Shown: one piece after another, positions 1 to 64,000 of the stretch | How the letters are laid out: each line of letters begins with the position of its first letter | Position numbering within the stretch: position 1 is the first letter of the stretch | DNA from: an uncultured bacterium | GTDB taxonomy: Bacteria; Chloroflexota; UBA5177; JANWHV01 | NCBI GenBank assembly: GCA_963729625.1 | Contig: CAVSOU010000008.1 | Span: 32,001-96,000, forward strand | Length of the DNA: 64,000 bases | Direction of reading: 5' to 3' | The notes under the pieces: model-generated | Seen by the model: only the letters and a program-made list of their open reading frames with translations | Told to the model about the DNA's origin: nothing | Database searches by the model: none | Translations under genes and position numbers: made by a program

Positions 1-4
1 GGCC

Positions 5-271
5 ATGTTAGTTGTTCATCACCGGGTCAGAGACTATCGCGCCTGGCGAAAGGTATACGACGAGGTCGGACCGTTGCAGAAGGCAGCCGGGGTGACTGCC
101 GAGAGCGTCTACCAGGCCAAGGACGACCCGAACAGCGTGCTGGTTCTGCACAGCTTCGCCACGATGGCCGCCGCTGAGGCGTTCGCCGCCAATCCGGCCT
201 TGCGCGAGGCCATGCAGCATGGCGGGGTGGAAGGTGCACCGCGGGTGGAGTTCTTCGAGGCGGCTCCCTGA
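5..271 (+). CDS. Small dimeric alpha/beta-barrel (ABM/cyclase-like) protein; start may lie just before the window
   Basis: 88-aa ORF, VHHRVRDYRAWRKVYD...DDPNSVLVLHSF...EAMQHGGV pattern typical of ABM-like barrels. Confidence 0.65.
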   Translation: MLVVHHRVRDYRAWRKVYDEVGPLQKAAGVTAESVYQAKDDPNSVLVLHSFATMAAAEAFAANPALREAMQHGGVEGAPRVEFFEAAP

Positions 272-388
272 ACGTCGCACATGCTGTTTGACGTGCAGGA
301 GTAGCCAGCCGTGTACTACTCGAGCCCAGAGCTCGGTTCGTGAGATGAGTCGCGGGTTCACCGTGACGGCACATGAGGAGGTCATTCC

Positions 389-823
389 ATGGCAGCAGAA
401 GACGAGGTCCGGCAAGCATCAAATCGATTCTACGCGGCGCTGAACAGTGGGACCTCTGGCGACGCCGGCCCGATGATGGCAATTTGGTCGCATGGCCCAG
501 ACGTGACCACCATGCACCCGATCGGGAAGCGTGAGGTGGGCTGGGAACAGGTGCGGCCGGTGTGGGAGATGGCAGCCAACGCCTTCAGCGGGGGCAGGAT
601 TCGGTTGAGCGACCAGCTGATCCGCGTGGGGACGGATTTGGCCTACGAGGTCGGTGTGGAGGAAGGTGAGGCTACGCTGGCCGGCGAGCACGTCTCGATC
701 AGCCAGCGAGTGACCAACATCTACCGCCGTGAGGGTGGGGACTGGAAGATAGTTCACCACCATAGCGATGCCTCGCCGGCGATGAACGAACTGCTCAGCC
801 GGCTCCAGCCGCCGCCACAGTAG
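389..823 (+). CDS. SnoaL-like / NTF2-family protein (DUF4440-like)
   Basis: GAGGAGG RBS at about 375-381; FYAALN...GWEQVR...RVTNIYRREGGDWKIVHHHSD signature. Confidence 0.85.
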   Translation: MAAEDEVRQASNRFYAALNSGTSGDAGPMMAIWSHGPDVTTMHPIGKREVGWEQVRPVWEMAANAFSGGRIRLSDQLIRVGTDLAYEVGVEEGEATLAGEHVSISQRVTNIYRREGGDWKIVHHHSDASPAMNELLSRLQPPPQ

Positions 824-862
824 GAAACAGCTCGCCCAGACAAACCTAGTTGGTCAAGTGCG

Positions 863-1384
863 TTGCTCATAGCCATTGCCGCGGCGCTTGAGACCCAGGT
901 CTTCAGGCTGCGGGTACCCACAAGAGTGGGTGTCCTCCGCGTGGACGATGACAACGAGACTGGCGGGCCCACCGAGGTCCCCAAACAAGAAAGGACGACA
1001 CGACATGCGATTCTCGCGATATTCATTCACGTTGGTGACAAAGTGAACTGGGTGTCCGGCGGGGTGCTCTTTCACACGGTCAGCTTCGGCATCGATCCGC
1101 GCAAGACGCCGCTACTTATCCCGGTAGCGACCGGCCCCACCGGCCCGACTCTGGCGCTCAACCCGGTGATCAGCACGCCGGTCATGCCGGCCGGCGGCAT
1201 GTACACCGGAGGCGTGGCCAGCTCCGGCCTCGACCTGCAGGGTAATTACCTGAATCTGCCCGGCCAGAAATACGTGAAGGCTGCGTTTTCCCTGACCTTC
1301 GCCAAGGCCGGTACGTACACCTACAATTGCCTGGTTCATCCGGGCATGATAGGAACGATCACCGTGCTGCCGACAGGCCAGTAG
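863..1384 (+). CDS. Cupredoxin (plastocyanin/azurin-like) domain protein, N-terminus probably truncated
   Basis: VGDKVNW..FHTVSF and C-terminal GTYTYNCLVHPGM type-1 copper motif; no credible signal peptide or RBS. Confidence 0.65.
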   Translation: MLIAIAAALETQVFRLRVPTRVGVLRVDDDNETGGPTEVPKQERTTRHAILAIFIHVGDKVNWVSGGVLFHTVSFGIDPRKTPLLIPVATGPTGPTLALNPVISTPVMPAGGMYTGGVASSGLDLQGNYLNLPGQKYVKAAFSLTFAKAGTYTYNCLVHPGMIGTITVLPTGQ

Positions 1385-1490
1385 CACGCGATAGAGCGAG
1401 CAGCGCACAGCCCTGCCGTTGAGCAGGGAGCAGTGTCGTGGGGCGCGGGCAACATGCCCGCGCCCCACGGAACACACAGGGGGATAACTG

Positions 1491-2108
1491 GTGAGCCTTC
1501 CACACCACCTGGATCGAAGTACGCGGCACCTTCGACCATCAAGCCACCTTCAGGCACCGATCGCGCCAGCCAGGGCTGCCCCATCGGGTCGCGCGCTACG
1601 CCGAGCGGCCGTGGCATGCCTCGTGCTCCTGGTGGCGCTCGGCCTTGTGGGCATTGGCGTCAGCGTCCATGGTCGGGCAGCAGCAAAGCCGGACCTTGGC
1701 GGCAAGCCGACGGCAACGACCGTTGATCCGGGCCTGATCCTGCGGCCCCAAACCGTTACCCAGTCGAAGCGGATCGGCGGCCTCTATCTTGAGATGACCA
1801 TGTCACCCCTCATACCAGGTATGAACCACTTCGCACTGCGGATCGATAACGGCAGTCAGCCCCTCGGTCAGGCAGCAGTTACCGCGACCGCAACCATGCT
1901 GGGCATGGTCATGAGCCCCCTCCACGTTACGTTCACGGCAGGCGCCGGTGGTCGTTACGCGGCCGTAGGCACGCTGCCGATGTTCGGCAACTGGCAAATC
2001 GCACTCACGGTCCGGCAGCCGCACGGCGGCACTGTAACTACACTCTTCTCTCTTTCGCTTAACCTTCCGCCGGGGCTTTTCGCGTCACCACAAACGAAGC
2101 GGAAATAG
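1491..2108 (+). CDS. Membrane-anchored YtkA/FixH-like Ig-fold protein
   Basis: Hydrophobic N-terminal helix; PG.NHF, ATMLGMVM, GRY...LPMFGNWQIALTV pattern; next to a cupredoxin gene. Confidence 0.65.
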   Translation: MSLPHHLDRSTRHLRPSSHLQAPIAPARAAPSGRALRRAAVACLVLLVALGLVGIGVSVHGRAAAKPDLGGKPTATTVDPGLILRPQTVTQSKRIGGLYLEMTMSPLIPGMNHFALRIDNGSQPLGQAAVTATATMLGMVMSPLHVTFTAGAGGRYAAVGTLPMFGNWQIALTVRQPHGGTVTTLFSLSLNLPPGLFASPQTKRK

Positions 2109-2827
2109 TCCATAACGACAGATTGTCTAACCCTATCGACTGCGCCGTTGCGCGGTCAGCCTGCGAAGCGCGCAGAGGTGCCGCTGCATCGCACCCGCTC
2201 AACTCGTCGCACGTTCCACGGGGAGCCACGCAGTACCGGCTTGCCGCGGGCACTTGCGCGATCTTCGAGAAGCACAACACGAAGCCTCCTGGGCCCGGCG
2301 CTATCACCTGATTGAGCAGCGTTCGCGGTTGCAGCCGCAGGCGAGCCTGCTGTGCGCAGCGGGTAGGCGCAACCCGGTGCATGGGTCTATCGCGCATCAG
2401 AGACAGCTGGCCCCAGCTCGTTGGGCAGGAATGCACGATATGCACCCAGGCATGACGAGCCGAGCCAGCCAGATCACCTGCCACATCACGACGCCATCGC
2501 TCCACGACGGCGAACGTGAGGTTGCATCTTCATGCATGAGCGGTTGTGGCGCTCCACAGTCGCGTCAGCCAGGAGGCAACTCTATGTGCCGTTGCGTCGT
2601 TACAGATCAGATGCTTACACACGCCGATCGGACACCCGAGCAACTCACGAGGCTCATCATCGGGGTGACTCGGGTGTTGACGGGCGGGTTGAGCGCAGAG
2701 TCTGCCAGCCGCCACTCGATGAGCTAGCGCCGGCTCAACCGATCTATACTGGCGCTGATAGTGGAAGCTTGTCGAGACCCGAGCCGGTGAGCTGGGTCTC
2801 GCCGGTCCAGTTGCGGGGAGGTTAACC

Positions 2828-5206
2828 ATGGCGCGGCGACTTGCTCTTCTGGTGAGTATCGTAGTTGGACTGCTCCCCGTGTTCGCCCTTCCCTCGCCGC
2901 GCGCAGCCGCGGAAGGCCGGAGTGGCGAGTCCGTGCCCACACTCCTCATCGGGAGTTGGTCGGCCGGGAGCGTCAGCGGGATCACCTTCCAGAATCCATT
3001 GACCGGCGAGTACGCGCCTCCTACCGGTGCCGGAGAGCGCTACACGTTCGCTGCCGACGGGCACTACGTCTATGGCGGCCTGTTGCAGACGTCGTTCTAT
3101 GGCTGCACCAGCGCTGTCTTCCTCTACGCTACAGGCCGCCTCGTCGCCGACAAGAACACTCTGACTCTCACACCGGACCAGAGCGCCGTGGTCAGCAAGG
3201 ATACGTGCAACAAGAAGAACAACTACACCAAACCGGGCTCGCTGGCGAAAGAGACGTACCGCTGGGCGCTCGATCAGTACCAGCGGGGCACGAAGCTGTG
3301 CTTGCAGCAGCGTGCCCCGAAGGCCGCGGCGCAGCCGAATTGTGAATTCTGGCTCGAGGGCTCGCCGCGGAGCAAGGCGACGGCAGTCAACGCGGGTACG
3401 GGGACGGCATTCTGGCACAACCGGTCGTCCGGCACCAGCCTCGATCTCTTCGGAGTCGGCTGCGGGAACACGCAAGACTGCGTGGCGGTAGGTTGGAAGC
3501 TGAACGCACAATTGGACGACGACACGGTTGCCCTGCACAGCGTAGACGGAGGCACTTCGTGGCTGCGCCAGTTGCGACTAGGAGGCGGCATCAAGCTGCG
3601 CGGCGCGAGCTGCGCGCAGGCTGGCACCTGTCTGGTAGTCGGCGACAGCGCTAGTTCGGGTGGGGTTGCCTTGCCGGTTGGTCATGGGACCGTGGTCTGG
3701 ACCGCGAATGCCCTGGGCGCCAATTCCGGGGCAATCCACGGCATCGGCTGTGCCGGCATGCGCGTGTGTGTTGCTGTTGGCCTCGACGGCGCCATGCTCA
3801 CCAGCGTGAACGGCGGAGCGAGTTGGACAGGCAGAAGGTCCAGTACCACCAAGACGCTTGCCGCGGTCAGCTGCCCAAGCGTGAGCTTGTGCGTGGTCGT
3901 GGGCGAGGCCGGCACCGTGCTCACCAGCACCGATGCTGGAAGCACTTGGACCAACCGTGTATCCGGTACCAGCGATGACCTTGACGGCGTGACCTGCCTG
4001 AGCAACAGCGTGTGCCTGGCCGTGGGCGGCGGTCGCATCCTGGCCAGCACCAACGCCGGAGCCAGCTGGAGCCCGCATAGCATGCCGCCCGGCACGTACG
4101 ACGCCCTGCAGACAGTCACCTGTTTCACCAGCAGCGGGTGTGTAGCGGTGGGCGAGAGCGGCGCCATCCTGGCCAGCGCCGACGGCGGCGCCACGTGGGC
4201 TACTCGCGCGTCGGGCACCAACAACAATTTGTACGGCGTGGCCTGTCCGAGCAGTACCAGATGCGTAGCGGTGGGTATGAACGGCACGGTCCTCGCCAGC
4301 GCCGACGGCGGCGCCACCTGGCATGCGGGGTCCTCAGGTACGACTCAGAGCCTGCGTGGTGTGAGCTGCGCAGGGCCAACCCGCTGTCTGGCCGTGGGCG
4401 ACGACGGCGCCATTCGATCCAGTATCGACGGCGGCGGCAGCTGGAGTAGCAGCTCCGCGGGTACCGACGACGCCTTCACTGCCGTCGCCTGCCCGAGCAC
4501 GACCGACTGCCTGGCAGCGACGCCACGCGGCGTGCTGACCACCACGGACGGCGGTGTCCGCTGGTCGATCTGGACGCCGGCCGCAAGCACGGCGCTCAAC
4601 GGGGTGAGCTGCCCGAGCACGACGAGCTGCGTGGCCGTAGGGTATTCCGGCGCGGAGGCGGCTGGGATCCTGACCAGCGTGGATAGCGGTCGCAGCTGGT
4701 CGAACCGGGCCACGAGCAGCGCGAGCACCCTGGAAGCCGTGAGCTGTCCCAGCGCACGAATTTGCGTGGCCGTGGGCAATGACGGCCTGGACCTTACCAG
4801 CGCCGATGGCGGCGTCACCTGGACGAGCCGGCATTCCGGGATCAAAGACACCTCACTGTATGGAGTGAGCTGCCCAAGCACGCGCGTCTGCATCGCGGTG
4901 GGCGGTGAGCTGAACGGTATCGTGCTGAGCAGCCACGACGGCGGAGTGACGTGGTCGACGTACGAGTCGTTTGACGACATCACACACGGGAGCGTCCTGT
5001 ACGGTGTCGGCTGCGCCAATCTGACTTTCTGCGTCGCGGTCGGCCAGTACGGCACCATCCTCACCACCGCGGACGGTGGCGAGCACTGGACCAGCCAGGT
5101 AGCGTCGGGCGGCAGCAAGACCACGACACTGAACGGCGTCACCTGCAGTCGTGGTGGCACCTGCCTTGCGGTCGGCACTGGTGGCGCGATCCTTCGCTTG
5201 AGCTGA
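2828..5206 (+). CDS. Secreted Cys-rich BNR/Asp-box repeat beta-propeller protein (Ycf48-like repeats) with an N-terminal beta domain
   Basis: GGGGAGG RBS; signal peptide; over a dozen ~43-aa repeats L.GVSCPS...C.AVG..G.IL.S.DGG.TW. Confidence 0.85.
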   Translation: MARRLALLVSIVVGLLPVFALPSPRAAAEGRSGESVPTLLIGSWSAGSVSGITFQNPLTGEYAPPTGAGERYTFAADGHYVYGGLLQTSFYGCTSAVFLYATGRLVADKNTLTLTPDQSAVVSKDTCNKKNNYTKPGSLAKETYRWALDQYQRGTKLCLQQRAPKAAAQPNCEFWLEGSPRSKATAVNAGTGTAFWHNRSSGTSLDLFGVGCGNTQDCVAVGWKLNAQLDDDTVALHSVDGGTSWLRQLRLGGGIKLRGASCAQAGTCLVVGDSASSGGVALPVGHGTVVWTANALGANSGAIHGIGCAGMRVCVAVGLDGAMLTSVNGGASWTGRRSSTTKTLAAVSCPSVSLCVVVGEAGTVLTSTDAGSTWTNRVSGTSDDLDGVTCLSNSVCLAVGGGRILASTNAGASWSPHSMPPGTYDALQTVTCFTSSGCVAVGESGAILASADGGATWATRASGTNNNLYGVACPSSTRCVAVGMNGTVLASADGGATWHAGSSGTTQSLRGVSCAGPTRCLAVGDDGAIRSSIDGGGSWSSSSAGTDDAFTAVACPSTTDCLAATPRGVLTTTDGGVRWSIWTPAASTALNGVSCPSTTSCVAVGYSGAEAAGILTSVDSGRSWSNRATSSASTLEAVSCPSARICVAVGNDGLDLTSADGGVTWTSRHSGIKDTSLYGVSCPSTRVCIAVGGELNGIVLSSHDGGVTWSTYESFDDITHGSVLYGVGCANLTFCVAVGQYGTILTTADGGEHWTSQVASGGSKTTTLNGVTCSRGGTCLAVGTGGAILRLS

Positions 5207-5599
5207 GTCACTCGTTCGGGGCTACGTGGACGGACGAGCAACGGGTTGAGTCACGGGAAGCGCGCCGCCCATGGGCTGCGGTGCACGAGCGCTGTTCGTG
5301 CAGGCAGCTGAGTTGGCCCGCGGTATGGGCGATCGCGGATTGCTGGCCGACCTGCACGCCATGCTGCAAGCACATGGGGACTGGATGGAGTTGAGACAAT
5401 CGGATGGGAGCGCCGCCATAGCGCACGACGGCCGCGCGTCCCGCGCGCACGAGCCCGGGTGACGCAGCTCTCGCAGTGAGAGAGATCAGACGGCGGTATG
5501 CCGGGCAGTGGTATGCTCGGGGTCATGGCAGGTAGAACGCATGAGGACAGGAAACTCCTATCCATCCCCCTATTGGCGAAACAAAGGAGCGGAGAGAAG

Positions 5600-6031
5600 A
5601 TGGCGTCGACAAGCCGTCCGAATGGCGGGGCCGATTCAGCGAACATCACGAAGCGGATCCAAGAGCTGGGGGATTGGAGAGGAGAGACCCTCGCCCATGT
5701 CCGTCAGCTCATCCACGATGCCGACCCCGACATCCAGGAGGAGTGGAAATGGGTTAAAGAAAGCTCGCCGGGTACCCCCGTCTGGTCCCATGACGGAGGC
5801 ATCTGCACGGGGGAAACGTACAAGCAGGCGGTGAAGCTCACCTTCTTCCGCGGAGCCTCTCTCGAGGACCCGAACAAGATCTTCAATTCCAGCTTGGAAG
5901 GGAACGTGCGGCGAGCGATCGACTTCCACGAAGGAGAGAAGATCGACGAAGCTGCCTTCAAGCAGCTCATCCGCGCCGCGGTGGCAGCCAACTCCGCAGC
6001 GCTTGCTCAACGGGCAGCGAAGAAGAAGTGA
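5600..6031 (+). CDS. DUF1801 (YdhG-like) domain protein
   Basis: DWRGETL..VRQLIHDADPDIQEEWKW..GTPVWSHDGGICTGETYK..VKLTF family pattern; GGAG RBS before ATG 5600. Confidence 0.88.
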   Translation: MASTSRPNGGADSANITKRIQELGDWRGETLAHVRQLIHDADPDIQEEWKWVKESSPGTPVWSHDGGICTGETYKQAVKLTFFRGASLEDPNKIFNSSLEGNVRRAIDFHEGEKIDEAAFKQLIRAAVAANSAALAQRAAKKK

Positions 6032-6102
6032 GCCCTTGGGCTCGCCCGTTAACAGGCAGATCATGCCTTCTCGCACACGCGATATTTAGCCTGTTTAGGT
6101 GC

Positions 6103-6131
6103 TTGAAACCTAGAATTCTATTCTTTATCCT
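6103..6131 (+). promoter_or_regulatory. Sigma70-type promoter with a palindrome in the spacer
   Basis: TTGAAA(6103-6108)-17 nt-TATCCT(6126-6131); perfect palindrome TAGAATTCTA at 6111-6120; AT-rich patch. Confidence 0.55.
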
Positions 6132-6211
6132 GAAGTATGAGTGGGTGAATGTTGTCGGCATGGTTGCCTTGAGTGCGCGCCTCTACTATCGGTTCGATCG
6201 GGGGATCAGGG

Positions 6212-6820
6212 ATGGCAGACCAGGCTCAGGCCGTGGCGATGGGCATCGGCATTGACGCGCGGCCACGTTCGACCATCCAGATCGTGCCGGTCAAGGGACT
6301 TCCTATCGTCGTGGCAATCATCATCGGGCTGATAGCGTCCATCGCGACCGATTCGCGGTGGGCGCTCACGTTCTATCACGTGGCGGGCGGGGGCCTGTGG
6401 ACGGGGATCGACCTCTTTGTCGGGCTCGTCATCGGGCCGATCATCGGCCGCATGTCCATACCGTCCCGGGCCGAGTTCTCGGCGCGGTTCATGCCGATGA
6501 TGGTGCTGATCATGCCGACACTCGTGATCATGACCCTCGCGTCAGGTTTCCAGCTGGCTATCGATCTCGGCAACCTCGCCTCTTCAAGCCCGAACCACGG
6601 TTGGTTGATCGGGTCGTTCGTCGTGGTCGGCGTCATGGCCACAATCGCCCTTGGACTTCTGGAGCCGGCTAATATCGCCGTGCTGTTCGAGATGAACAAA
6701 CCGCATCCCAACGGCAGGATCATCGGCACGCTCATGCGCCGGTTCATCTACACTGCCGGCGTCACCGGCACCATGCAGGTAGCGACGCTCGTGATCATGA
6801 CGCGCGTGGCATCGCAATGA
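6212..6820 (+). CDS. Uncharacterised multi-pass membrane protein
   Basis: About five hydrophobic helices, FYHVAGGGLWTGIDLF motif; stop overlaps the next start (ATGA). Confidence 0.75.
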   Translation: MADQAQAVAMGIGIDARPRSTIQIVPVKGLPIVVAIIIGLIASIATDSRWALTFYHVAGGGLWTGIDLFVGLVIGPIIGRMSIPSRAEFSARFMPMMVLIMPTLVIMTLASGFQLAIDLGNLASSSPNHGWLIGSFVVVGVMATIALGLLEPANIAVLFEMNKPHPNGRIIGTLMRRFIYTAGVTGTMQVATLVIMTRVASQ

Positions 6821-7233
6821 GCGCGGTCTCCCAGAGTCCTGTCGCTCCGCCGGTTGCCCAGCTGGCCGGCGCTTCCCTGGCCCTGGTGGTCGTCGGGGGC
6901 ATCATCATGGCGTCCTCGTTTCCGGGCCAACCTTCGCTCGCTGCTCCCATCGGGCTTCTCGTGCTGAGCGCCCTGCTACTGGCCACCAGTATCGCCCTCC
7001 TCGCCCGGCATCGTGGATTTGCCTGGCACACATTCTTCCTCGTGGCAAAGTGGGCGCTGCTCGCCTACGCGGTGTCCGCGGGGATGATCGAGTATTCCTT
7101 CGTGCATAACCACACCAGTGGCGCGCCGCTGTTGGTACTCACGCTGATGCTGATCCTGTTCGCGGCCAACGTGCCGTTGCTCATCAGCTTCACGGTTGCG
7201 CGGTACCAGACGGGACTGGACGCGGATCGCTAG
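6817..7233 (+). CDS. Uncharacterised four-helix membrane protein
   Basis: Four hydrophobic segments; translationally coupled to the upstream gene. Confidence 0.75.
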   Translation: MSAVSQSPVAPPVAQLAGASLALVVVGGIIMASSFPGQPSLAAPIGLLVLSALLLATSIALLARHRGFAWHTFFLVAKWALLAYAVSAGMIEYSFVHNHTSGAPLLVLTLMLILFAANVPLLISFTVARYQTGLDADR

Positions 7234-7326
7234 GGCGCCGTCGAGACCAATTGACGCACTGCCGGAACCGCCACGTGGTCGTCACCGGCGTGTGAACTCC
7301 CGTGCAGTGTGCCGGTCGAGCCCGCT

Positions 7327-7947
7327 CTATCGCGGCCGAGCCATGGGCTGCCGGATTACCGTCTTGAGTTTCGAGGGTTCCGTGCGGCGAGGATCGCCAA
7401 GGTAGATCTCGTGGTGCTTGCCCGTCAGGACATAGCCGCGGTCGTGAATGAAATCGTGCAACCGCCGGATCGTGGGCCCTTCGTCCTTATACGGTCCGTA
7501 GTACAGGATCTGGGCGCACAGGCCCTCATGGAATGCTTCAAAGCGCATGCGCGGCAGCGCGGGCAGCGGCTTCTTCTTTCCAGCTGCCTGCATCGCGGCC
7601 GTGACGGCCTCGCGCGTCACCACTGGCGGCTGCATGATCATCGCGGTCCACCGCCACTGGTCGGGCCGAGCGGCCGTGAAGTCAGGGTTGTCCGCGCCCC
7701 ACCAGAGTGCCTCCAGCGGCAGGACGCTGTAGTCCGAGGAGGCGTCGGTCTTCTTGATCTCGAACTTGAGTGTGTAGGCCACGGCATACAGGGCGCCAAT
7801 TGCATCGGCAAAGGCCTGCGACGTGTCTGGATATCCCTCCCCGTCGATCATGAGGTAGTTCATGGGCGGAAGATCCACAATGGAGAAGTCCTTGGCCGAT
7901 GGTTGGTAGAGATCCTTGAGCTCGCGCTTGAAATCGGTCGCCGGCAT
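7327..7947 (-). CDS. GyrI-like small-molecule-binding domain protein
   Basis: DFKRELKDLYQP, PLEALWW, WRWTAMIMQP, GPYKDEGPTI, GKHHEIYLGDPRR motifs; AAGGAG RBS. Confidence 0.9.
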   Translation of the reverse strand: MPATDFKRELKDLYQPSAKDFSIVDLPPMNYLMIDGEGYPDTSQAFADAIGALYAVAYTLKFEIKKTDASSDYSVLPLEALWWGADNPDFTAARPDQWRWTAMIMQPPVVTREAVTAAMQAAGKKKPLPALPRMRFEAFHEGLCAQILYYGPYKDEGPTIRRLHDFIHDRGYVLTGKHHEIYLGDPRRTEPSKLKTVIRQPMARPR

Positions 7948-7970
7948 ACTCTACTCCTTTTCTCGCCTAG

Positions 7971-8006
7971 TCAAGCAGGGAACTGCTCTTCGCCAACCCT
8001 GAACAT
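7971..8006 (-). pseudogene. Internally deleted MerR (BmrR-type) regulator remnant, MFRVGEEQFPA*
   Basis: MFRVGE resembles a MerR N-terminus and QFPA* a BmrR-type C-terminus; lies directly behind a 19-bp-spacer promoter. Confidence 0.55.
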
Positions 8007-8051
8007 GGCTGCCACGCTCGGTTCTGGGCATCAGTACAGCTCTTCGCACCT

Positions 8052-8082
8052 ACCCTACTCCATCCCGTGAGGGGAAAGTCAA
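8052..8082 (-). promoter_or_regulatory. MerR-type promoter/operator
   Basis: Minus strand TTGACT-19 nt-TAGGGT with an imperfect dyad TCCCC-TCAC-GGGA in the spacer. Confidence 0.7.
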
Positions 8083-8121
8083 GAGCCCTGGTGGAATCAA
8101 CGCTGCAACATCACCCGGCGG

Positions 8122-9552
8122 CTAGCCCTGCGGAATATCGCTCATCGCCTGGTCGATGAGCGGATCGACGCCGGCAGAAAGCTGCTTGGCCGTGGCGGTA
8201 GCCTGCTGATCCGGAGCAACACCGATCTTGTCGATCAGCTCTCCGTTCGCTCCGAGCACGTGAAGCGCCGTGATTTCCAGCGCGCTTCCGTCGCTCAGAC
8301 TGTAAAAGTATGCTCCGGCCAGATCGCCGCTCGTACGACTGCCGACCAGCGTGCCCAATCGCAAGTCGCGGACGGCAGCCGCCACGAGTTCAGACGAAGA
8401 AGCGGACTCATTATCGGTCAGCACGACCAACGGCACACGCAAGAAGGGAACTGTGCTGCCTGTGCGCAGGGCAACGCGCTTGCCATTGCCATCCACTTCG
8501 TAGCCGACGACGGCATTGTGGGCAAAGGCGCCGAGAATCTGGACTGCCTGATCCTCCGCGCCACCGAGGTTACCGCGTTCGTCGAGCACCACGCCACGCA
8601 GCCCCGAACCCAGGTGCAGACCTTTGATCGCCGCGAAGGCACGTGCCGCGGCATCCGCACTGAACTCAAGAAGCCGGACATAGGCTATTCTGCTTCCCAC
8701 CACGCGAGCAGAAACCGGCTGCGTCACCATCAGCTTCGGATGCAATGAAACCGTGAAATGCGCCCGGGTGGAAGGGCGGAACACCGACAAGGAAACTGTA
8801 TCACCCATGTGCGGAACCTCCACCGAACCCAGCGCGGCCGTCTGCTGGCCATCTGTGATCGCAGGCTGACCATCCACCTGTTCGATAGTGTCGCCGGGTC
8901 GCAGGCCGGCGCCGGCCGCCGGAGTACTCGGCAGCACGTCGGTGATGAAGGTCGACGTGACCGTCGGCGTGACCGGCGAGGTGACGATCCCCAATGTCGG
9001 CGCAGGCGTGCCCGGGCTCAGCTCGCTGAGATAGATCTTCGTCTCGTCCGTGGACCAGTACGCAAGGTGACCGTCGTGCAGGCTCATGGCCATGCCGAAT
9101 AGCGCCAGCTCGGCCAGCGCCTGTTGGACACTCGCGGTCGACGGCAGGAGCGCGGCGATGGCCTCGTACTCATCGGCGAAGAGCTGCCAGTCGACGTCGC
9201 GATCGCCCAGCAGCGAGGGCAGGGCATATCCCTCCGTGCCGGAGGGTAGGGAGCCGGAAATCTCGTTCCACGCGCCTTGCAGAAGTGTGCGGTCATCCAC
9301 GCTCTTGCCCGTGATGTAGTGCCTCAAGATACAGCGATAGCCCTGCTCGACCACGGCGATGTCACTGCGGTGGCCGGTGAGCAGATCCTTCGGCGCGTCT
9401 AGCCGCTTGCACAGGGCAAGGGAAGCAGGCGCGGCACTGGCCGGCAGCGCCGACCCAGTACAGCAGAAGACAAGTGTCCAGACCAGCGCGCACATCAGGG
9501 ACGCGCGTGACCGCGTGAGGCTCGTGCGTCCGGTGCGCCCAGCCATTACCAT
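8122..9552 (-). CDS. Secreted S41-family peptidase with PDZ domain
   Basis: Signal peptide; PAAGAGLRPGD PDZ motif; LDERGNLGG and SASSSE catalytic-Ser motifs; GVAPD. Confidence 0.9.
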   Translation of the reverse strand: MVMAGRTGRTSLTRSRASLMCALVWTLVFCCTGSALPASAAPASLALCKRLDAPKDLLTGHRSDIAVVEQGYRCILRHYITGKSVDDRTLLQGAWNEISGSLPSGTEGYALPSLLGDRDVDWQLFADEYEAIAALLPSTASVQQALAELALFGMAMSLHDGHLAYWSTDETKIYLSELSPGTPAPTLGIVTSPVTPTVTSTFITDVLPSTPAAGAGLRPGDTIEQVDGQPAITDGQQTAALGSVEVPHMGDTVSLSVFRPSTRAHFTVSLHPKLMVTQPVSARVVGSRIAYVRLLEFSADAAARAFAAIKGLHLGSGLRGVVLDERGNLGGAEDQAVQILGAFAHNAVVGYEVDGNGKRVALRTGSTVPFLRVPLVVLTDNESASSSELVAAAVRDLRLGTLVGSRTSGDLAGAYFYSLSDGSALEITALHVLGANGELIDKIGVAPDQQATATAKQLSAGVDPLIDQAMSDIPQG

Positions 9553-9910
9553 GGAGCTCTCCTGCATCGCGGCGATCGGTCTTCCTGATCGTAGAGTACT
9601 GCGTCCGCCGGCATAGAGCTTGCCGGCCCGTTCGCGCCGGCGTATCTGAATAGCGTGACCCCGTTGAAACCCGGGGCGGGCACTCCGGGGAGGCTCAGTG
9701 GCTGCCTAGCGGCGGTCATGTCGTGACTTCTGCGCACGCCAAGATGTGGGCAAAAATCAGGCCTTCAGGCCGGAATTTCCCTGTCGCTACGGGATGCCGC
9801 CAAGCTCGATCCGCCTGCGGCGCCCGGTCACCAAATGTAAGTGCGGCCCGTTGGCGCCGGCGTTTCTACACGTGCGCGGCTGGCTCCAGACCGCGGCGGT
9901 TGCTTCCTGG

Positions 9911-10253
9911 TCACTCGGGGGGACAGAGTCCCTGCATGAGGGTGGCGACAATATCTTTGGCGAAGCGGCCGTCTGCCTCGACGTCCGGCGCCTGGTCGAG
10001 AAACCGCATATTCATGGCCCGCTGCCGGCAGGCGCCCAGCAGCAGCGCCGCCGCGGCCTCCACGCTCGCGCCGGCACGGATGCGCCCCAGTCGCTGCTCG
10101 ATACGCAGGTAGGTCGCCAGTGTCTGCCTGGGCCATCGCGGAATCTCGCGACGAGCGGGCCTCGCGCTCGATAGACTTCTTCGGCCCGATCACCAGCGCC
10201 GTGTGCGTCTTCTCTCTGGTTCTGGCACTGGTGCAGGGCAATGATGCCGACAA
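9911..10253 (-). pseudogene. TetR-family regulator remnant (HTH lost, frame disrupted)
   Basis: Minus-strand frame reads TLATYLRIEQRLGRIRAGASVEAAAALLLGAC...DIVATLMQGLCPPE* (stop 9911-9913); GPKKSIE in another frame just upstream. Confidence 0.6.
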
Positions 10254-10271
10254 GGGTTGGACATTACCATT

Positions 10272-11526
10272 CTAGAGCTCGCGCAGCGTTGGCGAGAGCG
10301 TGGCCAGGGCCAGCGCATACACCAGGCACGTCGCGCCGCCCAGCGCGACCGTCATCTGGGCGCCAATCCTGCTTGCCAGAGCGCCGGCCCAAAGGCTGCC
10401 CACCGGCGAGACGCCCCACGAGGCGATGGTCCAGAGCGCCATCACTCGTCCGCGAACCTCCTCGTCGCTGAGCACTTGCAGAGCGGTATTCGCGACCGCG
10501 AAGAAGCTGACCATCCAGAATCCCACCACCGCCAGGGCCCCCATCGCCGGGAGGCGGGCCGGAATCAGGGCGAACACAATCAACGACAACGCGAAGGCCA
10601 CCTCAGTGCCGAGGATAATCATGCCTTTGCGCGGCACATTGCCGAGGCGCGCCGTCAGCAGTGCCCCGACAACCGCGCCACCCCCCATCGCCGCCAACAG
10701 CGCGCCGAGGTCGCCGGCGCTTCCGTGGTAGACGTTCTTGGCGAATACGGGCATCAGCATCAGGAATGGCATGCCGAAGACCGTATGCACGGTGGCCAGC
10801 ACCAGGGTGGATCTCGTTTCGGCTTGCCCGGCCGCGAACCGCATGCCGTCGGCTATGCTGCGCCATACGGCAACCTTGGCGGCCGAGAGAATGGCTTTGG
10901 GCCGGTTCATCAGCTGCCAGCGCCCCCACTACCGCCAGGAAACTGAGGCCGTTCAGCGTGAAGCAGCCCGCGATTCCGATCAGCGCGATCAGTGCGCCGG
11001 CCACGGCAGGCCCGACCACGCGGGCAACGTTGAATTGGGCGGAGTTCAGCGCGATGGCATTCATCAGGCTGGATTTCGGTACCAGATCGCCGACGAACGA
11101 CTGCCAGGCCGGAGAGCTGAGGGCGGAGGCAATGCCGATGAGCAGCACAAGGATTAACAACCAGCCGGTGTTGATGGCGTGAATCGCCGTCAAGAACGCC
11201 ATGATCAGGGTGAGGATCATCAACACCGACTGTGCCGCCATCAGCAATGTGCGACGGTCGAATCGATCGGCCATAACGCCGCCGAAGATCGACAGCGTCA
11301 GCACCGGCAGGTTTCCCACGGCGTTGACCATGCCCAGCAGAAAGGCCGAGTTCGTGATCTGGAGGATCAGCCAGCCCTGGGCAACGGCCTGCAGCCAGGT
11401 GCCCATATTGGAGACCAGGGCGCCGGACCACAGCAGCCGGAAGTCGCGCGACTCCAGGGCAATCAGTCCGGCAGGCCACCTACGGCTCCGCACGACTTAT
11501 CCCGGCCCCGGTGCAAGACGCTTCAT
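10272..11526 (-). pseudogene. MFS transporter (MFS_3/DUF894-like), disrupted
   Basis: N-half RDFRLLWSG..GGVMADRFDRR..NSAQFNVARVVGPA and C-half in different frames (shift near 10911); in-frame TAA at 11497-11499 after RBS-ATG 11526. Confidence 0.8.
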
Positions 11527-11627
11527 GACAGCTCCGGTAGTCCACGGACATCAGGTGCCATCGTCGCTGGTAGGCCTTATGTTCTCAGTGTATAGATCTC
11601 GCCGCGGCAATTGGGGCAGCACAAGCT

Positions 11628-13220
11628 TCAACTGCTCGAGAAGTCCTCGATGCCCAGGCTTCGTCGCAGTGCCGGGTAGTCTACTTTGGCGTTATGCCGT
11701 CGGTCGACGGGCAGAGTCCGGACGATCCGCACGTCGTCGACGTGCGCCCACGGCACGCATCGCACGATGGTATCCGACTCCGGCGCCCGGGCGTGCAAAC
11801 GCGGCTCGATTACGAGAATGCGCCTGTCGAGGTGAGACACCAGCGCGCAGCGGTGTACGCCGGGCATTCGCGCGACGGCGCACTCGACAGTGAAGGGGTC
11901 GAGCGTGCCGCGCGTATCCTGGATGCGGGCGGCGCAGCGGCCGGCCAGCCAGAGCCGGCCCGTGCCGTCCAGGTACCCGGCGTCGCCGGTTCGATGCCAG
12001 ACCACGCCCTCAACCCGGAACTTGGTTTCCTCATCGCCCATGCCGTGCAGATAGCCCGGCAGGACGTGCCTGCCGCTCACGACGATCTCGCCTATGCCGA
12101 GGGGCGGCAGGCACCGGTCGGCGAATGCGGCCGCCGTGTACGCGGAGATGGGCCTGCCCCAGGTATCGGGGAGAATGCGCAACGCGATCTCCGGGACCGG
12201 GCATCCGGCAGGCAACCCCTTGCCCGCGTAGACTGCCGCGATGTCCTGCGCGCTCATGTCCGCACAGGACACCGTGCTGATGGGCTCGGCTTCAGTCGAC
12301 CCATAGACCGCGATTGCCCTGCCGTTCGGGGTTATCGCCTGCATCCCCGCGAGCACGTTCGGCAGAACCGGGCCGCCGCCGGCGAAAGCAGCCCGCACCC
12401 GCGGCAGCGAAATGCGGTGTTCGCCGCAGTATTCAATCAACCGCTCCCAGAGCGCGGGCGAGGCGCCGATACGGGTTGTCCCGTGTTTCAGGAGAAGGGC
12501 AATCAAGGGCGCGGCGTGGGCACGGCCCGGATACCGCAAGTCCACATTCGGGATCAAGCACGTGGCGCCGGAAGCCAGCTCTGCCAGGACGAAGACGGGC
12601 ATGGTCATCAGACTGATATCGCCCGGTGCCGCGCCCAGGTTCCGGGCCAGCGCCTCGTGCTGCGCCAGAAGCATTCCGTGGGTGCGCACCGTCCCCTTCG
12701 CCTGACCAGTGCTGCCGCTTGTGAACGTGATCAGTGCCGGTGTGTCGTGCTCAGCCGGCTCGATCGTCGCCTGGGGTGGAAGGCTGGCCGCCGCCGACCA
12801 GCGAGCCGCGCCGGGCAGCCATGGTCCGGTGACGAAGCAGTGAGGGATACGCCGTACAGAAGGCACGGCGAGCCTCAGCACGTGCGCCTTCGCGCAGGCG
12901 ATCAGCCCTCGGGGGCGCGCCAGCGCACAACATCGCTCGATATGGCCGCGACCCGCCGAGGGGTCCAGCACCATTGCCACCAGGCCGAGGCGGAAGATGG
13001 CAAGAAACGCGACATAGAGCTCAGCAGACATCGGCTGCAACACGAGTATTGTGTCGCCACGCCGCAGGCCGGATCGCGCCAGCATCGTCGCCGCCCGTGC
13101 CGCGGCGTCTTCGAGCTCTCGATAGGTGGTTACGCGTTCCCGGCCGCGCCGCCTGTCGACGAGAGCGGGCGCATCCGGCCTGGCCCGAGCTTGAAGCTGC
13201 AGCAATGTGGCGACGTTCAT
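11628..13220 (-). CDS. AMP-forming acyl-CoA/ANL ligase, OleC-like
   Basis: FTSGSTGQAKG P-loop, YGSTE, HRTGDAGY, LPVDRRHNAKVDY. Confidence 0.88.
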   Translation of the reverse strand: MNVATLLQLQARARPDAPALVDRRRGRERVTTYRELEDAAARAATMLARSGLRRGDTILVLQPMSAELYVAFLAIFRLGLVAMVLDPSAGRGHIERCCALARPRGLIACAKAHVLRLAVPSVRRIPHCFVTGPWLPGAARWSAAASLPPQATIEPAEHDTPALITFTSGSTGQAKGTVRTHGMLLAQHEALARNLGAAPGDISLMTMPVFVLAELASGATCLIPNVDLRYPGRAHAAPLIALLLKHGTTRIGASPALWERLIEYCGEHRISLPRVRAAFAGGGPVLPNVLAGMQAITPNGRAIAVYGSTEAEPISTVSCADMSAQDIAAVYAGKGLPAGCPVPEIALRILPDTWGRPISAYTAAAFADRCLPPLGIGEIVVSGRHVLPGYLHGMGDEETKFRVEGVVWHRTGDAGYLDGTGRLWLAGRCAARIQDTRGTLDPFTVECAVARMPGVHRCALVSHLDRRILVIEPRLHARAPESDTIVRCVPWAHVDDVRIVRTLPVDRRHNAKVDYPALRRSLGIEDFSSS

Positions 13221-14246
13221 GAGGGCGCCTCCAGACGACGCGCAAACAGGGCATATTGCCGGATGATCCGTGTCTGGTAGCGGCTGCTGCTGCGAAGCGA
13301 CCCGTTCCGCTCGTGCAGGAGCGCGTGCACCACTCGGGTGTAGCCGAGCTGACGCACATGCTCCAGAGTGACTGAGCCGAGCAGGGCGCCGAGACCGCGC
13401 AAGCGAGCGTCCGGCAGCACGGCAAGAGTCTTGACCACGACGGTATCGACACGCTCGCCTCGTCGGGCCTGGCAGAGATCCGGAACGGCAAAGATGAAAC
13501 CGGCGGTGCGGTCCTCGTGCTCGGCGATCAGCGCCAGCTCGGGCCGAATGTACGGCTTGATCGGCATGTACTGATCTGCGAACTCCTGTTCGTCGATCGG
13601 GCTGTAGAGGAAGTTGCCGGCAAAGCTCGCCTTGACCACCTGATAGATTTGTCCAAGCTCGGCGGCGAAGCGCTCAATATCCAACATGCGGATGCGCACG
13701 CCTCGCGCGGCGAGCGAGCGCGCGATGGCTGGTAGCCGGGGGTCGCCTTCGCCCATCCGCGTGTCCAGAAGCGAGTAGTACCGCGCCAGCGGCGTGAAGC
13801 CGGCATCCGCGAAATAGCATGGGTATGTGTCCGGAGTGTCCGGCTCGAGGAAGAATGGCGGCTCGACGCCGCGTTCGGTGACCAGGCGGTACTTTCTGTG
13901 CGTGCTGCCGTCCATCGGGCCCACGGCAAGAGCGCAGCCCTCGGCGGCAAGCCTGTTGCTCGCCGCCAGCAAGAGCGCCCGCGAAGCGCCGGCGTCATTT
14001 GCTTCGTAATGGCCGATGAGCCCCACGCGGACTGCCCGATTCTGTTCCCGGCGCTACCGCGGGGTACCGAGGCGTGTCGGTCCACCACAGCGAGCAGCGG
14101 GCCGCGGCCGAGATGACACCCGTGACAAGAAGGTGTGCATCGGCGCCGTCACGCGCAGTGGACGTTCGATCCATCTGGGGCAAACCGGCGACAGCGCAGA
14201 AACGGGCCGTCTCGACCGAGCTTTCTAGAGCAAGGGTGGCGTGCAT
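13217..14246 (-). CDS. GNAT-fold N-acetyltransferase-like protein (frameshift near 14030-14075)
   Basis: RBS CAGGAGG before ATG 14246; ARCSLWW in one frame joins VGLIGHYEA..GPMDG..FFLEP..KTLAV..RLRGLG in the next. Confidence 0.75.
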
Positions 14247-15175
14247 GGCATCCTCCTGCTGGAAACCAGGCGGCCAGGAGTCTGTACTGGCCGCCACATC
14301 CTGCCCTGGCGCCGGCATGTTGCAGGCTCCAGAGATCTGCCGGATCGCGTACCCAGTTTGGGCGCGCGAATCATCCGCGGCCATTGCTTCCGTTCGTGGC
14401 GGCATGGCATGGTCAGCAGCCGGTAGCTGATTATCGAAAGCAGCAGCGCGCCCAGCAGCATGGCCGCGTCGCCCTCGACGCTCAAAGCGAGACCGGCTCG
14501 CAGAACCGGGTAGCCGATCAGCGGCACGGTGATGTTGTCCAGGCCGTACGGCGAGAGCGCCTCGACAGGCGTCAGCAGCAGCGCCAGAATCAACGCGAGC
14601 AGCACTGCCGCGCTTGGGTTGCAGGCGGGGGCAAGCAGCAGGGGGATCAGGGCGCTGAGAGCGGCGACGGCGAAGAAGGCCAGCGACCCTTCCAGGCTCT
14701 TTTCCGAAGCAATGCGCCGGAAGCGCCGGCGACCATGCTCCGTTCCTACGATGGCCGCCGCGCTGTCCGCGAAGGTGAGAATCAAGAGCGGGACGCAGTA
14801 CAGCAGCGTGCACCGTGCCGAGAGCGTGAAGAGCACGAGCGCGGCAACAGGGAGGCACACTTCGCCGAGCGAGCCCCGGTTTACCGCGAAGAGGACGGTC
14901 CCCAGTCCGGCGCGCAAGGCACGCATGTGTTTGAGCGCGATCAGCGCTGGAATGGTGACTCCTGCCAGTACCAGGACAGGCCAGAGCTCGCCGAACAACC
15001 AGGGGAAGCCCAGCACAATCAGGCCAGCTCCCACGTGGAAGAGTTTTCGCGCCGGTTCCGGCTGCAGAGCACGGCTGTGCTGCGCCAGTCGCACGCCGCC
15101 GAGCAGCCCGCCAAGAAGGAGCAGCACTGCGACCATGCCTACCAGGGGATGAACGGCGACATGCAGGCCCATCAA
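14225..15175 (-). CDS. CTP-dependent polyprenol/phytol/dolichol kinase-like membrane protein (CTP_transf_1 clan)
   Basis: ARKLFHV, FADSAAAIVG, KSLEGSLAF, GLDN motifs; many TM helices. Confidence 0.8.
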   Translation of the reverse strand: MMGLHVAVHPLVGMVAVLLLLGGLLGGVRLAQHSRALQPEPARKLFHVGAGLIVLGFPWLFGELWPVLVLAGVTIPALIALKHMRALRAGLGTVLFAVNRGSLGEVCLPVAALVLFTLSARCTLLYCVPLLILTFADSAAAIVGTEHGRRRFRRIASEKSLEGSLAFFAVAALSALIPLLLAPACNPSAAVLLALILALLLTPVEALSPYGLDNITVPLIGYPVLRAGLALSVEGDAAMLLGALLLSIISYRLLTMPCRHERKQWPRMIRAPKLGTRSGRSLEPATCRRQGRMWRPVQTPGRLVSSRRMPCTPPLL

Positions 15176-16311
15176 GCCACCTCCTCGATCACGAATCGGC
15201 GGTAGAAGAACACTTTGTCCTGGCCGTGCAGCCGCTCGGCAAGCTCGTCCAGGGACAAGAGTTGCTCGGCCAGGCGACAGGGGCGGCTGCGCGGGACGAG
15301 CATGTTCCAGTACGCGAGCCGCGCACCGCCACGCGCCGCTCGTACAAGCCGATCCAGCACCACGCCATGCTCCTGCTCCGACATGTATTCAAACACGTCG
15401 CTCAGGTTGAAGCGGTCAATACTCGCCGGCTCGGCCGCGCTCAGGAACTCCTCCAGAGACTGGCAACGCCATTCAAGGCGGTCGAGATTGGCGCGAATAG
15501 CGTCGAAGTTCTCAGGGCGCAGCGCGTATGGGAGCGTGGTGCCGTGCATGCCGGTGAGAATCCAGTGAAGGTAGGGATTCGTGGCCGGGTCCTGCTCGAC
15601 CAACGCGTGCCGCACCTGTGCCAGCAGGTGCGTGGACACGCGGTCCGTGGCATGACGGAAGAACTCGGGGTCGCGGCCCAGCCGAGCCATGACGGGCTGC
15701 GAAAAGAACAGGCGGAAGAAGAGGCGCCAGCGGGCTGTATCCCATCCCCGCGCATAGGATTCCCGCCGTTCTGTCGCGGTACCGCCGCGCAGCAGGCGCT
15801 CGACGCAGGCTCGATCGTGCACGAGCGGCAAGATCAGGCGTCGAAACAGCGTCAGGTAGCGCTCGAATCGTCCCGCCGATCCGATGCCGCTGGCGATCAG
15901 CGCCGGAGTCGCATCCCAGAAGGCGCGCGTGCCGGGAGACAGCGCGGCACGGCATCGCCGGTACAGATCGGCGCGGCGTCCACTGGCAACCGAGCCGACG
16001 AGCTCAAGCAATTCCGCGTGCCGGAGCGTGCGGTACGCCGCGACGCGCAATTCCAGACAGGCAAGCTGCGGCCTGCTGACGTCCAGCGCGATCACGTGGG
16101 CCGGGCTTTTGCTCAGGAGGGCGAGCGTGTTGTCGCCGGCAGAGGCGATGGACAGGCACACCTGGCCTGGTCGTACGCTGAGCGCGGACAGCAGTACATC
16201 TGCATCTTCCCAGCACTGCGCATAGCGGATCTGGCTGAAGTCCACGAGCTGCACGGCAGCGCTCGGCGATGAAGTACCTGCGGCGGAGCGGGTCCTGGAT
16301 GTGCTACACAT
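15172..16311 (-). CDS. DUF3419 family protein (BtaA-like SAM-dependent 3-amino-3-carboxypropyl transferase)
   Basis: RYAQCWEDAD, IASAGDN, GRFERY, FNLSDVFEYM, DKVFFY motifs; GGAG RBS before ATG 16311. Confidence 0.85.
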   Translation of the reverse strand: MCSTSRTRSAAGTSSPSAAVQLVDFSQIRYAQCWEDADVLLSALSVRPGQVCLSIASAGDNTLALLSKSPAHVIALDVSRPQLACLELRVAAYRTLRHAELLELVGSVASGRRADLYRRCRAALSPGTRAFWDATPALIASGIGSAGRFERYLTLFRRLILPLVHDRACVERLLRGGTATERRESYARGWDTARWRLFFRLFFSQPVMARLGRDPEFFRHATDRVSTHLLAQVRHALVEQDPATNPYLHWILTGMHGTTLPYALRPENFDAIRANLDRLEWRCQSLEEFLSAAEPASIDRFNLSDVFEYMSEQEHGVVLDRLVRAARGGARLAYWNMLVPRSRPCRLAEQLLSLDELAERLHGQDKVFFYRRFVIEEVA

Positions 16312-18962
16312 GGGCAGTCTCCATCGACTCATCGACCATGGGGGACGAGGTTCGCGTGACCAGGAGCGTTACTCGGCCGGAGGTACCATCCATCTCCACC
16401 CAGTCGCCGTCATGGATCCAGCTTGTCGCGGCACGAAGCCCAACCACGGTCGGAACGCCTAGCTCACGGGCGACGATCGCCGCATGTGAGAGCAGCCCGC
16501 CATGTTCCACCACGACGCCCGCGCTGGCTGGAAACAGGATAATCCAACCGGGATCGGTGTGCCTGGCCACCAGGATGTCGCCCAGCTGCACCGAGGCCTG
16601 CACGGGATCGAGGATCACGCGCGCTCGCCCTCGCACGATGCCTGGACAGCAACCGGTTCCTGTGCGGGAATCGCCCGCGGGCTCCGGCACCGGCGCCGAG
16701 CCCAGAAACGTATTGCCGCTGTGTACACAGCCCCGCGTCTCAAACCTGTCGGCGGGCGGGTCTTCCTGGCGATAGCGCCCGAACTCCGCTTTGCGCAGCG
16801 CCACAAGCCCGCGGAGATCGGTGGTGGTCGCTGTCCCCGCGATGGTGCCCAGAACCTCGGACAGCTCGAGATAGAAGACGTCTCGAGCATTGTCGAGCAG
16901 TCCGTCCGCCTGGAATCGCCGGCCGATCTCGACGAAGAGGAGGCGTGCCCGGCCAAAGACACGCGTGCGCTCAAATCGCAGATTCTCGCGGTCGCGGATC
17001 CGACCTCGGGCGTTCTTGAGCACCCAGGTGAAGATCGCGCGACGCATTGGGTGCCATCGCAGGGCACTTCGCGCTGCCTGTTCGGCGGCGCCACGGGTCC
17101 CATTTCGCATAGGGTCGATCTGTCTGCTCGCGGCAAGGCGTCCGACCGATCGCAGCAGGATGAGCGGGTCGTCGGTCAGCGTGGGGCTTTCCAGCTTCAG
17201 CTCGTCAAGGCAGCGATCGGCGAAGCGCTCCAGGTAGGCCTGATACTGGACGCGGAACTCAGGCGCATCGTCCGTTGCGGCCTTGATTGCGGGGAGCGAT
17301 CCGGCGCACAAAGCCTCGGCCAGCCCGGGTTGCCGGGTGGCGGTTCGCGCCATGTCCCGCATACGCCTGGCCGGTTCGGTGGAGATCGTGCCACTTTCGC
17401 CGCACAGCAGATCGTTCTGTAGAGTGCCGGTCTCATCGTGGCACCAATGCGCCGCAAGACTGCGGAGCAGGCCGAAGAAGATCATCGTGAACAGATCGTT
17501 GAGCAGCGGCGTGTCCCAGCGGCGAATCAGGCTCCGTTCCAGCTCGCGGTAGCATCCGGCAAGCTCATCCGCACGGAGGCAGCGCGGATCGGGCTGATCG
17601 TTCAGTGTCCGTTCGATATGCCTGTGAAAATGCCGGATGCGGCGAGGGAGAAGGGCATACCCTGCCAGCAGACTGCCGAGAGCCACCGGCAGCCGCAGCC
17701 CATCGCGCACGCGACGGCCGAAGGAGGCCGTCTCAAGCTCGGCCACGATCTCAGGCGGCAGGCCTTCGCGCACGCCCATCATGCCTTCCATGAAGCGGCG
17801 GTTGACCGCGAACCCAGGCAAGAGTGCCAGCAGGCGATACCAGCTCAGCAGGTTGTAGTAGATGCGGCCGCGAACCAGGCCGAGCATGTGCCCGAATGTA
17901 TTGTCGTGGCCGTCGATAGCGGCCGGCGCCGCGTGCAGCACCTGGCAGAGCCGGCGATAGACGTGCTCGTAGGCATGCAGCGCGAACGTGAAGGTCAGCG
18001 GCGTGGTCACGCCGCTGTAGCTCTCGGCGATATTGCTGTTGTCCCAGAGTATGCGCTCGCCGTCTGGATCGGCCAGGCCTGCCAGGGACGTGATTGGTCG
18101 CGCCTGGAGCAGCCAGAGCCGGCCGCTCTCGATTGCCCATTCGATATCCTGAGGCCGGCCGGCGACGTCTGCCGCCCGGCGCGCGAGCATCGCCACGGCA
18201 CGAGCCTGGTCATCGGACAACGCGGGCGAATGCGCCTGTGCCGGGTTGACAGGTACAGCGCCTACCTCCGTCTATCGTGCAGTGTGCTGGATCGGGCGCG
18301 ATGCTCGTCACACGGGACGACTGAGCGACAATGCGACCATGGCGATCGATAGATAAGCGGTCGGCGTCGCTCGAGCCCGTAGCCAACGCAGCGCCCAGAC
18401 CCGACACGGCTTCGACTATCGCAATACCCCGCCGCCCGCTGACCGGATCGGCGCTGAAGGCTACGCCGGCGAATTCTGCATCGACCATGCGTTGAATCAA
18501 GACCGCCGGCATGCGCCCCGGCCCGTCGAGGCTGCACTCAGCACGGTAACGCCGTACGCGCTCGCTCATGCCCGACTGCCACACTCCGGCAACGCAACTG
18601 GGAACGTCAGATGCTGACACCGAGAGGAAGCTGTCATACTGTCCGGCAAAGGAATGCTGTGCGCCATCCTCGTCTGTCGCGGACGAGCGGACCGCGACCG
18701 GCTCGCCTTGCGGACTGAGTGTGGCGAGTGCGCCGCGCAGTTCTTCGAGAACTTCGTCACACGGCAGCACGGCGAGTTCGGCTGTGTTGGCGGCACGATC
18801 TGGCGTTTGGACGGCCACCCACGATACGCTGAACGCCTCGGGCACCAGCACAAACCAGCTCGGCACGGGGAGACCATGCACCTGCATGACCGCCAGCGCG
18901 GCCGCTTTCGCGCCAAGTTGATGCTCTCCCGTTGCTTCACCCGGTCGAACGATGTACTTCAT
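16304..18962 (-). CDS. PEP-utilising dikinase with rifampin-phosphotransferase/PEP-synthase-like architecture (frameshift near 18230-18270)
   Basis: ATP-grasp half (GAKA, VAVRSSA..EDG..SFAGQY, QRMV, DIEWA, LQARPIT), central WDNSNIAESY domain, C-terminal phospho-His swivel GGLLSHAAIVARELGVP. Confidence 0.85.
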
Positions 18963-19031
18963 CGGTGTCTCCCCCAATGTGGTTCGCGACGCCGTCAAAA
19001 CCTGTCGAAACGAATCCCCGTACTGATGGCG

Positions 19032-19979
19032 CTAGAGACGCCAGAGCATGGGAACGGTACCGAGACCGAGATAGATGAGCAGGGCCCAGAACCCGGACAG
19101 TGTGGACAGCTGGGTGGCCGCTCTGGTGATCGGCCGGCGCATGAAGTGCACGGCGCGCAGCGCGGCGCCAGGAACGAATACTGCGCAGACGACAGCGGCT
19201 GGCAAGGGAAAACCGACCTGAAAGCCTGCAGCAATGGCAGCCGCCGCAGTGACCACGAGCGTGGCTAGCCAGATGTAGGCCGCGCGGGCGCTTCCCCATA
19301 GGGCGGTGTAGGTCTGAACGCCGCGCTCCTCGTCCTGCGGGGCACGAATCTTGCGCCCTATCTCCAGCACAAAGCCGTTGCAAAAACTCATCAGCAGCAG
19401 AAATAGCAGGCCGCGCGCCGGCGCGGCGCCCGCCACGCGCCAATCGCACGCGCTGCAGTAGAGGTCGACCAGCGGCAGAATCAGCATGTGCGTCCACATG
19501 TAGGTGACGGGGCGTGCCTTGAGCCATGCGCGGGCGAAGAACTCGCAGCTCATCAATGTGAGATAGAGCCAGACGATGGCGAGCAGCGGCAGCAATGCCG
19601 GGGAGAGCCAGAACGCGAGCGCAGCCTGCGCAATCGCGGCTGCAAACGCCAGGCAGCCCAGCTCACGCAGACTGATGAGCCCGCGCGGCACTGGACGATA
19701 CGGCCGGTAGAGTGCGTCCTCCTCACGATCCTTGAACTCATCGGCGATGCGCAGCTGTAGGAAGAACAGAAAGGCAGTGGCGAATGCCACGAATAGCGCC
19801 CTGGCACCGGGTAGCTGGACGTGATCGGGGGTTCGCAGCTGGACAGAGAACCCGACCGTGGCGCTGCTGAAAGCGGCGATCAGCAGGCCGTGGCTTACCA
19901 GCGGAAAGCGCTCCCGCTGATAGGTCCACCAGCGTGAGGCCCACGCACGAGCGTTCGCGGGGTACACATGCGCGGCGAT
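19032..19979 (-). CDS. UbiA-superfamily prenyltransferase-like membrane protein
   Basis: YQRERFPL, RIADEFKDREEDALYRPYRPVPRG Asp-rich motif, EIGRKIRAP..E..V.TY; GGAGG RBS points to ATC 19979 (or GTG 19967). Confidence 0.8.
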   Translation of the reverse strand: MAAHVYPANARAWASRWWTYQRERFPLVSHGLLIAAFSSATVGFSVQLRTPDHVQLPGARALFVAFATAFLFFLQLRIADEFKDREEDALYRPYRPVPRGLISLRELGCLAFAAAIAQAALAFWLSPALLPLLAIVWLYLTLMSCEFFARAWLKARPVTYMWTHMLILPLVDLYCSACDWRVAGAAPARGLLFLLLMSFCNGFVLEIGRKIRAPQDEERGVQTYTALWGSARAAYIWLATLVVTAAAAIAAGFQVGFPLPAAVVCAVFVPGAALRAVHFMRRPITRAATQLSTLSGFWALLIYLGLGTVPMLWRL

Positions 19980-20315
19980 CGCCTTTTCCTCCCTGCCCGA
20001 ACAACTGGTCCTGCGAAACGCGGTGCCGGGACATCCGCCCCACGCAAAGGGGGATCGCGTCCGGCTCTGAGCCCATACTAGAACCGCCAACGCTCTACGA
20101 GACAGGCCAGGAGCTCTACAGAACTCTCGAACGAGCTCAACAAAACTCTCAGGCTGGCCTGACCGAGCCGTTCGACGAGGGCGCCGCGCTGGCGCAGTAC
20201 AGCGAGCGCGCCGAGCTTGTGCTTGCCGGAGGCAAAGTAGAGCCGACTCGAACAGCTGCGGGCGACTGTGCTTCACGGGAACCGCTGCGCCGCATGCGCA
20301 GCGCATTGTTGCGCG

Positions 20316-20726
20316 CTACGCGCCCGTGGGCGGTTGCAGCGCCGGTACGACGTCGGTGGCGGCGAAGTCCGTGCCCTTATAGAGAAGCGGTTCATCCGCG
20401 TCTTTGGCCAAGGCATACGCGAAGCAATCGCCGAAGTTCAGTTGCGCGGGGTGCCCGCTGCCCTTACCGAAATCGCGGTAGGCTTGACGTGCCAGGCGCG
20501 CCTGTATTTCCGTGACCGGTTCCAGGGTAATGCCTGCTTCCCGGAGCAGATCATCGTAGCGGCGACTGGCAATCGGATCGCGACTGCCGTCGATGACCGC
20601 GGCGGCCTCCACGAAGTTGGCTGTCGACAGGCGGGAATGCTCCGCAGCCGCAAGGGCCGTGGCCAGAATCAGGGCGTCGGGCTCGGCGCGAAGTATGGCA
20701 ATAAGGGCGGATGTATCGACGATCAT
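20316..20726 (-). CDS. vapC: VapC PIN-domain toxin
   Basis: [42 protein letters not shown]. Confidence 0.93.
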
Positions 20727-20977
20727 CTGGGCAGGCCGTGCTCGTCATACAGCAAGTCGGAATGATCCACGGTGCGATAGGCCTCGGTCAGGTGACTTGC
20801 GCAGTCGTTGCCGATAGCGACGAGGCGCGCGGCGCGATCGCTCAGCCTTCCGCGGCGAACGCGATCGAGACGCTCGCGAAGGGCAATCGTGACCGCGGTC
20901 GTTTGGCTCTCGCCGGTGAGCTCGGCAAGAGTGCGCGCCAATCGATGCGCCTCTTCATTCTTGATATTCATGCTCAT
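20723..20977 (-). CDS. vapB: VapB antitoxin (Rv0623-like)
   Basis: [35 protein letters not shown]...[10 protein letters not shown]; ATGA overlap with vapC. Confidence 0.9.
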
Positions 20978-21001
20978 GATGCTAGATACCTACCTCTCTT
21001 C

Positions 21002-21018
21002 TCTACCATTCTACCATA
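21002..21018 (-). promoter_or_regulatory. vapBC promoter -10 with direct repeat
   Basis: Minus strand ATGGTAGAATGGTAGAG: extended -10 TGG-TAGAAT and a TGGTAGA direct repeat. Confidence 0.45.
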
Positions 21019-21149
21019 GCTGCATCGCCTCTTGGGCCCTTGGCGTTGAGCGAGATGACTTGAGACATGACGTTGTAGCGCGTGCGAGCGTTTTCTGCCC
21101 GCCTTGCGGGACAGGAGGCCGTGGAAGGCGATAGCATGAGTGGCAATAG

Positions 21150-22616
<1,467 letters not shown>

Positions 22617-22623
22617 TGCCGTA

Positions 22624-23523
22624 TTACACGGCGTGGTAGGGTGAGCCCGGCAAGCGCAAGCCGTGCAAACGGCGCACAATAGCGCCGAGCGATTCGTCGC
22701 CCTGTCGCCACCAGGTGTACAGGGTGACGAGCGCCCCGGATGCCAGTACGACACCAACGGCGCCCAGTACATCCAAGATGTAGTGGTTGCCGGTGATAAT
22801 GACCACCAAGATCATGACAATAGGATAGGCCAGGGCTGCTAGTCGAAGCAGGAGCGGCCTGACGGCCCATGCCAGCGTCAATCCGACGATCAACGCCCAT
22901 GCCACGTGCACACTCGGCATCGCCGCGTATTCGTTGAAACCGACCTTCAGCCCCCTGGCCCCGCCAAATACGGCATCCAGAAAGTGATACGGATGGCCGT
23001 CGTAGCGTAAGCCACTGGCCAGGCGCGGCGGAGCCAAAGGAAAGCTTTCGTACAGCAACACCGCGAACGTGTTGGTCACCAAGAAGATGTTGCGGAGGAA
23101 CGAGAACAGCGCACGCCGGCGCAGGAAGACCCAAACGGCAAATGCGAGGGTGAACAACACGTGGCCCTGGCCGTAGACCATATCCACTACCATCGTCACC
23201 TGCGTCCAGCCGATGGTGACGCCAAAGAGCGAGTGGCTATGCGCGAAGAAGGACTGGATTCCAGGCTCGATCCAAAGGTCGTGGTTGGCCTCGAAGTTCG
23301 CCACGTGCAGGGCGTTCGCCAGCCCGATGTTGGCATTGGTACGAGGGACCAGCGCGTGCGCGAAATCGTCGGTCAGCTCGACAGCAGTAACCAACAGAAG
23401 GTTGGCGAGGAGATACATCCAATCTCGCCACGTCGTTCGCATGCTGCGAAACGGACCACGGACTTGGTCACGGCGGTTCCGCTGACGAATATAGCTACTT
23501 GTGCTTTGGCAGCGTGTCGCCAC
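22624..23523 (-). CDS. PAP2-superfamily membrane phosphoesterase/phosphotransferase (AUR1/IPC-synthase-like); start uncertain (ATG 23442 possible)
   Basis: PLAPPRL, YAAMPSVHVAWA, TGNHYILD motifs. Confidence 0.85.
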   Translation of the reverse strand: MATRCQSTSSYIRQRNRRDQVRGPFRSMRTTWRDWMYLLANLLLVTAVELTDDFAHALVPRTNANIGLANALHVANFEANHDLWIEPGIQSFFAHSHSLFGVTIGWTQVTMVVDMVYGQGHVLFTLAFAVWVFLRRRALFSFLRNIFLVTNTFAVLLYESFPLAPPRLASGLRYDGHPYHFLDAVFGGARGLKVGFNEYAAMPSVHVAWALIVGLTLAWAVRPLLLRLAALAYPIVMILVVIITGNHYILDVLGAVGVVLASGALVTLYTWWRQGDESLGAIVRRLHGLRLPGSPYHAV

Positions 23524-24228
23524 TGGCCGGCCTCTTCCACCTGAGCCTCATAGCGTCGAGTACCTGGATAGTAAAGGTATCCGAAACTGCGGTCAATACC
23601 TTCACATCGGCGTTCGCGTTCATCTGTAGTTCATGATGCCTTGAAAAGTGCCTTCTTGGGAAGACCACAGACCCGATCGTCGGCTAATTGTTCCCAATTT
23701 GTCACTCGCGCCCACCGCTGCTCTATGCACCCGGCAGCCTCACCCGGTCGCACGCAGCCGCTAGCCGCTCAAGCATGCTGATGAATGACACGAGCGCGGC
23801 GTCGAGACGTGCCGACTGGCGTCAGCTGGAGGCGCGACCCGGCCCAGGATGCCGAAGCGCCGTCCGGCGCAACGGCGGCCTGGTCGGCGAGAATACTGCT
23901 GATCCTGAACTGGGTCGACAGTCTGCCGTGGCCGAGCGGCGCTGCTCGGGCTGCGCAGGCAATTGACAGACGCAGATAAGTCCTATAATATCATAATGTC
24001 TTGCGAGGAGTTCCTGGAGTGTTCGGCCCGGCGCAAGCGGAATCGTCATCTTGACGGAACTCCGGCGGGTGGTGGGCGGTGCCAATCACGGCGAGCAGCA
24101 AGGCGGGGCAGAAGGTAGATGCCTCGGACGCGTACCGGCAGATGCGGTAGGATGCACGTACAGGTTGGCAGAGGCCAACCGCACAAGCAGGTCGCGAACA
24201 CTCTCCACGAGGGTGCTGGTAGCATGGT

Positions 24229-25338
24229 ATGGTGACGTATTGTCCTTCATGTCGCGCCTCGGTGCATATGGGCGCGCTCTTTTGTTCAGCCTGCGGGTCC
24301 GGGTTGGCATGTGCCAATAGGCCGGCACAACCGCAGACACGCAACAGGCGCCGGACAGATCACGCCTTGCTTCCCGGGATGTTGCTTGGCACGCGCTACC
24401 GTATCGAGGCGCCCCTGGCTTGCGGCGCGATGGGCGCCGTCTGGCGTGCGCGTGACGAGCGCCTGCATGGACGGCTCTGCGCGGTGAAGAGCCTGCTGCT
24501 CGAGCCCTCCACCCCGGAGGATGAGCGCGAGCACCTTGCCTGGTTTCAGCGCGAAATGGCCGTGCTCTCGCAACTCAGCCACCCCTCGATCTGCAACATC
24601 CTCGACGTGGTGTCCGAACGTGGAACCACGCACCACATGGTGATGGAATTCGTCGAAGGAAAGACCCTTGCCCAGGAAGTGGCGGAGCATGGCAGTCCCG
24701 GCATGAACGAATCCACCGTGTTGCCGTGGGCCCGCGAGCTTGCCGATGCGCTTGCCTATCTCCACGCGCACGTGCCACAAGTGATCTTCCGTGATCTCAA
24801 GCCGGCGAATGTGATGCTGCGGCCGGATGGCCATCTGACACTGATCGACTTCGGGATCGCGCGGTTCAGGCAGGCGGTGACGGGGACTGCCATCGGCACC
24901 GGCGGCTATGCGGCACCGGAACAGTACCAGGGCCTCGCGTTGCCGCAGTCTGATATCTACGGGCTGTCCGCCACGCTGCACCATGTGCTCACCGGTCGAA
25001 ACCCACAGCTCTACCCGCCTTTTACCTTCCCGCTCGTGCGAAACCTGGCGCCGGCGGTCAGCGCCACGGTTGAAGCGGCGATCGCGCGTGCTCTCTGCAT
25101 GCGGCCCGCCGATCGCTTCACATCTGTCACGGAGTTCTGGCGCGCTCTCGACAGCGGTGTCCAGGCGCCCGTCTCTGCGCGCCATGCAGGGCAGCATCTG
25201 GCGGCCGCTTCCGCGAGCGCTCCATCGTACGAAGATCCCGCCGCGCAGCGTGTGCTGCAGCGCCGCTCATCGCGCGCAGGCGGGCGGAGCTCGTCTATCT
25301 ATAGTGTCCAGTGGGCGCCGCTGCCGCCCTCGACCTGA
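24229..25338 (+). CDS. Hanks-type Ser/Thr protein kinase with an N-terminal zinc ribbon
   Basis: CPSC..CSACG; GAMGAVW, AVK, FRDLKPAN, DFG, GTGGYAAPEQ. Confidence 0.92.
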   Translation: MVTYCPSCRASVHMGALFCSACGSGLACANRPAQPQTRNRRRTDHALLPGMLLGTRYRIEAPLACGAMGAVWRARDERLHGRLCAVKSLLLEPSTPEDEREHLAWFQREMAVLSQLSHPSICNILDVVSERGTTHHMVMEFVEGKTLAQEVAEHGSPGMNESTVLPWARELADALAYLHAHVPQVIFRDLKPANVMLRPDGHLTLIDFGIARFRQAVTGTAIGTGGYAAPEQYQGLALPQSDIYGLSATLHHVLTGRNPQLYPPFTFPLVRNLAPAVSATVEAAIARALCMRPADRFTSVTEFWRALDSGVQAPVSARHAGQHLAAASASAPSYEDPAAQRVLQRRSSRAGGRSSSIYSVQWAPLPPST

Positions 25339-25376
25339 TCGGACTATCCCCTAATTCCGGGAGCCACGTGGTGCTG

Positions 25377-27110
25377 TTAGGTGAGGAACACCTCCTCTTG
25401 CGCCTTCAGCATCGCCCGGTATAGCCCATCGCGCGCGCTGAGCTGAGCATGAGTGCCGCGCTCCACCACGCGCCCGCGATCGAGCACCACGATCTCCGCC
25501 ATGCGCTCCATGGCGATCAGCCGGTGTGTGATCACCAGCACGGCGCGGTCCTGCGTCCGAGCGTGAATGGCTGCCAGCAGTTGCTCCTCCGTGTCGGGGT
25601 CGAGATTCGCCGTCGCTTCATCGAGGATGAGGATAGGCGCCTCTTTGAGCACCGCGCGCGCCACGGCAAGTCGTTGCCGCTCGCCGCCCGACAGCGTGAG
25701 GCCCTGCTCGCCCACCCAACCGTCGAGGCCGCCTGCCAGCGACGCTGGGAGATCGCCGAGCTGCGCGACGGCCAGCGCGTCGATGAGCTGGTCGTTCGAG
25801 GCGTCGGACCGACCGACAAGGAGATTGTTGCGCAGGGTGTCGGTGAACAGCACCGTGTCCTGACTGACCACCGCGAAGGCGCCACGCAGATCTTCGAGCC
25901 GGTAGGAGCTTACTGGTGAGCCGCCGGCAAACACGGTGCCGGCATCAGCCTCCCAGAATCGAAGCGCCAGACCGGCGAGCGTGCTCTTCCCGGCGCCGCT
26001 CTGGCCGACGACCGCGGTCCACCGGCCCGGCTCAACCCGGAGACTGACATCGTCGAGCACTAGGCCCTCCGCTCGGTCGTAGGAGAAGCAAACATGTTCG
26101 AAGCTCAGCGACGGCTTGCCGGGCATTGCCGCCGGCTGCCGCGGGTCGCGAATCACGGGCTCGGCATTGGCTACGTCGAGCAGGCGATGCGCGGCGGTGA
26201 GCCCTCGCCCCAACGTGGCGAAGGCGACGCCCAATGGCTGTACCGCCTCGAAGCCGGCCAGCATGAGCAGGATGAGGAATCCGAGATACACGCCGCCAAT
26301 GCGGCCGGCATCGACCTGTGGAATGGCAAGCGCGAGGACCGTCACCACCGACAGGGTAGTCAGAGCCGCTCCGAGCGCGCCCTGGAAACCACCGATGCGC
26401 GCCTGCCGCAACTGCAGCCGTCCGGCCTTCTGTTCTATCTTGGCGAGACGCTCCGCGTGGTCGGCGCCGCGGCCGCAGTTGAGCAGATCGGGCATTCCCT
26501 GGATCCCCTCGATCGTGCGGTCGTACAGGGCGCTGCGCGTCGCCAGGTGCTGCTCCCCCAGTCCGCGAGCGCACCAAAGGGCCAGAGCGGGAACGCCCAC
26601 GCCCGCGGCCAGCAGGAACAGTGCCGCGCTGAGCGCCAGGACCGGGCTGAAGAGCGCGAACACGGCAGTGATGGCGCAAAAGGAGCAGGCGGCGACCGCT
26701 ACCGGCGAGAAGATGCGCAGGTAGAGATGCTGCAGCTCGTCCAGATCGGCGGTCAGGCGGACAAGCAGATCGCCGCTGCCATGCCCCACGATCGCTGCAG
26801 GCACCAAAGGCGCGAGACGGCTGAAGAGCCAAACCCGCAGATCGGCCAGGAGGCTCAGCGCGGTACGGTGGGAGACCAGTCGCTCACCGTAGCGGAGCAA
26901 CGCTCTGCCAACGCCCAATACGCGCACCGCGTACATCGGAAAGGCCAAAGTCTCCAGCAGCGGCCTCAACGATGCGGCCGCCACAAGATACCCGGCGATT
27001 GCCAGCAGGCCCACGTTGGCGGCCAATGCCGCGCAGCTGAGGGCGAGCGCCAGCGCTATCTGTCGTCCGTGCGGCCGGATCGCGCGCGCAAGTCTCTCCG
27101 ACACGCTCAT
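25377..27110 (-). CDS. cydC: Thiol reductant ABC exporter subunit CydC
   Basis: RALLRYGERLVSH, SGDLL.RL..D, GQSGAGKS, LSGGERQR, DEAT. Confidence 0.92.
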   Translation of the reverse strand: MSVSERLARAIRPHGRQIALALALSCAALAANVGLLAIAGYLVAAASLRPLLETLAFPMYAVRVLGVGRALLRYGERLVSHRTALSLLADLRVWLFSRLAPLVPAAIVGHGSGDLLVRLTADLDELQHLYLRIFSPVAVAACSFCAITAVFALFSPVLALSAALFLLAAGVGVPALALWCARGLGEQHLATRSALYDRTIEGIQGMPDLLNCGRGADHAERLAKIEQKAGRLQLRQARIGGFQGALGAALTTLSVVTVLALAIPQVDAGRIGGVYLGFLILLMLAGFEAVQPLGVAFATLGRGLTAAHRLLDVANAEPVIRDPRQPAAMPGKPSLSFEHVCFSYDRAEGLVLDDVSLRVEPGRWTAVVGQSGAGKSTLAGLALRFWEADAGTVFAGGSPVSSYRLEDLRGAFAVVSQDTVLFTDTLRNNLLVGRSDASNDQLIDALAVAQLGDLPASLAGGLDGWVGEQGLTLSGGERQRLAVARAVLKEAPILILDEATANLDPDTEEQLLAAIHARTQDRAVLVITHRLIAMERMAEIVVLDRGRVVERGTHAQLSARDGLYRAMLKAQEEVFLT

Positions 27111-28837
27111 ACCGCAACCCCACCGCGAGGAGAGACCAGCCGACTATAGAGCCCGCCGCACGCCAGCAACGATGCGTGCGTGCCGCTCTCGGCAATGCGG
27201 CCGCCGTCGAGCACCACGATCTTTTCCGCCGTATAGACGGTGTTGAGACGGTGGGCCACGATCAGAACCGTGCGATTCTGCATCAGTCGCGCCAGAGCCG
27301 AGCGAATCAGTGTCTCACTGAGCGGATCGAGACTCGACGTTGGCTCGTCGAGCACCAGGATCGGAGCATCCTGGAGGAACGCGCGAGCAATGGCAATGCG
27401 CTGCATTTCACCGCCCGAGAGGCGCGATCCGCGTTCGCCGACCGGCGTGTCGTACCCGCATGGCAGCCGGGCTATGAACTCCGCGGCCCCCGCGAGGTCA
27501 GCCGCCTGTTCGACCTCCTCCCGAGACGCTCGCGGCCTGCCGAGACAAATGTTGTCTCGAAGGGTACCGGCGAAGAGGTACGGGCGCTGCGGCACCACAG
27601 CGAGCTGCTTGCGCCAACTGCCGACAGAGAGCGAATCGATCGGCGTGTCTTCGACCGTGATCCGGCCTGAGTCGGGATTCTGGTAGCGCAGAAGAAGGTT
27701 GACGAGCGTGGTCTTACCCGAGCCACTTTTGCCGACGAGGGCCGTGCGCGCGCCGGCCGGCAGGGTGAGATCGACACCCGACAGCGCGGGCTTCTCACCA
27801 CCGGGGTAGGTATAGTGAATGCTCTCGAAGGAGATCGCCGGCGGTCGCGTGGCAGGCACGACCCCTGGCACGACAGGCGCCTGATTCGGCTCGCGCACGG
27901 CCAGGATCGCTTGTACGCGCGCGGCGGCCGCGGCGCCCTCCATCGCCGCGTGGCGATGCAGGCCAAGCTCGCGCAATGGGCGGTAGAACTCCGGCGTGAG
28001 CATCAGCACAAAGAAGGCGCGCTCGAAGGAGATGCCGCCCGAGATCAGTCGGATGCCGAGCGTCACAGCGATCAGCGCGATGGCGCCGGCAGTGATGAAC
28101 TCCAGCACCAGGCTGGAGAGAAACGCATAGCGCAGCGTCTGCAGCGTCTTGTCTCGATAGTCGCGCCCAATGCGTTGAAGGCGGGCACGCTCCCCGGCTG
28201 TCCGGCCGAAGGTAATCAGCGTCGCCAGGCCCTGCAACGCCTCGAGCATGTGGGCGTGCATGCGCGCGAGCGCCGTCCACTGGGCCCGCACATGGCTCTC
28301 CGCATAGCTGCCGACAAGGATCATAAGAAAGGGCAGGATGGGTGCGGTTGCCAGCAGCACCACTCCGCTGATCCAATCCTGCGTCCATACGGCTGTGGCA
28401 ATGAGCAGCGGCGCGATCACGCTCAGCAGCATCTGCGGCATATATCGGCCAACATAGGGCTCGATACGCTCGATGCCCTCCGTGGCCGTAGCCACCAGGT
28501 TGCCGGTTCGCTCACCGCGCAGGTAACTCGGCCCAAGCCGGAGAAGATGGCCGAACAATCGCGCGCGAAGGGCTGCTTTGCTCCGCAGGGCCGCGTGTTG
28601 GGCGGCGATCTCTCGCCCGAAGACCGCGCCCGCCTGCAGGACCGCGAGGGCAGCCACAAGCGCAAGCGTGGCCCCGGCTGCCTGCAGGCGCTCGTGATGC
28701 TGGAACACGTCGCCGGCAACACGGGCGATGAGAGCCATCTGGGCAATAGTAACGGCAGTCGCCAGTATCGAAAACGCGACGGCAAGAGCAAGCGTACGGA
28801 GGGGCACCTCCAGTAGAGCAAGGCGCACGCGCGGCAT
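27107..28837 (-). CDS. cydD: Thiol reductant ABC exporter subunit CydD
   Basis: Y.GRYMPQ, TAPILPFLMILVG, TLRYAFLSS.VLE, PEFYRPLRELG, GKSGSGKT, LSGGE; ATGA overlap with cydC. Confidence 0.92.
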   Translation of the reverse strand: MPRVRLALLEVPLRTLALAVAFSILATAVTIAQMALIARVAGDVFQHHERLQAAGATLALVAALAVLQAGAVFGREIAAQHAALRSKAALRARLFGHLLRLGPSYLRGERTGNLVATATEGIERIEPYVGRYMPQMLLSVIAPLLIATAVWTQDWISGVVLLATAPILPFLMILVGSYAESHVRAQWTALARMHAHMLEALQGLATLITFGRTAGERARLQRIGRDYRDKTLQTLRYAFLSSLVLEFITAGAIALIAVTLGIRLISGGISFERAFFVLMLTPEFYRPLRELGLHRHAAMEGAAAAARVQAILAVREPNQAPVVPGVVPATRPPAISFESIHYTYPGGEKPALSGVDLTLPAGARTALVGKSGSGKTTLVNLLLRYQNPDSGRITVEDTPIDSLSVGSWRKQLAVVPQRPYLFAGTLRDNICLGRPRASREEVEQAADLAGAAEFIARLPCGYDTPVGERGSRLSGGEMQRIAIARAFLQDAPILVLDEPTSSLDPLSETLIRSALARLMQNRTVLIVAHRLNTVYTAEKIVVLDGGRIAESGTHASLLACGGLYSRLVSPRGGVAV

Positions 28838-29297
28838 CGCCTAAAGGCCCTTCCTGTTCAGTCGACGTGCACGGGTCGCCTTTGCAAGCGGTGCGCCCCT
28901 GCATAGTGCTCCAGCCGTTGCACCACGGTACTCGCACTGAGCGTGCCGCGCAACCTCCTCCGATCGCCGGCGGCATAGGGCAACAGGCATGGCCCCACAT
29001 GACGGGTCTTGCTCGTCACGCAACGGACAGCGCACCCAGAAGCTATCTAGGCTCCGATGTACAGTGTAGCGCAGGGCTGAAGTCCGTCGTAGACAGGCTC
29101 GATGTGACCGGCAGAAGCTAGATGAGAGCCGCCGCTCCGGTTCCGGTTTTGGCCAAGCAGGAGGATGTCGCCCACCGGCTCCATGCGTTCCGATCACCGC
29201 AGGATGTGGGGCGGCCAACCTTCCGCCGGCGACCTTCGCGCCGCTGCTTTTACTCGCTTGCCAACCCAACTCGCGGCGATCACGTCACCTTGTGACC

Positions 29298-30449
29298 CTA
29301 AATCTGGCGCCCTGGCAAGGACAGAACCGGGCCCTGCGCGTACCGACGCAGCACCTCCTCGTCGAGTGTGACACCAAGTCCGGGTATCTCGGGTACGCGT
29401 ACCGTACCGTCCGATTCCAGCCTAAACGGATCGGCGATCAGATCGCGAGCAAGGGGCGAATCACTTACCGTGAATTCTGCCAGCTGTCCGTGCGGCATGG
29501 CGGCGACGAAGTGCAGGGAGGCAGCAGTGAGAATGCCGGTGGAGAAGGCATGCGGCACGCACATGAGATTGCGTCCAAAGGCATATTGAGCGACCCTCAT
29601 AGCCTGCGTCAGTCCGCCGGCGCGGGAGACATCGGGTTGCAGGACACCGACATGCCCCTCTTCAGCGAGAGTGACCAAACCGGAGTAGGTCGTCTCCTGT
29701 TCGCCGGCGGCGATACGCATGTCCACGGCATCAGCCAGCCTAGCATATCCGACCAGGTCGTCGGGCGGGAGCGGCTCTTCGAGCCAGAACAGATCGTAGG
29801 GCTCGAACTGGCGCGCCATCTTGATGGCGTGCGGAGCATCCCACACGAGGCCGATATCGATCATCAAATCCTTGTCTCCGGCCGCCTCGCGTGCGGCCTG
29901 CACGAGCTCCAGGTCGAGCCGCTCAGACACGCGCCCTAGAGGGCCCCAGCCAAGCTTGACAGCCGAGTAGCCTTGCTGGACATGCAGCGTGACGAGTTCA
30001 CGTGTCTCCGCCAACGTATGCGGCATGATCGCGCTTGCGTATACTCGTACGCGGTTGCGGTATGAGCCGCCAAGGAGTCTGTGCACTGGCTGACCGACGG
30101 CCTGGCCCATAATATCCCACAGAGCCATGTCGACACCGGCAATTGCCTGAAACGCGGCGCCGGAGCGGCCAAAATATATCGTGCCTTCCACCATCGCCTG
30201 CCATAACATTTGCACGTCCAGGGGGTCCCTCCCGAGGAGAATGGAGCGCAGCCCACGTGCCTGCAGGTGGCTTGGGGGTGCCTCAACTATCGCTTTTGCT
30301 ACCAACGGCGACGAGTCAACCTCACCCAGGCCGACCAGCCCTTCGTCGGTATGTACGCGGATGATCAGCGCGTCTTGGGTGCCATCAGAGCGTTCTGTGT
30401 CTACTTCGGGCAATCGCAATGCGATTGCTTCCACCTCGGTTATCCGCAT
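29298..30449 (-). CDS. Mandelate racemase/muconate lactonising enzyme family protein (acid-sugar dehydratase-like)
   Basis: TDEGLVGLGE, DMALWDI.G, VKLGWG, MID, WLEEP, AGEQ, QPD, PH, PGLG. Confidence 0.9.
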   Translation of the reverse strand: MRITEVEAIALRLPEVDTERSDGTQDALIIRVHTDEGLVGLGEVDSSPLVAKAIVEAPPSHLQARGLRSILLGRDPLDVQMLWQAMVEGTIYFGRSGAAFQAIAGVDMALWDIMGQAVGQPVHRLLGGSYRNRVRVYASAIMPHTLAETRELVTLHVQQGYSAVKLGWGPLGRVSERLDLELVQAAREAAGDKDLMIDIGLVWDAPHAIKMARQFEPYDLFWLEEPLPPDDLVGYARLADAVDMRIAAGEQETTYSGLVTLAEEGHVGVLQPDVSRAGGLTQAMRVAQYAFGRNLMCVPHAFSTGILTAASLHFVAAMPHGQLAEFTVSDSPLARDLIADPFRLESDGTVRVPEIPGLGVTLDEEVLRRYAQGPVLSLPGRQI

Positions 30450-30548
30450 CATGATCCTCCTCACGCTAGTAGCGCCGAATGAGATACCGCATGGCAGCAC
30501 GACGCAGAGTGGCAGGTGCTGCCGAGCGCTCCGCCAGGAGAGTCGCGC

Positions 30549-31307
30549 CTATCGGGTCAGGATTGCCCGGAGGAACTCCTGTGTTCGCGGCTGTTGCGGC
30601 ATCGTGAACAAAGCATCCGGCAACCCCTCCTCGACGATAAGTCCAGAATCCATAAAGACGACTCTATCAGCCACTTGGCGCGCGAAATTCATCTCATGTG
30701 TAACAACAATCATTGTCATACCTCGGTCGGCCAACTGACGCATGACATCCAGCACCTCGTGCACCAACTCAGGATCGAGCGCGCTCGTAACTTCGTCAAA
30801 AAGCATCGCTTTCGGATGCATGGCCAGGGCCCGCGCAATGGCGACTCGCTGTTGCTGGCCACCCGAAAGTTGCTCAGGATATTGATCGGCCTGTTCGGAC
30901 AACCCTACTTGCTTCAAGAGGTCCCTGGCTATCTGCTCGGCCTCCTGTCGTGCAAGACCCTTCACATGAACCGGCGCTTCCATTACGTTCTTGAGCGCGG
31001 TGAGGTGTGGAAACAGGTTGAAGTGCTGAAACACCATACCTACTTTTTCACGCATCGCCACGATCCGCTTGGCGGAATACTGCTTCAAACGCCCGTTGAC
31101 CTCATCGCGATAGGCAAGTTCTCCCTCTATGAAGATGCGACCGCGCTCCGGTATCTCCAGGTAGTTGATGCAGCGCAGCAGGGTTGACTTGCCGCTGCCG
31201 GAAGGCCCGATCACACAGACGACTTCCCCCTGGCCGACTTCCATCGAAACTCCTCTGAGCACGTGGTTCGCCTTAAAGGACTTATGGATTTCTTCTAGCC
31301 GGATCAT
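30549..31307 (-). CDS. Polar amino acid ABC transporter ATP-binding protein (GlnQ-like)
   Basis: [38 protein letters not shown]. Confidence 0.93.
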
Positions 31308-31437
31308 GTGTTCCCCGCTTCGAACTTCAGCCACACTTCGGCGATCACGGCACAATCGCCTTCCGGAAACTCAATCCTGACCGACAGTCCACCTGCTTGG
31401 CCCGCCAGAAGGCCGCACAGAAAACACTGCTGCCGCA

Positions 31438-32148
31438 CTAGGCCGGCCCGGCGGCTGGGCGCGTCGCAATAGGCCGCTTCCTAGTCCTGCTATATCCGCT
31501 CTTGGAGATCCGCTCCAAGTAGCGCACGAACAGGCTTGCCGGATAGCCGCAAGCAAAGTACAGAACGAGAACCATCGTGTAGATAGTGAAGTAGTTGTAT
31601 GTGTGAGCGGCGATGATTTGGCCGCTGAACAACAACTCCTGGATGGTAATCACAGAGGCGATCGACGTGTCTTTGAACAAGGAAATGAAGTAGTTTCCCA
31701 GGGCGGGGATCACAATGCGGATCGCCTGTGGAAGCACGATGCGGCGCATCGCCAGCGATGACCGCATGCCCAAAGCAGCAGCCGCATCGGTTTGCCCCTT
31801 TGGCACTGCCTGTATACCGGCCCGGTACACTTCCGACATATAGGCTGAGTAGTTAAGTGTTAGTCCTACAACCCCGGCGACGAAGGGAGTGAATTGCACA
31901 CCAAAATAGGGCAGGACGTAGTAGATGTAGATGAGTTGCACCAGAAGTGGCGTGCCACGAATGATCTCGACGTACGCACCAATGACGAAGCGTAACGCCT
32001 TGTGTCCTGAGAGCCTTGCAAGGGCAACGAGGACCCCAAGGACGAGGCTCAGAGCAATGACGATGAACGTCAGCTCAACGGTGAGCTCAAGTCCCTCAAG
32101 AAGCGTTCCAATTGAATCCCGTGCCAGTGAAGGGTCGAAGAACACCAT
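31438..32148 (-). CDS. Polar amino acid ABC transporter permease (HisM/GlnP-like)
   Basis: RGTPLLVQL, SAYMSEVYRAGI..V..GQ, LPQA, KDTS. Confidence 0.93.
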   Translation of the reverse strand: MVFFDPSLARDSIGTLLEGLELTVELTFIVIALSLVLGVLVALARLSGHKALRFVIGAYVEIIRGTPLLVQLIYIYYVLPYFGVQFTPFVAGVVGLTLNYSAYMSEVYRAGIQAVPKGQTDAAAALGMRSSLAMRRIVLPQAIRIVIPALGNYFISLFKDTSIASVITIQELLFSGQIIAAHTYNYFTIYTMVLVLYFACGYPASLFVRYLERISKSGYSRTRKRPIATRPAAGPA

Positions 32149-32233
32149 GGACGTTACCTCCAAATAAAGGAGAACAGCAGAGTGGCAACGGTACCAGACT
32201 GCTGTCCCCCATCATCAACGGACCTATGAGTAT

Positions 32234-33106
32234 TCAGACCCCCGGCAAGTAGAGATCCCGAAGCGGCAGACTCCACTTCTGAAGAATGGCGCCTATCGTA
32301 CCGTCATCTCGTAACTCGCTCAGGGCACGGGAGTAGGCAAAGTTCAGCGTACAGTCTGCCATACGCAGTCCGAACCTTGCGTAGCTGTAGCCGTATGTCT
32401 GGATCAAGTCGCTCGGTGGCGGAATGTTAAGCTCCTGTATATTCGCCCCTGGGTTTTGCTTGAGGAATGCAGAGTACTTGGGATCGTCTTCCAGAATGAC
32501 TGTGACCTTTCCCTGAATGACGCTGAGAAATTCACCGGTATTCTCTGCAAACTCAATCGGCTTTATTCCGAGGTGAGTCATATACTCATCGGAGGCGCTC
32601 CCCGTATTCACGCCCACGACCACGCCGGACCGCTTCAGGTCTGCGTATGATGTAATCTTTCCCGGGTTCCCTTTTTGCACAATGAGTGATGGTCCGTACC
32701 ACCAACCGGGGCCGCTGAAGCTAATTACCTTGTTGCGCTCGGGAGTCTCGTGGATGTCATCCGCTATGACGTCAATTCGTCGCGAGAGCAAGGCTGGAAT
32801 TAACGATGGGAACGGCATTATCTGGTAGTGTATGGTCTTGATTCCGGCCCACTGTAAGGCGGCTACGTTGATATCCCAGTCAATTCCCGTTGGCTGCTTC
32901 GATTTAGGGTCGAGATAGGTCGTCGGGTTGTCGGGTGATATTCCAAGTGTGATGCCGTTCTTGGCCGCCTGCTGGTAGGAATTGTCCGTGCATGCGAAGT
33001 TGGGAGCGATACTGGGGAACTGGGAATTGGCGCGTGTGGCGTGGGCTGGGACAGCCATGGAAAATACTAGGAACAGTCCTAGCGGGACGATACTGATCCT
33101 ACGCAT
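32234..33106 (-). CDS. Family-3 (polar amino acid/opine) ABC substrate-binding protein
   Basis: Signal peptide; G.D.DI, FPSLIPALLSRRIDV, TPER.KVISFS. Confidence 0.88.
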   Translation of the reverse strand: MRRISIVPLGLFLVFSMAVPAHATRANSQFPSIAPNFACTDNSYQQAAKNGITLGISPDNPTTYLDPKSKQPTGIDWDINVAALQWAGIKTIHYQIMPFPSLIPALLSRRIDVIADDIHETPERNKVISFSGPGWWYGPSLIVQKGNPGKITSYADLKRSGVVVGVNTGSASDEYMTHLGIKPIEFAENTGEFLSVIQGKVTVILEDDPKYSAFLKQNPGANIQELNIPPPSDLIQTYGYSYARFGLRMADCTLNFAYSRALSELRDDGTIGAILQKWSLPLRDLYLPGV

Positions 33107-33479
33107 AAGTCTCTCCTTGTAAGTTGCGGCTAGGGTCCCATGTCAAATAGCGTCGCGCGTTCGGCCGTTACAGCCGGGCTTGACCGCGCGTACCTAAGGG
33201 CCGCGCGACTTCGCTTCGTTCAATCGGGTGCGGCACGCGTGGGTCGAGTGGTGCGCGGAACACAACTTAGCGGCGCGACCTAGAAGGCTTCTTCGCGACG
33301 ATATGTCTGCTTGAACACGCGCGTTGCCCACATCCACACTCGTTTGTCGCTAAACTGTCCGGCCCATTACGACGCGACTTGCCGAGACAGCGACTGACCG
33401 AGGCTTGACACAGACCGCGAATTACGGCCAAACTGCTCGCATAGCACACTAAGATGGCGATTTGTTTCGCGTTACGCGC

Positions 33480-33508
33480 ATACTAGCATCCAGTCTGAGG
33501 GCTGTCAA
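33480..33508 (-). promoter_or_regulatory. Sigma70 promoter of the ABC transporter-enolase operon
   Basis: Minus strand TTGACA-17 nt-TAGTAT with extended TG; palindrome CGCGTTACGCG at 33468-33478 over the predicted start site. Confidence 0.7.
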
Positions 33509-33701
33509 GCCCGCATCAACTCGGCCCAGGGTCATGTCATTGTCGCCAACAGCCGATCAGAGGGGAGATTGTCACGGGGGGCGGTGCGCCTGGTCGACGG
33601 GCAGAAGCTTGTGTCCTCATGACGGGCGACCACCTAGCGGGAGGGTGGCGAGGCAACGGACGCGCGGGCGATCCATGCAGACACGTCCAAACCGGGATCC
33701 G

Positions 33702-33730
33702 TTGACACCCCTTAACGATTCGCGTAGAAT
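33702..33730 (+). promoter_or_regulatory. Sigma70 promoter of the IclR operon
   Basis: TTGACA(33702-33707)-17 nt-TAGAAT(33725-33730). Confidence 0.75.
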
Positions 33731-34026
33731 CTACAATCATTTGCTATGCGATCGTCGTTGGCATAGTTTGTTCGACAAATGTGCACAATTAGGGCACGCA
33801 ATCCGAATGGTGGCGAGAAGCCGTGACAGTTTGGTCCGATCCGGGATTGACTTTCGTGAGCGAGCCGGCCAGCGGATAATGTCCGCAAACACCGAGAGAT
33901 GCCGTCAGGGAAATCACGGGCTACGCCCAGTCTGAAGGATGATGTTGTTTCGGCAGCTGCATATTGCCCGAGCAGGTTTGAACAGTGCTGCTGTAGGTTG
34001 AAGAACCTGCAAAGACGAGGTGATGG

Positions 34027-34827
34027 ATGGCCGACATCGAACTGGCCCCGCGCAGCGGTCTGAAGACGGTGGAGAAGAGTCTTCGCATTCTCGAGCTGTT
34101 ACTCACCGAGAAGGGCGGCATGAGTATCGCCCAGATCGCGCGACGCACCGGCATGCACAGGGCCAGCGTGCACCGCCTGCTGACGTCGTTGCATGCTCTG
34201 GGCTGGATTGAGCGGCCTGCCGCTCGGCCCCATTTCCGCATCAGCCTGCGTTTATATGCGCTGGCCCGGGTCTTCGTAGAGAGCTATAACCCGGTGGAGC
34301 GCCTGGATCCGTTGCTGACAGAGCTGTGCATGCGCTCGCGCGAAACCGTGCACCTTGGTATCCTGGACCGCTTCGAGGTGGTGCACATCGGCCGGCAGGA
34401 GAGTCCTGAGCGAGTCGGCGTGTCGTCGCGGATCGGCGGCCGCGGCTGGGCACATACGAGCAGCATGGGGAAGGCCCTTCTCGCCGAGCAGTCGGACGAC
34501 TTCCTGCGCAGCTACATTCAGGAGACCGGCCTTCCCCGCATGACGGAAAACACCATCGTGACCGCCGAGGCGTTCTGGAAGGAGATGGCCATCGTCCGCC
34601 AGCGCGGCTTCGCGCTCGACGACGAGGAGGACGCCATCGGTGTGCGCTGCTTGGGCACCAGAGTCCCGTCTACCCACGGTCCCGCGGTGCTCGGCGTCAG
34701 CATCACGGGACCTTCACCGCGATTTACTCGCGAGGCGGCATGCCAGTTCGCGCCGATTCTGCTTGACTCGGTGCGGCGCGTCGCCGCTTCCGGCATTATC
34801 CCTGAGGAGGCTGCGAGCTCATCATGA
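34027..34827 (+). CDS. IclR-family transcriptional regulator
   Basis: TVEKSLRILELL HTH, ETVHLGIL, AHTSSMGKALL, RGFALDDEE..GVRC, SITGP..RF. Confidence 0.93.
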   Translation: MADIELAPRSGLKTVEKSLRILELLLTEKGGMSIAQIARRTGMHRASVHRLLTSLHALGWIERPAARPHFRISLRLYALARVFVESYNPVERLDPLLTELCMRSRETVHLGILDRFEVVHIGRQESPERVGVSSRIGGRGWAHTSSMGKALLAEQSDDFLRSYIQETGLPRMTENTIVTAEAFWKEMAIVRQRGFALDDEEDAIGVRCLGTRVPSTHGPAVLGVSITGPSPRFTREAACQFAPILLDSVRRVAASGIIPEEAASSS

Positions 34828-35663
34828 TCGACATCCACTCGCATGTCTGGGAATACCCGGGTCACATCGGCCAGCATTTTGCGGACGATTGCCACGCCGC
34901 GTGGGGCGACAGCGTGCCGCCCGGCACGACGCTCGAGGCACACTGGGAGGCGATGCGCCCCGTACAACGCGCCGTTGTCTTCGGCCTACAAGCCCGTGCC
35001 TCCGACGTGTGGGTGCCGAACGAGTATGTCGCCGGCTACGTGGCCCAGCACCCCGAGAAGCTAATCGGCTTCGCCAGCGTCGATCCCAGCGATCGCACGG
35101 CGCCGGCGGAGCTCGAAGGCGCTGTCAAAGAGCTCGGACTCCGCGGGCTCAAGCTCGGACCGATCTATCAGCACGTGGATCCCAATGGCGCCAACTGCTA
35201 TGCGGTGCTGAAAGTCGCGCAGCGGCTGCGCCTGCCGGTTATCTGGCACCAGGGCACGACCTTCGTGCGTCAGGCGCCGCTGAAGTACGCCCGGCCATTC
35301 CTGCTCGACGAAGTCGCCTCGAGCTTCCCGGACCTCACGATCGTGGTGGCGCACCTTGGACATCCGTGGATCGACGAGGCCATCGCCGTGGCGCGAAAGC
35401 ACCAGCGTGTCTTTCTGGACGTCTCGGCGCTGGTCACGCGGCCCTGGCAGCTCTTCAACGGGCTGATCAGCGCCCGGGAGTACGCAATCAGCGGGAAGCT
35501 GCTCTTTGGGTCCGACTTCCCGTTCTTCACGCCGCAGCAGACAGCCCAGGCCCTGCGGGCCCAGGCCGCTACCGAAGGTTCAGGTCCGGTGCCACATATC
35601 GAGGCTGAATGGATCGAGGCGCTGATCGAGCGTGACTCGCTGAGTCTGATCGGCCTCATGTAG
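34824..35663 (+). CDS. Amidohydrolase_2 family metal-dependent hydrolase
   Basis: IDIHSH, RGLKL, IWHQG, VAHLGHPW, LFGSDFP. Confidence 0.9.
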   Translation: MIDIHSHVWEYPGHIGQHFADDCHAAWGDSVPPGTTLEAHWEAMRPVQRAVVFGLQARASDVWVPNEYVAGYVAQHPEKLIGFASVDPSDRTAPAELEGAVKELGLRGLKLGPIYQHVDPNGANCYAVLKVAQRLRLPVIWHQGTTFVRQAPLKYARPFLLDEVASSFPDLTIVVAHLGHPWIDEAIAVARKHQRVFLDVSALVTRPWQLFNGLISAREYAISGKLLFGSDFPFFTPQQTAQALRAQAATEGSGPVPHIEAEWIEALIERDSLSLIGLM

Positions 35664-35774
35664 CCGGCTGAGACAGGCGCAGCCGGTAATGTCCCTGCCG
35701 GTCCGGATACCCCGGCGACGGCACCCGACCGCAGGCACGCAGTTCTACGGCGCGATCACGAAAGGGGAGAGCGA

Positions 35775-36944
35775 GTGCGCGTGACCGATGTGGAAGCGAT
35801 GGTGCTCGACACGGGAAAGGACTACGCCAATCCAGCTGAGGCGGTGGAGGCGCATGGCGTCCGCTTCGTCTCGCTTCTCAAGATCACCACTGATGAAGGC
35901 ATCACCGGCTGGTCCGATATTGAGACCCAACCCCATGTTGGGAAGGCCGTCGTCGACGCGCCATCGGGCGGCGCGATTGGGTTCGAAGGACTGCGGGCGG
36001 CGCTGCTCGGCGAGAATCCGCTCGAGCATGAGCGGATCTGGCAGAAGATGTACCGGTATCTCGCCTACTATGGGCGCCAAGGAGCCGGCATGCAGATGCT
36101 CTCGGGGGCCGACATCGCACTCTGGGACATCGCCGGGAAAGCGCTCAACCAGCCGGTCTGCTGCTTGCTCGGCGCCCGATATCGCGAGAAGGTGAAAGCC
36201 TATGCCTCTACGCTGTTTCGCCCAACTGCCGACGCTATGCGGGCGGCGGTCGTCGGCTATCTGGCGCAAGGTTTCCGGGCTATCAAGTTCGGATGGGGCG
36301 TCTTCGGCCAGGATCTGGCCCAGGACATCGCCCTGGTCAAGGCGGCGCGCGAAGAAGCCGGGCCCGACGTGGACCTGATGGTCGACGCCGGCTGGTACGG
36401 GACGGCTGCCCACGATCCGTACCGGCCGCGTTCGCTCAAGGACTGGCTCCGGCTAATCACGGCGCTCGAAAATCTCAATGTCTTCTGGCTCGAGGACTGC
36501 CTGCATCCCGAGCATGTCTCTGGCTATGCCGCCCTGGCTGCCCGGACGACGAGCCTGCGCCTGGCGGCGGGCGAGCAGTGCGCCGGTCTGACGGAGTTCG
36601 AACGGCTCGCAGACGAGGGTCGGATCGACGTCCTGCAGCCGGACCTGTCGCGCTGTGGCGGCCTGACAGCGGGGCGGCAGATCGCGGACCTGGCGATGCG
36701 ACGCCTGATCGACTGCGTGCCGCACGCTTGGCTGACGGATCTCCTCACGGCAGCGTCGCTGCATCTGAATGCGTACCTCATGCACTCGCTCTACCTCGAG
36801 TACAACGTCGCCTCGGCGTCGCTACTCAGGCGCTTGTGCGCGCCGCCATTTGCGATGGTCGACGGGTACCTTGCGGTCCCGGCCGGTCCCGGTCTTGGCG
36901 TCCAGGTCGATGAAGATATCGTGGAGCGTTTTCGAGTGCTGTAG
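35775..36944 (+). CDS. Mandelate racemase/muconate lactonising enzyme family protein
   Basis: TDEGITGW, DIALWDIAGK, IKFGWG, MVDAG, WLED, AGEQ, QPD, PH, GPGLG. Confidence 0.9.
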   Translation: MRVTDVEAMVLDTGKDYANPAEAVEAHGVRFVSLLKITTDEGITGWSDIETQPHVGKAVVDAPSGGAIGFEGLRAALLGENPLEHERIWQKMYRYLAYYGRQGAGMQMLSGADIALWDIAGKALNQPVCCLLGARYREKVKAYASTLFRPTADAMRAAVVGYLAQGFRAIKFGWGVFGQDLAQDIALVKAAREEAGPDVDLMVDAGWYGTAAHDPYRPRSLKDWLRLITALENLNVFWLEDCLHPEHVSGYAALAARTTSLRLAAGEQCAGLTEFERLADEGRIDVLQPDLSRCGGLTAGRQIADLAMRRLIDCVPHAWLTDLLTAASLHLNAYLMHSLYLEYNVASASLLRRLCAPPFAMVDGYLAVPAGPGLGVQVDEDIVERFRVL

Positions 36945-37007
36945 CTCCAACATATGACGAGAGAGATTGTATATCGCGGACTTGCGTGAAAAAGAGAGGA
37001 TGCTCCA

Positions 37008-37682
37008 ATGGTCGAGACCGATCGAGAGATTCGTGAGTTTGTCGAACAGCACCTTTACGTCGCAGCGGTGTGCGACATCCTGGACTTGCTCGGTTACCGC
37101 TGCCAGGCCATGCACCAGCGGCTGCGCCCGCTGCTGCCGGACCGCAAGAAGTGTGGATTTGTCGGTCGCGCGCGCACCGTACGCTGGATGGAGACTGATT
37201 ATGTTGACCAGGACGACCCCTATGGGCTGGAGATCGCGGCTGTGGATTCTCTGCGCGCGGGCGACGTCGTCGTGCATTCCACCGACCACAGCGGTTCGAA
37301 CGCGCCCTGGGGCGAATTGATGTCGACCGCCGCGAAAGTGCGGGGCGCGGTTGGCTGCATCTGTGATAGCCAGGTTCGGGATTGTGTGCAGATCATTGAG
37401 ATGGGCTTCCCGGTGTACTGCGCCGGTATCCGGCCGCTCGACTCGAAGGGCCGAGGCAAAGTGATGGCCTACGACGTGCCCGTCCGCTGTGCTGAGGTCC
37501 TCGTTCAACCAGGCGAGCTCATCCTCGCGGATTACGACGGCATCGTGGTAGTGCCGACCATGGTCGAGCAGGAGGTACTGCGCCTGGCCAAAGACCGCGT
37601 GGGCAAAGAGTCGCTCACCAGGGCCGCACTGCTGCGAGGCGACACGTTGCGCGACGTGTATGACCGGTACGGCGTGCTTTGA
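37008..37682 (+). CDS. RraA-like / HMG aldolase family protein
   Basis: VCDILD, GRARTV, WGELMSTAA..RG..G...D..VRD, V.PGELILADYDGIVVVP. Confidence 0.88.
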   Translation: MVETDREIREFVEQHLYVAAVCDILDLLGYRCQAMHQRLRPLLPDRKKCGFVGRARTVRWMETDYVDQDDPYGLEIAAVDSLRAGDVVVHSTDHSGSNAPWGELMSTAAKVRGAVGCICDSQVRDCVQIIEMGFPVYCAGIRPLDSKGRGKVMAYDVPVRCAEVLVQPGELILADYDGIVVVPTMVEQEVLRLAKDRVGKESLTRAALLRGDTLRDVYDRYGVL

Positions 37683-37723
37683 CGTGACTCACGCGGCGGG
37701 CCGCGCCGCGGTCTCGCGTGCGC

Positions 37724-38569
37724 TCAGCCGCGACGGGCGAGCACGATGCGCTCCACGGTGGACATGAGTAGAAAGATGACGATACCGGTCATCGTGGCGA
37801 CTATCACGACGGCCATCATCAGGGCGGTGTCGTACGATTGGTGGGCTCGATTCAGCAGGTTGCCCAGATTGTTGCCGCCACCAGCCACGTAGTCACCGAC
37901 GACCGCGCCGACCAAACTCAGCGTGCTGGTGATCCGCAGCGAAGCAAGAAGCGAGGGAATGGATGCCGGCCAGCGCAGCTTGAGAAAGATCTGCAGCCGA
38001 GAGGCATTGAGTACCCGGAAGAGATCGAGATGAATTGCGTCGACCATGCGCAGACCCTGGGTCATGTTGACGAGTGCTGGGAAGAAGGTAATCAGGAACG
38101 AGATGATGACCTGCGGCCAGATGCTATCGTTCGGCATAATGATCACCAGAATGGGCGACCACACGATGATTGGAATGGTCTGGATGAGCACCGCCAGAGG
38201 AAACATCGAGCGCTCCGCCAGTCGAGAGTGCACGAAAATCGTGGCGCCCGCAATAGCCAGCACGTTAGCCATCAAGAAACCCATGCCGGCTTCCTCGAGG
38301 GTGGTCAGTAAGCTCGACCCGAGGTCTGCCTTGTTGGTCCACAGGCTGTTGAGGGTGTCGTCGAGCCGCGGAAACAGGAATGGTGGAACCTTCTGCCACA
38401 CCACGAAGAATTGCCAGAAGCCCAGCACCGCGGAAACGGCCACTACCGGCAGCAGCACGTCCAGGACACGGTCTGCTACCAGCTTCCAGCGTATGTCGTG
38501 CCGGTGAGTGTCCCGCGCCACTCGCGTTCGCCCGCTCACACCTTCGAGCGTCTGTTCAATTTGACTCAT
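37724..38569 (-). CDS. NitT/TauT-type ABC transporter permease
   Basis: QTIPII.W.PI, FFP..VN..QGL, ASRLQIF.KLRWP, LVGAVVG. Confidence 0.9.
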   Translation of the reverse strand: MSQIEQTLEGVSGRTRVARDTHRHDIRWKLVADRVLDVLLPVVAVSAVLGFWQFFVVWQKVPPFLFPRLDDTLNSLWTNKADLGSSLLTTLEEAGMGFLMANVLAIAGATIFVHSRLAERSMFPLAVLIQTIPIIVWSPILVIIMPNDSIWPQVIISFLITFFPALVNMTQGLRMVDAIHLDLFRVLNASRLQIFLKLRWPASIPSLLASLRITSTLSLVGAVVGDYVAGGGNNLGNLLNRAHQSYDTALMMAVVIVATMTGIVIFLLMSTVERIVLARRG

Positions 38570-38588
38570 CTTTCAGACTCCATTCAAA

Positions 38589-39413
38589 CTAAACAGGCGC
38601 CGCGATTGGCTCTCCAGACGCGAGCGTCTTGCTCCGCGCCCAGGCATCGTCGAGATCCACCGGCCTGCCATCCAGCGCGGAGAGCACGTGCGTTTCCAGC
38701 TTGAAGAACTGTCCGGACCGACGCACGGACGGATCGCGGGGACGTGGGATCGGTACCGAAATGGTGTGGTAGAGATAGCCAGGTCTGGGCGTGAACACTG
38801 CTACCTGGTCACTGAGATAGACCGCCTCCGAGATGCTGTGCGTGACGAAGAGCACGGTGATGCCGGTCGACTCCCAGACTTGAAGGAGGGCCGCGTTCAT
38901 CTCGTCGCGTGTAATCTGGTCGAGCGCGCCGAAAGGCTCATCCATGAGCAGCACTTCGGGCTCTTGCAGCAGCGCGCGCGCCAGGGCAACGCGCTGGCGC
39001 TGCCCGCCCGACAACTGCGCCGGAAGCCTTCCGATGCAATCTCCCAGGCCGACCCGTTCCAGCATGTCCAGGGCGCGCTTGCGGCCGTCTTTGTCGAGCT
39101 TCCCCCCAAGCTCGAGGGGAAGCTCGACGTTTCGCGAGGAGCGGCGCCACTTGAGCAGCGCCGGCTCCTGGAAGACCATGCCAATCTTGCGCGCGGTGCG
39201 TGCCGCGCGCGGGGAGACACCGGCAATAGTAATCCGGCCTGCCTCCGGCTCCAGCAGGTCTGCCACGAGCCTGAGCAGGGTGGACTTGCCACAGCCGGAC
39301 GGGCCGATCAGCGAGACGAACTGTCCCGCCTCGACCGACAGATTGATGTCCCGCAGGGCACAGACGCCGTTGGGATAGCTGAACCGCACGCCCTGGCAGG
39401 AAATGGCGCCCAT
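38589..39413 (-). CDS. NitT/TauT-type ABC transporter ATP-binding protein
   Basis: GPSGCGKST, LSGGQRQR, MDEPFGALD, FVTHS..EA..LSD. Confidence 0.93.
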   Translation of the reverse strand: MGAISCQGVRFSYPNGVCALRDINLSVEAGQFVSLIGPSGCGKSTLLRLVADLLEPEAGRITIAGVSPRAARTARKIGMVFQEPALLKWRRSSRNVELPLELGGKLDKDGRKRALDMLERVGLGDCIGRLPAQLSGGQRQRVALARALLQEPEVLLMDEPFGALDQITRDEMNAALLQVWESTGITVLFVTHSISEAVYLSDQVAVFTPRPGYLYHTISVPIPRPRDPSVRRSGQFFKLETHVLSALDGRPVDLDDAWARSKTLASGEPIAAPV

Positions 39414-39414
39414 G

Positions 39415-40416
39415 TCAGTGCGCGGCTCCCAGGAACTGCGTGGTGAAGACGTCGCCGGCGGCAATAGGCGCCTTGATCTGCTTGTATTTGAGCAACAGGC
39501 CGATACCTGCCTGCCAGCGGGCGGCGGTCATCGTGCCGGTTGGCGCGTTCGGTTGAGAAGCGAGCTTGGCGAGCGCTTTCATCTCCTCCATCTGCTGCGA
39601 GACCGAGTCCTGGGGGTCAAGCTTGGGCACGACGAACTTGGCAATCTCGTCCGGGTGGGTCAAGGCATACTTCCAGCCCTTATCCATGATCGAGACGACC
39701 TTCTGCACCAGGGCGGGATTCGACGTGATCGTGCTGTCCGTGGTGAACAGCACGTCGCTGTAGAAGTTGTAGCCGTAGGCGCTGGCAGGGATGATGTTCA
39801 CATTGACGTGGTACTTCTGGGCAAGCTCGATCGGCTCATTCGTCAGATAGGCCAGGTAGGCGTCGACCTTGCCGGCCAGGAGCACCGTAGGATCGTACTG
39901 AACGACTACCGGCGATACGTCGCTCTCTTGCAGGCCGACCGCGTTGAGCATCGCGTCGAGCACGTATTTCTCGTGGCTTTGGTACCCGATACGTTTGCCC
40001 TTGAAGTCCTTCGGCGACTTGATGCCGCTCTTGGGCATGGTGATGAAGGCAAACGGTGACGACTCGCCCGATGCCCAGATGGCCTTCACCGGGATCTTGG
40101 CCGCGCGGCCGAGGATGAGGGAGGCACCGTCCTGGAAGCCGAACTGGTATTTGCCGGCGCCGACCAACACCACCGGATCCTGATAGCCGTCGTCATAGCT
40201 GCGCACCGAAACCTGCAGACCGGCCTGGGACCACCAGCCCTTTTCCTGGGCTGCCCAGATACCGCCGAATTCGACGTTCTTGATCCAGTTCAAAGCAATG
40301 GACACGTTGGTCGAGCTTGCGGCGTGGACCGCGGGCCCGGGAAGTGGATTGATGATGGCTGCCCCAACAAGGACTGCAAGAACTGCAGACCGAGACACAC
40401 AGCGCCGAATATTCAC
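39415..40416 (-). CDS. NMT1/THI5-like ABC substrate-binding protein, probably purine/nucleoside-related
   Basis: Signal peptide; LNW...EFGG.WAA..KG.W..AGL, PKDFKGKRIG, YLTNEP; downstream of purine-related riboswitches. Confidence 0.88.
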   Translation of the reverse strand: MNIRRCVSRSAVLAVLVGAAIINPLPGPAVHAASSTNVSIALNWIKNVEFGGIWAAQEKGWWSQAGLQVSVRSYDDGYQDPVVLVGAGKYQFGFQDGASLILGRAAKIPVKAIWASGESSPFAFITMPKSGIKSPKDFKGKRIGYQSHEKYVLDAMLNAVGLQESDVSPVVVQYDPTVLLAGKVDAYLAYLTNEPIELAQKYHVNVNIIPASAYGYNFYSDVLFTTDSTITSNPALVQKVVSIMDKGWKYALTHPDEIAKFVVPKLDPQDSVSQQMEEMKALAKLASQPNAPTGTMTAARWQAGIGLLLKYKQIKAPIAAGDVFTTQFLGAAH

Positions 40417-40479
40417 GGGAGTCGTCCATCCTTTTCTCTACCGCACGAGCAATTCCGAGCCCGTCCGGATCGTCGCGGA

Positions 40480-40540
40480 CAAAACGATAAGCCCGACTGG
40501 CAGTCCCACAGAAGTTGAGTGGAACCTGCCATCCGGGCTT
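40480..40540 (-). terminator. Riboswitch expression-platform terminator hairpin
   Basis: AAGCCCGGAUGGCAGGUUCCAC-loop-GUGGGACUGCCAGUCGGGCUU then AUCGUUUU; the 5' arm is the 3' end of the ykkC aptamer. Confidence 0.7.
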
Positions 40541-40667
40541 TTGTCCCCGTGGTGTAGCAAGGAGAACATCTCCTTGCCAGCATCGCTCGGTCCAGGCCAC
40601 CCTGCGGCCGCTGCCAAAGCGCAGCGAACGCGACCGCACGGCACGGAACCCTAGATGCACTTCCCTC
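40517..40667 (-). ncRNA. ykkC-family riboswitch aptamer, subtype 2, PRPP signature
   Basis: Minus strand GGAAGUGCAUCUAGGGUUCCG...CUGGACCGAGCGAUGC...ACACCACGGGGACAAAAGCCCGGAUGGCAGGUUCC; G at the PRPP/ppGpp discriminator; P0 pairing GGAA/UUCC. Confidence 0.85.
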
Positions 40668-40728
40668 GTAGCCAGGCGGTTTACGGCCGCCGATAGAAAC
40701 GCCGAGCCAATCCTCGAGCTTATACGAG
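40665..40728 (-). ncRNA. Purine (guanine-type) riboswitch aptamer
   Basis: Minus strand CUCGUAUAA-GCUCGAG-GAUUGG-CUCGGC-GUUUCUA-UCGGCGG-CCGUAAA-CCGCCUG-GC-UACGAG; P1 CUCGUA/UACGAG; C at position 74 equivalent. Confidence 0.88.
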
Positions 40729-40744
40729 TGTTTCGCTTACAGCA

Positions 40745-40771
40745 ACTATACCATCTTCCTCGGCCGGTCAA
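40745..40771 (-). promoter_or_regulatory. Promoter for the riboswitch leader
   Basis: Extended -10 TGG-TATAGT (40750-40745); TTGACC at 40771-40766 with a short 15-nt spacer. Confidence 0.5.
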
Positions 40772-41397
40772 CCAGGCCCAGGCGCTTCCTGCTGTTCTCC
40801 CGACGCCGCGACTTGCCGCGGATCTCGGTCGTGATGCAGGCCCTCAATGTAGAGATCGACCAGCCGCCGAAAGCTCTCCTCGATATCAAGCGGGAGGCCG
40901 AAGCCGCCGCCTGCTTCCAGGGAAACGAACCCGTGAACGAGGCTGCGGAAGTGGCGTACGGCGTGCAGAGCCTCCACGCCATGCAGGTCGTATCCGGCAA
41001 GGATCGCGAGAGGCACGAGAACGACATCGCGCTCCGCAGTCTCCAGTTCGGGATCCGGCGCGCGATTGGCGGGTGCGACGCGCAGCATGATCTCGTAGAC
41101 TCCCGGGTGCTGGTGCACGAACGCGCGGTAGGCGCCGGCCAGTGCCCTCACGGCGTCATCGCGCGAGCGCCCGACCGTGGCCCTGGTGAGGGCGCGTTCC
41201 AGCTCACGGTCGCCCAGGAGGGCGAGATCGCGATGCAGGCCGGGCAAGCCGGCGATGTGATTATAGAGCGATGGAGTGCGGATACACAATGTCGTGGCCA
41301 GCGCGGCGAGAGTCAACGCAGCCGGCCCGGAGCTGTCGACGAGCGTGTATGCCGCGCGTACTACGGTATCGTGGTCGATTCCCGGCCTAGCTGCCGT
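40768..41397 (-). CDS. TetR/AcrR-family regulator (WHG-type C-terminus); apparent ACG start
   Basis: LTLAALA..L.IRTPSLYNHI.G HTH; AYRAF...HPG.Y; SLVHGFVSLEAGGGF; AAGGAGG RBS before ACG 41397. Confidence 0.85.
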   Translation of the reverse strand, partial: TAARPGIDHDTVVRAAYTLVDSSGPAALTLAALATTLCIRTPSLYNHIAGLPGLHRDLALLGDRELERALTRATVGRSRDDAVRALAGAYRAFVHQHPGVYEIMLRVAPANRAPDPELETAERDVVLVPLAILAGYDLHGVEALHAVRHFRSLVHGFVSLEAGGGFGLPLDIEESFRRLVDLYIEGLHHDRDPRQVAASGEQQEAPGPG

Positions 41398-42115
41398 GTT
41401 GAACCTCCTTGCCCGGCCGACGCTGCGCGACGGCAATGGCGCGGTCCATGGCGGGAAGCGGCGCCTCCAGCACGCTGCCATGTCCTGTCGCCAACCGCTT
41501 TGGCTCGAGATTCCGGAGGGAGATGGCGCTGTCCAGAGAGGCAGGGCGAGACCAGGTCGCCATCGCAGGGAAGGGGAACAGCGGCTGCACGGTACCGGCG
41601 ACCGCGATGCCAGCGCGAGTCTGGTAGGCGTCGCCGGCGATCAGCGTTCCATCGCGCGTATCGAACAGGGCCATGTGCCCAGGCGTGTGGCCCGGGGCAG
41701 CCACCACGAGCAACGACCCGACGCGATCGCCGGGCCGCAGGAACCCGGTCGGGCGCGTGCTGCAGGTCTTCCAACTGCCGCGGAGCTTGGCCGGCGATTC
41801 GCCTGGCTCCATCCGCATATCTCCGGCAAGCATGCGTGCGTCGCGCTCGGAGATAAGCACTTCCGCGTCCGGCAACCCTTCGTGCAGAACGTCGAGAGAG
41901 CCGACGTGATCCATGTGCGCGTGCGTGAGCACGATGCGACTGATCTGCAGGCCTTGCGCGCGAGCGGCGGCGCGAATGGCAGGGGCACTGCCGGGCAGAG
42001 CGGCGTCGACGAGCGTAAGGCCGTCGTCTTCGCGCACCAGGTAGCAGTTCACCGGAAAGACGCGCGGCAGGCGCGTGAGCTGCGTGAGATACGTTCCATG
42101 AGTTGTGACGCGCAT
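41387..42115 (-). CDS. Metallo-beta-lactamase-fold hydrolase
   Basis: LTHAHMDHVGS, PGHTPGH, AGDA, GHG motifs. Confidence 0.92.
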   Translation of the reverse strand: MRVTTHGTYLTQLTRLPRVFPVNCYLVREDDGLTLVDAALPGSAPAIRAAARAQGLQISRIVLTHAHMDHVGSLDVLHEGLPDAEVLISERDARMLAGDMRMEPGESPAKLRGSWKTCSTRPTGFLRPGDRVGSLLVVAAPGHTPGHMALFDTRDGTLIAGDAYQTRAGIAVAGTVQPLFPFPAMATWSRPASLDSAISLRNLEPKRLATGHGSVLEAPLPAMDRAIAVAQRRPGKEVQHGS

Positions 42116-42163
42116 TGCCTGTCCCCTTCACGTGCAGAACCGGGCAACCAACCCGGTCTATTG

Positions 42164-42203
42164 CTAACACTATTAGTATTTCAACTAATACCGTTAGTGT
42201 CAA
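42164..42203 (-). promoter_or_regulatory. Tandem palindromic operators overlapping the MBL-TetR operon promoter
   Basis: CTAA-N5-TTAG at 42164-42176 and 42185-42197 (21 bp apart); TTGACA on the minus strand at 42203-42198. Confidence 0.75.
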
Positions 42204-42388
42204 GAGTGTGCGGTGATCTGGGTGTGTCTGCATTCTGTGACCGGGCGCCGATCCGCGTGCCGCAGGCAAATCGTTCGTGGCGGCGTCCCGCCGCGACGAG
42301 GAGACCCCGGCCTTCAGTATGACGGATAGGCTTCTCGGCGTGACCGCCAGGGTTTCAACCGGGGTCACTCTATCCAGGTATGCCCCGG

Positions 42389-44521
42389 TCATGTCGCGGG
42401 ACGCACCGGAATGCGCAGGACCCACGCCTCGACCGCGCGAGAGTCGAAGGACGGCGTGAGGGTGGTACTGGTGGCTTCAGGGTAGTGGCTCAGCAGATCG
42501 CGCCAGAGGGTGCGGTGCTCCGGCAGAATTATCAGTGCCAGCTTCCGCTGGTTGTTATGCGTCGGCATAGGCCGGGCCAGGTCAAGGAGTGTGACATCTC
42601 CGCCGGCGTCATAGCGCAGCGTCGGATAGTCCAGCCCGGAGATACCGGCCACCAGCGCCGGATCCACAAGCACGGTGTAGCCCTGGCGCCGAAGCGTGGT
42701 CACCTGGCGGCCGGCGAGCACGCGTGCTCCGCCATTGGCCTCCCAGGCAGCCAGATTCGCCGCTTGTTGGTTAAAGTACCGGTCGACGTTCAGCCAGCCT
42801 GCCAGGGCCAGCACGGCACACAGCGCGGCCGCCGAGATAGCACGTGGACGGAGCACGCGGCGCCATCCCGGCACCTTGCCGCGCGCAGCCGTGGCAGCTT
42901 CTTGCGACATCCCAGCCTGCCAGAGCAGCAGGAGCGGAAGCGCGGCGATCAGGACGGTCGGGATCAGCGCGGCGAGCGAGCGCAGGCTCTGCGGCGCTTC
43001 GCCGTCAAGCGTCAGGATACCGCCGGAGAGTGCAGCGGCAAGCCAGAGCAGAAGCAACTGATAGACCCAGCGCGACGAGTACCGCACGGCCACGCCCACG
43101 CCCAGGACAAAACACGTGCCGGTGACCGGATCGAGCATAGGCGCGCCCGGCAGGTTCTGGCGCCCGTTCTGGTCGCCGGAGGCCGTGAACATGAGCAGGT
43201 GTCGCCCCGTGTTGCGCAGCAGCGCAGGGATGAAGTGCGCCCAGTCGGCATACTCGTGGCTGAGCGCCACGCTGCTCATGCGGGCGGAATAGAATGCCGG
43301 ATCGAGGTGCGCGGCAACCAACAGCGGCAGCGCCGCCAGCACGAAGCCGGCAGGCAGAAGCGCGGCCGCCGGCCAGGCTGCCCGGCGATAGGTTCGGTCG
43401 CTGTAGAGCCTGAAGGCGGCAAAGACGATGGCCGCGGCAATGGTTGCGACCGATCCTACATACGTCATCATCGCCAGCCCGAGAAAGATTCCGCTCAGCA
43501 GGAACCAGCTAGCGGCCGGAGAGACGAGGGCCGAGCAGAGCGCCCACGCGCCGAGGCCGAGGAGCGCCGGGGCGGCGATGTTCGACATGCCCAGGCGAGA
43601 GATGGTAATCGACCAGGCAGATACGGCCAGCAGCACGGCGGCGATCAATCCATAGGCGTATTCCGCGTATGCCTTCCCAACGGCGAACGCGGCCGCCACG
43701 CCCAGGACGCCGAAGAGTGCCGAGACCAGGCGGAGCGAAACGATGCCCGTGCCCAGGAAATGCACGACAGCGGCCTGCGTGTACGCATAGAGGCTTGGCG
43801 TGTGTCCGTAGTTGCCGGGAGCATAGGGCTGAAACGGCAAATGCGACAGCGCCTGGGCATTGGCGAGGCTGTCGACCTCATCGATCCAGACGCCGAATGG
43901 GAGTATGTCGAGACGCCAAAGGCGCAGCACAAGGGCCGCCACAAGCGTCGCCGCCAGCAGGGAAATCGGCATGGCCCGGCGCCAAGGCTCGGCCGCAATC
44001 CGATCGCTCGTCTGCGCGCCAGGCACCGGAAGGCCCAGCAGGCGATCCGCGCGCCAGGCCATGATGAGCGAGGCGAGCAGTGCGGCAATCCACAGCGCCG
44101 CGGCAAACGACGATCCGGCATCGGGAAAGAGATGCGCGGCCGTGAAGGGCTCGGCGTTCCATATCAGCGCGGCCGGCAGTCCAAGTCCCAGCATCGGCAG
44201 CAACGGGACAAGTGCCCGCGACGTGCGCGGCGCAGGCCGCGCGGCCCGCGCTTCCGGGATCCGGCGGGAGGCTCTACCGCACTCCGGCTCGGTGCCCGGC
44301 AGAGGATCGGGAAGCACGAGAGCGGCAAGGACTATGGCCAGAAGCGTGGCAGCGATCACCCAGGCCGGCACATGGTCGCGTGGTGACTGATGCTGGCAGG
44401 CAATCGCAAGCGCAAGGGCGGTCAGGCCCGCGGTGACCTTGGGGCCCCGGCCGTTCAGCCTACGAGGCCGGTGAGCACTCACATATAGGTGAGGCCAGGC
44501 AGCGGGACCACGGCGGTTCAA
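42389..44521 (-). CDS. GT-C fold membrane glycosyltransferase (ArnT/PMT, GT39/83-like); start uncertain
   Basis: LRLWRLD..P.G.W.DE, SLRL.SALFG, A.S.W.ITISR, multiple TM helices, extracellular C-terminal domain. Confidence 0.85.
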   Translation of the reverse strand: MNRRGPAAWPHLYVSAHRPRRLNGRGPKVTAGLTALALAIACQHQSPRDHVPAWVIAATLLAIVLAALVLPDPLPGTEPECGRASRRIPEARAARPAPRTSRALVPLLPMLGLGLPAALIWNAEPFTAAHLFPDAGSSFAAALWIAALLASLIMAWRADRLLGLPVPGAQTSDRIAAEPWRRAMPISLLAATLVAALVLRLWRLDILPFGVWIDEVDSLANAQALSHLPFQPYAPGNYGHTPSLYAYTQAAVVHFLGTGIVSLRLVSALFGVLGVAAAFAVGKAYAEYAYGLIAAVLLAVSAWSITISRLGMSNIAAPALLGLGAWALCSALVSPAASWFLLSGIFLGLAMMTYVGSVATIAAAIVFAAFRLYSDRTYRRAAWPAAALLPAGFVLAALPLLVAAHLDPAFYSARMSSVALSHEYADWAHFIPALLRNTGRHLLMFTASGDQNGRQNLPGAPMLDPVTGTCFVLGVGVAVRYSSRWVYQLLLLWLAAALSGGILTLDGEAPQSLRSLAALIPTVLIAALPLLLLWQAGMSQEAATAARGKVPGWRRVLRPRAISAAALCAVLALAGWLNVDRYFNQQAANLAAWEANGGARVLAGRQVTTLRRQGYTVLVDPALVAGISGLDYPTLRYDAGGDVTLLDLARPMPTHNNQRKLALIILPEHRTLWRDLLSHYPEATSTTLTPSFDSRAVEAWVLRIPVRPAT

Positions 44522-44724
44522 CGCAAGGCCAGACCTGACCCTAAACGGTCATGGCAGGACTCCGCCTTAAAGGGCCAAGCGGCTACGGCCATTACTTTTG
44601 CACGATGAGGCCCAGCTCCGGCCCAGGATGCCCACTGCAGCCGGTAGCCCACACCGTGACCCCTTACTGTACGGTGTGTGGTGTGCGGTCCGAGTCGCTT
44701 GAGCGCCCGTTCCTGACCATTCAT
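44518..44724 (-). pseudogene. Possible OmpR-family response-regulator remnant
   Basis: 68-aa ORF with GAAGGGA RBS containing KRLG....RTVRGHGVGYRL, resembling the OmpR wing; stop overlaps the TTG of the GT gene. Confidence 0.35.
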
Positions 44725-44911
44725 GGTCCGTGTCCCTTCTATGAGGTTTCAGCCTCAGGTCGACTCAGGCTTGAGCACAGTCCTCCGGGGTTCGGCGTTT
44801 CTGCTCCAAAGTCCAGGCCGGAACTGAGAGTTCGTGGCAGTGCGAATGGTACTGGATGGCGGTGAGGCACTACCATGGTGAGCGAATGATTATTGTGGTT
44901 AGGAGAGGTTC

Positions 44912-46090
44912 ATGCAGTCGTCTCAAACAGCACTTCTGCCCGTTGCCGAGCAAGTCGTGCTCGACCGGCGCTATCTCCACGCGCACCCTGAGCTTGGCTT
45001 TGAGGAAGCCGAGACCGCCAGGTTCGTGGCTGAGCGGTTGCGCGCGCTTGGGCTGGAGGTGCAGACCGGCGTGGCGCGCACGGGCGTGGTCGGGCTTATC
45101 CGGGGCGGGAAGCCCGGCAGGACGGTGCTGCTCCGAGCGGACATGGATGCGCTGCCCATTCAGGAAGAGAACGAGGTCCCGTACCGATCGCAGAACCCGG
45201 GCGTGATGCACGCCTGCGGCCACGACTGCCACACCGCCATACTGCTCAACGCGGCCCGCATTCTCGTGCAGCATCGCGGCCGGCTTTCCGGTACGGTCAA
45301 GCTCGTCTTTCAGCCGTGCGAGGAGCAAGCTCCGGGTGGTGCCGTCGCCATGATCGGCGAGGGAGTGCTGGAAGACCCCAAGGTCGACGCCGCCTTCGCT
45401 CTCCATGTATCGCAGGACGGCCCCGCGGGATCGGTTTCGACGCGCACCGGACCAGTTATGGCGGCCGCCGACACGTTTACGATCAAACTTACCGGCATTG
45501 GCGGGCACGGCGCTTATCCGCACCAGTGCGTCGATTCCGTGGTCGCCGCCGCCCAGATCACGCTCGCGCTGCAGACGATCGTGTCGCGTGAGATCGATCC
45601 CATGCACAGCGCGGTCATCACGGTAGGAGCGATCCATGCCGGCGATGCCTCCAACATCATTCCCCAGAATTGCACGATGACGGGGACCGTGCGCTCATTC
45701 GACAACAATGTCCGGCTCCATCTGGCCAAGCGCATTGAGTCGGTGGCAACCGGCCTGGCGCACGCGTTGCGCGTGGAGTGTGCCTGCCACTATACGTTCG
45801 GCAATCCGGCAGTGGTCAACGACGCTGCGATGACCGATCTCGTCTTTGAAGTGGCGCGCAAGGTGGTGGCCGCGGATAAGGTGTTGATCGAGGAGCCGAG
45901 CATGGGAGCGGAAGACTTCTCGTCGTTCTTGGAGAGAGTGCCGGGCAACTACTTCTTCGTGGGCACGCGCAACCCCGAGAAGAATCTGACCTACAGCCAT
46001 CACCACCCCAGGTTCGACGTGGACGAGTCGGCCCTGCCAACGGCAGTCGACCTGATGGTCGCTGTGGCCGAACGCTATCTGCACGGCTGA
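44912..46090 (+). CDS. M20D-family amidohydrolase
   Basis: RRYLHAHPELGFEE, LRADMDALP, MHACGHD.H, FQPCEE, GGHGA.PH, MGAEDF, HHP.FD.DE. Confidence 0.93.
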   Translation: MQSSQTALLPVAEQVVLDRRYLHAHPELGFEEAETARFVAERLRALGLEVQTGVARTGVVGLIRGGKPGRTVLLRADMDALPIQEENEVPYRSQNPGVMHACGHDCHTAILLNAARILVQHRGRLSGTVKLVFQPCEEQAPGGAVAMIGEGVLEDPKVDAAFALHVSQDGPAGSVSTRTGPVMAAADTFTIKLTGIGGHGAYPHQCVDSVVAAAQITLALQTIVSREIDPMHSAVITVGAIHAGDASNIIPQNCTMTGTVRSFDNNVRLHLAKRIESVATGLAHALRVECACHYTFGNPAVVNDAAMTDLVFEVARKVVAADKVLIEEPSMGAEDFSSFLERVPGNYFFVGTRNPEKNLTYSHHHPRFDVDESALPTAVDLMVAVAERYLHG

Positions 46091-46166
46091 CCGGGGGGCC
46101 GGCCTATGCGCCGTCTTGCCCGCGCATCACCGAGATACGCGGCTCGGGCAGCCGGCCGGCGGGCCG

Positions 46167-47126
46167 CTACGCTTCCAGCCCCAGCCCTTCGTCCCGGCCC
46201 AGCAGGATGTTCATGCACTGAACGGCGGCTCCCGAGGCGCCCTTGCCGAGGTTATCGAGGCGAGCGCTCAGGAGGATGTGATCCTCGCCGCCGAAGGCGA
46301 ACAGGTCGACGCGGTTGGTTCCGTTGCAGGCCTGAGCATCCAGGAATCCGCCGTCGAGCACCGGCTCCGCTTCGTAGGGCATGACCGCCACGAACCGCTC
46401 ACCGGCGTAGTACGCGCCAAGAATGTCGCGCACATCCGCGGCAGTGACCTTCTTGCGCAGCAGGCTGGGGAAGATCGGCACGGAGACGACCATGCCCTGG
46501 TAGAAGTCCCCTACGATGGGCGAGAAAAGGGGGGCGTGCTCCAGGCCACTGCGGACCCGCATCTCCGGCAGATGCTTGTGTCTCAGGCCGAGCGCATACA
46601 TGCGCGGGCTGCGCAGCTTCCGGCGATCCGCATCCGGCCCTTCGTGCTGGGCAATCAGCTTCTTGCCCCCACCGCTGTACCCGCTGATCGAGTGGCAGGT
46701 AAGAAGACTGTCCGCCGGGATAATGCCGGCTTTCACCAGGGGATACACGTTCATCACGAAGCCGGTCGCATGGCAGCCGGGAATAGAGACGCGGGTTGCC
46801 GTTCGGATCGTGCCGCGGGCGCCGGCGTCAAGCTCGGGAATACCATAGGCCCAGTCCGCTGCGGTACGGTGCGCGGTGCTGGTGTCGACCACTCTGGTCC
46901 TCGGGCTGGTGACAAGCGAAACGGACTCCCGTGCCGCGGCATCGGGCAGGCACAGGAATGCGACGTCGGCCTCATTCAGCAGGGCACGACGCGCGGCTGG
47001 GTCTTTGCGCCGCTCGGAATCGATCCGCAGGACCTCGACATCGGGCCGGCTGGCCAAACGATCGAAGATCTGCAGGCCGGTCGTTCCTTCCTCGCCATCC
47101 ACAAATACCAGAGGCTTCGTACTCAC
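46167..47126 (-). CDS. argC: N-acetyl-gamma-glutamyl-phosphate reductase (type 2)
   Basis: VFVDGEEGTTGLQI, FLCLPD, STAHRT, PGCHATG, SGYSGGGK, DNLGKGASGAAVQ; AGGAG RBS before GTG 47126. Confidence 0.95.
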   Translation of the reverse strand: MSTKPLVFVDGEEGTTGLQIFDRLASRPDVEVLRIDSERRKDPAARRALLNEADVAFLCLPDAAARESVSLVTSPRTRVVDTSTAHRTAADWAYGIPELDAGARGTIRTATRVSIPGCHATGFVMNVYPLVKAGIIPADSLLTCHSISGYSGGGKKLIAQHEGPDADRRKLRSPRMYALGLRHKHLPEMRVRSGLEHAPLFSPIVGDFYQGMVVSVPIFPSLLRKKVTAADVRDILGAYYAGERFVAVMPYEAEPVLDGGFLDAQACNGTNRVDLFAFGGEDHILLSARLDNLGKGASGAAVQCMNILLGRDEGLGLEA

Positions 47127-47447
47127 CGGCAGTCTCCTGAGTCGGTATGCCCAATGTACGTGCCCGCCAGCCGGTCGGCTGCCGCCCTGACCGTGAATCC
47201 CGATAATTCCCCTCTGCCCCGAGAGTGCAGTATACCGCAAGCAGGCTGCCATTCCGTTTCAGCGCCCGTTCGCCGCTGCAATCCTCGGGCAGCCGGGACC
47301 GAAGCGGGACCTGCATGAAAGTGTCTCGTGCATGTTCAGGCGGCACGGACGTCCTCGTCCGCCGTGGACGCGCTGGCTATCCACTCCATCGCCAAGACGT
47401 GACCACCCTGCCGGTTCCGGCGTGGCACGATTCTAGTGGTTAGTTGG

Positions 47448-48221
47448 TCAGCCACCTTCGAGGAAGTTGAACTTGGACGTACCCCAGACGCGCACGATAC
47501 CGAGATCTGCGGCACTGACACCGGCGTCGACACGATCGGTGCCCTGCTTATTGGTGAGCGCAAAATAGCCGCCGCGTGCATTCGTCGACAACACGGCCAA
47601 CGGGCTGCCATTCTGCTGTTGCAGTTGCAGGAATCCGCCTTCGGGTCCCGCTGCCAGATAGGTGGAGGGACTGGCGGCGCCGACCATATAGAGCGCGGTC
47701 GCGCCTCCCGTGGCGGTCGAGCCAACGAAGGCCGCCTCCTTCTTATCTTTGTACGCACGAAGTCCTACGTCGCCGTCCCCTGCGCCGCCAACGGTCACAT
47801 AGTCGCCGCTTCCCGCCTGTGCAACCTTCAGCTGGCTGCCGCCGTCCTCCATGCCGCAGATGCACCCATTCGCTTTTCCAGTGGGATCGAACGTCCATAA
47901 CGACCCGCCGTAATTGTTTGTGGTAATCTGTGCCGCGGGCTGTCCGCCGCGCTCAATGAGGATGCCATTACTGGCGACCAGCAGTACGACCTCCCCCTTG
48001 GCGTTCACCACCTTGAAGGGCGCTTTCACGGTGGTGGGTTGCGGTATGACGGTCGCGGACGCATTGCCCAGGCTCAGTGCGCCGGTCAGCAGGGCCAGCG
48101 TGGCGCAGCCGACCAGCCAGCCATGCCACCCGGTTCGTCGTGTCCGTCGTTCGGCTGTAGCAAGTGCGTGCTCTAGCCGAGAGATGCGCTCTTCCAGGCC
48201 GGTAATGAGGTCGTTATCCAT
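47448..48221 (-). CDS. Uncharacterised membrane-anchored protein with short beta-strand repeats
   Basis: AGGAG RBS; LEERISRLE coiled coil, TM helix, repeated G..L...N..G motifs. Confidence 0.65.
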   Translation of the reverse strand: MDNDLITGLEERISRLEHALATAERRTRRTGWHGWLVGCATLALLTGALSLGNASATVIPQPTTVKAPFKVVNAKGEVVLLVASNGILIERGGQPAAQITTNNYGGSLWTFDPTGKANGCICGMEDGGSQLKVAQAGSGDYVTVGGAGDGDVGLRAYKDKKEAAFVGSTATGGATALYMVGAASPSTYLAAGPEGGFLQLQQQNGSPLAVLSTNARGGYFALTNKQGTDRVDAGVSAADLGIVRVWGTSKFNFLEGG

Positions 48222-48412
48222 CTGTTTGCTCCTCTTTCGCTGATCGGGGGCGCCTTGTCGCGCCGTCACTTGACCAACCTCGCTGCATCGCACGAGGAGA
48301 GTCCACGCCGGTTCTACCGCCATGTACTCTTGTGAATACTGGTGCTCTACTCTCGAGCGCGGCCTTCGGCCAAGCTCGTATGGTGCTGCTAGGGACGGAT
48401 TTACGATCCGAA

Positions 48413-50347
48413 CTAGTAGTTCGTGAGGGCATAGATGACAAGCGGCTTGTTGTCCGACTCGGTCATAACCAGGCGTGAGCCCCCAGCCAGGCTGATAGCT
48501 GCTCGGCGTGGACCGTAGCCGGCGCGCGCCACGAACATCGCTTGGCGAACGGTCTTGCCCTGCGCGCCGAGCACGACGAGCTGCAGGTGCGCAATCAACA
48601 CCGTCTGGTCCTGCAAGGCAATGCCATAGAGCGCGCTGAACGTCTGATGCGGGCCTCTGAGCGCGACGATGTTCAGAGTCGCGGAGCCACAGCCATTGGC
48701 ATAGAGCGACCACTGTTCCAGCGCCACTTGGTGAATCATGGACATGTCCAGGGTGGTGGGGTGCACATTGCAGGACACCGTCAGCGCGCGCAGGTCAACG
48801 GCCGTGCCACCGACGGTACTGACCGGAGGCTCGCTGGGAGCGAACACGCGATCGTAAAGCGTGGCGTGTCCGGACAGCTGCATGTCGTAGAGGACGCCAT
48901 TGGCGTTTCCGGTGAAGCTGATTTGCACGATGCTGGCGCCGCTGATGCTGGCGCTGATCGGCACGCCGGGCTGACCCTGATTGGCCGTCACGCTCACGGT
49001 CGAGAACGGCTTGCTGTTCTGATCCAGGACGACGAGGTGCGCGGTGATCGTCTTGTTGTCGGAGTCGTCGGATACGCCGATCCTTGCGCTGAAAGTCCCG
49101 GTTGCGTCGGTCATGATCAGCTCCGCGATGCCGCACGTATCGACGGCCAGGTAGGTGTCGCGCGACACGAGCTTGTGGGCGACAGTCAGATCCGCCGTGC
49201 CGAGATTGGCATTGCACAGGCCGACGACCGCGTCGGGAGAAACGGGGACGGGCGCGCCATTGGGGCTGCCGAAGTCCTGACGATCCGGATTGTGATGCGG
49301 CGCCACAGCAGTGGGAAGGAAGCTGAGGCCGGCCACCAGCAGGTTGACGTTGGTATTCCCGGCATCCATGGTGAACGTCACGGTACGCCCGCCCGCCAGG
49401 TTGACCCAGAGTGGCTGAAGCCCACTGCCGAGGTAGGTCAGACCAATCGCCTTGCGCAGCAAGTGGCCGTCAGCATCGAGCACGCGCAGGCCCACCTGTG
49501 TAGGCAGGCTGCTGTAGTCGGAGGAATCGATCTGTCCGTAGCGGAGGGCCAGCGCGCCCGTTGCGCCAGGTGGGATCTGCACCGTGACTTTACTGCAACC
49601 GCCCAGCAGTTGCAGTGCCATAGTCGGGGAGATCACGATCGAGCTGACCGTGCTCGCCTGTGCGAGTGCGGCAGCGTTGCAGTCGAAATGCAGGGCGCTC
49701 GCCGGCACCGGTGTACCACCCAGCGGCACTCCGTTGCCGGTTAACGGCGTGGCTGCGAGCGCCCGCGCCGTGCCGGTCAGCCTAAAGTCGTACAGGTAGC
49801 TGTCGGCCGGCGTTGGAAACGTCAGCGCAAGGCTCACCCCGCCGGCCACGTCGATGTCCACGGCCTGGGCGACGCCCTTTGCAGCCTTCACGTCCATGGT
49901 GCGTAGCAGCGCACCGCCGGGAGCGAGCAGGAAGAGACGCACCACGGTCGACGCGCTCGTGTCAGCATCAGACACTGCAAGCGAGGCCTGAAAGTGACCA
50001 CTTGCCGCATCATTCAGATAGAGCACCGCCTGACCGCAGCCGCCGTCGTCATGAATTGCCGTGCCCGGTGCCAGAGTCGTTCCCGCGGCCTTGGCGGGGT
50101 CGCTGTTCAGGTGCACGTTGCAGCTGACGGCGAAATCTGCCGGTGTCGGTGTCGTGATGGCCGCGTTGCCGAGTAACGGACCACGAAACACCGGCGGCGC
50201 AGGAGCAGCCAGACTAGATGCATGGACGATGGATAGCGCTGTCAGCGCGTTGCTCGCAAGGGGAGCCATCGCGATCAATGCCGCCAGGGCCGCCATATAC
50301 CTCAAAGTTCGCGATATAGCACGGGGTTCGATAGTCATACTCTTCAT
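48413..50347 (-). CDS. Secreted protein with four NPCBM/NEW2-like beta-sandwich repeats (ATG 50338 may be the true start)
   Basis: Signal peptide; four ~140-aa units each with CN...C, F.A..G..D, and I.LAGG..V.F patterns. Confidence 0.7.
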   Translation of the reverse strand: MKSMTIEPRAISRTLRYMAALAALIAMAPLASNALTALSIVHASSLAAPAPPVFRGPLLGNAAITTPTPADFAVSCNVHLNSDPAKAAGTTLAPGTAIHDDGGCGQAVLYLNDAASGHFQASLAVSDADTSASTVVRLFLLAPGGALLRTMDVKAAKGVAQAVDIDVAGGVSLALTFPTPADSYLYDFRLTGTARALAATPLTGNGVPLGGTPVPASALHFDCNAAALAQASTVSSIVISPTMALQLLGGCSKVTVQIPPGATGALALRYGQIDSSDYSSLPTQVGLRVLDADGHLLRKAIGLTYLGSGLQPLWVNLAGGRTVTFTMDAGNTNVNLLVAGLSFLPTAVAPHHNPDRQDFGSPNGAPVPVSPDAVVGLCNANLGTADLTVAHKLVSRDTYLAVDTCGIAELIMTDATGTFSARIGVSDDSDNKTITAHLVVLDQNSKPFSTVSVTANQGQPGVPISASISGASIVQISFTGNANGVLYDMQLSGHATLYDRVFAPSEPPVSTVGGTAVDLRALTVSCNVHPTTLDMSMIHQVALEQWSLYANGCGSATLNIVALRGPHQTFSALYGIALQDQTVLIAHLQLVVLGAQGKTVRQAMFVARAGYGPRRAAISLAGGSRLVMTESDNKPLVIYALTNY

Positions 50348-50620
50348 CTCCTTGAATACCTGCTCAGACCCAGGCGGTGTTGCGCCCGACTCTCGGACAG
50401 CACGCGACCACGTCTCTGGGTTCTACCAATTGGCTTCAAACAGTGGGCTCCGAGGATGGCTGTCTCCAGCAGAATCCTCGGGGTTCCGCATACGGCGCCC
50501 TGCCGGCAGGCACCCGCCCGCTGACTTCGGGGAGGCACTCCCTGTGACCTGGCAGTACGTTGCCTGAACATCTCAGCGTGCCGGACAGCATCCCAGCATG
50601 CTTAGGTAGCGGTGAAGACG

Positions 50621-52249
50621 CTACAGCCGGGATAGTGCCTTACGTGCGATTGCACGTGCGATCCGTGTCGAGCGAGTGCCGAACGTCACTTCGATGGTGA
50701 TCGTGAGGCGGCCCTTGGCCACGACCAGGATTGCATCGCCGCTGGCGTCTGGCAGAAAGAGGTGCGCCTGGTCGCCCAATCCGCCAATAGCCTTGCCGGG
50801 CCCCAGGTACTTTGTGCCGCTCCGTTGCTGGACGCCGATAGCCACGGCACCGCTGTCACTCCCGGGTGCCTTGAGGCCCATGGCCACGACGATATGCTCG
50901 CATACCAGCGCGCTCCGATTGCCATGGGGACCCATCGTCTGATAGACATATTGCGGGTTGCGGCCGAGGATCTGCTGCACGTCGCTCATCGTCACCAGGT
51001 GGCAGGGGTTGGGCAGTGGGCCGCCAGGACGATAGACTATGCGCGTGGGCATTCGCGTACAGAAGTCGGCGAGCGAGATACCGACCAGGTGCAGTCGCGT
51101 GCCGCTGCCGTCCGAGCCGCCGGTGACGGCGAGGTCCGCCGGTGTCGTCAACGGCGTCAGCGTTGGTCCTTGGTAGGCACTACCCGGCGGGCATGTGCAG
51201 CCGCCGACCCGGGTGCAGAAGGTGGTTTCTCCCGCCAACACGTGGTCGAAGTTCCCCGCATCAGACAGCCGTGCGTTCCCGCGGAGCCCCATCGTCACGA
51301 CGTCCGCGTGCGAAGTGAACTCGTAGATGCCGTTCGTGTACAGGTCCGCGGATACCGGGATCTCCTGGCCATTTGCGAGCGCGATCACCTTCACTTGTGG
51401 TGCTGCGGCGCCCGTGCCTCCGGCCGGAATGGCCGGGCCGGTGGTATCCCACGCGGAGCCGCGGTCCGGTTCGCGGAAGTAGCCGGAGGCCCACGAGTCT
51501 AGGAAGCTTGCGCCACAGCCGGCGGTGACTACCCCGTAAGCAGCCCGGTTATCCGGTACCTTGTCCAGCATCCCCTGCAGCTTGCGCCAGACATGTGACG
51601 GGCCGCCGCAGCGCTCGGCGACGTGCGCGTAGAAGCCGATGGCGTCGTAGGTGCGCGTGAAGAGAGGCGTCTGCGGCTGGGACAGATACGTATCCCACCA
51701 GCCCGCATCTTCGCTCGGATCCGGCGCTGCTACCATCTCGCCCACCCAGTCCGCTTGACCTTCGATAATCCATTTTGTTTGTGCGCCGGTGGCGAGCCGA
51801 CTAAACCGCGGCAGCCCGAGGATCACGCCTTGAAAGCAATGGAAGATCTCATGGGCCAGGGTGACGGACCAGTCCGGACCCTGCAACCGGTCTCCCGAAG
51901 GGTTGACCCAGATGTTGCAACTCGCGGGTGTACCGGCATGGCCACCCTGGGCATCGAAAACGTCGGTATACATCAAGGCCGGCGCCTCGAGTTCCGAGCT
52001 ATTCTTCGTGATGACCTCCCGAAGGCCTAGGTGCCGGCCGAGGCCGCTGGCGATCTTCGCGGAAAGCGACTGAAACGCTCGCGTGTAGTCTTTGTCACTA
52101 TGTCCATCACTCGTCGCCTGTACATCTGCTGCCACTGCAATGGGTGCAACCGCGGCGGTGGCGGTGGCATGCGATGTCGGGGTCAGGCCAAGGAGTAGCG
52201 CAATTCCCAATGCGAACGCGGCGATGATACGCTTCGTGATGGTGCCCAT
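50621..52249 (-). CDS. Secreted zinc metallopeptidase (gluzincin-like) with C-terminal DUF3558-like domain
   Basis: Signal peptide; LAHEIFHCFQ...WIIEGQADW; PCHLVT..DV..ILG...GLGDQA. Confidence 0.72.
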   Translation of the reverse strand: MGTITKRIIAAFALGIALLLGLTPTSHATATAAVAPIAVAADVQATSDGHSDKDYTRAFQSLSAKIASGLGRHLGLREVITKNSSELEAPALMYTDVFDAQGGHAGTPASCNIWVNPSGDRLQGPDWSVTLAHEIFHCFQGVILGLPRFSRLATGAQTKWIIEGQADWVGEMVAAPDPSEDAGWWDTYLSQPQTPLFTRTYDAIGFYAHVAERCGGPSHVWRKLQGMLDKVPDNRAAYGVVTAGCGASFLDSWASGYFREPDRGSAWDTTGPAIPAGGTGAAAPQVKVIALANGQEIPVSADLYTNGIYEFTSHADVVTMGLRGNARLSDAGNFDHVLAGETTFCTRVGGCTCPPGSAYQGPTLTPLTTPADLAVTGGSDGSGTRLHLVGISLADFCTRMPTRIVYRPGGPLPNPCHLVTMSDVQQILGRNPQYVYQTMGPHGNRSALVCEHIVVAMGLKAPGSDSGAVAIGVQQRSGTKYLGPGKAIGGLGDQAHLFLPDASGDAILVVAKGRLTITIEVTFGTRSTRIARAIARKALSRL

Positions 52250-52325
52250 ACTCGTGTACCTTCCATTCCGTGCGCTCAGGTCTCCGTGCTGGCTGGGCTT
52301 GCGCCGCTCCTCGCCAACGCCAGTC

Positions 52326-52714
52326 CTACGCCACTGGCAGGCCTGTACTGACCTTTATGGTTCCCCGGAGCCGCTTCAGGTTGTATTTGGTCTTCAGCTC
52401 TGGAATCCACTCCGTGTTCGTGAACGCGAGGGCGTTGCGCGCCGCCAGGTCACCGATGGCCTGCTGATCCGGCAGACCGCTGCCGGCAGCCGCATAGATA
52501 TCGGCCAGTCGATCGAAGAAGTGCTCGAAGCCGGCTGGCGAGATCATCTCGATAGCCGCGCCGGTTCCGGCCCGGCGTTCCAGAAGGTGTGCGGAATCGC
52601 CCGCGGCTTGAAGACGTAGGAGCCGGGTCCTGCGCTGGTCTCGAAGTCGCCAATTCTGACCCCGAACTCGCCCTGCAGCACGTAGGAGTACTCGTCTTCG
52701 TTGGCGTGCACGTG
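52326..52714 (-). pseudogene. Cupin-domain protein, N-terminally truncated and frameshifted
   Basis: HVHANEDEYSYVLQGE...AGPGSYVFKPRAIPHTFWN, shift near 52553, then IEMISPAGFEHFF; no start or promoter. Confidence 0.75.
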
Positions 52715-55653
52715 GTTGAGCGCGCGCGATCATCGCCTGCACCGTGAGCAGGTTATAGACGCACTGTGGCCGGAGGAAGAACTTCCCGTGGCCAAGCGCG
52801 AGCTGCATCGAGCTTTGCACGCGCTGCGCGCGATCGTGGACCGGGCGGGTGACGTGCCCAGTGCGCTGCGATTTGACGGTGAGATGCTGGTCCTGACGCC
52901 GGCAGGGGCCGCCGGGATGGCGCCGGAGTGGCTGGATGCCGATAGCTTTGAACGGACGGCCACCGCAGCGCTCACGGGTCGTGACCTCGCCGCATGCCGC
53001 ACGACGCTGGCCCTGTATCAAGGAGACTTCCTGCCGGATGATCCCTATTCCGAGTGGGTCTCGGCGCGGCGCGCTGAGCTGCAGAATCAGTACATGGCGC
53101 TTTTGCTCCACCTGGGGCGGCTCAGCGGGTCTGCAGGCAATCTCGAGGAGGCGGAGCAGTGCCTGCGACTGGTGCTTCAGCAAGATGCCTGCCGAGAGGA
53201 TGCCGCGGCTACGCTGATGGGCTTGCTGGCATCGGCGGGCCGCCGGATAGAGGCGTTGCGGATCTACCAGGTGCTTGCCGCTGCACTGGAATCGACCATG
53301 GACCTGGCGCCGAATGGCGAGATCGAAGCGCTGCGCGCCCGGTTGCAGGTCCAGGAGGCGGGGCCGGTAGCCGCCGCTCTTCCAGCGCAGGGAATCTGGC
53401 CCCAAGCACTGGGGAATCTTCCGGCACCACTGACCAGCTTTGTTGGGCGCGCCTGGGAGCAAGGTGAGATCCTGGCCCTGTTACCAGGGAGCCGGCTCGT
53501 CACCTTAACAGGTCCAGGCGGCTGCGGCAAGACTCGCCTGGCGCTGGAAGTGGCCGGCCGGCTCTATGAGCGATACCCAGACGGCATCTGGCTGGTCGAG
53601 CTGGCAGCCCTGCAGGATGCTGTGTTGGTGCCCAAGGCAGTTGCGGCCGCCCTGGGGACGCTGGAGGAGATGAAGGGACTCGCGGATGCCGCGCTCGTGT
53701 CGGCGTTGGGTGCCTTTCTCCGCCAGCGCCGTACGCTGCTAGTGCTGGACAACTGCGAACATCTCCTGGGCCCCAGTGCCGCGCTTGCCACGGCACTGCT
53801 ACGTGCAAGCCCTGGGTTGGCCATAGTGGCTACCAGTCGCGAGGCCTTGGGCATAGATGGTGAGACCGCCTGGCACTTACCGCCACTGGCGGTACCCGAG
53901 AATGACGATACGCCGATCGCTGCACTGCTGGACAACGAAGCGGTACACCTCTTCCTCGACCGCGCCCGAGCCAGCAGCCCGGGCTTTGCGCTCGTGCCAG
54001 CAAATGCGGCTGCGGTGCTCCAGATTTGCCGCCGACTCGATGGCTTGCCCCTGGCGCTGGAGCTTGCCGCTGCACGCTTGGGCACGATGTCGGTGGGCAC
54101 CGTAGCCGAGCGCCTGCATGACTGCTTCGCGTTGCTCACCGGCGGTAACCGCACGGCCCTGCCACGGCAACAGGCGCTGCGCGCGACCATGGATTGGAGC
54201 TACGGTCTGCTCGAGACCAAGGAGCGCGCGCTGCTGCGGCGGCTCGCCGTCTTCTCCGGCGGATGGACCCTGGCGGCGGCTGCCGCGATCTGCGTCGACG
54301 AGGATGCCGAGGATCAGACCGCCGTGACGCACGATCTTGCTGAGCGAGCTTGCTGCCCGCTCGCTCGTCTCAATAGCCGACCAGCACGGCTCGTCCAGAT
54401 ACAGCCTGCTGGAAACCACGCGCCAATATGCGCACGGCCGCCTGTCTGACTCCGGGGAGCTGCACGAGATGGAGGCCCGTCACCGCGCCTGGTATCTGGA
54501 TCAGTTGGCACATGCTGGTGCGGCAGCGCGAACCGAAGCACGTGCACTCTGGCTCGACCATCTGGAGCTGGATCTGGCGAATCTCCGCGTCGCCCTCGCC
54601 TCAAGCTGTCGGCAGCCGATGGATTCCGAGGCAGTGCTGCTGCGGGCCGAATCGATCGCCCACCTGGGCCTTGTCCGTGGCCATATTGAGGAAGGTAAGC
54701 AGTGGATCCTGGCGGCGCTCGCTGGCAACGCAGGTACGCCGGGAGCACGAGCCCTGGCGCTCAACGCTGCCGGTTCGCTTGCCAGTGCGCAGGGCGAGTA
54801 TCGCCAGGCCGCCTCCATGTACGAGGAGGGCTATGGCCTGTACACGGCCCTCGGAGACACGCACGGCGCGGCACGCGTGCTGATCAATCATGGCATCGTC
54901 AAGAAGTATCAAGGGGAGCCGGATCGGGCTCGATACCTGTGCGAAGCGGGCTGCCAACTCGCCCGTTCAGACGGCGATCCGATCTTGCTCGCCGTAGCAC
55001 TCAATAACCTCGGCACGCTGGCCATCGAGCGTGGCGACACGGCCACGGCCACGACGGTGCTGGAGGAGGGCCTGGCGCTCAAGCGCCGGTCCGGAAGCCA
55101 AACCGGCGTCATTCAAGTGCTCGTCAATCTCGGCGAGGTGGCGCGCGCGCTGCCCGATCTCCCGCTGGCGACGAGCCGCTACGAAGAAGCCCTCTTCCTT
55201 GCCCGGCTGCAGGGCGACCGGCTGCACACTGGTCTCGTGCAGTACAACCTGGGATTGGTCGCCGAAGCGCAAAACGAGACCGAGAGGGCCGCGACCGCGT
55301 TCAGGACAGCCCTCAAGCAAGAACAGGACCTGGGCAACGCGCAGCAGATCGCGGCAAATCTGGAAGGGTTGGCGAGAGCAGCCCTCAGACGGGCGCGACC
55401 GGACCAATGCGGTCGACTGCTGGGCGCGGCGGAGCACTTGCGCGAGCAGATCGGTGCACCGGTCCCGGAAGTCGACCGCCCTGCGCAGCAGCAGGGCCTG
55501 GCCGGGGTGCGCGAGGCACTCGGCGACGCCGGGACCAGGGCTGCGTGGTCGGAAGGTCGCGCGATGGGCGTCGACGCTGCCATCGCCGAAGCCCTGATCG
55601 ACGGCGACGAAGCTGAACTCGTCTTGCCAAGACCTCATCGGCGCAGCGTTTGA
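52701..55653 (+). CDS. BTAD-ATPase-TPR (AfsR/SARP-like) regulator, N-terminus missing, frameshift near 54336
   Basis: HREQVIDALWPE, ALYQGDFL, NLPAPLTSFVGR, GPGGCGKT, LDNCEH, LDGLPLALELAAAR, then LLETTRQYA and TPRs in the next frame. Confidence 0.85.
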
Positions 55654-56127
55654 CGGCCATTTCCCGCTATCGCCGGCCGGTGGCATTGCCGCTCCTACGG
55701 TGGAGGTCGTTATCGTGCCGTTCTGCCAGTTGCTGCCGGGTCCTCCCGGACCGGCGAAGGTGACGTGGGAATCGGCACTGGGTGCCGGCGACGGGCCCTG
55801 CACGCTGTCGAGCACCGGCACGTCCGGTCTACGCGTGACGACCACCTCTGCACGAAGTGCGGTCGCCACCCTGCTCAGGGCAACCGTCACCAGATCGTCC
55901 GTCTGAAAGAGGCTGCTGGTTGCGGACACGATCGTGCCGGTAAGCACCTCCTGCCCGTCTGGTGTGCCTGGATCGGTACAGGCGACCTTGTCCACATGGG
56001 CGCTAAAGCTGGACGCATGGTAGGCGAAGGTGAGTGCAGCTCGTCATGTCCAAGGCCGCTGCCACTGCGCGTATACTTGACGTATGGGTACGGCGCACGT
56101 GAAGCGGTAGCGCGGGAGTTTCGCAGT

Positions 56128-56367
56128 ATGGCGAGTCCAGTGAACGAAGTTGCTGAGTTCTTCGCGCAGGCGCCGACGCGAGAGCAGATCGCGGCATTCC
56201 ACCTCTCGGCGGAGGCTGAGCTTCGGGTGCGGGACCTGCTCGCGGCCAATGCCGCCGGGACGCTGGGCGCGGGCGAGCAACGCGAGTTGGATCAGCTGGT
56301 GCTCCTAGATGACATTGTCTCCCTCATCCGGGCCCGTGTGAGGCGCGACACTAGTTCCGCAGCCTAG
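56128..56367 (+). CDS. Small uncharacterised protein, putative antitoxin partner of the HNH nuclease
   Basis: 79 aa, GGGAG RBS, helical E..AF.LS...RV..LL..N..G.L...E..ELD pattern; 3 bp before the HNH gene. Confidence 0.7.
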   Translation: MASPVNEVAEFFAQAPTREQIAAFHLSAEAELRVRDLLAANAAGTLGAGEQRELDQLVLLDDIVSLIRARVRRDTSSAA

Positions 56368-56370
56368 CGC

Positions 56371-56793
56371 GTGACCATACTCTCGGCTGTGATGCGCCGC
56401 GCCGTTGTCCGACGTGCTGGCGGGAGCTGTGAGTACTGCGGTATAGGCGATGACGCCGTCCTAGCCCCCCATGAGCCCGATCACGTCATCGGTGAGCAGC
56501 ATGGCGGAGAGACGACGCTCGATAATCTCGCCTATGCCTGCTTTCGCTGTAACCGCTTCAAGGGTCCCAACATTGCGACTCACGATCCGGTGACAGGCGG
56601 ACTTGTACCCCTGTTCGACCCACGCCAGGACCGCTGGCTGGACCATTTCCGCCTGGATGGCGTCGAGATCGTGCCCCTGACGCCCGTCGGCCGTGGTACC
56701 GCTTGGCTGCTGCGTTTCAACGATGAACAGCGGCTGCTCCTCCGCACCGAATTGCTCCGACAAGGCCGGTACGAGCCGCCACACTCACCATAA
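56371..56793 (+). CDS. HNH endonuclease
   Basis: CEYC...DHVI...HGG.T..DNLAYACFRCNRFKG, PLFDPR...W..HF. Confidence 0.9.
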   Translation: MTILSAVMRRAVVRRAGGSCEYCGIGDDAVLAPHEPDHVIGEQHGGETTLDNLAYACFRCNRFKGPNIATHDPVTGGLVPLFDPRQDRWLDHFRLDGVEIVPLTPVGRGTAWLLRFNDEQRLLLRTELLRQGRYEPPHSP

Positions 56794-57275
56794 AGCGGCT
56801 GTGCCCGGCGTTGACGCCAGCAGGCGCCCACACGCTTCCTGCTATTCGCGCCGCATGACCCATGCATGGCGCTCGCGGTGCTCAAGGGCGTGTTGTCCGC
56901 GAGAGCCCGCGTTTGGTTGCCGCAGTTCTCGCGTCTGCCGCGGGCGCAGATCTTCGATCTGGACGGCGCGCGCTGGCGCCATGCAGCCGCAGCTGGTCAC
57001 ATCGGGGGTGGACTGATGGCGGCTGGCCGGCGGCCGTATCCGTGCCACGCCGCGCCTACCGCCCAAGCCCGACGCATCATAGCCCCAACACGGCGCGGAC
57101 GAGTTCTGTCGTGTCGGTATCTCGACATAACGAGTATCGCGCTGCTCTGCCGGCGCCTGCTAACCGTGGCGCTGCGCAGGGTGCGCGGATGTGTGACACT
57201 GGTGATGGCGCAGGCATACAGTATCCGGCGTGGTGGCATGCCGGTGCGGAGGCGCTGGGACAAGGAAGGGATGGC

Positions 57276-59690
57276 GTGCCTCATGGCGCTGGGACCGCTC
57301 AACCGGCAGGTGCTGGCGCGCCTGCGAACGATGCCTGGCTCTTCGGCAGTGACCTCATGCCGGGGATCGTCTCGGTCTGGGCAAACCGCGACGGCCGCGC
57401 GCTCGTCTGGCAACGCTCCGGCGACGGCGTGCGGTGCATCGAAGACCGGTTCAGACCCTGGCTGTACGCGGCCGGCCTCGACGACCTGCGGCACCTCGAC
57501 GTCGCTTTGGTCGAGGACGCGGCGGGGAAAAACGAGAACGCGCCGTTCAAGTACCGCGAGCTGGATGGGCCGCCCGACTCATTCCGCTTCGTCATTTCGG
57601 CCCGCGACGGGCGCGCCCTGAACCGTGCGCTCCTGTCCGGCGCGCGGCGGCGCCTGGGGCGAGCGATACGGCGGCTTGCCGATCTGCCGGGTGAGTATTA
57701 CCAGGTCGGAGTCGTGGAGCAATACCTGATGCTTACCGGTAGGGTGTGTTTCCGCGGCATGGCTTACAGCGATCTGCATCGGCTGCAATTCGACCTGGAG
57801 ACGACGGCGCTTTCGCCCCGCCATGGGCGGATTTTCCTGGTAGCCGTGCGCGACAGCTGCGGGCTGAAGACAATCCTGGAAGCGCCGGATGCGGGCGACG
57901 AAGCGGGCCTGATTGGCGATCTCTGCTCCCTCGTCCGCGAGCGCGATCCGGACGTGATTGAGAACCACAACCTGTTCGGCTTCGACCTGCCGTTCCTGGC
58001 GGAGCGTGCTTCCGCGCTGGGCGTGCCCCTGCACCTGGGCCGGCGCGAGGCACCGCCCCTGCTCGAGCGGTACGACGCGCCGGCGGGGTGGGGACGTGGC
58101 AGGCGCACGCGATACAGCGTGGCGGGCCGCGAGCTGATCGATACGCTCGACGCGGTGCGACGGTATGCCTTCACCGATCGGGCCCTGCAGAGTCACGGCC
58201 TCAAAGCCGCGGCCCGCTATTTCGGCCTGGCGGCGCCAGACCGCACCTATATCGCCGGTCCGGAGATCTTTCGTACCTACCAGCGCGACGCGGAAATGGT
58301 GCGGCGCTACGCTCTGGACGACGTGACGGAGGTCGACGGGCTCTCGCAACGCCTGCTGGGCGCCGCGTTCGCGCTGGCGGGGATGGCCCCGCGCCGCTAC
58401 GAGCGCGTTGCGTCTGCCGGTCCGGCAACCGGCATCCTGGAGCCCATCATGGTGCGCGCCTACCTCCACGCCGGCGCAGGCCTTCCGCGCAACGCGGCGC
58501 TGGGTGATGCGCTTCTGGACCCACATCAGGGCGGCGCCACCATCCTCTATGCCGGCGGTCTGGCAACGCACGTGGTCAAAGCCGACGTTGCTTCCATGTA
58601 TCCCTCCATCATGCGCACGTTCAGTATCGGACCGGAGTGCGATCGTCTGGGCGCGTTGCTCTACGTGGTGGATCGTCTCACCGAGCTGCGGCTGCAGCAC
58701 AAGCGCCAGGCGTTGCTCGCGGAGCCCAATTCTCCCACCGCGCACCAGCACCACGCATTGCAGTCCGCGATGAAGATCGTGGTCAACTCCGCCTACGGCT
58801 ACATGGGGGCCGGACAGATGGCGCTGTTCGCCGATCGCCGCGCGGCCGACGAGGTGACGCGCCGCGGGCGAGAACTGCTCGGGCAGGTCGCCGATCAGTT
58901 GCGTGCCCGGGGCGTGGTGCTGCTCGAAGCAGATACAGACGGCGTGTTCTTCGGCGTGCCGGATCACTGGAGCGAGGACGACGAGCGGGCCTGCGTGGCT
59001 GCGGTTGCAGCCACCCTGCCGGCGGGCATTCAACTGGACTACGAAGGGCGCTACCGGTCGATGCTCGCACACGAGGTGAAGAACTACGCCCTGCTGACCT
59101 ACGACGGCCGGCTTATCGTGCGCGGGGCAGCGTTCCGTTCCAGTCGCACGGAGCCGTTTGGAGAGCGATTCCTGCTGGCCGCGCTTCCCTGCTTGCTCTC
59201 CGGCGACGTCGAGTCAGTGCGAGCGGTGTACGTGGACACCGTGGGCGCGCTGCGGGAGCGGCACTTGGCGCCTGCCGACGTCGCCACCGTGGCGCGGTTG
59301 AGCAAGACAGCCGGCCAATACGCGCGCTCAAGGATCCGCGCGCGAGAAGCCGTGTACGAAGCCCTGCTGGCTGCCGGCCGCACGACCTGGCGAGCGGGCG
59401 AGCGCGTGCGATTCTACCGCGCGGCAGACGGTACTCCCGTATGGCTGCCCGACGTGCTGGAGAATGACACATCCCGAGCGGATGAGCAGGGCGCCACGGA
59501 AGGGTCGGCAATTGCAACGCCGGACTACGACGTGGCGCACTACCTGGGCGTGCTGCAGGCGTCGTACGTCTCGCGTCTACGGAAGGCCTTTTCGGCGGAC
59601 GACTTCGAGCAGCTTTTTCGCCAGTCTGGCCAGGTCGGCCTGTTCGACCGTCCTCTTGCGGACATAGAGCCGCGGTGGATTCGAGCCTGA
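57276..59690 (+). CDS. polB: Family-B DNA polymerase with 3'-5' exonuclease (start uncertain: GTG 57276 or ATG 57189)
   Basis: ExoI FDLETT, ExoII NHNLFGFDLPFL, ExoIII YALDD; DVASMYPS, KIVVNSAYG, ADTDG, KNYA. Confidence 0.92.
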   Translation: MPHGAGTAQPAGAGAPANDAWLFGSDLMPGIVSVWANRDGRALVWQRSGDGVRCIEDRFRPWLYAAGLDDLRHLDVALVEDAAGKNENAPFKYRELDGPPDSFRFVISARDGRALNRALLSGARRRLGRAIRRLADLPGEYYQVGVVEQYLMLTGRVCFRGMAYSDLHRLQFDLETTALSPRHGRIFLVAVRDSCGLKTILEAPDAGDEAGLIGDLCSLVRERDPDVIENHNLFGFDLPFLAERASALGVPLHLGRREAPPLLERYDAPAGWGRGRRTRYSVAGRELIDTLDAVRRYAFTDRALQSHGLKAAARYFGLAAPDRTYIAGPEIFRTYQRDAEMVRRYALDDVTEVDGLSQRLLGAAFALAGMAPRRYERVASAGPATGILEPIMVRAYLHAGAGLPRNAALGDALLDPHQGGATILYAGGLATHVVKADVASMYPSIMRTFSIGPECDRLGALLYVVDRLTELRLQHKRQALLAEPNSPTAHQHHALQSAMKIVVNSAYGYMGAGQMALFADRRAADEVTRRGRELLGQVADQLRARGVVLLEADTDGVFFGVPDHWSEDDERACVAAVAATLPAGIQLDYEGRYRSMLAHEVKNYALLTYDGRLIVRGAAFRSSRTEPFGERFLLAALPCLLSGDVESVRAVYVDTVGALRERHLAPADVATVARLSKTAGQYARSRIRAREAVYEALLAAGRTTWRAGERVRFYRAADGTPVWLPDVLENDTSRADEQGATEGSAIATPDYDVAHYLGVLQASYVSRLRKAFSADDFEQLFRQSGQVGLFDRPLADIEPRWIRA

Positions 59691-59705
59691 CGGGCGAGGC
59701 GTCGA

Positions 59706-60185
59706 TCAGGTGAGCCTCCGCTCCTCACGCGGATGACGAACTTCGACGGTGTACGGGTGCAGTCGTTCCGCCAGGTTATCCAAGCGGTACTCTATGAGGT
59801 CGAGCCTGTGCTCGACTGCGTGCTGAGCGTCACCTCGCGCCAGCGCGCTGCTGGCGTAGTGATTCAAGCTCACGCCTTCCCGCGCAGCTTGATCGAGTAA
59901 CCGGCGGTGCAGTGACTTCGGCACGCGCAGTAGAATCTTCCCACCGCACTCCTCCGGCACCGAGGGCAGCGGAATATCGACGCCCTGGTCGTACGCGGTC
60001 CGCAGCCAGAGTTTGCGCGCTGCGGCTACCATTGCCGGAAGTTCTTCGAGCGTGTCAGCCTCGGTGTAGCAGCCGGGCAGATCTGGAAACAGCACCGCGT
60101 AGCCGCCTTCCGGATCGACGTGCACCTCAAACGGATACTCAAGTGCCAGGTACTCGTCGAGAGTCCTGCGTCGTGCCGATGTCAT
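59706..60185 (-). CDS. hicB: HicB antitoxin
   Basis: GGYAVLFPDLPGC.TEADT.EE and GKILLRVPKSLHRRL...A.REGVSLN RHH. Confidence 0.92.
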   Translation of the reverse strand: MTSARRRTLDEYLALEYPFEVHVDPEGGYAVLFPDLPGCYTEADTLEELPAMVAAARKLWLRTAYDQGVDIPLPSVPEECGGKILLRVPKSLHRRLLDQAAREGVSLNHYASSALARGDAQHAVEHRLDLIEYRLDNLAERLHPYTVEVRHPREERRLT

Positions 60186-60233
60186 GTGCGTCCCCCCTTG
60201 CGGCCTTCATGATTCTGCGGTCGCGTGCCTGCG

Positions 60234-60473
60234 TCAGTCTTCATCCAGTCCGAGGCGCCCACACAGCCTGTCGAGGTAGATGCGTTTGACCTTCCTCCCA
60301 TGTCTCTTCGGGATCACGATCGGCAGTTCCCCAGCTTTCGTAAACGAGACGTGGCTTCCTTCTTCCCGCGCGGCCGCCCAACCAAAGTGATAGAGCACGC
60401 GGGCAACGTCATCGAACTCGGCCTCGACCGGTCGCTTCTTGATCAGCGCGATGAGCTTCTCAATCTGCGACAT
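60234..60473 (-). CDS. hicA: HicA toxin
   Basis: 79 aa, FDDV.RVL..FGW...EGSH..F.K.G..PI.IP...G..VK..Y. Confidence 0.9.
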   Translation of the reverse strand: MSQIEKLIALIKKRPVEAEFDDVARVLYHFGWAAAREEGSHVSFTKAGELPIVIPKRHGRKVKRIYLDRLCGRLGLDED

Positions 60474-60494
60474 TGTAGTGCCGTCGACACTCGC

Positions 60495-60523
60495 ACGATA
60501 GCACTGGCGATATCATTTTGCAA
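60495..60523 (-). promoter_or_regulatory. hicAB promoter/operator
   Basis: Minus strand TTGCAA-17 nt-TATCGT; imperfect palindrome GATAGCACTGGCGATATC at 60497-60514. Confidence 0.6.
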
Positions 60524-60574
60524 CACGGTTCGGTCATATTTCACCGCGAGCCACGCTCGCAGATCGCGTCGCGC

Positions 60575-62564
60575 TTAGCCGGCGATCGGTACGCGCGCCC
60601 CCTCGCGCAGGTATACCGGAATCCGCGTGAGGGGCGCATCCGCCGTGACGTGCTCCCCTCCGGAAAGCTTCTGGCCGGTCCAGGCGTCCGTCCAGGCGGT
60701 GCCGGCGGGAAGGTAGACGTCTCGGCTTCGCGCGCCCGCATGGAGTATCGGAGCAACCAGGATGTCCGGCCCAAACAGGAACTGATCGTCGACGGCTGCA
60801 CATGCGGCGTCGGATGGATAGTCGAAGAACAGTGGACGCATCGGAGGAATGCCCTTCTCCTGCGCGAGTTTCATCTGCGCCATCACATACGGGCGGAGCC
60901 GCTCCCGCAGGAACAATTGGTCCTTGACGATCGCATAGGCTTCTTCGCCATACGACCAAACCTCATTTGGTCCGCCTGAAAAGAGCATCGTGGTGTCGTC
61001 GAATACCACGTTGCGGAATCCGTGGAGGCGGAACAGCGGGCAGAACACGCCAAACTCGAACCAGCGAATGAGCAGCTCGCGGAAGGCGGGTGAATCCGGA
61101 TCGCCGCCGTAGAAGCCGCCGATGTCGGTCGTCCACCATGGGATACCGCTCAGGCCGATGTTCAGGCCCTCGCGCACCTGCGCCTGAAGCGCTTCGAATG
61201 TGCTGTCGATATCGCCCGACCAGACGGCCGCGCCGACGCGCTGGCTGCCGGCCCATGCCGAGCGACAGAGGTTCAGGATTGCGGCCTGCCCCTCCTCGCG
61301 CATGCCCTCAAAGACACCCTGTTCATGCAGCATTGGATAGGCGTTCGCGGCGACGAGGCCGGTTCCCGTATGGAAACGCACATTGTCGACGTCCATGGGG
61401 TGCATCTCGGGCTCGCAGGCGTCAAGCCAGAAGACCTTGATACCGATCCGGTAGTAGTGCTCGCGAATCTTCTCCCACATGAACTTCCGAGCCTCGGGGT
61501 TCGTCGCATCATAGTAGTACGTGAAGGCGGGGCCTTCAGGGCGGTTGTCACGGAAGTTGTGGAGCACTGGAATGCCTCGCTCCGTGCGAAGAAGCAGGCC
61601 GCGTGCCTGCAGCGCCTCGAAGTTCTCGCTGAGCGCATTGACCGACGGCCAGATGGACACCATCAGCTGGACGCCCATCTCGGCCAGCTCGCGCACCATC
61701 GCCGCCGGATCTGGCCACAGCGCGGGATCGAATTTCCAGTCGCCCTGCAGTGTCCAGTGAAAGAAGTCGGCCACGATGACCGACATCGGCAGTCCACGCC
61801 GCTTGTGCTCGCGCGCCACCGACATGAGCTCTTCCTGGGTGCGGTAGCGCAGCTTGCACTGCCAGAAGCCCGCCGCCCACTCCGGGAAATCGGGCGTGTG
61901 CCCGGTCGCATCGGCGTAGTGCTCCATGATCTCGGCGGCGGCGGCGCCCGTGGTAACCCAGTAATCGAGCTGTGGCGTGGCCTCCGCTACCCACCGCGTC
62001 TCATTAGTGCCGAGCTCTACCCGGCCGACCGCGGGATTGTTCCAGAGAAATCCGTACATGCGGCTGGACAGCAGAAATGGAATGCTCACTTCCGTGTTGC
62101 GCTGGATCAGCTCGACAGTGGCGCCCTTCTGGTCCAGCAAGCCGTGCTGGTGCTGGCCCAAACCATAGAAGCGCTCGCCTTCGTGGGCGACGAAGCGTGC
62201 CTCGAGGTGATAGGTATCCCCGCCTCGTGCCTTGAAGGAGCGAGGCTGGAATGCGAGTCGCTCGCACCGGGCGCTGTTCCGCCACCAGATCGGTGTGCGA
62301 CACCGCGTTGACGAACCTCAGGCAGCCGTCAGCCGCGACATGAGCAACGATCGCGCCACTCTGGATCGTGGCGGAGCCGTCGGTGATTTCGATCCGCGCG
62401 CTCGTGTGCTCGGGCGGGAGAAGTGCGCTCACCAGGTCGTCACGAATCTCGGCGTCCAGCGTCGCGCGCACGCGCAAGCTGTCGGCGCCCCAGGGCTCGA
62501 TGCGCACTGTTTCATGATTCCGCTTCCACACCAGGGCATTACCGTGTTGCGAGAAATCCGTCAT
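60575..62564 (-). CDS. GH31 glycoside hydrolase, alpha-xylosidase-like (frameshift near 62248)
   Basis: IEPWG.DSLRVR N-part joins YGLGQHQ, FWQCKLRY, FWLDACEPE nucleophile, WSGDI, WWTTDIGGF, FRLHG. Confidence 0.9.
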
Positions 62565-62599
62565 CGTGACCTACCCTTCCACTGCATGGAGCCCGTGGC

Positions 62600-64000
62600 T
62601 CAATACTCCAGCGTGACCGTGCCACGGGCAGCGTTCAACCGAACAAATGTAAAGTGCTGTCCATCGTGCCAGAAACAGGATTCCCAGTCAGTGGCATCGC
62701 CGCGCGAACGCAGCAAATCCCCGTTTGCCATGCGCACCCGCCGCGGCATTTCCGCCCTGAGCTGAAGGATGTACGTGCGATTGCGCGGCACTACCGCGGC
62801 GTCGCCCACGGCCTCGCCAATCCGCACGGTAATGGTGCTCCGGGACGCCTCGCAGTCGATGGGTGTCACCGCATAGTGTCCCTGTCGATAGCGATTGGTC
62901 AGCCCGTCGTCCTCGTACAGCTCAAAGCGTGAGCGACCTTCCGGGTAGATGAGTACGGTGATCGTGTCCCACCCAAGTTCACCATCGAACTGCGCCACGG
63001 GCGCGAGGGGAAGGACAGCCCCGGCCCGCACGAAGAGCGGCATCCGGTCGAGCGCTGCCTCAACCGTGACGCCCATGGCGCCGTCGTAGCGCTGATGGCT
63101 CCAGAAATCATACCAGCCACCCTCGGGCAGATAGACCGGCCAGGAGGTTGCCCCGGCGCGGGTGACCGGCGCGACGAGCAGATCGTCACCCCACAAGTAC
63201 TCGGTCCCCAGATCCCAGACCCGAGGGTCGTGCGGATAGTTCAGAACCAACGGGCGCATGAACGGGAGGCCGAGCGTGTGCGCTTGCCAGGCGAGGCTGT
63301 AGGTGTAGGGCATGAGCCGATATCGGAGCTCCGCGTACCGGCGACAGATTTCCTCGACCTGGGGCCCGTGAGCCCAGGGTACGTGATCGCGCCAGACCCA
63401 GCCATGAGAGCGGAAGACCGGACAAAAGGCGCCAAACTGGAACCAGCGCGCGTAGAGCTCGGCGCTCTCGGGCAGGGGGTGGAAGAAGCCTCCGATGTCC
63501 GTGCCCCAGTAGGGGACGCCCGACATGCCGGTGTTGAGCCCGAGCGGAATCTGCGCTTCGAGCTCCGCGAACGTGTTGTTGATGTCACCCGACCAGCAGG
63601 CAGCGCCGAATCGCTGCATTCCTGCTGCCCCAGAACGGCACAGGAGGAATGTCCGTCGATCCGGACAGTCCCGCGATTCGCCGTCCGCGAATGCCTGCTG
63701 GCGGCGCCAATCGAAGATGTTGTGCATCGGCAGCCCGCCACACCCCAGAACTTCAGCCACTCGTGACGGCCCTTCACCACCGTCGAGCCACCAGCCTTCG
63801 ACCCCGGCTTGCGTGAGCGCTCGATGCTGCGCCCACCACCAGGCGCTCGCATCGGGATTGGAAAAGTCGATGTAGCGCTGGCCTTCGCGAAACTCGGTGT
63901 TTGGACGCCTCTCGGGCGCGCACCGATCGTAGCCCTCGGCAAGGAGGAAACCACGCCGCTGGGCCTCCGGATATAGCGGCGATTGCTCGTGCAATACCGG
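62600..64000 (-). CDS. GH31 glycoside hydrolase with C-terminal DUF5110-like domain (5' end outside the window)
   Basis: WWLDGGEGP, WSGDI, GTDIGGF, RWFQFGAF.PVFRSHG, LYEDDG. Confidence 0.9.
   Translation of the reverse strand, partial: PVLHEQSPLYPEAQRRGFLLAEGYDRCAPERRPNTEFREGQRYIDFSNPDASAWWWAQHRALTQAGVEGWWLDGGEGPSRVAEVLGCGGLPMHNIFDWRRQQAFADGESRDCPDRRTFLLCRSGAAGMQRFGAACWSGDINNTFAELEAQIPLGLNTGMSGVPYWGTDIGGFFHPLPESAELYARWFQFGAFCPVFRSHGWVWRDHVPWAHGPQVEEICRRYAELRYRLMPYTYSLAWQAHTLGLPFMRPLVLNYPHDPRVWDLGTEYLWGDDLLVAPVTRAGATSWPVYLPEGGWYDFWSHQRYDGAMGVTVEAALDRMPLFVRAGAVLPLAPVAQFDGELGWDTITVLIYPEGRSRFELYEDDGLTNRYRQGHYAVTPIDCEASRSTITVRIGEAVGDAAVVPRNRTYILQLRAEMPRRVRMANGDLLRSRGDATDWESCFWHDGQHFTFVRLNAARGTVTLEY

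Follow-up and report, generated by a model that had tools for sequence, protein, structure and literature searches.

The DGTS betaine-lipid pathway of Rhodobacter and rhizobia is carried out by BtaA and BtaB, the latter of which methylates the amino group. In phytol salvage, the phytol kinase VTE5 and the phytyl-phosphate kinase VTE6 are followed by chlorophyll synthase or homogentisate phytyltransferase. Allylic prenyl diphosphates are what enzymes of the UbiA family normally ionise, and the CTP_transf_1 superfamily includes both kinases and cytidylyltransferases (CdsA, CarS). A further enzyme, FcrA, is described (PMC11948995) as an HMG-CoA reductase (HMGR)-related fatty acyl-CoA reductase with pocket substitutions at the Ser684, Lys735 and Leu862 positions, and a beta-rich alkyl-carrier domain is described there for some FcrA proteins.

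A total of six co-oriented and mostly overlapping genes were found by ORF calling and Pfam on the minus strand at 11628-19979 of the window, the whole stretch of 64,000 nucleotides analysed in this study. They encode a UbiA protein, an Rph-type dikinase, a DUF3419 protein, a CTP_transf_1-like membrane protein, a tandem GNAT and an ANL ligase (Table 1). The gene overlaps given in the earlier note (13217-13220, 15172-15175, 14225-14246 and 16304-16311) were all present in the ORF calls. On balance, we consider it probable that the locus is a conserved, undescribed lipid-type pathway located on an island, and the cluster is most likely a widespread six-to-seven-gene pathway building an exported or envelope lipid.

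Table 1. Annotated features of the cluster and its island (positions in the window).
Feature	Position	Strand	Remarks
Variable island: broken MFS_3 gene, six-gene cluster and VapBC pair	10262..21206		blastn against same-genus genome G001
MFS_3 transporter gene in two frames	10272..11493 (10603-11493 and 10272-10910)	-	Pfam MFS_3
ANL (acyl-AMP/acyl-CoA) ligase	11628..13220	-	start overlaps GNAT stop (ATGA)
ORF	11628-13220	-	530 aa, ANL ligase
Tandem-GNAT N-acyltransferase	13217..14246	-	split by one frameshift
ORF	13217-14026	-	269 aa, GNAT body frame
Polytopic membrane protein, putatively of the CTP-dependent CdsA/CarS/dolichol-kinase/phytol-kinase superfamily, short form	14225..15175	-	Pfam and AF2/Foldseek
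ORF	14225-15175	-	316 aa, CTP_transf_1-like membrane protein
DUF3419 protein, BtaA paralogue (class I SAM-binding fold family)	15172..16332	-	Pfam DUF3419
ORF	15172-16332	-	386 aa, second Met at 16311, DUF3419 protein
Rph/PigC-type dikinase (ATP-grasp, central domain, swivel-His domain)	16304..18998	-	split by one frameshift
ORF	16304-18220	-	638 aa, dikinase piece
ORF	18210-18998	-	262 aa, dikinase piece
UbiA-family intramembrane transferase	19032..19979	-	ORF open to 20306
ORF	19032-20306	-	UbiA; homologue-length start is GTG at 19979
VapBC-type toxin-antitoxin pair	20316..20977	-	directly upstream of UbiA

Eighty comparison loci were retrieved through the DUF3419 protein, many of the incomplete ones ending at contig ends. 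All six genes (at least 35% identity) were found in 38 of these loci, which span about 12 phylum-level labels; 27 of the 38 have the gene order of the window and ten have the circular permutation GNAT-ANL-(HMGR)-UbiA-dikinase-DUF3419-kinase. The cultured Methylomonas aurea and Brevibacillus laterosporus are examples of species that would provide an intact cluster. Across many phyla the six families are kept together with a set gene order, and their grouping is far beyond chance. Gene by gene, the dikinase is present in 68 of the 80 loci, UbiA in 63, the kinase-like protein in 60, the GNAT in 59 and the ANL ligase in 52, and in five of five genomes whose DUF3419 locus lacks a dikinase an orthologue (40-62% identity) occurs elsewhere in the genome. 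Only seven gene families recur on the cluster strand in more than 12 of the 80 loci. The co-occurrence across taxa that had been suggested as a check is thus borne out, and the idea of a dedicated pathway agrees with six genes that form one co-conserved unit of lipid-type enzymes. Full-text literature searches found no paper describing the cluster, nor any characterised cluster with such content, in line with the statement of the earlier note that it knew of no characterised product for the combination.

The cluster proteins of the window retain 459 of 473 columns that are conserved among homologues (at least 95% conservation, stated for UbiA with 56 homologues), although the window was left out of the column definition and its count of deviations is inflated as a result. 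These comprise 50/50 columns in UbiA, 177/185 in the dikinase (eight deviations), 93/98 in the DUF3419 protein (five deviations), 23/23 in the membrane protein, 34/34 over the two pieces of the GNAT and 82/83 in the ANL ligase.

The optional seventh member of the cluster is an FcrA-type reductase, encoded by an HMGR-like gene that adjoins UbiA in 48 of the 80 loci. When compared with the positions given for FcrA, the partner protein of all 45 related clusters carries Glu at the Ser684 position, never Lys at the Lys735 position and a bulky residue, Phe, at that of Leu862. All 45 also retain the catalytic Glu, Lys, Asp and His, and the L019 protein scores 316.8 bits, under NCBI's HMGR cut-off of 441.8. 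Taken together, these marks and the score below the cut-off point to fatty alcohols rather than to mevalonate and isoprenoid supply. Since only about 60-94 residues precede the core, the cluster proteins probably lack the beta-rich alkyl-carrier domain that is described for some FcrA. The genome of this organism (G000, 87% complete) has no match to PF00368, the HMGR family, and tblastn with the L019 protein found none in it. The earlier suggestion of isoprenoid supply through HMG-CoA reductase is therefore not upheld, either by the partner gene or by this genome. None of five genomes with the six-gene form contains a PF00368 gene anywhere, so the form without the reductase is a natural variant.

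The DUF3419 protein matches its Pfam family (PF11899) over the full length (2.6e-65, profile positions 6-383 of 385). It shares 48-68% identity with 76 cluster-linked homologues, as against 22-30% with eleven alphaproteobacterial DUF3419 proteins, ten of which have a methyltransferase gene downstream. In a quick tree, as opposed to a careful search, a branch with support 100 separates the eleven alphaproteobacterial rows from 77 cluster-type rows. The family assignment behind the earlier BtaA-type label is thus sound, but judged by its sequence the protein is a distinct paralogue of BtaA and not BtaA itself. Its membership of the family would suggest 3-amino-3-carboxypropyl transfer.

The UbiA domain lies above its Pfam cut-off (6.2e-12, 45.8 bits against 34.2). 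No NCBIfam equivalog reaches its cut-off for this protein, the top match being PRK13592 (2.1e-20, below its own cut-off), and chlorophyll a synthase (9sau, E 3.3e-7) is its nearest relative of solved structure. The dikinase contains PPDK_N in two pieces and a PEP-utilizers domain (1.2e-24); the PEP/pyruvate-binding domain is absent, and Pfam gave no third domain at E values up to 0.01. A SHAAIVAR motif bearing the His is visible in the translation. PigC and RedH are among the NCBIfam matches of both dikinase pieces, all with scores below the curated cut-offs, and an intact homologue in L019 has the Listeria rifampin phosphotransferase (5fbs, E 2.2e-71) as its closest solved relative.

The membrane protein matches CTP_transf_1 at 0.0037 (17.6 bits, under the 24-bit cut-off), has no NCBIfam match, and its 38-sequence profile A1 matched none of the PDB sequences. 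In the AF2 model, pLDDT exceeds 90 for residues 10-250 and falls below 50 for residues 278-316, and the tail beyond about residue 255 is probably not native. Foldseek placed four CDP-DAG synthetase chains (4q2e/4q2g) at the top with probabilities of 0.85-0.99 (0.98-0.99 for the first three) and TM scores of 0.23-0.27. The archaeal-type CarS (5guf) aligns over residues 118-231 with 21% identity and a Z-score of 6.5, a value that helical proteins commonly reach. An hhalign comparison with DUF92 gave 53% probability over a shared 47-column motif only, and the extra C-terminal domain found in the long form of the kinase is not DUF92 (0.45% probability). A lead comes from the ESM Atlas, where a 'phytol kinase family' cluster is given with a score of 0.85. 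In L003 the kinase-like domain is fused to a UbiA domain in one 563-aa ORF, and an equally long ORF that matches UbiA occurs in L004. The label of prenol kinase used earlier is weakened by the sub-threshold Pfam match, the low TM scores and the motif-only hhalign result; the protein may instead have a cytidylyltransferase role, which would change the pathway scheme.

The C-terminal piece of the GNAT matches Acetyltransf_1 (2.1e-5). In the AF2 model of the L050 homologue (pLDDT 94), two GNAT halves are present in one chain, and its top Foldseek matches are the tandem GNAT MAB_4324, a glucosamine N-acetyltransferase and MshD (7q3a, 5kgh and 2c27; TM 0.54-0.60). The earlier assignment to the GNAT family can therefore be refined to a tandem GNAT of N-acyltransferase type. 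For the ANL ligase, the AMP-binding domain was found at 7.7e-56. Among NCBIfam models it scores best against PRK09274, 'fatty acid CoA ligase family' (3e-106; 355.8 bits, where the cut-off is 478), and next against those of the olefin beta-lactone synthetase OleC.

The cluster is carried on an island of 10.9 kb whose flanks (7333-10261 and 21207-23804) are colinear with the same-genus genome G001 at 74-82% identity by blastn. In place of the island, G001 carries about 4.9 kb of other genes (MFS_1, VTT domain, M20 peptidase and methyltransferase). A homologue of the cluster was found in none of 300 sampled genomes of the same phylum, and the copy described here was most likely acquired horizontally, on a foreign island lacking from the sampled relatives. 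The VapBC pair, with a PIN domain (1.6e-15, 20316-20726) and an Rv0623-like antitoxin (PF07704, 2.7e-27, 20723-20977), occupies the site where the 48 loci have their HMGR-like gene. At the other end of the island, positions 7-192 and 203-394 of the 524-position MFS_3 profile match in different frames; no MFS family is among those common to more than 12 of the 80 loci, and the transporter is not a conserved partner of the cluster.

We infer every chemical step of the proposed pathway from family resemblance, and the specific scheme is tentative, being more doubtful than probable as a whole. The ANL ligase would activate a fatty acid, and the FcrA-type reductase, where present, would form a fatty alcohol from the acyl-CoA. 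Two phosphorylation steps would follow, in which the presumed CTP-dependent membrane enzyme and the Rph-type dikinase take the lipid alcohol to the phosphate and then the diphosphate, in parallel with phytol kinase and phytyl-phosphate kinase; if both phosphorylate, their order and substrates may differ from this, as the scheme does not fix them. The UbiA enzyme would move the lipid chain onto an oxygen of an acceptor, the BtaA paralogue would place a 3-amino-3-carboxypropyl (homoserine) group from SAM onto a lipid hydroxyl, and the amino group so introduced would be N-acylated by the tandem GNAT, with the neighbouring ligase supplying the acyl-CoA. It counts against the scheme that a saturated alkyl diphosphate is not the usual kind of donor for UbiA, and in the reductase-free six-gene form the alcohol could be a prenol.

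Another reading, the isoprenoid version put forward in the earlier note, which we consider unlikely, has the membrane enzyme act as a prenol kinase and UbiA move a regular prenyl chain from the cell's own isoprenoid pathway to give an isoprenoid-anchored, amino-acid-bearing lipid or carrier, while the reductase, where present, feeds something else. It would suit the clear UbiA membership, the nearest relatives chlorophyll synthase and DGGGP synthase that use prenyl diphosphates, the ESM Atlas lead, and the six-gene form, the window included, with no HMGR/FcrA gene. However, the FcrA-marked reductase lies directly beside UbiA in the 48 loci and in the permuted order the ANL ligase is next to this reductase, which ties the cluster to fatty acids, and the families recurring in more than 12 of the 80 loci include neither a prenyl diphosphate synthase nor any other isoprenoid gene. 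A specialised metabolite that is soluble or secreted, with a dikinase that acts like PigC or RedH in an ATP-driven condensation and with the ligase and GNAT building an amide, appears quite improbable. The PigC and RedH matches of both dikinase pieces agree with it, as do the P450 genes adjoining the cluster in L050 and L012, the transporter genes often found adjacent (MFS here and in L022, MacB-type in L019, MMPL in L003), which speak equally for the preferred pathway, and the patchy, island-borne distribution. Yet gene content and order hardly vary across about 12 phylum-level labels, with DUF3419 identities of 48-68%, which is unusual for such clusters; two of the proteins are lipid-type polytopic membrane enzymes; and PKS, NRPS and terpene cyclases are absent from the recurrent families of the 80 loci. 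The full-length match to the family that holds BtaA might be taken as an ordinary DGTS gene with unrelated neighbours, but this is extremely improbable and is contradicted by the neighbours co-conserved in 38 of 80 loci and by the separate DUF3419 clade, at 22-30% identity to the methyltransferase-linked BtaA-type proteins across the branch with support 100. In addition, no methyltransferase domain was found in any scanned ORF of the island, and none of the families recurrent across the 80 loci (more than 12 loci each) is a methyltransferase family.

For the lipid-type pathway that we prefer, the condition of the present copy has to be considered separately. One frameshift interrupts the dikinase and another the GNAT, and the earlier description of the locus is silent on both. 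In the dikinase, PPDK_N profile positions 4-228 and 266-312 of 328 lie in separate frames that overlap only in 18210-18271, where the frameshift must fall, as opposed to the single frame of intact homologues (886-892 aa). In the GNAT, the N-terminus (ATG at 14246) is out of frame with the body, and the frames overlap only in 13995-14053, which must contain the frameshift. As the reductase is absent and both frames are broken, either the pathway is inactive here or the assembly is wrong at two bases. Consensus errors of the assembly could account for both frameshifts as well as for the break in the MFS gene near 10910, the cluster being intact and active; this is a substantial possibility, falling a little short of even chances, and it bears only on the reading of the copy as damaged. 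Every break is a single-base matter, and short-read contigs of close relatives differ inside the frame-switch intervals: the contig of run X3 lacks one base at 14031 relative to the window, which by our reading joins both GNAT frames, and that of run X4 is shorter by a net one base at 18244-18264. At 19025, in a non-coding spacer, a further one-base difference is seen in a contig of run X1 (at least 99% identity); this difference and the retained conserved columns fit assembly consensus errors as well as real mutations. The genome is only 87% complete and in just 21 contigs. On the other hand, rpoB, rpoC and carB (about 12 kb) each read through as a single open frame, which shows that errors are not widespread in the assembly; none of the three contig differences falls in a homopolymer run; and among the contigs of the read runs compared none of at least 99% identity spans the breaks. 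The deviations in the dikinase and the DUF3419 protein also exceed those of most homologues, with the caveat that the count for the window is inflated.

When compared with BtaA/BtaB, the cluster shares a DUF3419-family signature enzyme that binds SAM and, by analogy, would add 3-amino-3-carboxypropyl to a lipid hydroxyl before the next enzyme modifies the amino group. However, its DUF3419 protein belongs to a separate clade, a tandem GNAT and its own acyl ligase take the place of BtaB, and the UbiA, dikinase, CTP-type membrane enzyme and optional FcrA-type reductase are without counterpart in DGTS synthesis. Archaeal-type ether-lipid enzymes (DGGGP synthase and CarS) resemble the cluster in pairing a UbiA enzyme with one of the CdsA/CarS superfamily, in the cluster a putative member, whereas the cluster is without GGGP synthase, CDP-alcohol transferase and PssA/Psd. 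The dikinase has the architecture of Rph and PigC/RedH, with an ATP-grasp, a central substrate domain and a swivel-His domain but no PEP/pyruvate barrel; the substrate-holding central domain is its least similar part, and its gene is linked to lipid-type enzymes rather than to antibiotic or pigment genes. The likeness to FcrA lies in the Glu, non-Lys, Phe and catalytic residues of the partner gene in 45 of 45 related clusters, the differences being that the gene is missing from this window and genome and that the related clusters' proteins have a short N-terminus before the core. Phytol salvage has in common with the cluster a small membrane enzyme, here a putative member of the CTP_transf_1 superfamily, alongside a UbiA protein nearest to chlorophyll synthase, both being fused in one locus type, and, in our proposal, two phosphorylating enzymes ahead of a diphosphate-dependent transfer. 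It differs in that the second phosphorylating enzyme here would be an Rph-type dikinase instead of a DUF92/VTE6 protein, and in that loci with the FcrA-type gene probably use a fatty alcohol.

All six genes, each with at least 35% identity to its counterpart in the window, were found together within 7.9-12.9 kb in 38 of the best 80 related loci, so that the co-occurrence proposed in the earlier note is conserved and the six genes travel together. These loci were collected with the DUF3419 protein as query from one genome per species, where at least 453 of 598 candidate stretches encode a relative. Among the best 80, the dikinase is present in 68, UbiA in 63, the kinase-like gene in 60, GNAT in 59 and the ligase in 52, and a further twelve loci carry five of the six genes, several of them being cut by contig ends. 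The order of the window was observed in 27 of the 38 complete loci, a circular permutation with GNAT and ligase first in ten, and another order in one. By the depositors' labels the complete loci represent about 12 phylum-level groups, and they include the cultured Methylomonas aurea, Brevibacillus laterosporus and Calidithermus chliarophilus. For five loci with DUF3419 but no dikinase orthologue, the whole genome was searched, and in all five such an orthologue (40-62% identity) was found elsewhere in the genome; three of these are cyanobacteria in which the DUF3419 gene stands alone.

In the window itself, the six co-oriented genes described at 11628-19979 are all present on the minus strand, as are the four overlaps reported between genes, including that of the GNAT stop with the ligase start. 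No cluster member was named above cut-off by the NCBIfam models, and a scan of 10000-21200 for promoters and terminators gave sites no more numerous than in shuffled sequences.

Features of the cluster, its flanks and the remainder of the window
Feature	Coordinates	Strand	Evidence or remark
AMP-binding ligase (ANL)	11628-13220	-	Pfam 7.7e-56
GNAT (body)	13217-14026	-	Pfam 2.1e-5
Membrane protein, CTP_transf_1 below threshold	14225-15175	-	Pfam E 0.0037, 17.6 bits vs 24-bit cut-off
DUF3419 protein	15172-16332	-	Pfam 2.6e-65
Dikinase, PPDK_N and PEP-utilizers	16304-18998	-	Pfam, two ORFs
UbiA	19032-19979	-	Pfam 6.2e-12
VapBC pair			On the island, directly upstream of UbiA
MFS_3 gene	10272-11493		Downstream of cluster, split
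Tryptophanase/tyrosine phenol-lyase type gene	21153-22616	+	Beta_elim_lyase 5.1e-76; intact, right edge of island
Low G+C stretch	30001-34000		G+C 0.556-0.571 vs about 0.64 elsewhere; short ORFs only
NMT1/THI5-like binding protein and ABC transporter genes	37724-40416		Downstream of aptamer
Purine riboswitch aptamer	40649-40747	-	Rfam RF00167, 57 bits vs gathering score 37
Four long ORFs	50621-55995	-	No Pfam match
Family B DNA polymerase ORF, 942 aa	56862-59690	+	Adjoins the four long ORFs; in a bacterial genome

Only seven families recur on the cluster strand in an all-against-all comparison of the ORFs of the best 80 loci, the remaining large groups being antisense shadow ORFs. The seventh, a gene resembling HMG-CoA reductase (HMGR), adjoins UbiA in 48 of the 80 loci and lies directly after the ligase in the permuted order. 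The paper that defined FcrA, a fatty acyl-CoA reductase, describes three pocket changes separating this enzyme from HMGR: glutamate for Ser684, a bulky residue for Leu862, and the replacement of the conserved lysine that binds the HMG carboxylate (PMC11948995), which is printed there as Lys795 whereas counting on the alignment gives Lys735. In all 45 cluster-linked HMGR-like proteins compared, the first position is Glu, the second is Phe and the third holds Met in 31, Val in eight and other non-Lys residues in six; all 45 keep the catalytic Glu, Lys, Asp and His. One such protein (locus L019) reaches 316.8 bits with the NCBI HMGR model, whose cut-off is 441.8 bits. The pocket residues and the sub-cut-off score thus point to fatty alcohols rather than mevalonate, and the suggestion that an HMG-CoA reductase supplies isoprenoids to the pathway was not borne out. 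Neither the window nor its genome was found to carry the HMGR-like gene. PF00368 was missing throughout five of five genomes searched in which a six-gene cluster stands without an HMGR-like neighbour, so this absence is not in itself a sign of decay.

Judged from its sequence, the DUF3419 protein of the cluster is not BtaA, the enzyme to which the earlier note related it. The comparison sample comprised 151 genomes of one alphaproteobacterial class, eleven of which carry a DUF3419 gene; in ten of the eleven a class I methyltransferase gene follows, the btaA-btaB arrangement. These proteins score 325-375 bits whereas the cluster type scores about 230-240 bits, and the window protein is 22-30% identical to the eleven but 48-68% identical to 76 proteins of the cluster type. 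The two groups are split in a quick tree by a branch with support of 100, placing the window protein in a clade separate from the methyltransferase-linked type. Solved structures matched it only as repeat proteins, which we consider spurious. Of the three DUF3419 genes in an 11-Mb metagenome-assembled genome (MAG; G314, the genome of locus L068), two score like the BtaA type, at 385 and 344 bits, and the third like the cluster type, at 242 bits; either one genome can carry both subfamilies or this bin is a mixture.

For the other members, the nearest solved relatives are chlorophyll a synthase for UbiA (E 3.3e-7) and the Listeria rifampin phosphotransferase for the dikinase (L019 homologue, E 2.2e-71). 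The GNAT is of the tandem kind; two GNAT halves make up the modelled homologue from locus L050 (pLDDT 94), and its top Foldseek matches are MAB_4324, a glucosamine N-acetyltransferase and mycothiol synthase (TM 0.54-0.60). The membrane enzyme is the least certain assignment. Its model is confident over residues 10-250 with a disordered tail of 60 residues; Foldseek places CDP-DAG synthetase chains in its first four ranks, at low TM (0.23-0.27), and the alignment with CarS gives a Z of 6.5 with 21% identity across the conserved core. A motif is shared with DUF92 (hhalign probability 53%). We tentatively place this enzyme in the CTP-dependent superfamily of CdsA, CarS, dolichol kinase and phytol kinase, either as a kinase, for which the earlier note's prenol kinase is a candidate, or as a cytidylyltransferase.

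About two thirds of the membrane-enzyme homologues carry an extra membrane domain of 200 residues, which is absent from the copy in the window. DUF92/VTE6 was considered for this C-terminal domain of the long form, as six of 38 kinase-like members matched DUF92 weakly (best E 0.0003) and an Atlas row stood at 0.89; the idea was dropped because hhalign against three cyanobacterial DUF92 proteins gave a probability of 0.45%. In locus L003 the kinase-like and UbiA domains form a single ORF of 563 aa (11125-12816, by Pfam), which ties the product of the membrane enzyme to the UbiA step. Locus L004 probably has an ORF of the same type (11074-12765; the Pfam scan covered L003), and both loci are without a free-standing UbiA gene ahead of the dikinase. 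The L003 ORF is the sole fusion that held up. With one exception, the candidates in L007, L061, L076, L002, L010, L079 and L009 had no second domain, their long ORFs resembling upstream extensions read in another frame; in L009, some 600 residues that match no Pfam family are followed by a complete DUF3419 domain. A verrucomicrobial variant (L022, 1-13268) has no kinase-like gene and encodes MFS, UbiA, dikinase, an 834-aa fusion with a class III aminotransferase, a second paralogue of the dikinase, a SnoaL-like protein, DUF3419, GNAT and ligase. A SnoaL-like gene was observed upstream of DUF3419 in ten of the best 80 loci.

The copy in the window occupies an island. The window is colinear with a genome of the same genus (G001) at 7333-10261 and 21207-23804, and that genome has about 4.9 kb of other genes in place of 10262-21206. 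Two short remnants of its MFS gene (residues 26-99 and 496-546), at 9914-10272, mark the left edge as a deletion-replacement, and the tryptophanase-type gene at the right edge is 89-91% identical to its orthologue there. No DUF3419 homologue was found in 40 sampled relatives (four from the genus, 16 from the class and 20 from the phylum) or, at E values up to 1e-30, among 300 genomes sampled across the phylum. Among the best 80 loci of the species set the closest clusters are only 50-68% identical, a Chloroflexota MAG (L027) being the best, and the flanking S41 peptidase found no relative when used as query for related loci. The best matches of the genome's RpoB are Sphaerobacter (76%) and Chloroflexota and Bacillota MAGs (about 73%). 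The window cluster is of foreign origin, is without the reductase and has two interrupted genes.

Two ORFs, 18210-18998 and 16304-18220, each hold part of the PPDK_N domain of the dikinase, and 18210-18271 is the only stretch in which both of their frames are open; the GNAT N-terminus (ATG at 14246) is out of frame with the body, both frames being open only in 13995-14053. Short-read contigs from soil, sediment and bioreactor metagenomes (runs X1 to X4) cover the stretch in short pieces, and those of related populations match parts of the island at 90% to more than 99% identity. One metagenome run (X3) has one base fewer at 14031 and another (X4) a net one base fewer at 18244-18264, both within the intervals where the frames must switch, and on our reading the two GNAT frames become one when the base at 14031 is removed. 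Each break is spanned by one contig of about 97% identity, with no difference listed for the MFS break. The extra bases of the window are either real mutations or consensus errors of the assembly. That rpoB, rpoC and carB have uninterrupted frames, that the sites lie outside homopolymers, and that the dikinase and DUF3419 protein depart from conserved columns more than most homologues argue for mutation, whereas the otherwise well-kept proteins, and a one-base deficit at 19025 in the spacer, observed in runs X1 and X3 and in X1 on a contig of at least 99% identity, argue for error. A scan of third-codon-position GC for further frameshifts in the window gave too noisy a signal. The copy is probably inactive; foreign and without the reductase as well, it is a poor specimen for experiments.

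Elsewhere in the window, the RF00167 aptamer lies upstream of transporter genes, and the DNA polymerase and four long ORFs beside it could form a defence or mobile element. Colinearity with the same-genus genome ends at 23.6 kb, which precludes a synteny check of the remaining genes.

A pathway can be proposed in which the ligase would provide acyl-CoA and, where present, the FcrA-type enzyme would reduce it to a fatty alcohol. The CTP-dependent membrane enzyme and the Rph-type dikinase would phosphorylate a lipid alcohol stepwise, and UbiA would move the chain onto an oxygen of an acceptor. The BtaA paralogue would take an amino-carboxypropyl group from SAM, and the tandem GNAT would N-acylate its amine with acyl-CoA from the adjoining ligase. 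Transporter genes adjoin the clusters (MFS in the window and L022, MacB-type in L019, MMPL in L003), which suggests export of the product to the envelope. UbiA enzymes normally require allylic diphosphates, and this is the main chemical objection to the scheme. A bolder version, which we consider rather unlikely, is that the cluster encodes a new route to non-isoprenoid lipids. In this version a fatty alcohol made by the HMGR-derived reductase would be converted by the membrane enzyme, acting as a kinase, and the dikinase to an alkyl diphosphate, and UbiA would attach it as ether or ester, by chemistry of the archaeal or chlorophyll type applied to straight chains. The head group would be an N-acylated homoserine, and the most economical product using every enzyme would be N-acyl-O-alkyl-homoserine, possibly esterified with an alkyl chain, as a phosphorus-free class of lipoamino acids in a dozen phyla.

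If the proposed pathway proved right, bacteria from soils, sediments and waters, in about a dozen phyla, would share an undescribed lipid pathway. It would give many bacterial 'class I HMG-CoA reductases' lacking a mevalonate pathway a use besides wax esters, reveal the role of the second large branch of DUF3419/BtaA, show whether UbiA enzymes accept non-prenyl chains, and could account for unassigned ether or amino lipids in environmental lipidomics. The earlier note knew of no characterised product, and our literature search likewise found no paper on the gene combination, with most subscription journals outside its reach. Set beside known systems, the cluster is an undescribed combination of known enzyme families.

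Follow-up and report, generated by a model that had tools for sequence, protein, structure and literature searches.

The guanine-PRPP tandem riboswitch of Bacillus megaterium acts in vitro as an IMPLY gate (PMC5912903), and its architecture matches that of the locus described here. In the accessible text of the same 2018 paper, all 257 PRPP riboswitches are placed in Firmicutes. PRPP aptamers are subtype 2b of the ykkC RNAs and can be told apart from their relatives at a few positions. The adenosine A46, conserved in guanidine-I riboswitches, corresponds to a pyrimidine (C49) in subtypes 2a and 2b, and G96 is kept in subtype 2b but unconserved in 2a (PMC6031431, as far as its available part goes). 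In both subtypes, 2a and 2b, the 5' and 3' tails are conserved and pair with each other to form P0; the accessible portions of PMC6031431 and PMC5912903 describe tails and P0 as absent from guanidine-I. Riboswitches upstream of ABC importer genes are also known. Xanthine-I riboswitches precede NMT1/THI5-like and tauA-type ABC genes (PMC7373994, available part), and NitT/TauT-type ABC importers are cargo of guanidine-I riboswitches (PMC12186494, available part). A full-text literature search returned no paper linking the PRPP riboswitch to Chloroflexi or Chloroflexota. Terms beginning with Chloroflex, and the terms Firmicutes and permease, are absent from the 2022 review of tandem riboswitches.

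Here we describe a guanine and PRPP-type (ykkC subtype 2b) tandem in a member of the Chloroflexota. It is located in a 64-kb window, by which we mean the whole stretch of DNA that was analysed. We consider it likely that the tandem governs transcription of a three-gene ABC importer via one common intrinsic terminator. The ligands and the logic of the gate at this locus are predicted from the sequence. The mechanism is already known; what is new is the phylum and the ABC/NMT1 transporter cargo. All elements named in a preliminary description of this DNA were found on the minus strand, and they extend slightly beyond 40480..40750 (Table 1).

Table 1. Positions of the riboswitch elements and neighboring genes in the window
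Feature	Position	Strand	Basis
TetR-family regulator gene, directly upstream	40768..41481	minus	PF13305, 4.9e-27
Promoter-like element (putative)	40745..40771	minus	read from sequence
Guanine aptamer	40663..40730	minus	Rfam Purine RF00167, P1/P3 covariation
Guanine P1	40730-40723 with 40670-40663	minus	
Specificity C (guanine vs adenine aptamers, J3-1)	40671	minus	
ykkC subtype-2b (PRPP-type) aptamer	40517..40667	minus	RF00442, marker positions, covariation, P0 duplex
P0 5' strand	40667-40661	minus	
ykkC P1	40658-40654 with 40584-40580	minus	
Marker C (position of the guanidine-I marker adenosine)	40585	minus	
ykkC P2	40579-40555	minus	
ACACC	40555-40551	minus	
ykkC P3	40547-40535	minus	
G96-equivalent	40533	minus	
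ykkC 3' tail	40532-40525	minus	
P0 3' strand	40524-40517	minus	
Shared intrinsic terminator	40479..40538	minus	MFE, centroid and constrained folds
Terminator 5' arm	40538-40519	minus	
Terminator 3' arm	40509-40491	minus	
Terminator U-rich tail	40490-40479	minus	
Substrate-binding protein (SBP) of ABC importer, 333 aa, NMT1/THI5-like	39415..40416	minus	PF09084, 1.6e-50
ABC ATPase subunit	38589..39464	minus	PF00005, 3.8e-34
ABC permease subunit	37724..38569	minus	PF00528, 3.4e-24

Judged by its sequence, the guanine aptamer is canonical. The Rfam Purine model RF00167 matches 40747-40649 on the minus strand with 57 bits (gathering score: 37), and the match is complete over model positions 1-102. 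It is the sole gathering-level Rfam match in the window and the sole purine riboswitch match in the genome. The consensus segments UAUAA, GUUUCUA, CCGUAAA and CUAC are present together with the specificity C, and cover the conserved nucleotides of J1-2, J2-3 and L3. L2 is one nucleotide short, and the same is seen in three relatives from the same class (L125, L132 and L133).

The second aptamer lies directly 3' of the first. RF00442 matches 40665-40528 over the complete model (positions 1-107), with a 38-nt insertion in P1b. The match has an E value of 8.6e-9 in a permissive scan of 601 nt (40300-40900) and of 1.8e-8 in the whole genome, and is the single ykkC match in the assembly (5.4 Mb, 21 contigs, 87% complete). 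Its score of 53.8 bits is below the gathering score of 63, which is expected because a subtype-2 variant is scored here with the guanidine-I model. The preliminary description had named a purine aptamer of the C type followed immediately by a ykkC subtype-2 aptamer, and proposed the two covariance models as a check. Both aptamers are found as described. The Purine model was matched in full above its gathering score; with the ykkC model the full-length match stood, while the score did not reach the gathering level.

The ykkC scaffold is present in all its parts, with P1-P1a-P1b, P2 and P3 carrying the conserved CUAGGGUUCCG, GGxCCGAG and GGGAxAAAAGCCC. The marker position is C, as in subtype 2, and each of the 42 aligned tandems has either C or U there. 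In L122 (67.6 bits), the sole guanidine-type RNA in the same class, the position is occupied by A. The G96-equivalent pairs with a cytidine of ACACC, as in subtype 2b; ACACC and this G are invariant and the long-range pair is CG in all 42 tandems. The tails form P0 by pairing of GGAA with UUCC, extended by GAG with CUC past a bulged A. Ten counterparts of the PRPP-contacting residues named by Knappenberger et al. (A5, G6, G48, C49, C77, C78, G96, A103, G104 and G105) are identical in an alignment made by eye with L034, a Caldanaerobacter locus. Two differences are found. The 3' tail is one nucleotide shorter here and in most Chloroflexota copies (AUGG-Y-AGG vs NCGGG-U-AGG in Firmicutes), although a long form occurs within the same class (L128). 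In addition, three positions between ACACC and P3 read ACG here vs GAA-like in Firmicutes. These differences adjoin the binding pocket, so the specificity could differ. The features together point to a PRPP-type aptamer of ykkC subtype 2b, with PRPP as the predicted ligand.

The comparison rests on an alignment of 42 distinct tandems. A scan of assembled genome contigs with a loose pattern gave at least 120 matches; most of those listed occur by chance, and true tandems were accepted by reading the sequences. Among the matches listed there are at least 24 true tandems, of which 21 are Firmicutes-titled and three Ktedonobacterales-titled; they form a non-random sample, read from pattern matches of length 40-45 and from those passing a loose filter, and true copies may be missed. 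Further sequences came from 17 ykkC places in 41 related genomes and from a pattern search of 401 genomes of the phylum, which gave 24 places. Standard pairs fill 88.8% of the pair cells, compared to at most 44.8% with slid partners. Twenty-six of the 39 pairs change on both sides. None of 500 shuffles reaches the observed values, and P1 and P3 of the guanine aptamer are among the covarying stems. Fifty columns are invariant across two phyla, and insertions are found solely in the distal tips of P1b and P2. At E <= 0.001, RF00442 found zero matches in five titled genomes, although three of them carry the tandem. The insertions in P1b and P2 defeat the model, and RF00442 counts are thus lower bounds.

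The two aptamers are wired to each other. Guanine P1 has its last contiguous base pair at 40665 (in GAG), and 6 nt separate it from the start of ykkC P1 (40658), which is within the spacing of 5-7 nt between P1 stems that is typical of tandem gates. Folding placed no terminator or hairpin between the aptamers and one shared terminator downstream, which overlaps the PRPP-type aptamer: its 5' arm comprises the 3' strands of P3 and P0 together with the ligand-contacting tail between them. Its broken stem and long loop explain why it is missing from the output of a simple terminator scanner. Relatives carry equivalent hairpins with U tails. GAGGGAA (40667-40661) pairs with UUCC-A-CUC (40524-40517), and five nucleotides of it (40667-40663) are common to the guanine P1 3' strand and the P0 5' strand. 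The two folds are therefore mutually exclusive. Two structural claims of the preliminary description are thereby confirmed, namely that the terminator takes its 5' arm from the 3' end of the aptamer, and that the GAG of guanine P1 can instead extend ykkC P0.

The competing pairing is conserved. We compared the segment after guanine J3-1 with the segment after the conserved AGG, using shuffled 3' segments as control. Of the 42 tandems, which come from Chloroflexota and Firmicutes, 41 can form a P0 duplex that is 5 bp or longer and takes in two or more of the three guanine P1-strand nucleotides; the shuffles average 23.5 of 42 and never exceed 31. The mean duplex energy is -7.51 kcal/mol vs -3.91 +/- 0.25 kcal/mol in the shuffles. 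The pair adjoining GAG varies by lineage (U-A, C-G, G-C or U-G), and in L119 both strands of the P0 extension are changed.

Energy calculations place the full leader at an MFE of -124.4 kcal/mol (z-score -3.6 vs shuffles), and the terminator dominates both the MFE and the centroid structures. The MFE structure of the nascent transcript to 40517 has the long P0, and that of the full-length transcript has the terminator. The state with guanine P1 and the terminator is at -122.4 kcal/mol, compared to -108.2 kcal/mol for the aptamer state (ligand energies omitted). The terminator state is thus favored by about 14 kcal/mol without ligand, so the default-ON half of the IMPLY table hangs on kinetics.

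These features suggest how the gate may work. Guanine bound to the first aptamer would lock its P1 and cut P0 to four pairs. The short P0 would weaken the PRPP-type aptamer, and its 3' part would be free for the terminator (OFF). PRPP bound to the second aptamer would hold the 3' part, permitting readthrough by the polymerase (ON). If the guanine aptamer is empty, the long P0 would form and likewise hold the 3' part (ON). Transcription would then be OFF solely at high guanine and low PRPP, an IMPLY gate as in Firmicutes.

A putative promoter lies upstream of the guanine aptamer. A -35 element TTGACC (40771-40766) and an extended -10 element TGgTATAGT (40753-40745) are separated by a 15-nt spacer, and the stop codon of the TetR gene falls within the -35 element. 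A TGn-extended -10-like element (TGn-TAnAnT-like) is kept at the same distance in relatives. A sigma-70 scanner, which needs a spacer of 16-18 nt, found no promoter at the riboswitch leader. The promoter proposed in the preliminary description is thus confirmed only in part, as a pair of boxes with a conserved -10-like part that the scanner rejects for its spacer. Metatranscriptome contigs from two of the four runs compared fall on the locus: one of 151 nt in X12 on 40662-40785 (90-95% likeness) and one of 175 nt in X13 on 40304-40475 (95-99%). Runs X9 and X10 have zero contigs on it. Contigs from RNA libraries reveal neither transcription, ends nor strand, and the run shares are at most 0.37.

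We considered other readings of the tandem. With the same architecture, the second aptamer of the Chloroflexota copies could sense another phosphorylated ligand, such as ppGpp, a nucleoside diphosphate or another ribose phosphate, and the gate would then not be guanine IMPLY PRPP. The shortened 3' tail and the changed positions beside the pocket (79-81 in T. mathranii numbering) are compatible with this. There is a precedent for such a switch: the single substitution G96A is reported to make a PRPP aptamer prefer ppGpp, its specificity changing 40,000-fold (PMC6031431, available part). However, the G96-equivalent is G throughout the alignment, and the named PRPP contacts are kept except for the variable position 101. 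Short-tail copies from the same class are located on purL, the classical PRPP context, and the long form in L128 indicates that tail length varies within the class. A different phosphorylated ligand is thus unlikely. Still less probable is a plain guanine OFF switch, in which the guanine aptamer alone regulates and the ykkC-like domain is a ligand-blind antiterminator/terminator scaffold. A spacer would not be expected to keep its pocket and tertiary-contact nucleotides invariant across two phyla in 50 columns. In addition, P1, P2 and P3 covary, and the insertions stay in the distal P1b and P2 tips. The RF00442 score under gathering, the 38-nt P1b insertion and the thermodynamic preference for the terminator are the observations that such a scaffold would account for.

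A guanidine-I riboswitch as second aptamer, with the ABC system importing guanidine, is in our view very improbable. The best Rfam model for this aptamer is Guanidine-I, and NitT/TauT-like ABC importers are known cargo of guanidine riboswitches (PMC12186494, available part). However, the marker adenosine is replaced by C here and by C or U in all 42 tandems, and where the Rfam guanidine-I consensus reads ACACGG, this RNA reads ACACC. Conserved tails and a P0 helix are present, in contrast to guanidine-I as described in the available text of PMC5912903 and PMC6031431. No guanidine class is seen in tandem in the accessible part of PMC9481103, and no guanidine-degradation gene is adjacent to the riboswitch locus. 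A PRPP-type second aptamer remains the preferred reading.

The host belongs to the phylum Chloroflexota. Over the C-terminal 581 residues, its RpoB is 79% identical to that of a Ktedonobacterales-titled MAG and 72% to that of Brevibacillus; identities to Dehalococcoidia, Sporomusa, Rubrobacteraceae, Nostoc and others are 63-69%. A locus of family f26, from the same phylum, agrees with a Ktedonobacterales-titled locus at every position over 283 nt, and an SBP homologue at 61% identity is named Chloroflexota bacterium by NCBI. These three observations support the assignment. The preliminary description had suggested a lineage apparently different from the one known for such tandems. This holds: the host is Chloroflexota, and the accessible text of PMC5912903 gives a Firmicutes-only distribution.

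Within the phylum the RNA is restricted. The aptamer 5' motif is found in 19 of 401 Chloroflexota genomes and in four families only: f1, which includes the genome analysed here (G000), in 2/5 genomes; f3 in 8/12; f7 in 1/5; and f26 in 8/11. All other families have it in 0/368 genomes. As counts of an exact pattern these are lower bounds; L129, for example, was missed. A reversed-pattern control gave one match. By reading, the 24 pattern places comprise 18 tandems and six singlets. The host class is small, with 21 species genomes in three families, and is distinct from the class of f26; the class and f3 counts include the unpublished genome G018, which has zero matches. The PRPP riboswitch and its guanine tandem, described as a Firmicutes feature, are thus now native in two Chloroflexota classes. 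This spread bears on the age and mobility of the guanine/PRPP RNA gate. The Chloroflexota copies also offer natural variation beside the PRPP pocket (the short tail and J residues) and large P1b insertions, which are useful for structure-function work.

In other genomes the gate precedes purine synthesis and uptake genes. Six f3 loci have purL by Pfam (L124, L128, L130, L132, L133 and L135), and L125 is counted as purL solely through an N-terminal peptide shared with L132. NCS1 permeases (Transp_cyt_pur) follow at L137, L140, L141 and L147, and NCS2 permeases (Xan_ur_permease) at L139, L142-L145, L007 and L044, as well as at the singlet L146. All 11 loci of families f26 and f7 and the Ktedonobacterales-titled MAGs have nucleobase permeases. 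In the non-random Firmicutes sample, the cargo is Xan_ur_permease at 10 of 12 loci, purD at one and a phosphoribosyltransferase at one. Nucleobase permeases are therefore the commonest tandem cargo in the sample, which suggests, within its non-random limits, that purine uptake is a main cargo of the gate besides de novo synthesis. A transporter had been called an unusual gene class for this gate in the preliminary description; this holds for the ABC/NMT1 type only, since permeases are common.

The genes downstream of the tandem encode an SBP with a signal-like hydrophobic stretch at its N-terminus, an ATPase and a permease. The best NCBIfam matches of the ATPase are taurine/sulfonate-type ATPases, below their cut-offs. 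The nearest solved relatives of the SBP are 4nmy (1.9e-21) and the FAMP-binding 3ix1 (9e-17), the ligand of which is a pyrimidine heterocycle. A protein atlas gave generic NMT1 clusters only for the SBP, most commonly from Pseudomonadota, and no functional lead. The same tandem leader is found upstream of SBP copies in a congener (G001, 89% identity) and on a metagenome contig (L175, 92%). In the latter, unrelated sequence replaces the terminator 3' arm and the first 36 codons. The tandem on this transporter is known from these two and G000 only. More distant homologues are from three congeners (68-71%), nine metagenome loci (56-74%) and family f3 (38-41%, including L170 of the unpublished G018). 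In the DNA fetched for these homologues, at 56-74% (L165-L167, L176-L184) and at 38-41% (L168-L174), no locus had an Rfam riboswitch (two sets, 0 of 10 and 0 of 9). The homologue L176, with an SBP 74% identical, retains the TetR neighbor and has no riboswitch. Compared across these loci, the link between gate and transporter looks recent and narrow, and no conserved regulon stands behind the substrate call.

The best reading is that the importer carries a purine base, and its chance of being correct is roughly even. It is based on the gate cargo elsewhere, the SBP relatives, the xanthine-I precedent and three observations on the genomes. In the five genomes of the genus, all incomplete MAG-like assemblies (83-95% complete) in which a permease may have been missed, PF00860 and PF02133 (NCS2 and NCS1) gave no match; as a positive control, PF00860 was detected in 12 of 14 genomes. 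The genome encodes a Gpt-like phosphoribosyltransferase of 156 aa (66.8 bits vs a cut-off of 138). The SBP homologues L166, L167 and L177 (70-72% identity) adjoin a gene of the pyrimidine-nucleoside-phosphorylase family. Separately, assignment to the HGPRTase equivalog was rejected (31 bits vs 150).

The NMT1/ThiY-like ABC system would then import guanine, hypoxanthine or a xanthine-like base. The base would be salvaged with PRPP by the Gpt-like phosphoribosyltransferase, and the ABC system would substitute for the NCS1/NCS2 permeases that bear the gate in other lineages. We tentatively propose, at somewhat less than even chance, that this ThiY/NMT1 branch is the purine-base importer of the genus, that it replaces NCS1/NCS2, and that it recently captured an all-RNA guanine/PRPP gate that is found in relatives on purL and permeases. 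If true, the ThiY/NMT1 ABC family would gain a new substrate class, the gate would move between unrelated uptake systems, and PRPP riboswitches would be native to a second phylum with a tail variant of their own. The riboswitch serves here as a functional label, predicting a purine-base cargo for an uncharacterised NMT1/ThiY-like ABC system. This prediction is cheap to test.

In Bacillus subtilis, purine uptake genes are under the double control of PurR, which responds to PRPP, and guanine riboswitches. The same two signals act on purine uptake and salvage genes there, with a protein repressor as one of the sensors. At the locus described here, both sensors are RNA and share one common terminator. 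The ppGpp riboswitch (ykkC subtype 2a; Sherlock et al., 2018, PNAS, PMC6003355) has the fold and tails in common with the second aptamer, and ABC transporters are an occasional cargo there (12/105). It is paired with T boxes, not guanine aptamers, and the G96-equivalent, invariant here, is unconserved in it according to the available part of PMC6031431. Guanidine-I riboswitches (RF00442) on ABC guanidine importers resemble our locus in the core fold, in ON logic via a terminator overlapping P3, and in the ABC cargo. Unlike them, it has C for the marker A, P0 and tails, and a guanine aptamer in tandem. Xanthine-I (the NMT1 motif; Yu and Breaker, 2020, PMC7373994) is likewise a purine-sensing RNA before NMT1/THI5-like and tauA-type ABC genes. 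As presented in the available text, however, it has an unrelated fold and a single input, occurs in other lineages and is tied to purine degradation.

The singlet PRPP riboswitch of Thermoanaerobacter mathranii, known from its crystal structure (Knappenberger et al., 2018, PMC6031431, available part), has the P0/P1/P2/P3 four-way junction and the contact counterparts in common with our aptamer. Our aptamer differs in having a shortened stretch at and around position 101, and in its wiring to a guanine aptamer. The closest system is the guanine-PRPP tandem of the B. megaterium codA leader (Sherlock et al., 2018, eLife, PMC5912903). As far as its accessible text describes, it has the same aptamer order, short spacer, conserved tails, single terminator overlapping the PRPP aptamer, and overlap of guanine P1 with P0. 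Consistent with this, the Firmicutes sample (21 loci, among the matches listed) aligns column for column with the present tandem. Compared to the tandems in the available part of PMC5912903, which precede purine-synthesis genes or codA, the one described here is from Chloroflexota, has a 3' tail shorter by 1 nt and a 38-nt P1b insertion, and is located upstream of an NMT1/ThiY-like ABC importer.

The purine uptake and salvage genes of the source genus were analyzed in its five genomes, G000-G004, which are 83-95% complete. Neither Xan_ur_permease (PF00860) nor Transp_cyt_pur (PF02133) was found in any of the five, and the HGPRTase equivalog was also not found in them. Only a Gpt-like phosphoribosyltransferase of 156 residues was found, encoded in the source genome (G000:C10:671464-671934).

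In three comparison loci (L166, L167 and L177), the genes for homologues of the substrate-binding protein with 70-72% identity have a divergently oriented neighbor, which belongs to the thymidine/pyrimidine-nucleoside-phosphorylase family. The encoded protein contains domains PF00591, PF02885 and PF07831. This neighbor is a second link of the substrate-binding protein clade to nucleobase metabolism. The enolase-superfamily, RraA-like and PMT_2 neighbors in the window have no evident connection to the riboswitch.

The tandem leader is also found on a metagenome contig (L175:1085-1270), where it is whole as far as the terminator loop. The terminator 3' arm and codons 1-36 of the substrate-binding protein gene are replaced by unrelated sequence. 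A rearrangement, the end of an insertion or a chimeric assembly could account for this.

Neighboring genes in the window and singlet subtype-2b-like RNAs of family f3
Feature	Location	Strand	Remarks
Enolase-superfamily (MR_MLE) and RraA-like aldolase family genes	35775-37682	+	Convergent with the transporter operon
PMT_2 glycosyltransferase-like gene, 710 aa	42389-44521	-	Upstream of the TetR gene
Singlet subtype-2b-like ykkC RNAs (n=6)	L123, L126, L127, L129, L134, L136		Genomes G013, G012, G011, G008, G015, G016 (family f3)

The class contains a single guanidine-I-type ykkC RNA (L122, G016:C26; 67.6 bits), which has the marker adenosine and is followed by an isochorismatase-family gene (PF00857, 1.2e-42). 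In the PRPP-type aptamers of family f26, outside the class, and of Ktedonobacterales MAGs (L143-L145, L147, L007 and L044), P1b and P2 are both enlarged by insertions of roughly 60-110 nt, so large that the RF00442 search gave no match at E <= 0.001 in the genomes of this group.

A histidine-phosphatase-superfamily gene is located downstream of the f3 singlets, identified by PF00300 in L126 and L127 (1e-53 to 7e-55) and read only from the common N-terminal peptide in the other four. The parts of the literature covered do not mention such cargo of PRPP riboswitches. A conserved hairpin, GACAGG...CCUGUC, is located 5' of each of the six singlets, in the position occupied by the guanine aptamer in the tandems, and the 3' tail of all six is full-length and of the Firmicutes type.
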